A stretch of DNA of 64,000 bases from Cenococcum geophilum (Eukaryota), in the NCBI GenBank assembly GCA_050273025.1, contig CP158635.1, positions 2,852,001 to 2,916,000 of the forward strand. The letters run 5' to 3'. The position numbers were made by a program, and so were the translations under genes. This document shows, in pieces, positions 1 through 64,000 of this stretch; the stretch's first letter is position 1, and every line of letters starts with the position of its first letter. The notes under the pieces are model-generated. The model saw only the letters and a program-made list of their open reading frames with translations, did not search any database and had not been told where the DNA came from.

Positions 1-3000
1 ATATTGCAATATGCTATATAGGGTAGATCTTTATTTTAGCTAATAGGTCTAACTTAAATGTAACCAGTGAAATTCTTTATGCAATTTTAAAAGGTCCTAG
101 TCTAATATAGTCTAATTTTTTGCTTAGTTATTAACTCTTAAAATTTTTATATAGTAGCCACACTTTATCTCCCTCCTTAAAATCTGGTCCCTTAGATCTC
201 TTAGTATTATAGTACTTTTTTATTCTCTCTTATACTTTTTTAGCTAATTCTATAAGGTCTATATAAAGGTTTATTAACGTCTTTATTCTTTCTTTAGCTA
301 CGCTACTCGTTTTCTTTACTTACTATAATAATAACGATATTCTTGGCTTATATCTATAATTTACCTTAAATAGTAATATGCCTATTCCCTCTTAAGGTGT
401 TATATTGTATATAAACTATATAACTAGTAATAACAATACCTAATTATTCTATACGTGATTAATATAATGCCTTAGATACTACTCTAGCGTTTAATTTAAT
501 CTTTCTATTTAACCGTCTGTCTGCGGATAATATATAGTAGAAGTTACTGCTTTAACTCCTTATTCCGCTAAGAATACCTCCTAGAATACTGCTATAAATC
601 TTAAATCCCTATCTAATATAATCTTATTTAGTGCTCTATGTCTTATAAATACTTCTTTAATATAGATTCTAGCAACATCTTTTACTAATATTTCTTCTAT
701 GCATGCTATAAAGTATCCCTACTTTATAAGCTTATCTATTATTACTAAAATCGCGTTATAGTCTTATTCGGTAATAGGATCTCTTAACCTTAGTAACTTT
801 ATAATAAAGTCCTATAATATAACCTCCTATAGTCTCTCTGGTATTTTAATAGGTTATAGCCCTCTATATAGCTTATACCTCGTTAGTTTATTCCTTTAGC
901 AATCTAAACACTCTCTTATAACTTTTCTTACGATATTCTAGATTCCGTCAATAATATACTTTTTTTAAAGTCTTAACACTAAGCCTGTAGCTCCGTTGTG
1001 CCCTTAAGTTATTCCCTTATAGAATTCTTCTATAAAATGCTCTGCTATGCTTCTTAGGATATACTTTACTTCTCGATTTTCGTATATATCCGTCTATAGA
1101 TCTTCTAGCTATGCTTCTAGAATTCTTTATGCCTAAAAGCTTTCTAGTAACTTATAAACTTTGTTTAGTTTCTCTTAAGTTGCTATAATTTTTGGATAAT
1201 TATACCTAATTAATCCGTCTATATCTTTTCGCAGTAAAGCCCCTAATGGCTTTTTATTATTTTATAGTTTAGCTTTTTAACTTAGAGCGTCTACTTATAT
1301 ATTGTTTGTACCTTTAGTATACTAAATTTTAAAATGGTATTCTATAAGCGTCTCTACCCATCTAACCTGTTTTTAGTTAAGTTCCTTTATTATTAGGAAT
1401 CCTATTAGGTTCTTATAATCCGTTTTAACTATAAATAGTTTCTCTATACCTTATAAGAATGCTTTTTATTTTTTAAGTACTATAACTATACCTAACAACT
1501 CCTTGTTATAGATGTCGTAGTTTAACTCTAGTAGTGTTATCTTCTAACTATAGTATGCTACTAGGTGCTATCTATCTTAATATTTCTGTATAAAGTATAC
1601 CCCTAATATAAAGTCTAATACATCTATCTTTACAACCGTCTTTAATTCTAGTTAATAGATCTTAAGAACTAGCTCCTAGGTAAACAACCTTTTAACTTTT
1701 TTAAATAATTTCCGCTGTTCCTTTCCCTATACCTATAGTTCTTCTTTCTTTATTAATTGCGTAAATGGTTTAATATCCTTTAACCATTACGCTATAAACC
1801 TCCTATAGTAATTATAAAACCCTAGGAATAATCTTAATTACGTAACGTTCTCTAGTTCTTACTAATTTACTATAGCCTTAATCTTTTTTAGATCTATACT
1901 AAGTTGGCCTAATTTAATAATAAATCTAACGAAATTGGTCTTTTTGGTAAAAAACTCGTATTTCTTAATTACTACTAGCATCTATTCTTCCTGTAGTCTC
2001 TTTAAAACCTATTTAACATATTCCCCATATTCTTCCTTAGTTATTAAGTAGATAATAATGTTATTAAGGCATACTATAACAAACTCATCCAAGTATTCTC
2101 CTAATATATTATTGATTCGCTTCTAGAACGTTGCTAGTACGTTTATAAGCCCGAATTATATAACTAATAGTTTATATAGTCCTTCCTTTAATCTAAAAGC
2201 TGCTTTCTATTTATTACCTTCCTTAATCCAGATCTAATGGTATGCCTATCTTAGATCTATCTTCGTAAAGATCTACGCGTTGCCTATCCTATCTTAAATT
2301 TCGCTAATTAAGGGTAAAGAATACCTATCCTTTTTAGTAATACTATTTAACTATCTATAGTTAATACACAGCCTTAGTTTGCTATTCTTTTTTGGTATAA
2401 ACAGTACTAGATAACCTGCTAATAATTACAATAGTCTAATATATCCCTTTTATAGGGTTTCTTAAATAAACTCTTTAAGTGCTCTAGACTCTTCTTCCAT
2501 AAGCTTATAGGTTAGAAAGAACCTTAGACTTATTCCTAGTTCTAACTCTATCTTATAGTTCTATATTATATAATCTAATAGCTTTTTACTTTCTAGTAAC
2601 CATAGTTTTCTACCATACTTATAGTATCTCTTTAGTACGTAACTTATGCCTCGCTTAGTCTCTTTATATATCGCTTTAACTTAGTACTATACTAACTTGG
2701 TCTATTATCGCATCTTATAGCGTTAAGTATCCCTAATATTAACTTAACCGGTAATCTAATCAATCTTTAAATTATATTCCTATAATTAAAGCATTCTTAA
2801 TACTACCTTATCCCGTCCTAATAGTAGGATATTAAAAGATATCTCAATTTATCTTCCTTTAATGGTTATCTAAATAGGTCCTGTTTTAAGATTAATAATC
2901 CCTCCTCTATAGGCTATTAGATCTCCTAAAATTATAACTAATAGGTAAGATTACTCCTTTTATCTATAAGGTAATCCTATTTTTTTTAACTACTACTAGT

Positions 3001-6000
3001 AAGATATAGTTTCGCGTTACTCTACTATCTATTAGTGCTTCAAACTGCTAATCTTGCCATTTAACTTATAAATTTAGGTATTGTCCTTAAATTCCTTTAA
3101 GGGTCTAAGGCTTTACTACTAGCTCCCTCTAGTCCTATAGGCCTCTACTTTTCCTAACTATTAGCTGCTTAATCCTTATACATTTAGCTTATTCTTTAGC
3201 TAATACCTAGTTCGCTTTTTGTCTTTAATATACTATAGACACGTATTCTCTAGGTATTCTCACCACTATTATCTATTTAAGCATTCTTCCATAAGGAATC
3301 TTTCTGGCTAAAGTATTAAGTCCCCTTAGGCTTGTATTTCTACTAGGTGCTAACTATATATATACTTAGCGTTTTAATATTTTGCCTTATTTAATAACTA
3401 GTGTATCCTTACTAGGTACTTCCGGTTCTTATCTTTTAGTGCTCTATATATATTACACGCATTATCCACGCATATAATCTATGCCAATATATAATATGCT
3501 TAGTGTTTTAGGTCAACTCTTAGCTCGTCTTTATCCTTAAGTTTAAACCTCTCTTATATTAACCTAAGCGTTATAACTTTATTTATAGGTACTGTAATTT
3601 GCCTCTCTTCTCTAATCCTCTAATTGCTCCTCTAGATCTTTTAACGTCATAATTAAGGCTCCTTTAATGTAACTTATGGCCTTTTCCATAATCGGGTAGT
3701 CTTAGATAACTTTCTTATCTAACCACATATAGAAATCTTCCCACTTATCGTTATATCGTTACCTATACCACTTTTAGTACAGCTGCTAGAGTATATACGG
3801 CTCGTCCGTAAGGAAGTATCTTCTTATTACTATATTATAACAGCCCTTTATGTATTGTTTCTTAAACCTAGTTAAAATCCCTAAATCCTCTTCTTATTCC
3901 AGTTTGGTAAGCTACTTAGCTCTTAGTATGCCTATCCTAGGCCTATTAGTAATTTTTTATACTAGTGCTCTATCCCTTATATGTCCTAATATACTAGATC
4001 TTTTATCTAGTTTCTGTTCTTACTATACAATAATTCTTTACCTAAATTCTTCTATAGTTTCTTTTAGTTTACGTCTCGCAAATAAATCCTTAAAGTCTTT
4101 TTACTTCTTAATCTTAGTGTTATTATTTTAGTCTTTAGGCCAAACACTACGTTCTCCTAGTAAGTCTTCTGGGTTTATATATCTATCTCCTAGTCTAACT
4201 ACTATTTATACTATAGATTCTCTAATCTATAAAGAAGCCTCTTACCTCTTTCTTATGGGTGTTTTTATTCGTACTCCAAATTCTTAGTCCCTTAAATTCT
4301 TTAATCCTAAGCTTACTTCTAACTTAAGCTTAGCTTCTACCTTAGTCTAACTAGGCTTAGGTATTCTTATCTTATCTTAAAAGTCTTAAATTTTACTTAT
4401 CTCGTCTTAAGAGTCTTATATCTATAGGAAACTTCGTCCTAAGCTTATTCGTATATTTTTAAACTAAGCTATTACTCTACTCTATCGGTTATCGTCTATT
4501 ATAGGTCCTTAAGCTTACCTCATTTTATTCTAAGAATTTTGGTCATCTCTTATCTCATCTTAAGAGTCTTAAGCTTTTAGCCTTTTGCCTTTATTAAGTG
4601 CCAAAGTAGCTTACTATTCTACTTCTTTTATATCTTATAAAGCGATAGACATCATGTCTAGTAGGGTTTTAATCCCTACTAATATTCCCTGTTCTGTAGT
4701 GGAATTATCTTTTACCTCTTATATAACATCTCTAATAGCTATATATTCCTAGTAAACCGCCTCTATTACCTTATTATTATAAAATGTTTTGCCTATATTA
4801 AATTTATTATCCTTAATGTCCAATCTGCGAACTGGTTTATTAGTTCCTTTATATTCCGCTATATATAGCTCTTATAGCCAATAGCTTGCGCTATACTTAG
4901 CGTCCTTATAAATTTGGTATATATTATTATAACAAAACGCAAAACTTTTAATTGAACATTCTTTCGTTCCTCGCAGTATATTATTATCCCTCTATACATA
5001 TATATTGTCTGCTAGTCTTATCCCTTTTACTATATAGTAATTCTAACTACTTTTATAGTCTCTAACGTAATAACCTTATTTTCCGTAATTTATATAAGCT
5101 CCTTCTTTAAACTATTTTTCTTACTATAGAGTCCGCCTAAACGTCTTCTACTGTTAAGATCCCTAATTTAGCCTCTACTCCTTAGGTCTTTAATTACTTA
5201 ATCCTTACCCTCTAGGTTTCTATAATTTCTTACTCTACCTCTTATAGGCTTCTCTAGTACTACTTAGGTCCATTAGCTTTACGCTATACTATAGTTTTTA
5301 ACTTAGCTTTAGTTGTTACGTACTTTACACCTTATATAACTATAGAACTCTATTCTAGCCTCTTTTAGCATATTCCCTTTAGTAGATCTAATTATTAATC
5401 TTAATTGCTTAATCTATTAATTCCCGTAGGGTATCTATATCTTCTATTAGGATAATCGCGTTTTAGACTTTAGCCTTAAGTCCTTATTTATACTATGCCA
5501 TAAGCGCCTTATTATTCCACTCTACTTATATTACTAACGTCTAGAACTACGTTATATACTTAATTACTAAGGTTTGTTATATAATATCTTAGAGCTTTCT
5601 TTCCGCTATAGTTACTACCTCTAGGTCTCTAAATATTTATATAAGTTATTTTATAAACCCTTCCTAGCTTACGAACATAAACCATATATCTTAATTAGTG
5701 GTTATTATACCGTTTACTTATATCTCTATAAAGTAAGGCTTAAACTACTTAAGTGCCCTTCCTAATAGAAATAGTCCCGCATATACTATTCAATCCATAG
5801 GTATTAACAGCTTTACTCCTTCTTGCGTAACCTTAAAGTATATTTACGTAAGAAATCTTTTAAGTTTTAATCTTTCTCCTAAGTACCTTTTAATTAATAG
5901 TAACTTAATCTTTGCTACACCTATCCTATTAATCCTATTTTCCAACGTCGCATTATTTTCTATTAGCTGGTTAACTATCTCTTATAGTTATCTAACCGTT

Positions 6001-6570
6001 ATAGGTTGCTATAAGTTAGTATCTGCTATACTAGTGTCGTTACCTAACCTTAAAGTAGTTACCGCCGTTAATAGCGTTATAGTGGCTGCTTTTAGTAGTA
6101 TATTGTTTAACTTTCTATACTTAATACCATAACTAGGTAGTAATTATATAACGGAACCTTATAGCAGGAACTACGATAGGCTTATTAATAGGCTAAGTAT
6201 ATAGGTAATACAAGTTAAAGTTAACAATATAATAATAACTAGTGGAGTGGTTACCTAATAGATTAACTCTAATTATATTCTAAGAATTACTATAAGGAAG
6301 GAATTATCTAGGTAGGGATTAAGGGTCCTTAAATATACAACCGTACTCCTATAAAATCCTTCTTATATATAATAAACGTGTGCTCTGTCTGCTCTGTTAC
6401 GGATTACGCAGATCCTACAGATTATACAGATCACCTCACGTGACCTCGGTTACCATTCCTCGTCACATAGTTCTATCGGTTCCATCCTGGACCGTGCTTA
6501 TATCAACTAACTAGCTTCTTTCAACTCTCCCCCAAGTAGTCGTAACATTATACTTAAAGCGTCCGTAACA
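1..6570 (-). mobile_element. RIP-degenerate Ty3/Gypsy LTR retrotransposon; its 3' part runs off the left edge of the window
   Basis: Minus-strand translation gives Gypsy domain order with many RIP stops: protease ALIDSRVTRNYI (~3010-3045), RT LRLCINYR*LN...DRYSLPLI (~2310-2380) and VCLNNIIIY (YLDD-like, ~2050-2075), RNase H VKIDVLDF (~1610-1635), integrase DFIIKLL...AILVIIDKL (~730-812). Right end is ...TCCGTAACA at 6570. Confidence 0.9.
6147..6570 (-). repeat. Probable 5' LTR of the left Gypsy element (left boundary uncertain: 6147 or 6395)
   Basis: Ends TCCGTAACA (6562-6570). Candidate starts are TATAACGGA (RIPed TGTAACGGA, 6147) or TGTTACGGA (6395). The partner LTR is outside the window. 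Confidence 0.55.
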
Positions 6571-7021
6571 AGCAAACTTTACTAATAGAATTGCGGAATT
6601 AGAAGCAGAAAATTTAAGGTTAATGGGTAAGGTCAATAAGTTAAAGGATACTGCTGCGGCAGAGTTAACATTTAAGCGAGATGCTAAAGAGGCCGCGAAC
6701 CAGCTTATAGCGGTGCTATATATAGCAGAATTAGAAAACCAGCACCTAAAGAGGGATATTCAAAAATGGGCTACTATGGCAGAAAAATTTAGAGTAAGCA
6801 CTGCAGATTCCCACCAGATTGTGAATGAGGCGTTTTTCGTATTAGAAAAGTTAAAATCTTCACTGCCTTCTATTTGTATGTAATTCTTCAAGGTTAAGAA
6901 ACCTGGCAACTTCACTGCGCTGCTGGGTTCGCTTAAATTGCCACTCATATCTACGGAAGTAAAGTGGCCGTCTAACTTAGACAGCTAGCTTTTACAATCA
7001 AGCATGCTGCAACATTCAACA

Positions 7022-8314
7022 CGATCGAGTGCATTAGTGCCGATGGTAGGTATCTAGACCCTATGATTATTTGGCCAGCAAGTACCCATCGAAGCAACTG
7101 GACCACGTTCCCTACCCCCGGATGGCAGTATGCGTACTCCGAATCTGGATATACCGACTCTAAAATTAGCTTCGAGTGGCTTAAGCGTATATTTGATCCC
7201 CAAACTTAGGAGCAAGCTAACAAGAAACCACGGGTACTGATTTGTGACGGATTCTGTTGGAGATTGGAAGAAGAAGTGATTGCAGTATGCTTGATTGTAA
7301 AAGCTAGCTGTCTAGGTGTTATTATATAGACAAATAGACTTGGTTGCCTAGATGGTAGTAGCTGCCTGCTAGGCAGCTACCCATGATCTGGGATCCAACT
7401 GATTCGGGACGCACGAGACCCTCGAAATCTTAGAGTTTTGTTTCGAAAACAATATTATCCTATGTCGTCTCCCCTCTCACACCTCCCACAAACTCCAGCC
7501 CTGTGACGTCGCAGTGTTTGCCTCACTGAAGGACGCCTATCGCGAACAGGTTGATCGACTAGAGCGAGGAGGTGTGAATACAATCGGCAAGCAGCATTTC
7601 ACCACTCTCTTCAGCCCGGCAAGGGAAAGAGCGTTTACGCCGAAGAATATCAAGGCAGGTTTCGCTGCGAGTGGTTTATTCCCGTTCAATCCAGATAGAG
7701 TACTCAGACATATGCCAAAGCACCCCGCTGACCTAAATATCCCGAAAGCCGATAAGGTGGAGGTGGGGTCTTGTCCGCAAGATATAGTACTACAAACGCC
7801 TGTGACGCCAGTGTCAGCAGAGAGTTTCATGTCGCTGCAAAATCTAATCATCAAGCAGGTTGCTCATGCGCTTGATGACACAAGCAAACAGAAGTTAGAG
7901 AGGCACGTACTAAAGTTCACCAAAGCTGGCCAGATGTTCCTTGCCAAGGGTGCTCTCCAGGAGGACCAAATTCAATTCTTGACCACAATTAACAACGAAG
8001 CCAAGGCTCGACGATCAACCAAGTCGTTGGTCCTAGGGAAGGCGAAGGTCATGAGTCATGAGGACCTTAAGGAAGCACGAGCGAAGCGTGCTGAAAAAGA
8101 GGCTGCCAAAGAAGCCAAAGGTAAGGGCAAACGTGGTCGGAAGTGCAAAAGTGCTACGCCAGAGGCAGATGAAGCCACCATGTACAAGGCGAAACGTGGT
8201 CGGAAGCGCAACAGTGCTGTGCCAGAGGCAGATGCATCAGAGCCAAAGGCCAAGGTAGCGCGGATAAGTAACGCGCCAGAGTCAGTGAGAGACTCAGTGG
8301 CGCAGATGTGGTAG
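7022..8314 (+). pseudogene. pogo/Fot1-type (DDE_1) transposase relic, 5'-truncated and interrupted by a solo LTR
   Basis: TIECISADGRYLDPMIIWP...SESGYTDS...EWLKRIFDPQT*...RVLICDGF, resuming after the insertion as GTHETLEILEFCFENNIILCRLPSHTSHKLQPCDVAVF and running into ORF 7514-8314. The DGxxxH and LPxHTSHxLQPxDV motifs are typical of fungal Fot1/pogo. A possible element end is ...GGAGG|TA at 8473. Confidence 0.9.
7255..7400. mobile_element. 146-bp solo LTR (Copia-like termini) with 5-bp TSD GATTC
   Basis: Termini TGTTGGA...TCCAACT; GATTC at 7250-7254 and 7401-7405. Removing it restores the transposase frame (DGF-GTH). Confidence 0.85.
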
Positions 8315-8661
8315 AGACTGCCGTACGAGAGATAGAGAATCAGATAGACAGATCCTCAGCTGGGATCGGTTTGAGGCAGGCACGCGCTGGCTTCGCGACC
8401 TGTTGCTTTGCTGTACAGTAGAGTTGGTCTTCGTCGCCCTTTTGGCGCAATAATAATAATGGTCGTATGGAGGTACAGACAGGCGAATAGAGATAGAGAC
8501 CGGCTCGCCATCATTGTGCCCGCCCGTCTTCCTCAGCCCCCCTCCCTCATCGCCTTCCACTCCATCAAATCTTAGAATGTGACATCCAAAAACTCCTAAA
8601 CCACTGAAAAGAAGAGTATCTTGGGTGGGTGATGGCTGTTTAAATGTTGATTCTTGGCGCC

Positions 8662-8667
8662 CACGTG
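8662..8667. promoter_or_regulatory. CACGTG (in CCCACGTGGG) candidate Pho4/NUC-1/PalcA bHLH site
   Basis: Palindromic E-box about 720 bp upstream of a phosphate symporter ATG; CACGTG is the established PHO-regulon motif. Confidence 0.6.
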
Positions 8668-9385
8668 GGTGAATTGACACTTTTAATAGGAGGTAAACGA
8701 TGTTTACATCAATGCTGCCAAGACCTGCCAAGACCCCCCATCCCGCTCAAGTTTTTTCTCAAGCTATGAATCTTCACTTTTCACCGTGGAAATACGGGAA
8801 AAGTGGAAAAAGTTCGTAAAACGACAACAAGATGGGCTCAAATCCATGCATCCAGACCCTGTAAGTACCACTTTCTCCTTCCCTTTCGGTGGAGTCTGTA
8901 TTACTATTTACCTAGTGGCAATCAGATCCGTATTCATTATTCAATGCTAATTCTATATTTTCCATCGGACAGGCCGAGTACCAATGCTTTACTGGCCGGA
9001 CCTTCTGAGATGAGCATGGTGGAGCAGAAAGCCTATAGCTTCCCTCCCTTGCGAATCATACCCCATCCTACGGGAACATGTACACAGATTTCGTGCCACT
9101 CTCCATGGATGCTGGCTGTGCGATCTTCATCTTTTCTTCCTTTGCGCCTTCTCCGTTCAGCTATCAGCCCGATAAGCTAGGGCTTGCATGCAGAGGCAGG
9201 GTCTTCGGAGCGCTAGTTGATGGTTTAGTATTGAATGTCACTTCTGCATGGGGGTCCTTGAAAATATATAATATGCTGGATGTCCTTCCCTTGTCTGGTT
9301 TCTTCCCTTCTCTTCTCAACCAATCAAGTACTCTTTCAATAATTCATCCAAGGACACTTGATCATACCTGATCACAACCGCAAAG

Positions 9386-11470
9386 ATGGTGATGACCGAG
9401 TATACCTACGTTTTTGCCATTGGCACAATGTTTGCGCTCCTTGAAGCGTATAACAATGGTGCAAGTACGTACTCCCTTACCTGTCCTGTACTCTTCGATC
9501 AGAAACTAACCATCGAACAGACGATGTTGCTAACGCTTGGGCGACATCCGTGTCCTCCCGATCCGTTACATATCGACAAGCCATGGCTCTGTGTTTGGTC
9601 TTCGAAATGACAGGTGCTCTGGCAGTCGGCGCCCGAACAGCTTCCACAATCAAGAACGGAATGTATGTTGTAGAAAACATAGGAAATGGCCAAGAGAATA
9701 CTCGCTAACGGCAACAGTATCCCAATCGCAGCATTCAATGGAAATGCCGGTGTTCAATTATTGGCTTTCGCTTGTGCCGCTGCAGGTGCGGCTATCTGGG
9801 TCATGTGGTGTACACGCCACTCTGCTCACGTCTCGTCAACATACTCATTGGTCTCATCTATCGCTGGTGTTGGTGTTGCCGCCGTAGGAGCCAAGAATGT
9901 CGAATGGGGTTGGAATAAGGGATCTGGTCTTGGTGCCATCTTTGCTGGTCTCTGCATGGCCCCCGCCATTTCTGCCGGCTTTGGAGCAATCATTTTCATG
10001 CTCATCAAAGTCGTAAGTCATATTGAATCGCCCTCACCAGGTACAGCTTGCTAACATCATGTAGACCGTTCACATGCGAAAGGACCCACTCAAGTACGCA
10101 GTCTTCACCTCACCATTCTTCTTCCTGATTGCAGGAACCATTTGCACGCTATCCATCGTCTACAAGGGATCTCCAAATCTCGGTCTCGATAAGAGGCCAG
10201 CCTGGTTCATCGCCAGTGTTACTCTCGGCGTTGGATTCGGATTGTTCTTCCTTTCCGCCATGTTCTTCGTCCCATACGTCCACAGCAAAATCTTGAAGAA
10301 GGATTACACCCTCAAGCTCTGGGATATCTGGCAAGGACCCGCTCTCTTCTTCCGCGAGGCACCAGCAGATGCATCAGAGGCTCGTGTACCAAACTATGCC
10401 GTTATTCAACACGGTGGTGAAGATGACGAGGACGACGGACATCTCGCAGCTCCAACCAAGGTACACAACAAGGATGAAGATGTCATCGAGAAATCCCCAT
10501 CTGGAAGTGATCAGGATATCGCAAATGAAAAGGGTCAAAGCAAGCCAGCCACAAGAACACTCGCCGAGATGGAAGATGCTATTGCCCGTGAAAACCCACA
10601 AGCTCAATACCAGCTCCTCCTCAGACGTGCGGAATTGAAGCATCATGCTGAGCTCAGAAAACACCGAGGTCCTCTTCCTTGGGCAATGCGTCTAGTCCAC
10701 AACAACCCAATGGGCGCGGGATCAATCTACGAAATTCACAACCTCCGAGCCTTCTGCATCCGTCTCCCAGCCTACGTCGTCATCGCCTTCCTCTATGGTT
10801 TCTACTACGATATTCACCGCGCACAAGTCGGAATCCTCGGTACACCTGAAGGTCGCCGCATGGACAAAGTCTACTTCCACGCCAAGAAATACCAAAATGA
10901 AGTTGAATACCTCTACTCTTTCGTGCAAATTATCACAGCTTGCACTGCTTCTTTCGCTCACGGAGCCAATGATGTCGGAAACGCTGTCGGTGTCTGGGCT
11001 GGTATGTACGGTGCATGGAGAACTGGAGAGACTGTCGCTTCCAAGGAAGAAGTTCCCCTCTGGCAAATCGCTGTTATGGCTCTCGCCATCTGTTTCGGTT
11101 TCATTACATACGGATATGTAAGTTTCCCCTTCCCCTCTTTCTTTTCCAGTCAACTAACAACTCCTTTCTCCAGAATATCATGAAAGTCATGGGCAACAAA
11201 ATCACCTACCACTCCCCATCCAGAGGCTCATCCATGGAAATGGGCGCCGCAATCACCATCTTAATCTTCTCCCAATACAAACTCCCCGTCTCAACATCCA
11301 TGTGTATCACCGGCGCCACCGTCGGAGTCGGATTATGCAATGGTACCTGGAGAGCCGTCAACTGGCAGCGAGTGGGTCTCTTGTTCTTCTCTTGGGTTAT
11401 GACTATTCCTATTGCTGGGTTGATTGGTGGTTGTTTGATGGGGTTGGCGTTGAATACTCCCGGTTATTAG
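9386..11470 (+). CDS. PHO89: Sodium/phosphate symporter, PiT/PHO4 family (PHO89 / Neurospora pho-4 homologue), 5 exons, 621 aa
   Basis: Exons 9386-9464, 9521-9662, 9718-10012, 10065-11117 and 11174-11470 total 1866 nt in frame. All four introns are GT..AG with a CTAAC branch point. Both PiT signatures are present (NGANDVANAWATSV, HGANDVGNAVG), plus SPSRG and LPVSTS..ITGA motifs. Confidence 0.96.
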
Positions 11471-12392
11471 AGAGATGGGACAGACAAGCCTTGATGGGTT
11501 TTGAGAAGTCGTTCGTTTATTCGAAGAGGTTGTGTTTGTATTGTACTTGAGAGCGATGGGTTTGTGCGGCAACATCTGCCTGCCAGCACCTTGTTATATA
11601 TTCGTATATTATCGTGCACACCGCCGTGCTCGCAGTCGTTGCCACGCTGTCATCGTCCGAGCCGCTATTTAGGTCTGCGCCAGGTCATCGTAGTCTCACT
11701 GTGTTGCTCTAATATATCTTCGCACTTTAGCCGGGTATTCCATTCACGCTTCTCGCGGCGTAACTAGAAACTTGAAGTCATCTCGTCGACGGTGGCAATG
11801 GATGGATTCACGCGGCGGTGGCGGCGGCGGCGACAACGGCGGCGATAAAGGAGCGGATTTCCCTATGGATACCAGGGCTGACAATTGTGGAGGTTTATCG
11901 TTCTGTAAAAGTTTGTCGCGACAGAGGGGTATCTCTCAACCAAAAGAGAAAACAGCCGATTTTGGCAAATATCGGCCACTTTTTGCTCTCGCTTGAGAGG
12001 GTACAGTCCAACTCGGAGTATATCGGGAAGACGGAAATTTTCGGTAAGGCTTAGCAGTCCGCCACACACAGCCACAGCTCAGCAGCCACAAGCTCTATTA
12101 TGTGAGATATACGTTGTAATTACCGTAACCAATCCACCGTGCGTACAGGTCGGTCGGACCACGCTAAAATGTCGGCCCGATAGGCGAAACCTCCGCCTAC
12201 CACACCAAATTTGACTTTCCCTGTTAAACTTTGACCTTACCTTCCACCTTACCTTCCATCACCAATTTATTAAATCCATTTAAAACCGATTCAAAATATA
12301 ATATCTAGCACATTAAAGAGCTGCGTAAGCTATCTATAACCCGTTCTAAACGTATTTTAACAGTTTAGGCCGCCTATAAAGCCTACCTAAAA

Positions 12393-13435
12393 ATGGAAAG
12401 GCTTCCTAAGGGCGTTAATGCTTTCGTTATAGTAAGTAGTTCTAAATATATTTAGAATACGTTGCTAATATAATACTAGCGTGGTAATAAGGTGGATTTA
12501 ACTATAGGGGAGGTTTTCTATTGGTATAATGTCTCGCCTAATCTAGAGAATCTGGTACTATATAGTATAAGTAGATAAATATATTAGGTTTATAATACAT
12601 TACTAATATATTTATAACGCGTTTAGAAGAAGGTTAAAGATTGCGGCACCCTTAGAAACTATATAAAGAAGCATAGCCTTAGAACCAGGAACATTAGAAA
12701 AAAAGGGGCTCCTTCTATTAAAAAGCAGGAAGAAGTAATAGGTATATATTCTAAACGTGTTCTTAACCTATTTATAACTAGTTACTAACCTATTATAGCC
12801 TTCTATTCCGCTATTATGGCTATATATAATTAAAACATATTAGGAACTACTTCTAAATATAATCCTACTAGTCCAGGCCGCTCTACTGCTACCTAACCCC
12901 CCCATACCCCCACCCCGGCTCCCCCTAGCCGCCCTTTTAGGACTACTGCCCCACAATCAACGGCTCCCATTTAAGAGAAGGTTATACCCATTAGATTTAA
13001 AAGTAGGCCTTAAAAAGGCGATATAAGATATTCCTAACGTGTTTATAATATATTCTAATTAAGTTCCTAGTATAACTTTCTAAAAATAGTTACTCTGCTT
13101 AAGGAATTAGGTGCTAAGGTTCCATATACTAAGTGTTTAGATACAACTTCTATAGGTAAGTTAATTTAGAACCCGTTTTAAACCGGTTAAAAATACATTC
13201 TAAATTTATTACAGCCTACTTATTTAAGGGTTATCTTAATTAGAGCTACTTTATTAATAATAGGTTGGATAATACTAAGGCTCCTACTACTCCAGCTTCT
13301 ACTGCTCTGGCTCCTACTAAGACTTCTAAAAAGCGTTTAAAGAAGTCTAGTTTAAAAGGTTTAAAGGCTGTAAAGAGAAATGCTACTAAACCTGCTAGAC
13401 TTACGGAGGAGGATATTACGGTAGATCTGTTTTAA
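12393..13435 (+). pseudogene. Spliced accessory gene of the TIR element, with a possible C2H2-like zinc finger
   Basis: ATG at 12393 followed by GTAAGT-type introns. The joined exons read GEVFYWY...LVLYS-KKVKDCGTLRNYIKKH, compatible with a C..C..H..H finger after reversing RIP changes; Pro-rich and Lys-rich segments follow. The end is approximate. Confidence 0.5.
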
Positions 13436-14020
13436 TAGATAACCTAGAATCTAATTTATAACGTATTTATAATATATTACGAATTAAATCTTATAAATGG
13501 AGTTTAGACTTAAATTTTAATAGGGTTTTATACCACTTTGGAACGTGTTTATAACACGTTAGGTAGCAAAAATAAAAGTTATTGGTTAAATTATAATATT
13601 TATTAAAATTTACTAATTTTAGCTCTTTCTAATAACTCCCTTTATATACTTTATAATTCTAATAATTTAATTATAAACTAATTATTATTTAAATTTTAAT
13701 AAAATAAGAGTTTTAATTTTTAAAAATAGTATAAATATATAGTAAAAAAAGCCTATTAAATTAAATTATTTTATAATAAATATAATTTTAAATAAAAATT
13801 ATATATTTAATAAAAATTTAAAGTATATTTACTTTAAGCTATTATAATAGTATTTTTTTTAAGTATTTATTTAAATATAAAAAATTATTAAACCTTTAAA
13901 TAATATATATATATATAAATAAAATATAAAATTAGTTAATATAAAACTTATTTTATTTAATATATTTTTAATTAAGTATTAGCTAATAGTTTTTATAAGT
14001 AACTATATTTATATATATAG

Positions 14021-14166
14021 TAGTAGTTCTTTAATTAACGTCTAATACGGATCCTATCTAGGCCCACACAGACTACTCCGTCATAGGGGGAAAACTTATA
14101 TATTTACAGAAAGAAAACCCTATAGTTTAGGGGAGGAAAAACCCTATAAGCTACCTTAGTTAGATA
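14021..14166 (-). mobile_element. 5'-truncated copy (146 bp) of the SINE-like element, with 16-bp TSD
   Basis: Reverse complement of ~48930-49079, including the AATTAAAGAACTACTA tail; ATATTTATATATATAG at 14005-14020 and 14167-14182. Confidence 0.85.
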
Positions 14167-14589
14167 ATATTTATATATATAGATAAGGCTTAAATATATA
14201 GATAGTAAGTAGTAAAATAATACATTTTTTTTAAATAGAATAAAGATAAATGTTTAGATTTCTTATAGCCTTTTCTCCTATTTTTTACTATTTAATAGTT
14301 ATTAGTACCTTAGTATTTTATTAAGTAACTATAAACCCCTAATTAAAAGATTTATAAATTATTAAAATATAATTACTAATATATATTAAGCTGCTTAAAA
14401 AGGATTTATATATATAGAACTATAGTGCTATAATCTAGAGACTGTATATATAGTATTATATATAGTATTAGACGTTATATAATAAAACAATCATTAAAAA
14501 AGGCCTAAATATAAGTATATCTTAATAGGAACTTAATAAGAACATATTTAGAACATATTTAGAACGTATTTAGAACGTATTTTATATTT

Positions 14590-17500
14590 AGTATACTCGT
14601 TATTACATATAAGCCTTTATTGCCTCTAATTAAATTCTTTTTTCCATATTCTCTAGCTCCCTTACCTCTAATTTAATCTCCATTTTACGAAGTTTAAGTC
14701 TCTAACATCTTTCTTAAATATCCTAGTTATTGCTTAAGGCCTAACGCTTTAGTAACTATAAGAGACCGGTGCTAATACGTCTAAAACGTATTAGTAACCG
14801 GTTATATATACATTAAAATATAAAGGCGGCCTTATAATTCCTTAGATGCTATAAAGGATAACCTAAAACGCGATACAGATCTAGATCTTAGCCCCCTTAA
14901 ACGCCAAGCAGAACTAGATCATAACCTTACTATACCTAATAATAATGCCTAAAATAAAATATTATCCTCGTTATTATTAGCAGCGGCCTACTCTAATTCT
15001 TCTTAAAGTTATTAACGTTTTTATTCTAAACGTATTAGGAACCGGTTTAGAAGAAAATCGCAATAAATATATACTCTCTCTACCTATATAGTTTATATAT
15101 CGGGCCGACATTAATGTGTTTCTTTACATATATTATATTCCGAACTAGTTCCTAGCAAAATACTAATTAACGTCCCGTTAATCTAGTTTTTGTACGCTAA
15201 ATATAATATAAGCATATTATAAACGGGTTAGGAATGTATTAATACCTTATAACAGCAGGAAGAAGAAACTACCGTATACCAAATGCATATAATTTATTTG
15301 CTGTTTATTCTACTACATTTATATAGTGTCTTAATCTATCAAATAGCTTATAATTAATCAGAGAGCAGTACTTATTTAAGCCTAAGGCGATAACTAGGTG
15401 TCTCTTATATCTCGCCCAGTTAGCAACTAATCGAGATTCGTGTGCTATGCTATTAACACCTTCTAAATAAATTATAAACGGGTTCAGAACAACTTACCAA
15501 TTAGTAAATTATAGAGTTCTTCGTATTTTAACTAGCTCTTATATATAAGAAGAGCTTTCATCCATTTATATACAGAGTAGGCCGTTTTATAGTTACCCGC
15601 GGCTCTTAAGATGCTTTATAGGAAGTATACTCAGCAGAAAACTAGTGTTTTCCTAAAATGCCACGTCCAATCGCGCCTATAAGGATCAATATGCTATAAA
15701 TACCGCCTAAACCCTTTTATAATACGTTAGGAAGGCGTTCTAATTACATTCTAGGTATCCTACCAGCCATTTACTTACCATCTATATTAGATATAACAGC
15801 TTTAAAGCCTTCCTTACCACCATAAATATATTTCCAACAAATCTACTTCTAAAGACATTTAGAAAGCAATTAAAAGACTCGCTTAAAGTATAACTAATAA
15901 GTACGCCTTATTTCCATATTAGTAATAACGCATGCAAGCGTAAATACTGTTAGAATATATTAGCATCGCGTTCTAAACGGGTTTATATTATATTCTAATA
16001 CTTTTACCATACTCTTTAAGCCAAACAGCGAATATAATCTCATTTATATTTCTTTTAATAATACGTTTAAAAGACATATCAACTTTAAATATGTTTTAGG
16101 ATAGGAAGATCTTAGCTTACTCTTATAGAAAGCAGATTATTATAAACCCGTTTTAATTATTATAGATCTGTTAGATATAAGCCTATAACATATTAGCAAG
16201 CCAATTAGAACGTGTTCGTAACGTATTTATTACCATTTTAGGATTTCGATGCTTTTAATTAAACTCATATACTACCCCTACTAGTCCTTTTCCTTCTGGG
16301 TATAGAGTAAGCTTCTCTTTTTAAATTATTCTAGTAATACGATCTATAGTAGCAAAGCTTACATAGATCTATACTAAAGAAGCCTTTCTATACTGCATAT
16401 AAAACTATTTAAGGGCAGGACTTCAAAGAAACTTTCCTATAAAGACGTTAGGTATTTATTCGCAATCAGTTTAGAACATATTTACTAAGAGTAAGATCTA
16501 GATTACGCATTTAACAAACCAACTTAATTACCTCATTTAATATCTCTAGAGGCGGCTTATTTAGGGGGGGTAGTGTATAACTATATACCCTATACGAGGT
16601 AAAATAAATATAAGGAGTCTCTTCTAAGTCGTCTAGAACAAAAACATAAAAAGTAACCTCGCAGTCCTAATGGATAAGTTTCCCTAGTCCCTAGGGGTAG
16701 TTAATTCCTATAAATACGTTACAAACATGTTATAAACGTAACCAGAATGCGTTCTAAGCAGGTTATATTTTTTTCTTACCGCAGTCTACCCTTCTACACA
16801 GATTTAATTTAATAACTCCGCATTTCTCCGTTGCATCGGCACCTATATTGCCTAGTTAAATAAGAGATATTAAATACGCAGTATCGTATTTCTCATTTGC
16901 TAGTAATGCTTTTCAGAAGTGCTCTAAATATATTTCCATAGTAGCCTATATGCAGGTAAGAAATAAGTGCTAAACGTTAGCAATATCCTAATATAATTAG
17001 TTCTAAACGTGATCTAGTTAGGTTCTAAACATATTTAGGTAAGATAATTACATACAGAGTATCTTTATTACTTAATTGTTAGTATACAAGCCTCTATTTA
17101 AGAGCTGCATACATTTCCAGCTTAAAATTATCTTTAAGCTGCTAAAAACAAGCTTATATACATTAACTTAAGTACTAAATATATTTAGAACCAGTTCCGT
17201 ACCTATTTATATTACATTTACAAATATCCGGGTCGCTTCTATCCAGGGCCGCCCGCTCTCTCTATATTAGACCCTACGTCTCTTTAGTAACTATAGTGTG
17301 GCTTAAAGATCGTAACCAATTCTAAAGATATTCGTAATATTTTACTCCTAAATAACGCATTTTATATTTTTTACCTCTTATATTTAAGAGAGCGGACATT
17401 ATAGGCTTAGGAGTATGCACTTATTTAGTTTTGTATTAGATCTAAACGCGTTATAAACTAGTTATAAATATAGTTAGGGCATAATTTAGATTTTTATTAA

Positions 17501-17925
17501 CTTACCTATATAGCTTTTTGTGCATCTATGCCTCTTAAGTTAATACGGTAAGTATAACCTTTATATAGCGTCTATAGGTACTCTAAAAGACTTAAACAAT
17601 CCTTAATTATAAGTATAGTAAGAGGATTAGTAAATGCCTTAGTAAGAAATGTAATATAAGGAACTTCAGGCTAAATACGTTTAAAACTAGATTAGAACGC
17701 GTTTAGAACGTATTAAAAACTTACCTTAATTTAATCTTGCGGCTATATTTAACTCTCTTCTAGCATATAATCTTCTAACCTAAGGATACTATCTTCTAAA
17801 TTAATTTTAAACTTATTTTTATTATTACTAGAGAAATCTAGTAGCTAGTAATTATTAGATAGATCTGTTTAAATTAGAATATATTCCAAACATATTACAA
17901 ATACGTTATAACTAGTTACCTATAA
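14590..17925 (-). pseudogene. Multi-intron MULE-like DDE transposase relic
   Basis: Minus-strand exons give TFKVDMSFKR (~16063-16092), GFKAVISNID (~15780-15810) and GFRRYL*HIDP...TLVFC*VYF (RIPed CxxH, ~15621-15720), plus N-terminal RYLGVKYYEYL (likely C-x-G-x-K-C-C-EYL). A D...D...CxxH layout is characteristic of the Mutator/hAT/P/Kolobok group. Ends are approximate. Confidence 0.65.
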
Positions 17926-18598
17926 TAGTTGGTTCTGTTTTGGAGCCGAGAGGTAAATTATATGGTGGGATAAGCAATTTACGCTCGGTTGACCACGTAA
18001 TCTTATATTTTCAGCTAAGGCTGCCCCGTGCAGGGATTGTGCATTAGCGCTTATAGTAGACCCACCCTTTAGCGTGGCCTAACCGACTTGTAACTACCTA
18101 ATCCACCTTTATTACCAAGTGACCAGGGATCCTTGATCGCTTAATTTGGAGGTACCAACCCATGTGGCGACGTCGCATGACACAGCACTCCCTGGTCACC
18201 ACAAGGCTGAAAATGATTTTTCAGCATCGTGGTGAGGCTCGGAAACCCAGATCAAAGTGTTATATAAGTTTGAAAGGCGCAAAGAGCTCGTGGTGGTGCT
18301 GTAGGTCGAGGGGTTCTGTTATACTTCAAATTGACGCCCTCCGCAATCAGGCGCGACGGCGACGACGTGATTGTAAATTTCAAAGTAGCTGGAGTTTGGA
18401 CTGTTCAGGAGTGGTCACGCAATATAACTGACACAAAAATACCGGAATTTTCATTGAATTCACAAATTTAGAATCAATTGAATTCAAAGTACCAATAGTT
18501 TGTCTCGTCACGGGGTGCGTCTCTCGATGCAGGGATGCACGTTACTGTATACGAAGCAAGACATAAGCATATCTCATTGGTTACACACACGATCTAAG

Positions 18599-18663
18599 AG
18601 ACAAGGGGCAAAGACAAGGGGCAAAGACAGGGGGCAAAGACAGGGGGCAGAGACAGGGGGCAG
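18599..18663 (+). repeat. 13-bp tandem repeat x5, AGACA(A/G)GGGGCA(A/G)
   Basis: Five consecutive units are directly visible. Confidence 0.95.
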
Positions 18664-19063
18664 AAAATTCTTGGTCTGAACTCAGGTACCCATCCAGCTC
18701 CCTTGCCTAATTCTAATTATATCCGGGATCGACGAGGAGCCGCATCGGGGCCCTCAATCGTCCAATAGAGATAGGATCCAAGTGACTCCCCTGCCTCTTT
18801 CCAATTATAGCCTTGGCGATCGACAGGATCGACAGGGGCCCCGCAACCCGTTCGATAAGCGAGAGTCAGAGACGCTGCTATGATCCCCTCCAACGCTTAC
18901 TCTAAAACACTTTCTTAATGAGTTGATCTTAAAACCTTTGAATCCCACAACAACGAGCGGTTGCTTTAACTAGATTTCGAAACCCATCATTTATAAGAAC
19001 AAGTCCAGCCCTACCCATTTGACGATACTCCGTTACCTGCAGTCCCACCCATTGGATTCAATT

Positions 19064-19714
19064 ATGGATTCTGTTACGTCTCGAAGCGTGTTTCCTACGC
19101 CTAAAGTGGTTTCAGCTAGGCGATCCACCAGAATGGTGCCACTGGCAACAGGACATGGCGTCCATTTGACCACTACGTGCTTGTTGAACGGGCCCACCTC
19201 GAGAATGAGCGTCTCTGAAATTTACGAATGGCTTGCTGAAAAGTATCCGAGCTACCTATACACAAAACGTAAGATTCGCCATGTTCTAAGACATGATTCC
19301 GAGAGAACGAGTCCTAGATTTGTTATTGCTAACAAAAATCGTATCGCGGGAGTGCCAATTCGATGGACTATTCGGCCTGGAACAGAGGCTCAACTCCACC
19401 GATTGTTCAGTGGCCCTCCCCCTGCCGAGCCTCAATTTCCCCGGTCCTACGACGGCCTTTCTCAACTAATTTACTGCGTTCTTTGCAACCGACGGTTTGA
19501 TCGCCACGAGAGTGTTGCGAGACACCAACGAGAGGCCCATCTTAGCGAGCCGGGGATGGGGTCAAAATATGCTGCTGGCGAAGCCCCTCCCGAAGACCAG
19601 TCTTCTGCAATTACCAACACCCGGCGTGATCGAACTTGGGACCGCCGGCCTTCAGAAGAGCCCTTATCAATAGTAACCACGTTTGAGGAGGCGGATGGGA
19701 GTGAGGTCGTTTAA
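19064..19714 (+). CDS. Divergent forkhead-like domain plus C2H2 zinc-finger protein
   Basis: RMSVSEIYEWLAEKYPSY...IRHVL...RFV...WTIRP aligns by eye with the forkhead consensus (LTLSEIYEWI...FPYY...IRHNL...F...WTLDP); CVLCNRRFDRHESVARHQREAH is a C2H2 finger. First ATG at 19064; no evident RIP bias. Confidence 0.7.
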   Translation: MDSVTSRSVFPTPKVVSARRSTRMVPLATGHGVHLTTTCLLNGPTSRMSVSEIYEWLAEKYPSYLYTKRKIRHVLRHDSERTSPRFVIANKNRIAGVPIRWTIRPGTEAQLHRLFSGPPPAEPQFPRSYDGLSQLIYCVLCNRRFDRHESVARHQREAHLSEPGMGSKYAAGEAPPEDQSSAITNTRRDRTWDRRPSEEPLSIVTTFEEADGSEVV

Positions 19715-20482
19715 AGTCCTGATGCAGTAATTAGGGGAAATGGCGCTCTTCAACGGAGACTTCGAGACTGTTCCAGGAGGGAGTTGTCTGTCGATGGCAG
19801 CACGAATCATAAGTTGTACACTAAAGCGGCGATAGTATCAGCCAGAGGGATAGTGGAGCTGGCTCGAGTAAAGATCGATGGAGGCAGCCTACACAACCTT
19901 CTTCCTCGATCGATAGCCAGTAGACTCGGATTACCTCTACACTTCGGCAGCAGTATTAGAGTAAGAGTCGCCAACTGCACAGCTCTGACCGATCAATATT
20001 GCCGATTAACCATCAAAGTGGCTGGTATTGAAACAACAATCAATACTTGCGTGGTTTCCGAACTGTCTTCCCTTCTGCTAGGTTGGGAATGGACTCAAGA
20101 GGTTAATTTGTTGAGTGATCTTAGAAATTACAGGTACTATATCCCAAGGCCCCATGAGAACCTGAACGAGCTTCCCGCTCATGGGTCTATAGCTGAGGCC
20201 GAGGCTGAGACGGAGTTTGCAATGGGAGCTGCTGTAATAAGAGAAGAGACTCTATTGGCTAAAGAGGCGCCAACCGCTCTTAGGGGTGATGAAGGGCACG
20301 GCGACGAGGAGTGCGACCTTCGTGAATTGGCAAGTGTTGATGCGTCTGCCACAGGAGATGAGACGATAAGTGATGCTGAATTTTTCGCGGATGCTGTCTC
20401 CTATCAAAGCTCAGATGACGACCTTTACTATATTGATCGACTGGCAGAAGGAAGGGAACTAGGAGTAGGGGGTAAGAAGTAA
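19715..20482 (+). CDS. Retropepsin-like aspartic protease domain with acidic tail, in frame with the upstream ORF
   Basis: ARVKIDGGSLHNLL (D-G-G-S active-site motif), a VRVAN flap region and the LLLGWEW helix motif. The frame is open from 19715 with no ATG before the protease domain. Confidence 0.65.
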   Translation, partial: SPDAVIRGNGALQRRLRDCSRRELSVDGSTNHKLYTKAAIVSARGIVELARVKIDGGSLHNLLPRSIASRLGLPLHFGSSIRVRVANCTALTDQYCRLTIKVAGIETTINTCVVSELSSLLLGWEWTQEVNLLSDLRNYRYYIPRPHENLNELPAHGSIAEAEAETEFAMGAAVIREETLLAKEAPTALRGDEGHGDEECDLRELASVDASATGDETISDAEFFADAVSYQSSDDDLYYIDRLAEGRELGVGGKK

Positions 20483-21189
20483 AGCGTGAAGGCAAGGTCT
20501 AATAGATCACTTGCGAGAGAACTGCGATATTGACCGAATTTAACCGACGCGTTATTAGTCTTTAACTTTCTTGACTTGTAGATGACCGTAATATTATGTA
20601 ACGCGTTCCAATTGTTTATGATCTTAAGATGACCAAAAGGCCTTTGAAATTAATCGTATAATAAAACTAGTCGTACAATATTGAGCCTGTGTGTTTGGGC
20701 CCTTTAGTCACATGACCACGAGGACTGAATGGCTTTTTGTTGCACATCGCAAAAAGAAAAGGGCACTTTTTGTCCGGCAAGTCGGTGCAGTGCAGATTAT
20801 AGGAATGCTCCGGATTTTTGTATCATCAGCCGAAGTAGTTTGGTAAAATTTCAGCTTGCTCTAAGTTCTACTAGACCGAATTCGTGCACTTCAAGCCAAA
20901 GCAGTCCGAATAACACTACTGGACTGCGGACTACTTTGGCTTGAAGTATGAATAAGGCACATACGCCATTGTGTAGTATGTTAAAGTATTATACTTTAGA
21001 CGCAATCACTTTAAGGTGCAATATTTCAAACCGATGTATATGCAGTTGTAGTACTCCGAATCTAAAAATAGTTTCGAGTAGTAAACTAGTTACGGTTACT
21101 AATCCACAAGGTGATTCGTTGTGGAACTAGTGACGCGGCGGAGGGAGGCGATAGAGTGAGTGAGGGGTCGAATTGGGTCCCAAGGCGCT

Positions 21190-21470
21190 GGCGTATGAGG
21201 AACACTGGTGTTGGGAATGGAGCAAAAATTCGGGTCCCTGACAGTAGCGAATCCGTCACGCCGGCGCTTGAGGAACGCCAGCGTTGGAGATGGAGCAAAA
21301 TTGGGCTCCCTTACGCTGGCGCATCCGTTGCGATGGCGCTTGAGGAACGCCAGCATTGGAGATGGAGCAAAATTGGGCTCCCTTACGCTGGCGCATCCGT
21401 TACGATGGCGCTTGACGAGCGCCGGCGTTGAGAATGGAGCAAAGGGCTCCCTGACGCTGGCGTATTCATT
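21190..21470 (+). repeat. GC-rich 72-bp tandem repeat, about 4 copies
   Basis: The GGCGCTTGAGGAACGCCAGC...GGAGCAAAATTGGGCTCCCTTACGCTGGCG unit starts at 21263, 21335 and 21407, with a diverged copy near 21190. Confidence 0.9.
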
Positions 21471-22024
21471 GCACTGACGCCTGGAATGGAGGTGGGAGCG
21501 TTCTTCTAGGATTATTCTCCTGGAGGCCCTGCCCTCCCCGAAGATTTGTCCTGGCCGCTACAATGATCAAGGAGCGTTCTGCAGGGAGGCTTGCTCCCAG
21601 AAGCTTTCTCCTCCGTAGAAAGTGCACGTGATCCCCCTTTAGATCTCTCTGCGAGACGCTTGAAAGAATGCGGTGTTATTACAAAATACTCACCTGAGGA
21701 GAGAAGGGTTGTCTAGCTTAAATAAGGAAGATGCTTGTTAGCTCACGTGACATCACACTGTGACAATGTCGTGTTGTCTCAGCATGCTCAGACCAAGAAA
21801 CCGATAAATATCCGCTGCGCGGATAATCGAATATCCGCAAGCTAACCTATTCAATCAATCCATCTATTCCTTGGTCTAAGCCACTTTAGCAAGCTTTTAG
21901 AAGCTGAGCCGCTCTATTTATATAAGGCAAACCATTAACTTTAACGAAATTAATATAAGCAACTGCTACGTCTATTATCCTGTAAATACCTGCGTTAGAA
22001 TTACCTTAATTAGCTCTCTAATTA

Positions 22025-24830
22025 ATGGATTTTCTAGAACTAACTGCTAGCCATAGGTGCATCCAAAAGGCGTTAAAGAAACCCCTCTACTTCATCTAGC
22101 AGGAGCCAGTCTTCTTAAGCTTTTAACAATAAACTACCTTCTCCATCTACTAATACCGCTAGAGGATTAAGAGATATAGCGGATATAGTACCTAAGGACA
22201 TCAGCGGTCTCGTCCCACCCCTATCATCTCCCCTATTACTATCCTCAGCTTAAATACGGTCCTTAATAGCCCACTTACCGCCACTAAACTATATAGATCC
22301 CCAAGAGGATAAAGAAGTAGGAGTTAATAAAATACCTATAATATCCGTAATATCCGCAATATCCGCTAAGAGGATATCCGCTGCAGAGAAGGTCCGGGCA
22401 ATTATTAACCGTCTTAGGCTATAGCGGATATCTATAGGAGACCTAGCACTTAAATAGATTATAATAGCTAAAGGTTTATATAAGGCACTAAAAAAAAAAA
22501 GAGTAAGGGAGCTTCTTAGTAAACTCCTAGAGGATGCTAATATCCTAGATATCTATACTAAAGAGATAGAGAAACGCGGTATAGTAGGTACTAGTATTAC
22601 TCTTACCATCTAGGGAGAGCTTAAAGAGCTAAGGGAGAAAGAGTTACTATTTAGCGGCTTTAACTAATATACGGATATTAAGCAGCTTAACCTTAGGCAG
22701 TGCTATTAAGCTATAAAGACTTACGTACCTACACTAGAGCATATAATTATAGCATATTAAAAGGGTTAATATAAACATTCTCTATATAAAGGCCGTGCGG
22801 TTCTAATAGCTTCTATACTTATATTTAGCCTTTTACAAAACTCCACAAATTATATCCTACAGCTGTTAGGGATATATCTCTAAGCTAACGGCGTTAAGCG
22901 CCACGTGCTTTCTGTGCTCTATAGGCTTGGATTAATTAATAGTTATACTACTCTAAATTAGTAGAAGGAGCGGGTAGCCCAGGAGTTAAGGTTTAGCCTA
23001 TAATCTCCGCGGTATAGGCGCACACTAACCTATATATAGGTGAAAATCCGTTTAATGGGTGCCGCTTCTAATACGATTGTTATCTATAATAACTTTAACT
23101 ACCTCTAACAAGTTTAGTATTAAACACTTAGGGATACTAGGACGTTCTATTCGCGCATAACTAGCAAGCTTATCTTTAGCATATATATACCTAATAGTAG
23201 GCTTTAATAAAGTATGCTTTATACGGATATCCTAATTAAGTTCTTAGATATTATAGAGGCTCCAGGTAATTTACAAGACGAGATATAGAAGCAGATCTTA
23301 ATAGCTTTAATTTATAAAGCTATTATAGAAGCGTACCTAGGCCTTAATATATTACTTAGCAAAAACCTACGGTTTAAACATCTATATATGCCTACTATTA
23401 ATATAATACCCGCTGCGCGGACGTCTGGGCTTAACCTAGGACCTATTATAACTGGAGAGGCTTCTATATCTAAAACCTAGAGGGTACTAGACAACATCTT
23501 TCTCTATTAAATAAATCTATAACGTACTAATAAAGTATTTAAGGAGCGACTGTTTCTAATCTATAGTAATCAAAAAACCACAAAGCTTATTTAGTTGTAT
23601 TGGGGAGAATATATTAAGTTAATATCCGCCTACAATAGCCTGCGTTAGGCTCTGCCTATTCTAGCTCTTTAGCACCTAAAGCTAAACTACCTATATATAG
23701 TTATACGGTATCACTATAGTAGCAAGTAATTAGCCTAAGAGTACTCTATGCTGTATACCTATATAAACCACCTAGGCCGAAGGAATATCCCAGCCAAGCA
23801 CGCGCCGTTTTATCATATAGAGGAGCTAATTCTCCATAGCTTTAACGCTCGTATTATAGCATTGCTCTATACTTAGATTAAGGACTCCTATAACACTAAG
23901 TCGCCTATAGATATTAAGTGGTACCTTAAGAGTTTATCTCCGCAACGTCTATTAGTAGTAGTTAAGGATATCCGCACAGCTGTTTTTGGTTAAGAAGTCT
24001 CTCAGGCAGCTAACTATACTAGCCAGCCTACGGAACCGTAGCGAAAGGGTTACCCTAAGTAGGCTAGCAGTGCTATATCCTTATAAACACTTCCTAAGCC
24101 TGCTAATATAGAGTTTCTAACGTATGTCCGCTTCTTATAACTAGTAGAGACATATAAAGTCCTTAAGCACGCTATTAAGCTTATAGATATCGGCCTGCTT
24201 AGCCACGTACTCCCCCGCATCTATATCTATTTCATAGGTAGTTAGAATAAGAACTATTTACCAAAGATATTACGTTTTTTCCAGTTAACTTTAATAGATG
24301 CCTATTCCCCTAAGCTCTAGCAAGCTATCCTAGTAATAGTTTAGTAAATAACCGCGGCAAATAAAATAGTTACTACCCAATAGATCTTAATAATAAGTTA
24401 CTTAATAGGGAGCTGAAGTAGCTTATACACGCTTATAGCAATTTAACGTTTAACCTAGACTTGCTCTTTCGCTAGAGTATTTATATAACTAATTATATAG
24501 GGCCACTACGTGTAAAGTTTAAGATCATATTTGGCGAACGGATGTTTACTTGATATACTGTTAAATCTACTATAGTAGATATTTAATTGCTTGCTAATGC
24601 AATTACCGTAGGCTCTATTATTTGCCGTTAGGCATAGCAAGCAAAGATAGAAACGCCACCTCTATTATAACTAGGCATTAAACGGCTTAATTAATCTGCC
24701 CTTAACGAGTTCAATTTATAGCTAAGCGGTAATCTTTCCGCTATATTTAATAAGCTTAATCTCCATAACAATAATAATAAGTTAGATAGCTTTATGCTAC
24801 CTACTAACTTTACTTAAACCTAGCTTTAAC
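22025..24830 (+). pseudogene. Academ-type (DUF6589-like) transposase relic
   Basis: IVIYNNFNY (~23076-23102; YDN), LFLIYSNQKT (~23550-23580; GDQ.T) and PILAL*HLKLNY (~23655-23690; WH..N); probable intron ~22991-23039. Ends are approximate. Confidence 0.75.
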
Positions 24831-25049
24831 CTACGTATAAGCTGCTTAATAAGTAATATAAGATATTAGCCATAAGCTACTACTATAACCGTTTAATATC
24901 CGCTATAGTTAGTAGCACTAGTATATATTCCTAAGTAATTAATATTATTAATTAATTAATCTATTTAGTTCCTAGGCCGCGCTTACTAGGGATATAAAGT
25001 AGGAGGGGGAGGGGGGATTATCCTAATAGATATTAGCTACTGTAGTTAT

Positions 25050-27620
25050 AATATCCGCTTAGCGGATATAAGGTAAACTTACCTAGTATCAGCTAACCCC
25101 GCCTAATATTAGCTAACCTCGCCTAATATTAGCCCGCTGTATACTAATTAGCGTTGCCGTTAATTTCCTATAGTGCTCTTTATATATGTTTACCTCTATT
25201 TAATCGCGCTGACTGCCTCTATAGTACTAATAAAGATGTATCTAACTAGTAGGTTACTAGCGGTAGAGATATATCTAACGGCTAGTATAAGGGTAATAAT
25301 AGAGGAGTAGGAGCTGGAGACCTAAGAGTTGGCGAAGGTATAGGTACATCCTCTTCCTAAGTTATTGGTAAGAGGTCTATAGCTAACTGTTAACTAGCCT
25401 ATAATATATTAGCGCTACGGCGAAGTACTAATTGCCACAGCGCTAATATTTTAAATCTCCTATCTAAAACCTGCGAAGCCCATATAAGAGCTTATAATAA
25501 GCGCTTATCTATAGTAGCGTGCTGCTCTAATGCTTAGGAAAACCGCTCTAACATCTATATAATTAACCTAGAAGGACCTAAGAGTTACCCTATTTCTTCC
25601 TATTTCTGCTTTTATTCCTTATCTACTAAAAGCTTAATAAGGGACGGAAGCTCCTTACTAAGGATATCAGGATCCTACTTAGGCATTACTTACCTTAATA
25701 ATACCGTATCTAGAACCCACCCTATATTATAGAGGCAACAGAGCTGCTTATCCGGTATAATGTAATTAACTATAGGCGTTTATAGTGTATCCTAATACCT
25801 AGCCTCCGCCTATCGCGTAAACTACTTTTATATATTGCTTAATATAGGCTCCTAGCGGGTTTTCGCGATATCCGCACTATAGCTAATGCGGATATCGTAC
25901 TCGTAATCCGTGAATATTGTTAGGTTATAGTTACTATAATATAAGTCTTTACTAACAGTAGACTGTGGGTCTCTATAGTGTATAAGTTATATCTTTCGTA
26001 AGTATACCTAATCCTTATTAACTAGCCGCTATAGGGTGAACGGCAGTTTACTATATAACTGCGCATTAGTTAACCGCTTCTTTAGGCGTAGGGTTGGTAC
26101 GATAAGCTCTTTAGGTAGGCGTACTATAGAACTACTAGGGCTTAACCTATACCCGCTTCTTATATCTACTAACTGCTTAGTACTAACTAACGCTATAAAT
26201 AAAGCATCACCCACAATATCCGCAGTCTCTACGTTTTATTGCCCGCGGATATTATTACGCAGCGCGCTTACGCGAAGATCGCCTATATACTAAGGTTATA
26301 TATGCTTAGAACCACCTAATTTATTATAAGGACCCCGCTAGCGGCTCTTAACTATAAAAATTGCTTCGCCTAAGAGGCCTTCTCCTCAGCCTACCTAGCC
26401 AAACCGCTGTGTTAGTATATTACAGGATTTATAGCGAGGCATTCTATATTAGATTAAATGGTAGATATCTAGGACATCTGCACCGTATGCTACTGCATCT
26501 AATGTAACGAAAATTCGAATTCAAGACATTAGGCGCGCGTATTCGGCGTATAAGCGGTCTTTATTAATATCCGTAAGCGTTATATAGTAGCTCTAAACCG
26601 CTTCTCTAGCAATAGCAGTATTATAGCCACGATAAATTAACTAGCTGCAAATAGTATTACAACAGATAGCTATCCACTCCTTAGAATTAAAGAAAATAAT
26701 CGTCTTTAGAATTAGCTAAAGTTAATTAAACTATTAATGATATGCGGATATTAAGCGGCTTCTTAATTACTCACCCTTTCCTCAGTTACTATTACTAGCA
26801 GTATATAAATACACTAGAGTAGCAGCAATAGTAAAGTAAAGAGCTCGAAAGTTCTTCTTTCTGGCGCGGTTATAACCCTCTGTATAATCTTTAGCTCTGG
26901 CCGATTAATTAGGGTTTTAATAACTTGTATATTAGGTTTAAACCTAGCCAGCTTATATACAGTCTAAAACGTAGAGGGGTCTAGCGTTGCGGTATATGTA
27001 AACTAAGGCTTATTAACCAAGACCGAACATACTTTAAAGAGTTATGCGTACGCTATACGGAAGGTCTCTCCTTAATTAGTAAGCAGATATACTTTATTAA
27101 CCACTATAAGGGCAATATAAGAACGAAACATCGGGTCTATTAGAACCTTATATAGCTTATCACTAACTAAAAGCTCTAGGGAGATAAGGATATGTATATA
27201 GCTGCCCGTGCGGATATCCTCAATTAGCTTAGCGGATATTGTCTTCCCCTATACATAAACAGGTTAAACATAAGGTAGCTTTGTAATCTTTTTTACTTAC
27301 TCTAACCTAATCGCGTTAAGTAGAAGAATAATAATAACAACTGCATTAGGTACGAGACATGGTAGTGCTTATATTATTATACTCTTGCTAAAAGACGTCT
27401 TTGCTATAAGCATAAAATCTCACCGCTTAAATATTAGCACCCTTAGGGCCTTAAGCTGCTCCGTACAACCGCGGTACAGATATATCTCCGCAATAGCTTC
27501 ATCTAGCTTACTTATTTAAAGCTAATAAGAGCTGTTTATAAGCTAGGGTAGCTCCCTCCGTAGGCTATATAGCCGTAGAGACCGCTAGGAATCCATTTCA
27601 ATGTAATCCCTAGCCTATTG
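25050..27620 (-). pseudogene. RecQ-like superfamily II helicase relic
   Basis: LIAKTSFSKS (Walker A, ~27381-27410), VVNKVYLLTN*GETFR (RIPed DEVH, ~27058-27105), YTATL (motif III, ~26982-26997) and QRFG*VG*G (motif VI, ~26385-26411). Ends are approximate. Confidence 0.85.
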
Positions 27621-28187
27621 CGTACTGCTAGCTTGTTAATCTGCTTAACTGGCTTATAGTTTATAACCTCTTTGCCTTATTTGCTTTAATGGAGGTATTA
27701 ATAAATAGCGTTTAAAAGCAGTAGAGGGAGAGTAGAGGGTTAAATATAGTCAGGGAGAACTTAAATACGTTATAATAGATAGATCTTAATAGGTTTTAAT
27801 TATTGGATTATAGATATAATAGATAGAGAGTGGGTGGTTAAGATTAACGCGTTATTAGTGCGGATATTGCTAATTGTTTACTTTAGCAAACCGTGTCACG
27901 GCTATTTTAAAATTAATATTAGGAACGGGAAGGCGGGGAGACTTCTTACGTAGACCATTCGATTCGCCAGAGCTTAGTATATAATTAATGAATTTTTTAA
28001 GCTGCCTAAACTCGTCGTAAGAATAAGAAGTGAATATCCGTAATATTTGCTATGCGGATATCGTGACGTGCGTTACAAACGTCGGCCAAAGTGTCTCAGA
28101 CCTTACAGGGACAGATGGCCTAAACTGGTTTAGTGCCATCGGGCCGGATTTATCCGGCCTCCCTGTGGTCTGAGCATGCTGAGACAA

Positions 28188-29008
28188 GATGTTGTGATCA
28201 AAATGGGTCAGAACATTAGATGGAACTAACGATGTCGTGACCAAAATGGGTCAGAACATTAACGCCAAGCTGGGGAATAGAACTAACAATGTTGTGACCC
28301 AAAATGGACCAGGACATTAACGCAAAAAAAATTTCGGCCTGAGAAATGGAACAAATGATGTTCTGACCAAAATGGGTCAGAACATCAGCGTCTGGAGAGC
28401 TACGAGAGCTGGAAGCGGCTTAGCGCCCAAAGTCAGAGGCAGTCTCGTCAGGGTAATAACGCAATCTCTGGTCACCTGACGCAATAGCACAAACAAACAA
28501 GCTTAATTTATACAATTCGACAGAGTTTATAAGCGATCGCGCTGGACCTATTACAGCACTAGGTTAGTCACTTACGCCGGACATGGCTGGACGACTGGTG
28601 TAGCTGGACGACGGGAGTGGCTGGACGACGTGTGCGGCTGGACGAATAGGGACGAACAAAATGGGACTAGTGCAAAATTCTCGGTTTAGCTCTAATTTTA
28701 GAATGTTCGCGGATTCCCGACTCTAATTTCTGAAATACCGACAGATAATGACCTCATACATTACTGGATCGCACATTCGACGAACATTCCGATATGTAAC
28801 CTCGGTGAGACGTGTCCCCTTAGCTTTACTTAAGCAAACGAGATGATAAAGAGCCAAGATGAAGGCCCTTGCACACACTTAGTGTCTATACACCAATTGG
28901 TTTCTACACTCTCCCTGGTGTTTACACACTTCTTGTTTATGTACGCCACTTGGTTTCTACCTAAGAAATGGAGCTAATAATGTTCTGACCAAAATAAGTC
29001 AGAACATT
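28188..29008. repeat. Five copies of a ~30-bp palindromic repeat GATGTTCTGACC-AAAATG-GGTCAGAACATC
   Basis: Copies start at 28188, 28231, 28288, 28357 and 28979; the copy at 28357-28386 is a perfect 12-bp stem with a 6-nt loop. Confidence 0.9.
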
Positions 29009-32000
29009 AGCGTCTGGAATATGAAGGCGAGGAGAAAGCTTCTGGGAGAGCAGTCCCAGGAGAACGCTCCCTTGAGAAAATTCCAGCAGAAGGCTCCTAT
29101 GTCAATATGGCGGTGAGGAGAATGCTCCAGGAAAATCATAGGAGCCTTTGTAGTAATTGGATTTATACTACGGACATAACTAGAATAGAATAAGTCTACC
29201 ATACTCCGGAAGAACTTAGAAGTAGGCAAGCAAGTTAAAGAAAATAAGCAAGGTCATACTTGGATTTATGCTATGTCGTCTATCCACTCATATCATCCCG
29301 TCGTCCAGCCACTCACGCCGTCTAAGGTCTGTGCAACTGTTTGTCGTTTCCAGAAATAAGGAACCCTATAGCATATTATAAAGAACGAAGCCGAGCAAAG
29401 TGGCATTATAAAGGGCTAAACCGCGCTAAGTCTATTCTTAGAATTATGGGTTCAAATCTGGCTCCCCAACTTTTGTTTCAAAAGGGGATGATTTAGGCCC
29501 CGCGTGCAGTCAACCCATCGACTAAGATTTGGAGGGGCCACGGGTCCAAACTTGGTTCCCATGCTCCCGTTCCTAATGCGCCTATTAGCCAGTGAAATTA
29601 AGCAATGAAAACGCTTTGTATGTACGAAAAGAAGATACAGTGTAAGCGCTGCTAGGGTCTTTCCACCGCTCCGGAAGAGAGACCCCTATCCGGTATAATA
29701 GCGTTTATACTCTGTGCGGATTGGTTATTGATTCCTAAAAGGAGAAGCTTTTGTATAAGGACAGTTGAGGATAAAGAAATTAAGCGCTAACTAGGGTTTA
29801 ATGATTGCTCAAAACGAGAACCCCTGTGTAGTTATAGGAAACTAGAGTTATCTATAGGCGCTAGTATATAAAAAGACGTGCCTATTATTCCTGTAATAAA
29901 TAATACATGCGTTTTATAATATCTCTTTATAATACCTTTATAATATATAGGAGTCCATTCTCTTAAACCGTCTACTTGTATTAAGTATAATATAGCTGCT
30001 ATATAAATATAATAAAGTAATAGTATTTGCAGAATTCTATTATAAGATTAATAAACGGAGCAGATCCTTTAAAGGTTATTATATAGTAGAGAACGTAGGT
30101 ATCTAAGCTGTTTATAGGTAGCGAACTCTATAGGGGTAGCGAAATAATTACTAGAGTAACATTTATTTCTAGTATTAGTAATTTATAGTTTATAAAACTG
30201 TAATAAAATATAGTATATATAATGCAATTAGTAAGTATAAGTGCTAATAGTACTCTTCTATTTAATATTGCTGGTTCGGGCGCCTATAGCTAGGCATATA
30301 ATATTTAACTAAATTTAGTTTAGCGGACCCTAGTTAAGAGCGAAGGAAAACTTTTAATAGCGCCCTAAGGCGGAGGCCGGTTTCGCTAACAACTATAGCT
30401 GTCCCTAAAAGGTATCTAATAAAATAGAAAACTTTTTATTACCTAAATCTCGATAATTTCTAGGATTATATTGCCTTAGAAATTTAAGAGATATTAAAAT
30501 AAGGTACGGTGGTAATATTGTGGTTTTTTTATCTACTGCAACTCGCTTCTAGATAAGAGTCTCCTATATTAAAATATTACCTTTCTATATAAATTCGAAT
30601 ATAAATCGAATATAATCGTATACGTATACTTTCTTAACTCTATTTCTTTACTATAAGCCTAAGCCTTCCTCCTACCGTGTTTGGCAGATCTGCGTCGCCT
30701 TATATTATAGCTAGGTAGAGTATAGCTAGTAAGGGGGGAAAGTAAGTTATAGTAGATAAGAAAACTATAATATCTAATAGGGTACCAAAAACTGTAGTAA
30801 TCCTATACTACTATCTTTTTCTCCTTAACTAGCTCCTTTATGTGGATAGGTTCTTTCTTATAGGCCTATTTTTCCTAAGGGCGGACCTTTTTATTCCGAA
30901 AAGCCATCCGTTTGTTCCCCCCTAGTTATTAAAAGGTTAAGTTTAAAGTTAATAAGCTCCCGTGCTCTTAGTAAGTATATTCTTCTAATAATCTATTTAG
31001 ACTAGTATTAAATCCACTCTAATTCTCTAGTCTAAATCTAATATACTATACCTAAATAGGACTAAGAGTTACCTATATAGGCTAACCCGCCATTTTATAT
31101 CCAATTAGCGCGAGTATAAATTGCTCTATTCTTCTATACTATTAACCCTAAATCTTTTACCAGCCCTCTATACCTATTTAGTAAGCTCTTTAAAGTAAAT
31201 AAAAGTAGTTTTTATTAGTTTATCTTTATATCTATTTTAGTCTCCGTCAAGTATAGAGATCCCTTAGTTACTAAATCACCTCCTAAACTTAAATCTACAA
31301 GATTTAGTTTTATTATTGCTCTAAAATTTTCACTAAGCTAAATTTTAGTATCTTTAACTGTTAAAATAAGTTTTAGCCTTTTTGATCTTGCGAACAAAGT
31401 TTCTAAATATATTAGGGCTGTAAAGATAATAGAGGAATTGCCTAGGTGGAACCTCCGGGTAATTTACTATAGTTTAGATAGAAAAATTATTAAAAAGTTT
31501 ATAATAATCGGCGAGGATAATTTAATCGTAAATATCCTTAAGAATATTAATATTTAAGATGTAGTAGATTATATTATAGAAATAGAGTGACGAAGAGTAG
31601 GATATGTGATGATATTAATTGGAGAAAAAGTACGAAAATAAGTGCTAAAGCGTTTAGTACTAGATAAAAAGGTAAAGATAGTAAGGAGGGTTAAAGACTA
31701 TTAGGAGGAGTTAGAATATTAATAGCCGGATCGGATTTTTAAAGAATACGTTAAGGGAGAGAGATTTTTAGCACATTACCTAAAAACAATAAAGAAATAT
31801 ATAGTATGTAAGGAAGGGTATTTATTAGGGAATTCGGTGCTAATAGTAGATTACTAGAAGTATAGCTTTTATAATAGATGCCGTTAGAAGAATATAGTAT
31901 ACCTAAAGTATAAGGAGGAGGAGGGCAACCGTGGCTTAGAACGGTAGCTTTTATCTACTAATACCTTAGCCCTCTATCTTCTACCGCATACTAATTTTAA

Positions 32001-33355
32001 TCTTTATCTCTTTATATATATAAGAGAGTGTATAGTATAAATAAATAGTATTATTAAAGTAAGCGTATATACAATTTTATAGAATAAATACTATATGTCT
32101 ACTGTTAGGTGCTAGTAAGGGGTTTTATACGCCTTTAAGAGATAATATTTAGTAGATCTCTACTAAATTCTTTATATTTTACTTAACTAGGAAATAAGCT
32201 ATCTATTAGAGTACGTGTTGTTACGTAAATAATAGATTGTATATCTCCTTCTCTCTAACTTTATTTTAGCTGTCTTTTAACCGCCCCCCCCTTTTAGGGT
32301 CCTGCTTAGAGTAGCAATTAGGTAATATATATAGATAAAATGCGCGATTTTGTTAGGAAATAAGTGCACTTATTAAGCAGCGTTATCTAAGTACTCTTTA
32401 GACTAAGGGTAAAGGTAATATAACTGCACTATAGTTACCTAACTCTAGCTATATACCTCTCCCTTTTCTATCTATCTATATACTATTAGTATTCTAATCT
32501 AGAAATAGCAACCAGTGTATATATATATGTCGCTCTATATACTTAATCCAGAATTACTGCTATAAAACCTATAGCTAGATTAACCTATAGCGAAGAGGCG
32601 GAGTATCTAAAGGGTTATATATCTAATTAGGCGTAGGGCTACCGCCGTTAACGTTTTAGGTTACCTACTAACACTTCTTTAACTAGAATTCCAAGTTATA
32701 GTACTTTAAAGTCTGCGACCTAGGACTAGGAAAGACAGTAGTACTAGTAGGAATTATAAAGGTTAGCTTCTAGAGAAAGAGCTTATAGTCTTAAGGGGAT
32801 AGCTAAAAGTGTAGCCTAAAGTGTCTAGGATTAAATTGGATAATAGTTAAACCAAAATTAAAAGGGATAGAAGTTGCCTATCTTTAGCGTGCCTAAAAAG
32901 TAACGAAGCTGTCTACTATATACTTAGTATTACCCTAGCTTAAACTAACCCGCTGGCCTCGCTTCTTCGCAGCTATAAGTTAGCTAAGGTAGTTAAGCTA
33001 GTAAGGCTTCCTACACTAGACTGTTAGAATGCAATTTTATTAAAAATTAAACGTAACTAGAGCTGTTATAAGTTAAGAAGAGAATAAAAGAGATTAGTCT
33101 GGCTTTACGCTTATATTAAATAAGCTATATATAAAGATAGATTGCTCCAGCTTAGATTTCTAAATTTCTTTATTTAATTATTGCTTAAAGGAAAATTATC
33201 TATAACAGTGTTGTTAATATCGCGAGAGTTTAAATATTGTTGGCTAAAATAGTATATAATGCCGCTAACGTTCGGCTTAACCCTAAAGACTCAAAATAAG
33301 GGGAAAACCAGTCCACTCTTGCTATACCTTAAATAACACTCTCTAACTATCGGAA

Positions 33356-34090
33356 ATGTCTATACTTTATCTACCCATCGAATTAATTTTTAAAATAGCG
33401 AAAGACGCGTACGACATTAATGCTCTTGTTATTATAGGCCATTATTTCTACTATATGCTAAATAATGAGCTTTATAAACGCAATAGTAGCTCTATAATAT
33501 ACTAGGCAGCGAAGTTTAGGCGGGCTAGTACCGCTTAGGGGGCCGTTCTATTTATTAACGTTAATAACCTTATTAAGCCCTTACTATTAGCCGCAGAGAA
33601 AGGCCATATAGATATAGTTCGCCTATTACTAGAATAGGGCGCGCCCATTAACGCACTAAGAGAAGGCGAAAGCGTGCTCTCTAAACTTTTATAGAGAGGT
33701 AACGTAGAAATTATTAAACTATTACTTAAGTATGGGGCCGAAGTTAAGCCTATTAATAGACGTATCCCGCTAAACGCAGCCATTTCCTATAGCTAAAAAG
33801 AGATTATATATATATTATGGGGCGCTAGAGCATAACTAGACCGCTTTATATAAGAGGCAGCTATATATAACCCAGTTAAGATCGCCTTTATTTAACTGTT
33901 ACTTAAAGAAGGCGTTATTCTTTATAGAGGGGACTTTAAGCTACCTTGTTTCGGCTCGCAATTTTACTTAAAATAGGAAAAGGTTATTATAAACCTACTA
34001 TGTCGCGAATAAATAAAAAGAGTTAGTAAGTGCTAGGTCGAGCTCGATTTCTAGGCTTTACTTATAGCATGCGCGTAGTTTTAAGATTCG
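33356..34090 (+). pseudogene. RIPed F-box-like / ankyrin-repeat gene
   Basis: MSILYLPIELIFKIAKDAYDINALV...LNNELYKRN (F-box-like N-terminus), then KPLLLAAEKGHIDIVRLLLE*GAPIN, RGNVEIIKLLLKYGAEV and IPLNAAI ankyrin repeats with in-frame TAG stops. The end is approximate. Confidence 0.8.
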
Positions 34091-36702
34091 TATTAATGGT
34101 GTTCTAGAAATTACAACTATAAAGCTAGTAAGTCTTATACGTCGCGGAATAAACTAAAGCTAATAATTATAATTAGTTATAGACTAAATATGCGGAACGT
34201 TAGTGTAACGAAATTCCCTAGAAGGTACATATTAGATAAGATAGAAGGAGGTCTTATCTATATTCCATCTACGTCCTAAAAGACACGGTTAGACAGATAA
34301 GGGGTAAAGGGTTTTACTAGCGTCTTAGAAGGATTATATAGGGAGCTAGTTCTCCTCTAGAGAAGAACTAGCAATTAATCTCTAAATAGAAGAGGTTAGA
34401 AAGCATTTATCCTTTATTTATAAAGATTATTCTACCTTAACTTATCTTTTACTTACCTATAACTCTTATTCTATATTATTAATTAAATAATTATACGTTC
34501 CGGTTAAACTAGCCTCTTATAATTCTAATCGCTTTTAATCCTTTATAAAAGGAACGTATAGCTATTAATTAACGATAATAGGCTATACCTCCTTACCCCC
34601 TAAAACGACGCCCCTACTACAAGAGGCTTAAAGAGTCTCCCTAAAGGAGCGCATTCCCTCTTTCTATAAAGAAGCCACGGCTAGTCTGTCTAACCTTATA
34701 AGACCCTTAAAAACGATTACCACTAGGAAGTTATTAGAGCGGTTGCTACGCGAGACCCTATAAAAAACAAAGGAGTTAGAGATATAATTAAGATAAGCAT
34801 ATTAAGACTACCAAAAACAATTATAAGGACAATTAGGGGAAGTATAGATACCCTAGACACAAAGCGGACTTAAAGGGGTAACACCACACTACGCTATAAT
34901 ATTAGAAAAACCTAAATTCCGTATAAAGGAACCTAATAAGTACCATAGTAATAGTCTCCGGAACTATAATTATTTTATCCATTAATGCAAAACTAAGTTT
35001 TAGCTAGATCTAAAATATTACTCTAATAAATATAATTAGACACTAATTGCTTCTACCTTCCTATATAACACCGTTAAGAGTTTATAGACACGCTATAAGA
35101 AGAAACTTACTATACCCCTTAAATTTAGTAAACTTAAGTCCTGGTTAGTTAATTAGGTCTAAGACCCTACTAATTAAGGGATAGATTATAACTAGCAATA
35201 CTATAACGCTAAATAGCAAAAAGGCTAGAGTATAGTCTAGTTTATAAACTACTTAGAAGAACTAGAAGATAATATACCCTACTCGGACCTATAGGATAAT
35301 ACTATATAACTTCACTAGCTACTTACTAAGTTATAACCTAAGATTTAACAGGCTATATAGGAGAAAGGCGAAATTCCTACCTTTTAAGAAAAGCTTATCT
35401 CTAAAGCTACTTAGATTAAGAATGCTAAAAGAGACTATCTAGGCAAGTAAAAGGAATAAGACGCTAATAATAAAGAGCGTAGAACTAAACCTAGCTTTAA
35501 TAATAGGGGCAGATTCCGACCTAACCACTCTATAGAAGAATAACGTAAGTAGGCTTTAAAGCCCTAGAGTAATACTAGTTAGCCCTAGAATAATAATAGG
35601 CAAAAACTTAATCCAAATAAGTAGAACTAAGAGTCACGCGTTTATTATAACTGCGGTAAAAAGGGCTATATAAAGCGCTTCTACTGGTAAAAGAAATAAG
35701 AATTGGATTAATTGGAAAAAAAAAGAGCCTAGTAGATTTTTACTCCCTTATACTAGGCTAGTAAGAGAAGGAGAGAATAAGCTACCGTATAGTTATTCCT
35801 ATCTCTATTTAAGTTAATAATAAATAGGTAATGTAAGACTGCCTTATAGATAGCGGCATAACTATAGGGTTTATTTCTTAATTACTAGTAAAAGAATTGG
35901 ATTTGGACCTTAGTAGCTTATAGGTACGCACCATTTAAAGTATTAGAAGCTACTAGATTCCATACTATAGGGAATTAGCTTTTTCTATGCCTAGCTAAGA
36001 CCGCGATAGTCTATAGAATACGTAGGAGATACGCTTCTATACTATAGAAATTAAGGGATATAACCTTATTTTAGGATACCTATAGCTTTACTAAGTTAAT
36101 TTAAACATTAATTAGCCTTTAGCCTCGTATTAATATTAGAAGTCTTAACCGCGCATTATAGTTAAAGATTAAAAGACTTTCTTAAACTATATATAAGAAG
36201 AAGGGTGGGTATATACTATGTATGCTACTCTTAACACTAAGAACGGGGATATAGGATATTTATTTTCGGATATCTAGCTATACACAGTTAAGGAACTAGA
36301 GATTCTATAGGAATATATAGACTTAGAGGATGTTTTTAATAAAGAGGCTGTATAAACCTTATCTAACCCTATATTAGTTAAGCATAAGATAAATATAGGG
36401 GATAAACAACCTCATTTTAGGCTACTGTATAACCTATTAAAAAATAAGCTAGTAGTATTACGTTAATATATAGTAGACAATTTTTAGAGAAGATAGATTT
36501 GGCCCTCTATAAGCCTAATAGGGGCACCAATTATATTTATACCCAAGAAGGATAAGACCCTTCGCCTCTATATTAACTATTAGGCGCTAAATAAGATTAC
36601 TATAAAGAATTGCTACCTATTACCTTTAATAGGGGAGTTAATTAATAGACTGTTAGGCGTAAAAATATTTATAAAATTGGATCTAAAAGATATATACCAT
36701 TA

Positions 36703-39700
36703 TGTTATAATATTTAATTACGCTATTATGGCTCCCGTTAGGGTCTATGCAGCGGGTCTATATGGGTATATATATATATATATATATATAAGAGGGAAAC
36801 CGTATAGCTGGGGCCGGATAAAACCTCTCCTTCTCTTATTATATGGCCTATATAGCCTCTCTTCTAATTAGTAACTGCTAAGCATAAGTAGATATCTCTT
36901 TAAGGCGCTATAGAAAAGCTATCTTAATACGTACTCCTAGGTCTATCTAGTGGGGTGTATAGCTAGGGCCTAGCTTCCATTCCTAGCTGCTCCAGTTATC
37001 TAGGTAGGGCGTAGGCCGGTGGCCTATAAGGCTAGTAGTGGTGTAGAAGGTTCCATTATCTATATCTATATTAACGTACGTAGCTCTATAACTTACTAAG
37101 TTTTACTAAGTTCTACTAGGGTATTAACTTCTGCCAAATTCTGCTAGGTTACTAAATTCTGCTAAATTCTGCTAAGTTGCCAACGTTCTGCCAAATTCTG
37201 TTAGGTTATTAAATTCTATTAAATTCTGCTAAGTTCTATTAGGTTGCCAAAACTCTACCAAATTCTGTTAGGTTGCTAAAATTCTACTAGGTTAACGAGT
37301 TCTACTAAATTTTGCTAGGTTGCTAGAGTTCTACTAACTTCTACTAGGTTGCCTCCCGCAAAATTCTACTATATTTTGCTATCCCTATAGTATTTATCCT
37401 CCGCCTCTTAAAGCACTTCTTAGCCTCCTCTCTTTACCCTAGCTAGCTCTCTAGTAAATAAAAGGTGCGGTAAGAGGTTTATCTATATAAACCAGTCTAT
37501 AACCGCCTTAGCAGCCTTTAGCTTAGTTAGGAGCTCTTTATATAAGGATATTCTAGTATAGTAATATATTTCCGCCCGGCTAGTAATATGCTTAGGGTAG
37601 AACACAACTACGTATATTATTAATTATCGGCTATAGCCGCATAGGTAGGCCAGAGTTAGGTGCCCTAGTACTTTTTGGTGGTAGGGGTATCTGTTAAGCC
37701 CTATATACTCAGTTTTAAGCAGCATATTAATCATGCTCTCTACCTTTATAAGCCTCGCGTGGTATTTAAAGACTTCCTTATTCTATAGCTCGGCCTAGGC
37801 CGTTATATAGTAGGTAAGCGTGCTCTAGTAGTTTTCTTATTCCCTTTTCCACCGCTTCTTAAACGCCTCTTATACCCTAGCCCTTCTACTTCTCTTATAC
37901 TGCGCTTTAGATAAGTCCACTAGTTATACATCTATCCCTAAAATAGCGGCCACTATCCTCTTAAGCTTATCCCGTCTAGTGGGCCGTATTAATAGCTTTA
38001 TTCTAGGCCGGAGTTAGTAGGCTATTATGGCCTATATAGTATTGCACTCCCTCTTAATATACTCTCTTACCAGTCCTTTTAGCGTCCTTTCCGCGTAGGC
38101 TATAGCTAGCTCTTTAAGGTATATCTAAAGCGGCGGAAACCCCGTTTTATACTCTAGTACTACTATCGGCGTTAATTTATACGCCCCCGCAATAGTGCGA
38201 AGGTATAAGTTCTGTGCTACGCCTAGCCAGCGCAGCTTAGTTTTGCTTATTTCCTTAGGCTTTGTCTACTCTAGTGGCGAGTACTAGGTTCTATATTCGT
38301 ATAAAATTGCCGGCCGGACTACGGCGGAGTATACTATCTGCGCCTTCTAGAAGAAGGCGCCCTATATAAAGGCCGTAAGCCGGGTTAGTGCGGCTATTTA
38401 GGTAATTACCTTCATCTTAATAATGTTAACGTACGGTCCCTATTTAAGCTTTAAGTTAACCTATACCCCTAATACGCGTAGGTTACTAACTAGGCCTTCC
38501 GTAAAGCCATATATGTTAACTATAGCCTTTATATTAAACTTTTTGTGGCTCCTTATAAAATGGATAAGGTAGTACTTTTTAGGGGTAAACACTACCCTAT
38601 GCTGGCGTGCCTATGCTGTATATACCTTATGCGCCCTTTTTATAGTTCTATAGTTCTCCTCCGTAGTCTTACTATACGTTAGTATATTAGAGTTATTAAC
38701 AAATTTAAATGCCGTAGTGGTTCCCCCTTATAGCTCTAGTAGGAGTATATAGGCAAAAAAGAGGAATAGGATTGGCGATAGCGCTAAGCCTTAGGGTATA
38801 CCGGTGTTTGTTTATATTATTTATACTATATATCCTCTAATTAAGAGCCTTATTATTTAATCCTTAAAGAAGGACTTTATAAACTATACTATCTAGTAGG
38901 GTACGGCTTAGGCCTTTATATTATAGATTATTCTTTTATAGGAGACTTAGTTAAAGGCCCCAGAAATATTAAGGCTAAGTAAGAAGGCTACTAGGTTTAG
39001 GTTACTCCTCTACACTATATATACCTGTTAGGTTAATAGCTTTAGTACTATCTACGTTAAGCGCCCCGGCCTTACTCCTATCTAACTAGCTAGTAATATA
39101 CCCGTCTCCTCCGCAATTTTAAATAGTCGGCTAGCTACTATTCTCTTAAGTAGCTTCCTAATAGTATTAAGCAGCGCGATTAGCCGGTAGGCCTTTACTA
39201 TGGTATAAAATGGCTTTTATAGTTTCTAAAGGACTACTATAATAGAGTCTTTAAACGGTTTTAGGTAATATCTAATTGCTATATAGCTGCTAAAGAGTTT
39301 AGCCAGTACTAGGGCTAGCTACTCTCCGCACGTTTTAAGAAATTAATTAGTAATTTTTTTTAAACCTAGGGCCTTATTAGGGGCAAGCCCCTTTAAGGCC
39401 GTAATAATATCCTCCTCCTTAACTACTTCCTTTACTATTTGCGGCTCTAGGTATGCAAACCCTAGTATATTACTAAGGTCCGCCTCTACCGGTAGCGGGA
39501 AGAACTGCTCTATAAGGATAGTAGCCTTCTCCTTATTATTATGGTGTAGGGTTTCCTCTCCTAGTCTGCTAATAGGAGGAAACTATAGTAGGGCCTTTAG
39601 CTTTCCGTTTGCTGTATATACCCATTTTACCATCCTCTATATCCCCTTAGGGTTATTTATTAACTTTTTAACGGTCCTCCTCTATAGCTTATTAGCATCT

Positions 39701-42552
39701 TATTAGATTGCCCTTTTCTTCTTATTCTATATAACTCTATAGTTAATTTAGTTGGGCACTAACTGAGAGACCTTCCACGCCTAAAAGGCCTATTAGGTTT
39801 CCTTTACTACTTCTATACATTCCTCTGATTATACTTTAGAGGTTTACGGCAAGGGCCGCGCGTTAGGTACTATTTTTGCTATAGTGTTCTTAATCGCCTA
39901 GTATATAGCCTCCGCTAGCGTGTTTAGTTTATCTTTTATATTGTACGGGAGTCTATATAGGGGCTAAAGTTAGCCTTTTAGCTTACTCTACACCACCTTT
40001 TAATTAGCCTTCTTCTATAGCGGTCTCCTAGGTAAGGGGGGCCCCTTTAGCATCTTTACGTCCACCTCTATAATAATAGGAAAGTGGTTAGACCCTGTAT
40101 ACCAGTGGTCTTATTTTTAACTTTATAGCAGCCTATTAGTAATCTAGGGGAGGTAAACACTAGGTCTAGCGTGCTCCTTAATATGCCCTTTACCTACGTC
40201 TCTATGCCCGCCTTAGTAGCTAGGCTTAGGCTAGCTGCCTTTATAGCATAAATAAGGTTATCTGCCGCGTTATCCACGTATATTACTGTTACACCCCCCT
40301 AAAAGGGGTAGTGTAGATTAAAATTACCTAACAGTATATATTCTCCTTTGGCCCTTAGCAGCTCTAATAGTATATAAATACTGCTATTTGTCTGTTAGGG
40401 GTTATAGATATTATAAATCTAGATAGTCCTCTTGCAGCCCTCTAGCTTAATTATATATACGTTCGCTAAGTAGTATATAGGCGCCTATTTATTTATGTTA
40501 ATAGCCTTATTTATATAGAAGCAGACCCTTATATTGCCTACTCCCGCGTGTACTAGGTGGTAGGATTTTATAGTGCATATTATATTTCCTTAGTCCCTCC
40601 GCCATGGCTCCTAGATGGCTAATATATCCAGCTAGGGGTCCGCCTACTCCACCTCTTATAGAAAGTAGAGCAGTACACCGTTCCTACTATTATTAGTGTT
40701 ATACTATATAATTATAAGTGTTTTCCGGTATCCTAATATAAGAGATTTATGCTGGCCTCTAAGTTAGCTAAGTTAGTACCCTTTAGCGTCCGTTTACTTT
40801 CTTATAACGCAGTTTTAAAGCCTCTAAATACCTCTTTCCGAATCTAGGCTTTTACTTCCACCTCTATATTAAACTCCATATTTAGTAGGGGCTCCTAGGT
40901 TGCTAGGATTTAAATTAGGGCGTATATACTACTATATAGTGCTATTTAGAGTGTTAATTAGAGGGTCCTCTAACCTATTTCCTTCCTAAAATAATTAAAA
41001 GTCTATAGCCGGCTGACCTTTTAGGGGGCTTCCTCTGCCTATATAAAGCTCTCTTACGTAACTATCTTCTTTAGCTTCCTTTCCTTAGCTCGTTGTAAGG
41101 CCTCCTTAGTAGTAATCTCATACTATAATTGTAGTTACTATCCGCTTGTAGGTACCTTATAGGTGCCTACGTAGTATATTAGCGTATAGGCCCTAATTGC
41201 TACAGCCTTCTCCTACTATGTCCGCTTAACACTACACGCCCCGTTCTATACCTTATGGTTTACTTTATAGTTAATACACTTTTTAGGTGGGTCTCCTATA
41301 TATTCGCTAGTATTATGTTGCCTAGCCGCAGCGTCCGTATCTAGCTTCTCTCCTACAACTCTTAGCTATATAGTTAAAGCCTTAGCATTTAAAGCACTAC
41401 ATTACTAGAAACGTTGTCTCGTGCCTTATAACTAGGTAGTAGTCTCCTCCTAGGAAGAGGCCCCAATTAAATAGCGTATTTGCTAACTCTTCTAACTATA
41501 TACCCATAATAAGTAACAATTTAACCTTTTGTCCCGTTCGGACTCTTCCTAGCCTTTTCCACGCTAGCCTTTCTACTGTAAGCCCCGCTATAGTACAGTT
41601 CTGCTTTATTATATCTTCTATTATCTACTTAGCCTCTAGGCCTTAAATAGCAAGGCTTATAGGTACCGTGTGGACCTCTACTAGTACTAGCAGAATAGCT
41701 AGTGTAGCAGAGCGTCTAAGGACCTTTGTCTACTCTATTTCTTATAGCAACCTATTTTTTACTTCTTTATCCATAATATACGCCCTAACGTTACCGCTTT
41801 ATAACTTCTTTATAGCTTATATCCTGTGGGTGTCTAGGGGTCCTACGGCCTAGAGTTTATATACTAGGGCTTAGCTATTCTACTTTAAGGTTTCTTTACG
41901 GTCGGCGGCGTTACCTATACGGATTATAATCTCATATACTTTTATAGGTTTGTAGGCAACTTGTCTTATAGCTTAGGGTATTATAGGTATAGTGGCAGCG
42001 ACGTATGCGTACAACAGCGGGCCTATAGACGTCGGTCCGCTCTTTGTAGCTATTATTACAGTCTTTCTAAGGGCGCCAATATCTGTCCGGATTGCCTTTA
42101 TGTCCTAGGCATATTACTCCTAGGTTCCTTAGGTTTAGATTAGCTCCGCTAATATAGCGAAGGCTATCCAGAGGGTTATAATTGCGGTAGTAAGGAAGGA
42201 GAGCATAGTAGAGCGCTCTTCGTCTAAATTAAAAGATCGTTTCTATAGTGCCTACTAGGTTTATTCTGCGGTTTATATAGTCTATAGAACGCGTTCTTAA
42301 AAGGCGCGCTGTTCAATTAGGGTAGTTAGGGTGGTTGGGGTTATTGGGGTTAAGGGTTTATTTGTTTGTTATAATCCGGCTTTAGGGGCTATATATTAAA
42401 AAACACCATATATACCTCCACTAACGCCGAATTATGGTATGTAGTTTTAATAGGAAGGGTTTCTATAGTCCTCTAAAGCTCGTAGGAGCTCTATCGGGCT
42501 TATTTCGCAGGTTTCTTTAGCGGGCGACTGCATTGTGTTTGAAAGAAAGCTT
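36703..42552 (-). mobile_element. Full-length RIPed Tad1-like LINE (ORF1 plus APE-RT ORF2) with 16-bp TSD
   Basis: TSD AAGATATATACCATTA at 36687-36702 and 42553-42568. ORF2 motifs: II*YN, DILAI*EPW, LLGNFNLHYP, GSNHFPI (endonuclease); KAYRLIALLNT, LNISGAFN, GIP*GLALSPILF, FVNN (RT). ORF1 spans ~42533-40760. Confidence 0.95.
37105..37350. repeat. Degenerate minisatellite (AAATTCTGC / TAGGTTGC motifs) in the LINE 3' region
   Basis: Repeated ttctgctaaa / ttctgctaggtt units are directly visible. Confidence 0.8.
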
Positions 42553-45500
42553 AAGATATATACCATTAAATCCGGATTAAAGCCGGTAATAAGTAAAAAA
42601 CGGCGTTCTAAATATGGTATGGCCACTTTAAGTACCTAGTAATACTATTTAGGCTTACCAACATACTAGTGATATTTTAGGCCTATATTAATAAGGTATT
42701 ATTAGGCCTATTGGACATAATATATATAGTCTACCTTAATAACATTATAGTTTACTTTAATAACTACGAAGCATATACGTACTACGTATAAATAGTACTA
42801 AAAAGACTGTAGGAATATAAGCTCTATATAAACCTAAAAAAAGTATATATTCTATACTACTAGCATTAATTTTCTAGGCTTTATTATTAGCGTTAACGGA
42901 GTGTTAATAGAGAAAAGTCGGGTAGACGCTATTAAGGAATGGCCCTACCCTATAATATTTAGAGAAGTGTAGGTTTTCTTAGGTACGGCGAATTTCTACC
43001 AAACGTTTATTGTTTACTATTTATAAATAATACTCCTAATTACTAATCTACTAAAAGGATCTAAGAATAGTAAGAAGTTAGGACCCTTTATATTTAGGGA
43101 AGCTACTAAGTAGGCTATAGACCGGTTAAAGGATTTATTTACTTTAGCGCCTATCCTAATACACTTCTACTAGGAGCTATATATATACCTTAAAATAGAT
43201 ATATCCGGCTTCGCCCTAGGGGCAATTATATCTTAATTAAAAGACAGAGAATAGTATCCTGTGGCGTTTTAGTTAAGGAAAATAACCCCTATAAAATGGC
43301 GTTATATAACGCACAACTAGAAGCTGCTTATAATAGTCGCAGTAATAAAGCACTAGCGATATTTTTATATAGGAAGTAATTACCCTATTAAAGTCCTTAC
43401 GGACCATAACAACCTAGAATACTTTATAACTATAAAGGTATTAAGCGGTTAATAAGCTAGATAGGCAAAAGCACTATTATAGTACGACTTTAAAATTACG
43501 TACTAACTAGGAAAGACAAATCCCGCTAATAGGTTGTTAAGACGTCCAGATTATAAGATAGGGAGAATCTAGGATAGTATAGGGGAAATAATCCCTATAT
43601 TATAAAATTTGCTTAAAAAAAAGACTCTTTTCCTAAAACTATAGAATTTCGTAGTAGGGTAGAGGTCCTAGCAATATAGCTGTAAAGCGCCATAATTATA
43701 AAGCCGTAGGATATAGTTACGGACTAGGTTATAGGCTAGGCAGATATTATAAAGTTAGCGTACCCTAGAATTAGTAAGAATTCTATAGGATATGCTAGGG
43801 GTATTATAGTACCTTTAACTTAACGGCGTATTAGCTATAAGTGTCCGGATCTAAGGGGGATAGGCGAGATGCCTATCCGCAGCGTGGTATACTGTATAAT
43901 GGTAGGAGAATCTACTCGCACTAATAGTTTGAAACATCTTGTGCCACGCCTTATATTTATAATAGCGGTAGGCAAAATAGAAGCAAGTAATCTATATAAA
44001 ACCTTTTTAGATCTTCTCCTTTAAGTATAATAGAGGGACGCCTTTGTTTTTAAGAAGAGGTAAAAAGATATAGTAGAGACCAACTTAGCCGGAGTTACTA
44101 AGAAGCTATAGCAGCAGGACTAAAAGGGTCTATTATACTTTAAGGGTGCTATATATATCCCAAAGGACTAAGCGGTTTAAGATAAAATTTTAAAGGTCTT
44201 CTATAATAATCCTTTTAGGGGTTACTATAGTGCTAATAGAACCCTTAAGACCGTTTAAAGGAAATACTTTTAGGACGGAATATCTAAAGAGGTTAAGGAC
44301 TATATATTAAGATATAATACGTGCTAAAGAGTATAGATATCTAGGCATTGCCTATATAGCGAGTTATTAGTGCTTCCTATTCCGCAGGGACTTATATTAG
44401 AATTAATAATAGATTTTATTATAGGCTTACCCCCTACTAAGATAAGAACTAAAGAGGTTGCTAACGCTATTCTAGTAATCGTTAACAGGTATACAAAGTT
44501 TTTAGGATACTTTGCTATTATAATAATAATTACAGCAGCAGAACTAGCAGACCTATTTTTAAAACAATAGCTCTTATTTAGTACGTTAAGGGGAATCGTG
44601 TCCGATAAAGGTACCATATTTAATAGTATATTTTGGTCTTTATTCTGTCTCTTATTAAAAATATAGTAAAGGATAAGCACTACCTTCTACCTATAAATAG
44701 ATGGGCTAATAGAGCGTCTAAATGCGTTATTAGAACACTACCTGCGCTGCTATATTAATTATTAACAGAATAATTAGATATTATAGTTAGCTTTAACGCA
44801 GTATATATATAATACAAGCATCTATAGTAGTATAAAAATGACCCCTTATAAAGCACTGTTTAGGGTAAAAGCAAATAACCCCTAGAACGTTAAGGACATC
44901 GTTCCTAAAAGGGAGGCACCGGTAGCGTCTAAAAGAATTAAGTAAATAAGAGTTCGCAGAGAGAAACTTAAAAAGCACTTACTAGACGCCTAGGCTATAT
45001 AAAAAAGGTACTATAATAAAAAATATATGCTAAAAGAATTTAAGATAGGAGATAAAGTCTTACTATTTATAAAAAATATCCAAATAAAACGTATTAAGAA
45101 GAAGCTGGATTACCAGTAGCTCGGACCCTTTAAGATAGTTAGAAAAACTAAAGGAAACTAAGCCTATAAATTAGAATTACCGAAATCTTATCTAATATAT
45201 CCTATATTTTATATTTCCTTACTAAAGCTATATTAGAGAAGAAATAGTGCGGAACTGCCCCTATCTAGCGAAATTAATAGGGAACTAGAATGGAATATAA
45301 AAGACATTTTAAACTAAAGATGGCGCCAGAAAAAGCGCGAATTTTTAGTTTATTAGGAAGGATACTTCTAGGCGTATAATAGTTAGGAACTTAAGGAGTA
45401 CCTTTAGCCAGGATATAACACTGTAATTAAAACCTTCTTAAGAACTAAAGGTAAAGATTTAGGAATGGTTCTAGATATACCATAAGTAAAATAATAGGGA

Positions 45501-47819
45501 AGACCCCGTAAGTTAAACTATAGGATTAAGTATAGGCATTAAGAACGGAAACGTTTCGCTATTATAATAGGGATCCTAGAATCCTATAAGAGGAAGACTA
45601 TAGGGATTTACAGGAAAACTACTAAGGATACTATTTAAAGAAGACGCTGTTTAAGAATAAGTAGTAGCACTATAAGAAGCGGCCTTAGGGATTTAGAAAG
45701 ATCCCCTAAAGATAAAAGGAGAGTATCCGGCCTAGCACCGGAGATATATAGTAGAGTTAATAGTATAAAGAGGAGTAAAAGGATAGCCTATAAAGAATTA
45801 GAAATTTTAAGGAATTATAAGGCACCTATAGGAATACTACCCGTTTATTATATATAGGGATTATAATAGTGCACTGCGTTTATATAGATTGTCACCAAAG
45901 CTTAAAACAAAGGCATCCCTAAAGTATAAAGTCAATTCCTAATAACTAGGCATTCTAGAGGCACCTAAAAAGCACTATATAAAGCTATTTAATAAGAAGA
46001 AAAAAAGAACTATATAATAACTTAAACACTAGTAGCAGTAATAGGAGCCTCCTCCTCTATCTTAACGTTATTATTAGCAGTATTATCAGCACTTCTATCC
46101 CTAGAAACATTAGCGCTTCTACTAATATTCTTCTTAGAGCGGCGGGAACCGGAAGGATTAATATAGCGGGGGGACGGGCGAGGAGAACGTTCATCTTAAC
46201 TTTTGTTGCTATCCTTAGTATTATCCCTAGGTTTTAAATTGGCGTCTAAGCAGGGATTAGAGAGACGTTAGCTAAAGAAGTTAGCATAGTTCCTAAGTAA
46301 GTTACTAGAGAAACTCACCTAGCTAGAATAGCCTATGTAAAAGTGCAAATATTATTATTAATAAGGGTAAGCTGTTCACATATATGCTCCTAAATACTAT
46401 ATATCTAAAATTATTGCGTCTCTATAGTAATAGAAACCCTTATTAAATTAAAGAGTCTATAAGCAAGGGAAGACACCTTCTGTCCCCGCCTATTACTATT
46501 AAGATATTAGCAGAAATCTTAAATAGCGCATTAGAGCTTATAAGTCTTATACGCATAAATAGCGGGGATCTAATATAATTAGCGAAATTTAAAATAAGAC
46601 GGAATGGGAAATACCGGGACGTAGGTCTTTCTTCTACTACAGTAATAGGAGCACTTGGTTTTATTTTTGCTGGAGTAAGGCATTTTATAGACGTGGGAAG
46701 GATCCTATATAAGAGTATAAACGCAGTAATAATAGCATTTTAGGGAAACTGCTATAGGAGTAATAGACGCTGTTTAGGGCGTTACTAGAAGAGGAATAAT
46801 ACTGCCGCCAGTCTAGGGATGCGTAGTATAACTATAAGCTATTATAAGAGAATACTACGGGAAGTTAGTATTATTAATAGAGATAAAATAGGGATCCTAT
46901 TATTTATAGACGTGTTATAAGAAGAGAATAAAGTAGCTATAAAAGAATAGCTAGAGACACGGAAGCTAAAAGCGGAGATATAGAGAAAACAGTCTGCTAA
47001 AAGATAAGACGAATAGTGTTGTTAATAAAAAGATGCGTAAGAGGCGATAGCTTATAAACTAAAAGAAAATTAAAATAAAGACGTTATTATCAGAACCTAT
47101 TTTAGGTAAATAGGGATAGTGGCTTATAAACGCGTTATATAGGACAACCTCTAAATTAACTTATAACAAACTCTTATAATAAAAAAGGTAAATCCTATCC
47201 AATTTTTATTATTATTATTTTAGTTCCATTATAAGGGCATTATAAGAAGCTATAGTGGAAGAAAAGTAGAGGAACTAAAGACAAAGTAAGGTTCCATACT
47301 AGTGAAGAACTAGCTATAAGCCGTATTATAAAGTACCTTTCTACTAAGGATTTTCCCTAGTAGTTTTAGCCGGAACTTTATAAAAGCTTAGTAGAGGCGA
47401 AGTCTTAGAGGACTAAGACCCTTAAAGGGGAGGTAATTATAACGGAATTCCCTAGAAGGTACATATTAGATAAAATAGAAGGAGGTCTTATCTATGTTCT
47501 ATCTATGTCCTAGAAGATATAGTTAGATAGATAAAAGGTAAAGGGTTTACTAGCGTCTTAGAAGGATTATATAGGGAGCTGGTTCTCCTCTAGAGAAGAA
47601 CTAGCAATTAGTCTCTAAATAGAAGAGGTTAGAAAGCATTTTTCCTTTATTCGTAAAGATCGTTTTACCTTAACTTATCTTTTACTTACCTGTAACTCTT
47701 ATTCTATACTATTAATTAGATAATTATACGTTCCGGTCAAACTGGCCTCTTATAGTTAGGTACCCTATATAAACTATAACCTAAGTTTAAAAGCTTTAAC
47801 TTAGAGCCTTATATATAGA

Positions 47820-49245
47820 GTTTAATTAATATATTAATATATATATAGATATAAGGTTTTCTAGGGGGAGACATCTTAGACCCCCCCTCTATAGAGCTTT
47901 TACTTAATTTAAAAGTAGTAGTAAGGCTAAGGCGTATTAGTTACTACTAAGTAATATTATCTTACTAAGAGGATCTATTACAGACTAAGGCGCCCTACTT
48001 AAGTTAGGCTTAATTTAGAAGTAATATAGAGTTTAATTAATATTTGTATATATATATAAGGCGGTCCTCGAAATCGGACTCTACACCTATACGTGGTGAG
48101 GCCTACGAACCTACTAGTCTTTGGACTCAGTAGAGCCAACGCAGAGACGTCGCACAGCTGCGGGTAGGACCTGGTGGTGGTTGTGAGCGTTATAGGCGGT
48201 GGTAAAATTTTTTCAGATGGTGAGATCTCGAAAACCACTACTGTTGGCCCTCTACAATTCAGCTACTACACTATTCTCCTATTCTAACCCTATGTAATCC
48301 TCGCGGATATATACGGAATCTAACGTCCCCTGACCCCTAATTAAAAGCATTAACGACCTTATATTAACGAATAAACGTAGATAAACGAATAAATAAGTAA
48401 ATATACGGCCCCTCCTAACCCCTAGGGCGATCGCCCGCGGAGCATGCGGTTACTCACCGCCTTACTGCCGTACTAACTGGCAGCCGGATCACAAGATATG
48501 GTTATCCTTGTCTCCTCTCGACGAAGTAGTGACCCTTAGAGAGGGCCTAGCAACCAGGGCCTAGGCATAAAAGATACCTAGAGTACATACACACATATCC
48601 CGCTCGCTGTTTAGTATTAGGTAGTTAGAACGGATAAATCCCCCTTACGCCTTTAATAGGCCCTAGGGGGGGGGGGAAGGCATAGCGTATATAGTAATAG
48701 TTAATAAGAGATAGTATATAGGGGACGGTTAATAATATAGAAAACAACAATAATAATATACGGCAATCGATTGGCTAGGCCTGGCTAGGACGTAGTGAAC
48801 CCTAGCTTAGAATAAGCTAGAGAGGGAAGCAGTAGTACCTAAAGAGTTTAAAACATCTAAGGAGATAGGGCGTAGCCGTAGGCCTATAGGGCCGCCGCTA
48901 TAGACGGACATGGCAAATCGGGGTTTTTTATCCTACTAAGGTGGCTTATAGGGTTTTTCCTCCCCCAACCTAACTGTAGGGTTTTCTTCCTATAAATATA
49001 AAAGTTTTCCCCCTATAACGGAGTAGTCTGCGTAGGCCTAGATAAGATCCGTATTAGACGTTAATTAAAGAACTACTACTATATATATAAGGCTTTTTAG
49101 GGGGAGACCTCCTAGACACCTCCTTATAGAGCTTTTAAAAGTAGTAGTAAAGCTAAGGCGCCTTAGCTACTACTAGGTAAAAGGATCTACTATAGTGACT
49201 AAGGCGCCCTACTTAAGTTAGGCTTAATTTAGAAGTAATATATAT
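47820..49245 (+). repeat. ~200-bp tandem duplication whose second unit is split by the SINE-like insertion
   Basis: GTTTAATTAATAT...TAGGGGGAGAC...AAAAGTAGTAGTAA...GGCGCCCTACTTAAGTTAGGCTTAATTTAGAAGTAATATA occurs at 47820-48030, and again as 48031-48062 plus 49094-49245. Confidence 0.8.
48063..49079 (+). mobile_element. ~1.0-kb non-autonomous non-LTR (SINE-like) retroelement with (ACT)n tail and 14-bp TSD
   Basis: TATATATATAAGGC at 48049-48062 and 49080-49093; 3' end AATTAAAGAACTACTAC; a second, truncated copy lies at 14021-14166. Confidence 0.8.
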
Positions 49246-49638
49246 ATACCTCCATTGTATTACGCTATAGGGGCTACTATATAGTAAGGGGTAAGCTTTA
49301 GGTAGAGGCTTATATAGAGCTTTAGTAGAGCCTTATATAGAGCTCCGGTAGAGGCTTATATAAAGCTTTATATAGAGCTATATATAGGCGTATAGACGTA
49401 TAAACATGCAGACGTTTATACTAGCGATTAATTACAAAGACGTTTGTAGAGACGATTGTATAGGCAATTATATAGACGTTTAATTGATCGTTCGTACCGG
49501 CGTTTATATAGGCGATTAATTAATTAATTGTATAGACGTTTATAGAGCCATACGTAGGGCTATTTACAGGGAAGTTTATATAGGCGTTTAATTGACCAAT
49601 TATACGGGTGTTTAATTGATTAAATAATTGTATAGGCG

Positions 49639-52600
49639 TGTCACGGAACCCTACCGCAGGGGCCTCCATAGGAGAGCCCCGTGCTCTCGCGTACACCTCG
49701 CGTACAGCTTATGTCAGCTACGCGTAGGTATATCACCTCCTTACGTCCTTGACCCTTACGATCGATCGCGCAACGTCTTGTAGACTCCTCGAATACATAT
49801 ATCTTATAGCCACTGCCCCGTCCCATAACATTACGTTATGCCTTTTTACCACCAACACCTAGCCTACGACTAATTCTATATCTCTGTAATACTATAGGCG
49901 CTGCTAGAAGCAACATGCCTACAAGTTACCTTACTTTATACTTCTAAGGAACCTATAATAATAAGATAATATTCCTTACTAGCCACTATATTAAACCTAA
50001 AGAACAATCCAATACCTATACTTAACCTACAACGCTAATTAATCCCAGAAGAATTTGATTTATTAGCTCTAGCCTTAACCCCTAAGGAGATAGATACCAA
50101 TAATATCTTATTTTTTATTAACTATATAACTACGGATAAGTAAGCGGAAGGGCTACTACTTATTAAAATCGAAATATGAGACGCCGAGACATTCGCAAAA
50201 ATGGTAGCACAAGAACCTAACAAATACTACTACCTTCTATAGAACTACCACCTAAAGCTTACACGAGCCGAGATATGTACTGTTTAAGATCGCGATATCA
50301 TCTAAGACCTATAAGCTCGCGAGGCGCTCGCCGATAATACGCGTTAAGAAACCAAAGATAACCTCCGCGTGTCTAAACGCGACGTCCAACAGTTAAAGAA
50401 GGCTAAGATTGCACTTATTACTACAGTCACTAAAAGAAAAGGCATAATTAAATACCTATAATTTCAGCTTAACAAGCATATTTATAATAACGCCAGACAC
50501 CTCTCTACTGCATATAACGCCACTTAAGTCTCTACGCCCCCGGCAACTTTACCTACTTAACACTTAATAAAGGGTTAACGCTAAACAGCCTTACCTAACG
50601 GGAACCCCTACTAAAGTAATAATAAAAGCTATAACGACTAAACCTAAGCTGCTACCGTAGGGTCTAATATATATTACCCTAATCCCCTAGTTTTCTAAAG
50701 AGACCGCAAAAAATACAGCCACTAGAAGATGTAAATCCGTAAAAAACTAACTTAGAGCGCCTACCTTTTTCCTATAGAAGATACTAAGATTGGCTATATT
50801 ATTGGGCAAATAAAGGGTATACTATTTAACAGACTCTTCGCCTAATAGGAGACCAATAGCCCCTAGAAGTGGCAGTTCTACTAAAAAGTCCTTAACGATC
50901 TCAACCTAATATACCGCGACTATAACCTACTAGCCACTAACCGAGCTAAACTACATACCCTAAAGATAAGCCCTACTAAATTATTTAATAAGTTCTATAT
51001 TAAATTCTAGAAATACACTAAAGCCCTTACCCGAGACGATACTAAAGACTAAAAAGATCTCCTTAAAAAAGTTACTTATTACCTTAGTCACGCAGCCGCC
51101 AGCCATAACTATAATAATATTTATAATATAGTAGCAGCCATACGGAAGATTAAATAACGACTAAATTAGATTGCTACTGTAAACCCCTACCTAAAGACCT
51201 CCCTATAGAAGCCCTCCGGACCTACTAAACTACTAACACCTATTACCCTAAGTAACACTACTAGTCCTAATATTAACCTTTCTATACTAACCTTCCCGTA
51301 GAAGCTACTAGATAGAGAACGCGAGCTACTCTAAAAGCTAAAGCGTTGCTATAAATATTATTAAGAAGGCTATTATAGCTATAGCCTAAACTGCCTAATA
51401 GCTAGGTTTAGCAGCTGCCGCCTAATACCTAACCTAGTACCTTAAACACTAAATACGTCACTACGTACCACTACCATACAAGATAAAAACGCAGCAATAG
51501 CGGTAGAGTTAGATACGGAAACGGAAAACGCTAAGTCCTAGCCCTAAGTTATAGGTTAGGACGCCCTAATAATAAGGGGATCTATATATCGGCCTACTTA
51601 ATAGATAACTTAGTAAAAATAAATAGATGGAAATAAATAGTTTTACCTGTAATAGGAACTACTGCTAAAAAATAATATAAAAGCCGTTCTATAATTAATT
51701 ATGGAGCTACTAATAAATTTATAAATACCTAATTTATATACACTTATAACCTACCTACCTTACCCCTTACTAAAGCCCGCGCCCTATAACTCGCTAATAG
51801 TAGTTATACCGCATAGAAGATTACCTATATAGTATAACTCTACCTAGATATAAATAGGCACCAGGAAGAACTCTAAGCCTATATTACACTACTTATTAAC
51901 TACCCTATTATCCTTGGAATAAACTAGCTTAAATAATATAACCCCGCCATTAACTAGAAAAAGAGAGAAGTAACCTTTAACTCTAAATACTATAGAGAGA
52001 CCTACCTAGGATATGGCCTAGCCGCCTCTATCTACTCCCCAGGATACTAACCTAAGGAACCCCTTATTATCCTACCTATAACCAACTACTACTATATAAG
52101 TGCCGCGGCCTTCTACTATATAGCACGTAGGAAAGGCTAGACCGTTACCGCAGCCTCCTGATTATAACTATATAAGCTTAATAAAGAATAAAACCACGTC
52201 CTCTATAGTAACAGAATAAATATAATCAACCTCCTAGAAAACGATGCCCCCGCAGAACTCTACGGACTTTTACCTTTAGACTTTAAGAAGTTTATAAAGC
52301 TTAAAAAAGAACTTACCAACAAGGAACTCCGCAAGCTCCTCCCTAAAAGGTACTATAACTTTATTAACGTATACTTATAAAAGAGCGCAAATACACTCCC
52401 CCCACATCAACCTAATAATTATACCATTAATATTAAACAAGGAAAAACGCCACCCTATAAAAGACCCTACCTAATATTAAAAGACGAACTTCTAGTTATT
52501 AAAAAGTATATCAACAAACACCTTAACAAAGGGTTTATTCGCCCCAGTATATCCCTAGCAGCCGCCCCCATCCTCCTTACTAAGAAGCCAAGAAGAGGTA

Positions 52601-55600
52601 TTTAATTCTACATTAACTACAGAGGACTTAACGCTATTATAATTAAGAACTAATACCCCGTACCGCTTATATATAAGACTCTTAAGCGGCTTAGCCAAGC
52701 CAAAATCTATACTAAGCTTAATATTATCGCCGCCTTTAACCGCCTTTAAATATAAGAAGGTAATAAATAGAAAACCGCATTCGCATCGCGCTTTAGCCAA
52801 TTTGAATATACCGTTATGCCCTTTAGCGTATATAACGGCCCAGGCAGCTTTTAAAGCTATATTAATAACGCCTTACAGGACTACCTTAACGACTTCTACT
52901 CTGCGTACCTAGATAATATACTTATTTATAACAATAACCCTTTTAAGCATACTAAGCACGTTTAAAAGGTCCTATAGCGCCTTAGGGACGCAAGACTTTA
53001 TATTAATTTAAAGAAGTGCGAATTCTCAGTCACAGAAGTAAAATACCTTAGACTAATTATTATTACTAAGGGTGTCCATATAGACCCTAAGAAGGTATAT
53101 ATAATTACCAAATAGTAAACCCCTAACTGCATTAAAGACGTATAAGCTTTCCTTAGTTTCGCTAACTTCTATTAAAAATTTATATATAACTTCTTGGGTG
53201 TTATAGCACCACTTATAGCAATAATGCGAATAAAGGGCCTTTCTATAAAAGAAAGAAAAACATATCTACGTTTTATCTGGACGCCTAAATATAAGAAGGC
53301 GTTCTAAGACCTTAAAGATACTTTTACTAAAGCACCTATCCTAGCTTACTTTATACCAGGACAACAACTCTATCTTAAGACTAACTCCTTAGACCACGTT
53401 AACGCAGGCGTCCTCTCCCAGATAGGCAACAACGGTCTCCTCCACCTAGTTATATTCTATTTATCTAAGCTTACACTATAAGAATATAACTATAAGATCT
53501 ATAATAAGGAACTTCTCGCGATCATATAAGCGTTTAAGGAATTCTAACCAGAACTCTCCTTAGCAGAACCTAACTAGCTAACTAAAGTTCTTACAAATCA
53601 TCGCAATTTTAAGTACTTTATAACTACGAAATAGCTAAACTAATACTAAGCACGCTAAAACGAGTTCCTCTCTAGTTTTAACTTTAAAATTATATATAGG
53701 CTAGGAGTATAAGGTACTAAGCCTAATAGCCTAACACGCCGCTTATAAGACCTTCCTTAGTCTAAAGATAACCCCTATAACCAGTTCCAATAATAAACAA
53801 TCCTAAAAGCACGGAATTTAGCCCTAAGTATACTACCTATAATAAAGCTAACTATACCTTAGCTCTACACCATAGAACTAGAATTACCTCCCAAAATCAA
53901 TAAGCTTATTACTACGGCATATAACACCTCTATTAACCTATTACTACATTAACTTATTACCGCAAAAACCGCCGGCGCCCATACGCTGCCAACTAAACTT
54001 TAAAGCTTAAGCTAGATTAATATAGCAGCCTTAGAAGTAAAAGAGAACAGGCTCTATTATAGAGGCCGTCTATTTATCCCTAACTTAGAAAATTTATAAC
54101 GGCAACTAATCTAAATAGCCTATAACCTCCGATTAAGCGGCCACCTAGGTAGAGGAGGAACCTATAAGCTTCTTAGCCGATACTACTTCTGGCCTAAAAT
54201 AATAGACTTAGTTAAACGCTTTATAGGCGCCTACTACAGTTATAAGCGCGCTAAGGCCTTTAATACAAAGTACTAAGAACTACTGCACCCTCTACTAGTA
54301 CCCATATAACGATGGGTAGGTATCGCTATAGATTTCATTATTAACCTACTACCCTATAAGCGACATGGCCGTACCTATAAGAATATCCTTATAATAATAT
54401 ACCAACTTATAAAAGAGCGCCACTATGTCCTAACCGAAGGCGTAGCCGTCAGCGACGTCACTAACGCCTTCCTCTACGAAATCTACCAATTACATAGGTT
54501 ACCTAACTCGATTACATCCAACTAAGGTATATAGTTTGGCTCTAATATATAGAGACGAATCTACTAACGCCTTGGCATCTCCGTTAAGATATCTACATCC
54601 TTCTATTATAAAACTGCTGGGCAACCGGAAAACGCTAATACTAGTATAAAAGCGTACCTACAACAGGTAGTTACCTATAGTTAAAATAACTGGGTAGATT
54701 ACCTTTTACTAGGTAAATTTACAGCGAATAACTACGTCTTAACTACTACAGAACTTACCCTATTCTTCGCGAATAAGGGATATTACCCCTAATCCGGCAT
54801 AGAACCACCAGAACCTATTAATAAAAAACTGCCATATAGAAAACGCCTTAAGATGCTACTTACCGACTAGCATACAAACCGTATAAAAAATCTACTTAAC
54901 TACTGCAAGGGAGAAATGGCCTGGGCTTAAGTAAAGTAGGCCTACTTTACCGACTATTATAGAACGCCACCACCAGAGATACGTGTTGGCGACTAAGTAT
55001 AGCTAAATACACACAATATCTCTACGCAGAGGCCTATAAAGTCACTTAATTATAAGAACCTTGGCCCCTACCTAATTAAATAAGTCATTAACAGGGGAGC
55101 CGCATATAAGCTAGAGCTCCCGCCTACCCTAGCCACCCGCGGGATATAGCCTGTATTTCACCTATAGCTACTATACCTTTACCAGCCTAACCCCTTACCG
55201 GGGTAAACATAGCCTAAACCCCCACTAGTACTAATCCGAGATAAGAACGAAGACGAGAACTATAAGGAGTAGACCGTTAAACAAATTATTAACTCTAAAT
55301 ACTTTAGCAAAGGTAGAGGACGACGGCTTTACTACAGAGCTATATATACAGGATTTAACATAAATTAGCTAGAATGGCAACCATAGAAAGACTTTAAAAA
55401 TGCAAAGGATCTAATTAGCGACTTTTACTATGCAAACCCACAGAAACCGGGCCTAAGCAGAGATTTTATACCTAATCCTCTATAGGAGCCCTTATAAAGT
55501 TAAACCGTTGTATATTACTACGTAGGGGCAAATTACCGTTAAATTACCGTTAGATTGCGGTAAAGTACGATCACGTAACTAGAATATCGTTAAGATGTCC

Positions 55601-55982
55601 AGGAACTTTAACCAGCGGTTAAAGTTGTCTAATTAATCGGATTCTTAGATGCCAAGCCTTATTACATAACATTGTTTTAAGCCTTCAGTAATACCCCCCT
55701 TTCTTCTTTTCTATACCCTAAGTATCCCTTCTATATATATATAGTAACCACAGCGTCGCCGGAGCTCCGCCTCTATAGGAGGGGGGGTAGTGTCACGGAA
55801 CCCCACCGCAGGGGCCTCCATAGGAGAGCCCCGTGCTCTCGCATACACCTCACGTACAGCTTATATCAGCTACGCGTAGGTATATCACCTCCTTACGCCC
55901 TCAACCCTTACGATCGATCGCGCAACGTCTTGTAGACTCCTCAAATATATACGTCTTGTAGCCACTGCCCTGTCCCGTGACA
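49639..55982 (+). mobile_element. Full-length RIPed Ty3/Gypsy chromovirus with 192-bp LTRs and TSD (A/G)GGCG
   Basis: LTRs 49639-49830 and 55791-55982 (TGTCACGG...CCGTGACA); PPT AGGAGGGGGGG. Domains: protease INYGAT, RT INYRGLN and AYLDNILIY, RNase H KTNSLD, integrase GHLGRGGTY and a chromodomain at ~55260-55435. Confidence 0.95.
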
Positions 55983-56974
55983 GGGCGTTTGTATGGGCGA
56001 TTATATTAATATTCGTAGAGCCGTTTATAGAGCCTTCCTAGTCTATTAGTGCTGCGTGTTAGTAGAGCTTTAGAGCTCCGTATTAAGCTTTAAGTAGAGC
56101 TTTAAGCTTAAGGGGGAGACCCCCTTAGACCCCCCCTGCGTATTATATGCTCTATTTACTATATAAGCAGAACTCTTATAGAGGCTTTAGTAGAGCTTTA
56201 TATAGAGCTTTATATAGAGCCTTATAGAGCTTTAGTAGAGCTTAATATTTTAAAAGTTTATTACGCGGATTCTGCTATAACTTACTACGCGCAGTTTTAT
56301 TTCTAACCAATTAGAAGCTAGCTTAGCGGGGTTTAAATCCCAAGACCTAAAAGTATAGATTACTCATACCTTGGGTTAATAAATGCTGCCTATAACTTTC
56401 CAATAAGTGCCGGAATCCTATAGGTGTACTGCAATTTCAGCCTATATTATATGCTCTTAAAAGTATATATAAGTGTTATAAAATACCAAATTTAGAAACA
56501 AAAGGAATATATAAGGCTAGACCTAAAAATATTAAAGAAGTTCCTATATAAAGACCCCTATAAACTTTATAACAACCTAAAACCCCCTTATATATATTTA
56601 AAGAAGTTCCTATATAAATAACCCTATAAGCGTAGCTATAAGTCTAAGCTCCCTTACGTAACCTAACTACCCCTCTCTACCACACCGGAATAGATAAATA
56701 ACCGCTATATATAATAAGTAGAGAAATGATTTAAATAAAAAGAAAACGCTATAAAATAATATATTAATGGTTTTAAGGTATAAAACTATAAGTACCGTAG
56801 TCTTAAATACGACTAATAGTTGCTAAGATAGTATACGTTCTAGGTCTATAAGAAATTCAAAAATTCTTAGGTCGTTAGTATAGATTTACCTTCTATTATT
56901 GGTTTTAAGGTAGTAAATAAATTTATCTAAGGGAAGGCATAAATCGTTATAAATGTTTTATAGCTCGCTATAAG

Positions 56975-59457
56975 TGTAAGGCAGTATTGCTAGGGTATAC
57001 GGTAGGGAGCAGGTAAGCCGAGTATGAGTTATATAGGGAGTTGATGGAAGAGGACGATATGGTAATAAGGGTAGGCAATAGCCTAAGTACAGAGACGAAC
57101 CGATGGGGGAGGAAGGAGGCTGCAAGCCCGAGGTGCTTATAAGGAGGTGCCAAGGGCTAGCCAAAGGCTAGCCTTGGCGACCCCTAAGAGCCCCTAGGCG
57201 ATGCAGCCGAGTAAGGGACCAAAAGTACCCTTACATTGCCCCCCCCTTGGTTAGGGCTGGCCCCCAGCCCGTATCCCAATAGATTAATTCTATGTACAGA
57301 AAGGTAAGCAGTGCAGAAGCCTTGCTTATATAGGGGAATAAAGAAATAGGGGAAAAGGACCAGCCAAGCAGCCTCGATAAAAACCTTAACCTATAGCCAA
57401 AACCCAGTGGGAAAAAGGGCCTATTTTAGGTAGGAAAAGAGCGTCTGCTAGTGGGGTAAGACTTGATCGTATACGATCAGTCTTAGAGACAATCGCCTGC
57501 GATTAAGTCTCGACAGCTCTATGGCTGACAGCCAGATAGTCTCCACTTGGAGCCGGCTTGATCGCAAGAATATCCCTTACATTCCCCCCCCCTTCTTGCG
57601 GTCAACCCCCTCCATTACCTTGCGGTAGCGGGAGATTATAGAGGGCTCGTCCCGGAAGAGTTCGGAGAGATGTCGATAGAGTCTTGTGAGCTTTTGAAGC
57701 AAGCTGGAGCTCTTGGAGCAACCAAAGCTTTGCAGAGATGATCGCGTAGGATCTTTGAGCTGCTGCTATATCTTTTGGGCAAGCTATAGCTCTTGATGCA
57801 AGCTGGAGCTCTTGGAGCGACCAAAGCCTTGCAGAGAGATCGCGTAGGATCTTTGAGCTGCTGCCATTCTCTTGGGCAAGCTATAGCTCTTGATGCAAGC
57901 TGGAGCTCTTGGAGCGACCAAAGCCTTGCAGAGAGATCGCGTACGATCTTTGTAAGACGTAGCTCTTTTAGAGACTTTAAATTGACGTCTTAATTGCCTT
58001 CCCCCGGCCGCGTAATCAGTTTTTGTAAGGAAGTGATAGCCAAATAGCTATACGCGTGTTTCCTTCCTTCTGAATTACACTGTTATTACGGAGTAATATT
58101 AGCAATAAGAAGAGATCACGTAGGATCTAAGAGCTGCTGCCATTCTCTTAGGCAAGCTATAGCTCTTGATGCAAGCTGGAGCTCTTGGAGCGACCAAAGC
58201 CTTACAGAAAGATGATCGCGTACGATCTTTGAGCCGTAGCTCTTGAAGCTGTAGCTATAGCTTAAGGATGGCATTTAACCGCAATAGGATCTCATAAGCT
58301 GAGCTTGTAACTTCAGAAGAGACAATCGCGTACGATTTAGTCTCGGCAGCCCTTAGGCTGACAGCCGGAGAGTCTCCGGGTCGGGCCGTAGCCCTTGAGC
58401 GATCGCATAGGATCTTTGAGCCGCCGCCATTCTCTTGGGCAGGCTGTAGCTCTGAGAGACAATCGCCCTGCGATTAGGTCTCGGCAGCTCTATGGCTGAT
58501 TGGGCAGTAGCCCTTGATTGCATTTGATCTGGAAGAGAGGGTAGTAGCTGTAGCTTTGAAAACTAGCCGTTAGTTCTTTAGATAGCCATTAAATAGCAAT
58601 TGGATAGCCTCTAGGGTAGCTATATCTCTTTAAGGACGTTCAACCTTCTAAGCTCTGTTGGTGGCACTGCCCTACGCAAGTAAACCGTGGTTGGCCTATA
58701 GAGTATTACAAGCTTAATCGCGCACGATCCCCCTTAACTCCTGCTAGAAAGCCTTTAGATAGCAATCAAATTACCTTCGGGTCGCCGTTAGGGCAGAGCT
58801 GCACCGCTGCACTGTCGATCGTATGCGGGTATACCAATCGCGTTTGGAGATGATCGCGTACGATCTGGATAGCCCTGACCTTTAGCTAGATAGCTACCGT
58901 CTTTCTTGTCTTCTGATCCGTATCTACTAACCGTAAGGCGGATGCGATCTGCCAGACTCTGCTGGTGTAGCTGCTCTATAGCATACGCGATTGTCCTAAG
59001 TAAAGGTAGAGGACCTTAATCCGTATTCCAACACCATTATGCGGATGCGATCTCTAGGCGTCTGCTAGTGTACCTACTGTGTTGTAGTGAACGCGATCGT
59101 CCTAGGTAAAAATGGAGGATCGTGATTTTGCTTAAGGGCGTAGCCCTCAGCTTGCTGTATGCTACTACCCATAAGGGTATAGAATTGGTTTAAATGTAAG
59201 GCAGTATTGCCAGGGTATACGGTAGGGAGTAGGTAAGCTGAGCATGAGTTATATAGGGAGTCGATAAAAGAGGACGATATAGTAATAAGGGTAGGCAATA
59301 GCCTAAGTATAGAGAGAGACGAACTAATAGGGGAGGAAGGAGGCTGTAAGCCTGAGGAGCTTATAAGGGGTGGCTAAGGCCTAGCCGAAGGCTAGCCTTG
59401 GCAGCCCCTAAGAGCTCCTAGGATGTAGCCGAGTAAGGGACTAAAAGTACCCTTATA
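56975..59457 (-). mobile_element. Non-autonomous LTR element (TRIM/LARD-like), 2.5 kb, TSD ATAAG
   Basis: LTRs 56975-57235 and 59195-59457 (TGTAAGG...CCTTACA/CCTTATA); ATAAG on both sides. A C-tract (minus-strand PPT) adjoins the left LTR. No RT or integrase motifs were seen; the interior has ~97-bp tandem repeats. Confidence 0.9.
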
Positions 59458-60979
59458 ATAAGTTAAGTAAGTAAAGACTCTGGTGGGAATAGTAAAATAT
59501 TATTTTATTTCGCGATAGGCTAAATAAAGAGAGACTAAAGCTTTTACCCTTTTACCAGTTTTTATTAGAACTCTTCTTTATATTTATATCCTATACTTAT
59601 AGATTTAAGACTATAAAGTTAAGGCTACTATATTTAGCCGTCGCCTATATAACCTTGTCGCTTAATATCTCTTTATTACTATTTGCCCTAATTTCTTAAT
59701 CCTTAGTGCTGAAGTTATTTTCTCTGCTAGATAATGTCTCTGTATCTAATTCCTAGCTAGCTAACACTTCTATATTGCCGTTATCTCTAAAGTGGGGTTC
59801 TTTATTTATAAATGCCTACACTAGCTAACAATTTAGGGATAGTATACTTATAGGTACTTAGGGGTTGCGGGATACTAGTTAAAGAGTTATAGTTAATGCT
59901 ATTAGGATATGGAATAAGTCTATAGGCCTTTAAATACCGGCTACTTAGCGTCTTAAATAAAATATATCCCCTAACGTAAGGTAGATTAATAAGTGTTAGT
60001 ATACCGCCTATATAAGGCGGAGCGCTTATAAAGGGCTTAGCTAGAATACTAACTAAACTACCCTATAGGCACTAATAGCTCCTTTACCATAGATGGGGGG
60101 TTAATATACGAGATTAACTAGCTAGGGTAAGTTTATTGCTTAGGTAGTGTCTTATCCTAGGAAGGATAGGCGTTAGAAGTAAATTATATAATATTATTCC
60201 TACTAAGGGAGGCGTTATTAGGGGTTATTATTAACTTCTGTTTCTAGTTTATAACTTTATATAAGTGCCTTTAAACCCTATTAAGGTATACGGCGTCCGT
60301 TAGGGATCGTTAGCCATCTATATTTAGTAACAGCTTAGCTAATAGCTACTCCTAATAATGCCTTATAGATCACTCTAGGCTTTTATAGTCTTAGGCACAG
60401 ACGATATATAAGCTAAGAAGTAACTATAGCTACTAAATATAGACTCTATATAAAGTGGTAAAGGGCGGCTAATATTACTCCGCCTTTTCCTTCTACCTTC
60501 TGTCCTAACTCCGCCCTAGGAGAGAAATAAAATATAAATATTATGCTCCTAGTCCTTATATGCTATTAAATTAGCTTACCTTTAAATCTAACCTCTAAAG
60601 ATTTCTTACCGTCTTTATAAGAATATTAGATATTATATATATTATTATAACTAAGATTAAATACATTGCTAATATAGCCTATAGGCCCTTAATTAATACT
60701 TATAAAGACATTATACCTAATCGTTAACCTACTAGAAACCTTAAATTATCTTAAAATTATATTAACGCTAAAGACATAGTATCTAATAATAGGGACATGA
60801 GGATTTTTTTTTTAGGCGCGTTGTTACAGATTGCGGCAATTTGCTACAAACTGTGCGATTTGCGTAGTTGTATATGGTCATTAGCGATTCGCGTAAACCG
60901 CGCGTTTTATAACAAATTTATAGCTTCTACTAGTAAATTATAGTAAAACGCTACCCTATAAATAAATAGCTCGTAAACT

Positions 60980-61110
60980 GTATAAATTATAAAAACTATA
61001 TAAATTATAAAAAGTATAAATTGTAAAAACCGTATAAATTGTAAAAACTATATAAATTGTAAAAACTATATAAATTGTAACTATATAAATTATAACTATA
61101 AATTATAATT
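60980..61110 (+). repeat. ~18-bp AT-rich tandem repeat TATAAATTGTAAAAACTA
   Basis: Directly visible. Confidence 0.85.
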
Positions 61111-61254
61111 ATATTATATAATAACCAAATTATTATATATTCCTATAGATTTCTATAATATACTTTTAAATATATTTATATTATAACTATATAAAATATA
61201 AAGCTATCTACTTTAGGCGTTAAGGGGGAAGCCTCTTATAGAGGCTCTAAATTA

Positions 61255-61485
61255 TCTACCTACCTACCTACCTACCTACCTACCTACTTACCTACCTACC
61301 TGCCTGCCTACCTACCTACCTACCTACCTACCTACCTACCTACCTACCTATCTACCTACCTACCTACCTACCTACCTACCTACCTACTTACCTACCTATC
61401 TATCTATTTATCTGTCCGTCCGTCTATACCTACCTATCTATATCTACCTATCTGTGCCTACCTGTCTGTGCCTACCTATCTATAT
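61255..61485 (+). repeat. (CTAC)n microsatellite
   Basis: Directly visible. Confidence 0.95.
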
Positions 61486-61559
61486 TACCTTAATTCAATT
61501 AATCGATCGAATTGTTTATCGTGTTCGCTAGCTAGTCGTTTAAACGGTTGTTGTGTGGC

Positions 61560-61890
61560 TCTGGCGATGGTTATGTGGTGATAACGACGGTCGTCTAGCT
61601 CTGACGGTTATCTAGCTTTAGCGACGGTTATTTAGTTCTGGCGACGGCCGTCTAGCTCTAACGACGGTCGTCTAGCTCTAGCAACGGTCATCTAGCTATG
61701 GCGACGGTTGTCTAGCTCTAACGACGGTCGTCTAGCTCTAACGGTTGTCTAGCTCTGGCAACGGTCATCTAGCTCCGGCGATGGTTGTCTAGCTCCGGCG
61801 ACGGTCGTCTAGCTCTAACAACGGTCGTCTGGCTTTAACGGTTGTCTAGCTCTGGCGACGGTCGTCTGGCTCTGGCAACGGTTATCTACT
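61560..61890 (+). repeat. 20-bp tandem repeat GCGACGGTCGTCTAGCTCT(A/G)
   Basis: Directly visible, with some 17-bp deletion variants. Confidence 0.9.
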
Positions 61891-62049
61891 AGCTATCATT
61901 CTGGTGTCTTCCTAGGTAGGGAGGATATAAGGAAGGGTAAAAAATAAGGTGGCTACCTAGGTGTATATAGGGGGTATACTTAGCAGAGGTATGTGTAGAG
62001 GCTATTAGGAATATAGTAGGGACCTAATAGTAGTATATCGCGTGTATAT

Positions 62050-63700
62050 ATAAAGGCTTTGTGTAAAGCTTTATATAGAGCCTCTATATATAGGGCTTTG
62101 TGTAAAGCCTCGTATAAAGCTTCGCGCAGAGCCTTATGCAAAGCCTCTATATATAAAGCTTTATGTAGAGCTTTGTAGAGCTTTATATAGAGCTTTGTGT
62201 AGAGCTTTATATAGAGCTTTATGCAGAGCTTTATATAGAGCTTCGTGTAGAGCCTCTATATATAGAGCTTTGTGTAGAGCTTTATATAGAGCCTTATATA
62301 GAGCTTTATATAGAGCTTTATATAGAGCTTCGTGTAGAGCCTTATATAGAGCCTTTATATATAGAGCTTTATATAGAGCCTTATATAGAGCCTTGTGTAA
62401 AGCTTTGTATAAAGCTTTATATAGAGCTTTATACAGAGCTTCGTATAGAGCTTTATATAGAGCCTTATATAGAGCCTCGTGCAAAGCTTTATATAAAGCT
62501 TTATATAGAGCTTCGTACAGAGCTTCGTATAGAGCTTTGTATAAAGCTTCGTGTAGAGCTTTATATAGAGCCTTTATACGCAGAGCTTTATATAGAGTAT
62601 TATGCAAAGCTTTATATAGAGCTTTGTATAGAGCTTTATATAGAGCCTCGTGCGAGCCTCTATACGCAGAGCTTTGTATAGAGCCTCGTGTAGAGCCTCG
62701 TATAAAGCTTTATATAGAGCTTCATGTAGAGCTTTATATAGAGCTTTATGTAGAGCTTTATATAGAGCTTTATGTAGAGCTTTATACAGAGCTTTGTATA
62801 CGAATTTGTGTAGAACTTCGTATAGAGCCTTATGCAGAGCCTCTATATATAGAGCTTTGTATAGAGCCTCGTATAAAGCCTCGTGTAAAGCTTTGTGTAG
62901 AGCTTCGCGCAGAGCTTTATATAGAGCTTCGTATAGAGCTTCGTGCAGAGCTTCGTATAGAGCTTCGTGCAGAGCCTCTATACGTAGAGCTTTGTGTAGA
63001 GCTTCGTGCAGAGCCTTGTGTAGAGCTTTGTATAAAGCTTTATACAGAGCCTTATATAGAGCCTCTATATATAGAGCTTTATATAGAGCCTTGTGTAGAG
63101 CCTCGTATAAAGCTTCGTATAGAGCTTCGTGTAGAGCTTCGTGTAGAGCTTTATATAGAGCTTCGTGCAGAGCTTCGTGCAGAGCTTTATGCAGAGCTTC
63201 GTGCAGAGCTTCGTGCAGAGCTTTATGCAGAGCTTCGTGCAGAGCTTCGTGCAGAGCTTCGTGTAGAGCTTCGTGTAGAGCTTCGTGCAGAGCTTTATGT
63301 AGAGCTTCGTGCAGAGCTTTATGCAGAGCTTTGTGCAGAGCTTCATGTAGAGCTTCGTGTAGAGCCTCGTGCAGAGCTTCGTGTAGAGCCTCGTACAAAG
63401 CCTCTATACGTAAAGCTTCGTGTAGAGCCTCGTATAGAGCCTCGTGCAAAGCTTCGTGTAGAGCTTCGTGCAGAGCTTCGTACAGAGCTTCGTGTAGAGC
63501 TTCGTGTAAAGCTTTATGCAGAGCTTCGTGTAGAGCTTCGTATAGAGCTTTATATAGAGCTTCGTGTAAAGCTTTATACAGAGCCTCTATACGCAGAGCT
63601 TTATATAGAGCCTTATATAGAACCTCGTGTAAAGCTTCGTATAGAGCTTTATATAGAGCTTTGTATAAAGCTTTATATAGAGCTTTATATAGCGCTTTAT
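62050..63700 (+). repeat. 12-bp satellite AGAGCTT(C/T)(G/A)T(G/A)(C/T), ~1.65 kb
   Basis: Directly visible; it explains the long periodic ORFs on both strands. Confidence 0.97.
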
Positions 63701-64000
63701 ACAGTTTTATGGTATTTTTATTATATTTTTATTGCATTTTTATTACAGCCAAAAATTAGGGTTTGCTTAAGTCGCTTAAGTCGCAATTTTAGCAATTTAT
63801 ATAAAGTAGCCTGCAAATCGCTGCAAATCGCCGCAAATTACCAAAGTTGCGACTTAAGCGAGTTAAGCAGACCCCAATTTTCGGCTGCAACAACGCGCCC
63901 AAAAAAAAATCCTGATGGAGGAGAAATAATTATAGCTTTTTAGTTATATATAAGAGGAGATACCTTATATACCTGCCTAATATTATAAACGCTTTAAGTA

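Follow-up and report, generated by a model that had tools for sequence, protein, structure and literature searches.

The gene described here lies in a 64,000-nucleotide stretch of DNA (hereafter the window) and, with all of its features, on the plus strand. Two stop-to-stop open reading frames, 18974..19714 and 19715..20482, occupy a common frame, and reading from the ATG at 19064 gives 472 codons in which the TAA at 19712-19714 is the sole intervening stop. The initial annotation had reported two ORFs parted by one TAA, with 23 open codons behind it; its coordinates and description are correct, and the ORF translation showed that the entire frame 3' of those codons is open as well. As delimited by the ORFs and Pfam matches, the first part (19064..19714; 216 codons plus the TAA) encodes a forkhead and C2H2 half, and is the only product expected from the window allele. 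The second part (19715..20482; 255 codons plus a stop), delimited by the ORFs and alignment, consists of a linker, a retropepsin-like domain and an acidic tail. It is no longer reachable by translation; the first in-frame ATG in its translation is the methionine of 'EFAMG', far downstream. The acidic C-terminal tail was placed at 20193..20479 by translation and alignment. Over its final ~12 codons (YYIDRLAEGREL) it is similar to the beginning of the chromodomain seen in other members of the family, after which it ends, and a tblastn search with chromodomain-bearing members detected no chromodomain remnant 3' of 20482. At the other end of the gene, 5' of the transcript start, a repeat search and alignment located a 13-bp tandem repeat (AGACAGGGGGCAA, 4.9 copies; 18599..18662), which the alignment also revealed upstream of the related DNA locus L003. 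The window as a whole looks like fungal DNA, with islands of normal GC content between AT-rich blocks.

The forkhead (winged-helix) domain, at aa 34-110 (19163..19393), was recognized by Pfam, an AF2 model, Foldseek and a profile match to the PDB. Pfam Forkhead (PF00250) matched aa 34-109 of the window copy with E=5.2e-6 and 26.9 bits against a cut-off of 27, scored 30.2, above the cut-off, on the relative P0035, and matched 12/29 family members at E<=0.01. The AF2 model of the N-terminal half, built on 30 aligned sequences, showed block-mean pLDDT values of 89-96 over aa 31-110 and placed three helices and a beta wing there. When the PDB was searched with Foldseek, forkhead DNA-binding domains were returned almost exclusively (probability 1.00; target-normalised TM 0.5-0.73), among them FOXN3, FOXK1, FOXN1, FOXC2, FoxA1/2 and FoxO1, with TM values of 0.54-0.73 for FOXN1, FOXN3, FOXK1, FOXC2 and FoxA1, and a profile of the family matched FoxA1 in the PDB at E=2e-4, as well as FoxA2. 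We consider the predicted forkhead fold of the window copy well supported.

The motif N-x-x-R-H in helix 3 is the DNA-contacting feature of forkhead domains. In the HMMER alignment, N-S-I-R-H of FoxA1 faces H-V-L-R-H in the window copy and K-V-L-L-H in the family consensus; the complete motif is absent from the window copy and only its His is general across the family. By this alignment, the window domain is a diverged forkhead. The initial annotation had placed RKIRHVLR opposite NSIRHNLS, a register that is off by a few residues; since HVLRH lies opposite NSIRH, the Arg-His pair is kept in the window copy. The winged-helix fold is common to this family and the FOX transcription factors (PF00250), and the recognition-helix His is kept family-wide, whereas the FOX Asn is replaced by His in the window copy and by Lys in most members, and the Arg by Leu in most members. 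The window domain further differs from FOX proteins in its fusion to a retropepsin-like domain and in its score just below the Pfam cut-off.

A single C2H2 zinc finger follows at aa 137-159 (19472..19540), as identified from the sequence, Pfam and the AF2 model. Its sequence, YCVLCNRRFDRHESVARHQREAH, has the full C-x2-C-x12-H-x4-H pattern, and in the AF2 model it forms two short strands and a helix (beta-beta-alpha; pLDDT 61-74). The zf-C2H2 profile (PF00096) scored 14.9 bits on the window copy against a cut-off of 25.2. The window copy scores just under the curated Pfam cut-offs for both of these modules and for the protease-like domain as well. The finger is missing from the chromodomain-bearing subfamily.

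The retropepsin-like domain extends over 19808..20140, on the evidence of a Pfam match at 19865-20092, family profiles and a motif census. Asp_protease_2 (PF13650) matched aa 51-126 of the second half with E=1.2e-4 and 23.1 bits (cut-off 24.3), and gag-asp_proteas (PF13975) scored 18.1 bits (cut-off 28.2); PF13650 was matched by 7/29 family members at E<=0.01. A profile made from 12 family members was run over 1.84 billion representative proteins and retrieved 305 at E<=1e-3 and 134 at E<=1e-10. The longer matches, at E ~1e-10 to 1e-11, include proteins in which a gag-asp_proteas domain is combined with a CCHC knuckle and with Retrotrans_gag or Ty3_capsid. Two of these gag-linked proteins, P0152 and P0163, exceed the Pfam cut-offs of both gag-asp_proteas and Asp_protease_2, and another, P0164, was aligned over 190 profile positions. 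By transitivity, these sequence comparisons make homology of the protease-like domain to gag-CCHC-protease proteins of the Ty3/gypsy type firm. A protease-only profile run against the PDB matched HIV-1 protease alone and weakly (E=0.015 for covalent dimers, 2.6 for a single chain), with the match falling in the expected register, beyond the active-site loop. For the C-terminal half, AF2 reached a pLDDT of 40, and we infer the retropepsin fold from sequence only.

The position of the retropepsin active site, D-[TS]-G-A, is occupied by DGGS (19877..19888; sequence and motif census). In the census, 111/179 relatives cover this position, and their active-site residue is Asp in 100, Asn in 8, Tyr in 2 and Arg in 1, followed by GGS (16), GGA (11), GSS (11), GDS (11), ERS (9), GTS (6) and many rarer triplets. 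The catalytic D-[TS]-G-[AS] was found neither in the window copy nor among these relatives, with [TS]G next to the active-site residue in 0 of 111. Self-processing, raised as a possibility in the initial annotation, would involve an active-site motif that is not canonical. The gag-linked proteins all read DGG[AS], which is the form seen in the window. On this motif, the protease-like domain is placed in a distinct 'DGG' clade, set apart from canonical D-[TS]-G proteases. The active-site motif is more relaxed in the fused subfamilies, which hints that some of them may have lost catalysis. Towards the C-terminal end of the domain, retropepsins carry a second motif of the form hydrophobic-hydrophobic-G-R-D/N. 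Alignment and the motif census identified its counterpart, which is well conserved and has the family form hydrophobic-hydrophobic-G-R-x-W; most relatives read LLLGR.W, and the window copy reads LLLGWEW (20072..20092).

Homologues with an unbroken frame, 412-454 aa long, were found in the genera Xylaria, Phialocephala and Amylocarpus and in many metagenome contigs. These intact proteins are colinear with the joined reading of the window gene, cover 87-97% of it and are 53-71% identical to it; they include proteins of Xylaria polymorpha (450 aa, 70% identity), Amylocarpus encephaloides (416 aa) and Phialocephala subalpina (412 aa). By this comparison, the predicted fusion of a forkhead to a retropepsin-like domain is real and is not peculiar to this genome. 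Other domains are found within the family. A chromodomain is present in 12/29 close members, and a bromodomain, with or without a chromodomain, in the relatives P0066, P0068 and P0085, whereas P0011, P0026, P0029 and P0030 bear a forkhead together with other C-terminal parts.

We recovered seven related DNA loci (L001-L007), four of which were aligned at the stop. In 4/4 of these the codon is CAA. Residue 217 is spanned by 63 related proteins, with Gln in 34, Ser in 11, a gap in 5 and other residues in the remainder; the closest spanning protein, P0037 (90% identity), has Gln. From the alignments and RNA contigs, the TAA differs from the Gln codon of relatives by a C>T change in a TCA context. 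Since the aligned loci have CAA and no spanning protein has the stop, and since it stands in a TAA-A context with no notable downstream structure, it is a lineage-specific nonsense mutation and not a conserved recoding signal.

The transcribed region spans 18707..20617, with 5' ends at 18707-18746 and 3' ends at 20587-20617 in contigs of the RNA-library runs X5, X12 and X17. These three runs belong to three studies, and their contigs match 18707-20617 with 0 differences, TAA included. Twenty public runs, drawn from 17 studies, contain the stretch, and 13 of these runs are registered as RNA; many metatranscriptomes contain the assembled transcript, with contigs of depth 12-173. A 59-nt GT..AG intron (20134..20192) is spliced out in the RNA contigs, as determined by contig alignment; the plus strand of the transcript is inferred from it, and the splice joint shows that the contigs derive from RNA. 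The contigs run unspliced across 19712, in agreement with the initial annotation, which had seen no plausible in-frame intron that would take out the stop. The length of the 59-nt intron is not a multiple of three, and after splicing the frame reads AAT TAC AGC TGA (...NYS and then the TGA stop). In X5, an unspliced contig (depth 91.6) was found alongside a spliced one (depth 39.9). Since the 3' AG is missing in L002 and L006 and relatives retain the skipped codons as conserved protein sequence, we read this intron as a lineage-specific splice within what is at present the 3' UTR. No editing of the stop was seen in the contigs from the three runs, contigs being a form of data that hides rare variants, and rescue of the UAA by editing would need two A-to-I events.

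These data also bear on two other explanations of the stop. The initial annotation had offered a gag-pro-like arrangement as one of its two readings, in which programmed readthrough of a leaky TAA would give a short DNA-binding protein plus a minor full-length forkhead-protease. Such a scheme could draw on the open frame past the TAA, both in the 23 codons and in the entire downstream part, on the descent of the protease domain from gag-protease genes and on the coverage of both halves by mRNA. It is contradicted by the four aligned loci and by every spanning related protein, in which the stop is lacking, and by the base at +4, an A; TAA-A is a strong terminator. The 90 nt 3' of the stop fold with z = -0.94, with 38/200 shuffles as good, and the downstream half contains the frame-shifting intron. 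Of the other marks of a leaky-stop gag-pro gene, long direct repeats were not found between 15000 and 25000, nor RT or integrase among the 14 ORFs scanned. We therefore judge programmed readthrough very improbable and abandon that reading. An assembly or sequencing error would account for a single base that sets the window apart from all relatives, but the RNA-library contigs from three runs and three studies show 0 other letters across 19712, and four DNA runs, which may themselves be the source of the window DNA, contain all sampled words; an error is very improbable. Low-level recoding or a minor CAA allele may be compatible with the RNA contigs, which drop rare variants.

The history of the gene before the stop arose was followed by Nei-Gojobori estimates of dN/dS. 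The window copy gave 0.46 against L004 (dS 0.11) and 0.45 against L002 (dS 0.42). By domain, the values against these two loci were 0.33-0.40 for the forkhead and 0.23-0.39 for the protease-like domain, and the tail reached 0.39-0.85; by half, comparison with L004 gave 0.53 for the N-half and 0.42 for the C-half. On these estimates, both halves were under moderate constraint for most of their history. We polarised the changes of the window lineage with L002 and found that, between 19543 and 20180, the sole substitutions are C>T at 19712 and at 19732. That only these two changes occurred there points to a recent break, and the pattern is consistent with recent loss of the frame. The first of the two readings in the initial annotation, a recently broken chimeric protein of ~472 aa, is supported by uninterrupted relatives, with CAA or Gln at the stop site and with dN/dS values of 0.4-0.5 in both halves. 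The tail, at 20181-20427, carries 28/40 of the window-lineage changes and is closer in alignment to L006 than to L004, a likeness that suggests recombination among family members.

The gene had been described as free of RIP erosion, and its indices agree with this (TpA/ApT 0.86; (CpA+TpG)/(ApC+GpT) 1.12), against flanks that are of the classical RIP type (1.47 and 1.66; 0.48 and 0.54, respectively). We considered RIP as the cause of the stop and withdrew the claim; the change is a C>T in a CpA context, yet the lineage has no excess of C>T/G>A, with C>T or G>A in 16/40 changes and A>G or T>C in 18/40, so that RIP is compatible at most.

All of the related DNA loci (7/7) are disrupted by stops, frameshifts, deletions or RIP-like decay. 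L001 and L002 do not differ over the part whose translation was compared, and both have TGG>TAA within the LLLGW motif. L003 and L004 do not differ from each other over that part either, and three deletions are found in this pair: one of 1 nt in the forkhead domain, one of 6 nt, and one of 25 nt that takes out the active-site region. L006 has a large deletion and a frameshift, and L005 and L007 are AT-rich and riddled with stops in a RIP-like manner. No gene neighbourhood is shared between the window and the related loci. L004 is surrounded by fragments of HET, GTP cyclohydrolase, P-type ATPase and MuDR, L002 has an RNase H fragment nearby, and homology upstream of the gene is limited to ~0.3-0.9 kb in common with L003 and L004.

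The initial annotation had noted that no LTR, RT or integrase is adjacent. Correspondingly, the search for repeats found no LTR-like or TIR-like sequences in 15000-25000, and a scan of 14 of the 27 window ORFs of >=110 aa, with the AT-rich flanks outside it, found no RT or integrase. Across the 15000-25000 interval, the 14 ORFs and L002, nothing was found that would link the gene to terminal repeats, a transposase, RT or integrase. A 64-nt inverted repeat of 77% identity flanks L002 (375-438 / 7350-7413) and was considered as an element boundary; we rejected it, as it has no counterpart in the window.

Proteins of the family are very similar across fungal classes. Over 401 aa, the protein of Xylaria, in the Sordariomycetes, is 88% identical to that of Phialocephala, in the Leotiomycetes, and between-class identities of 84-88% are high for a dN/dS of ~0.45. 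In comparison, a conserved phosphate-transporter exon of the window is 55-58% identical to Sordariomycete proteins and 55-65% to named ascomycete proteins in a search of longer proteins only. The disruption of 7/7 loci, the lack of a shared neighbourhood and the 88% cross-class identity together suggest that the gene has been moving duplicatively or horizontally, and the family is probably mobile. The cross-class identity could also reflect assembly contamination. The opposing explanation is that of an ordinary, vertically inherited family of host transcription factors, neither mobile nor horizontally transferred, whose broken copies are incidental. It fits the lack of linked transposition machinery or terminal repeats, the presence of approximately one named protein per annotated genome and the detectable purifying selection. 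It accommodates less well that every related locus is broken, two of them heavily in a RIP-like way, RIP acting only on duplicated DNA, that synteny is not shared, and that cross-class identity is so high at this dN/dS when the transporter exon is so much less conserved. We regard vertical inheritance as unlikely, if by no means negligible.

Taken together, our results favour, with a probability of roughly 80%, an expressed, recently nonsense-mutated copy of an uncharacterised TE-derived gene family whose ancestral product was a single polypeptide. In the mechanism that we propose, an intron-poor fungal gene would have encoded a protein of ~420-470 aa that begins with a winged helix of the forkhead type and a single C2H2 finger and continues, after a linker, with a retropepsin-like domain and an acidic tail. 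The retropepsin-like domain would descend from the protease part of gag-CCHC-protease proteins of Ty3/gypsy-type retrotransposons, and sister subfamilies have in addition a chromodomain, a bromodomain or both. In this genome, a single C-to-T transition is predicted to have turned a conserved Gln codon from CAA into TAA. Transcription persists, and the allele would now yield the 216-aa forkhead/C2H2 fragment alone, the protease-like half having become 3' UTR. The intact protein may tether its retropepsin-like domain to DNA or chromatin, and the family may behave as a mobile or horizontally spreading, often inactivated element and not as a stable host transcription factor.

The truncated product could instead be under selection in its own right, as a new stand-alone DNA-binding factor acting, for example, as a competitor of full-length relatives. 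The occurrence of the transcript in many metatranscriptomes at the depths given above, the intact N-half with Arg-His kept in its recognition helix and the four relatives in which a forkhead is joined to other C-terminal parts are in keeping with this, and steady RNA abundance despite the premature stop could mean a useful product. Against it, the dN/dS of the N-half relative to L004 is no lower than that of the C-half, the sister copy L003/L004 is broken within the forkhead region itself, and a conserved truncation at codon 217 is found in no other genome. A selected truncated protein is thus improbable next to the preferred reading of a decaying copy.

Beyond the single locus, the decaying copy may represent a type of fungal gene that has not been described before and that passed between distant classes of ascomycetes. 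In such genes, a retropepsin domain of the DGG type would have been taken over from gag-protease retrotransposon genes, and modules that can replace one another (forkhead and C2H2, chromodomain, bromodomain) would anchor it to DNA or chromatin. We put this forward tentatively, as a rather speculative extension. If true, the product would be a protease or pseudo-protease targeted to specific sequences or to heterochromatin, possibly in conflict with transposons or itself a selfish element.

Besides the FOX proteins, the closest known systems include the gag-CCHC-protease proteins of Ty3/gypsy LTR retrotransposons, to which the protease-like domain and acidic tail are homologous (E ~1e-10 to 1e-11) and with which the window family shares the motifs [LIV][LIV]DGG[AS]xxN[LM][IM]P and LLLGRRW. 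Unlike them, the window gene has no gag capsid or CCHC knuckle but a forkhead and C2H2 finger in place of gag and nucleocapsid; no RT or integrase was found near it, and its stop is a mutation and not a gag/pro boundary. Ddi1 (UBL-RVP-UBA) and SASPase are cellular-looking proteins in which a retropepsin-type domain is accompanied by targeting modules. The window family resembles them in having a retropepsin-type domain with targeting modules, but lacks UBL or UBA and has DGGS instead of DSGA or DTGA; Ddi1 gave no detectable sequence match in the PDB profile searches.

New proteins are known to arise when host domains become fused to domains that stem from retrotransposons. In a fungal host-TE fusion screen (Mob DNA 2024;15:2, PMC10799480), gag-asp_proteas (PF13975, n=296 after curation) is among the fused TE domains. 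Neither 'Forkhead' nor PF00250 occurs in the main text or three searched supplementary files of that paper, which places the forkhead-retropepsin architecture outside that catalogue as far as these parts of it extend. Full-text literature searches found no forkhead-retropepsin protein, and the fusion appears to be undescribed in the literature. The statement in the initial annotation that no such fusion was known thus holds for the literature searched but not for sequence databases, where intact 'hypothetical proteins' are deposited. The joining of a retropepsin-like domain to forkhead/C2H2 or, in sister subfamilies, to chromo- and bromodomains was not met in the literature searched. The window copy itself is of limited interest, as an ordinary expressed allele with a premature stop and no recoding system. 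The forkhead/C2H2-retropepsin wiring of the intact proteins suggests that filamentous fungi may possess a proteolytic or scaffold activity directed at chromatin, and their patchy cross-class distribution and frequent inactivation make the family a candidate for horizontal spread.

RNA-library contigs from three runs showed that a 59-nt intron with GT..AG ends (window 20134-20192) is spliced out within the broken forkhead-retropepsin gene. Removal of this intron shifts the reading frame and brings in a TGA stop codon at once. Its 3' AG is confined to the lineage formed by the window and L004, one of the related loci carrying disrupted copies of the gene.

The DNA flanking the gene was also compared with related loci. 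About 0.5 kb 5' of the transcript, window 18117-18544 shares 66-68% identity with L003 680-1107 and L001 1104-1528, both of which lie upstream of related gene copies. On the 3' side, window 20857-21056 and L002 7946-8145 are 75% alike, and window 21189-21462 holds a tandem repeat with a 72-bp period (3.8 copies, 83% matches), to which an inverted counterpart at L002 ~6969-7054 is similar. The related gene copy in L002 is itself bracketed by a 64-nt inverted repeat (375-438 and 7350-7413, 77% complementary), and this locus also contains several tandem-repeat arrays with periods of 15, 17, 18, 65 and 90 bp. Together, the inverted repeat and the arrays could be marks of a larger element in that genome.

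Elsewhere in the window, a multi-exon gene for a PHO4-type phosphate transporter (9534-11470) was recognized by Pfam PF01384 in three ORF pieces, its best named relative being a Cladosporium protein (65%). At 7403-8311 lies an ORF that includes a C-terminal portion of the DDE_1 domain found in pogo/Tc1-like transposases (E=1.1e-10). With a threshold of E<=0.01, Pfam had no hit to a long open frame of 629 aa (62054-63943) in moderately AT-rich surroundings. Window 1-6000, 12500-18000 and 22000-28000, among others, are long blocks of AT-rich DNA (GC 0.21-0.38); they have strong RIP indices and enclose GC-normal islands between them. GC skew is marked in the first 6 kb (-0.27 to -0.36).
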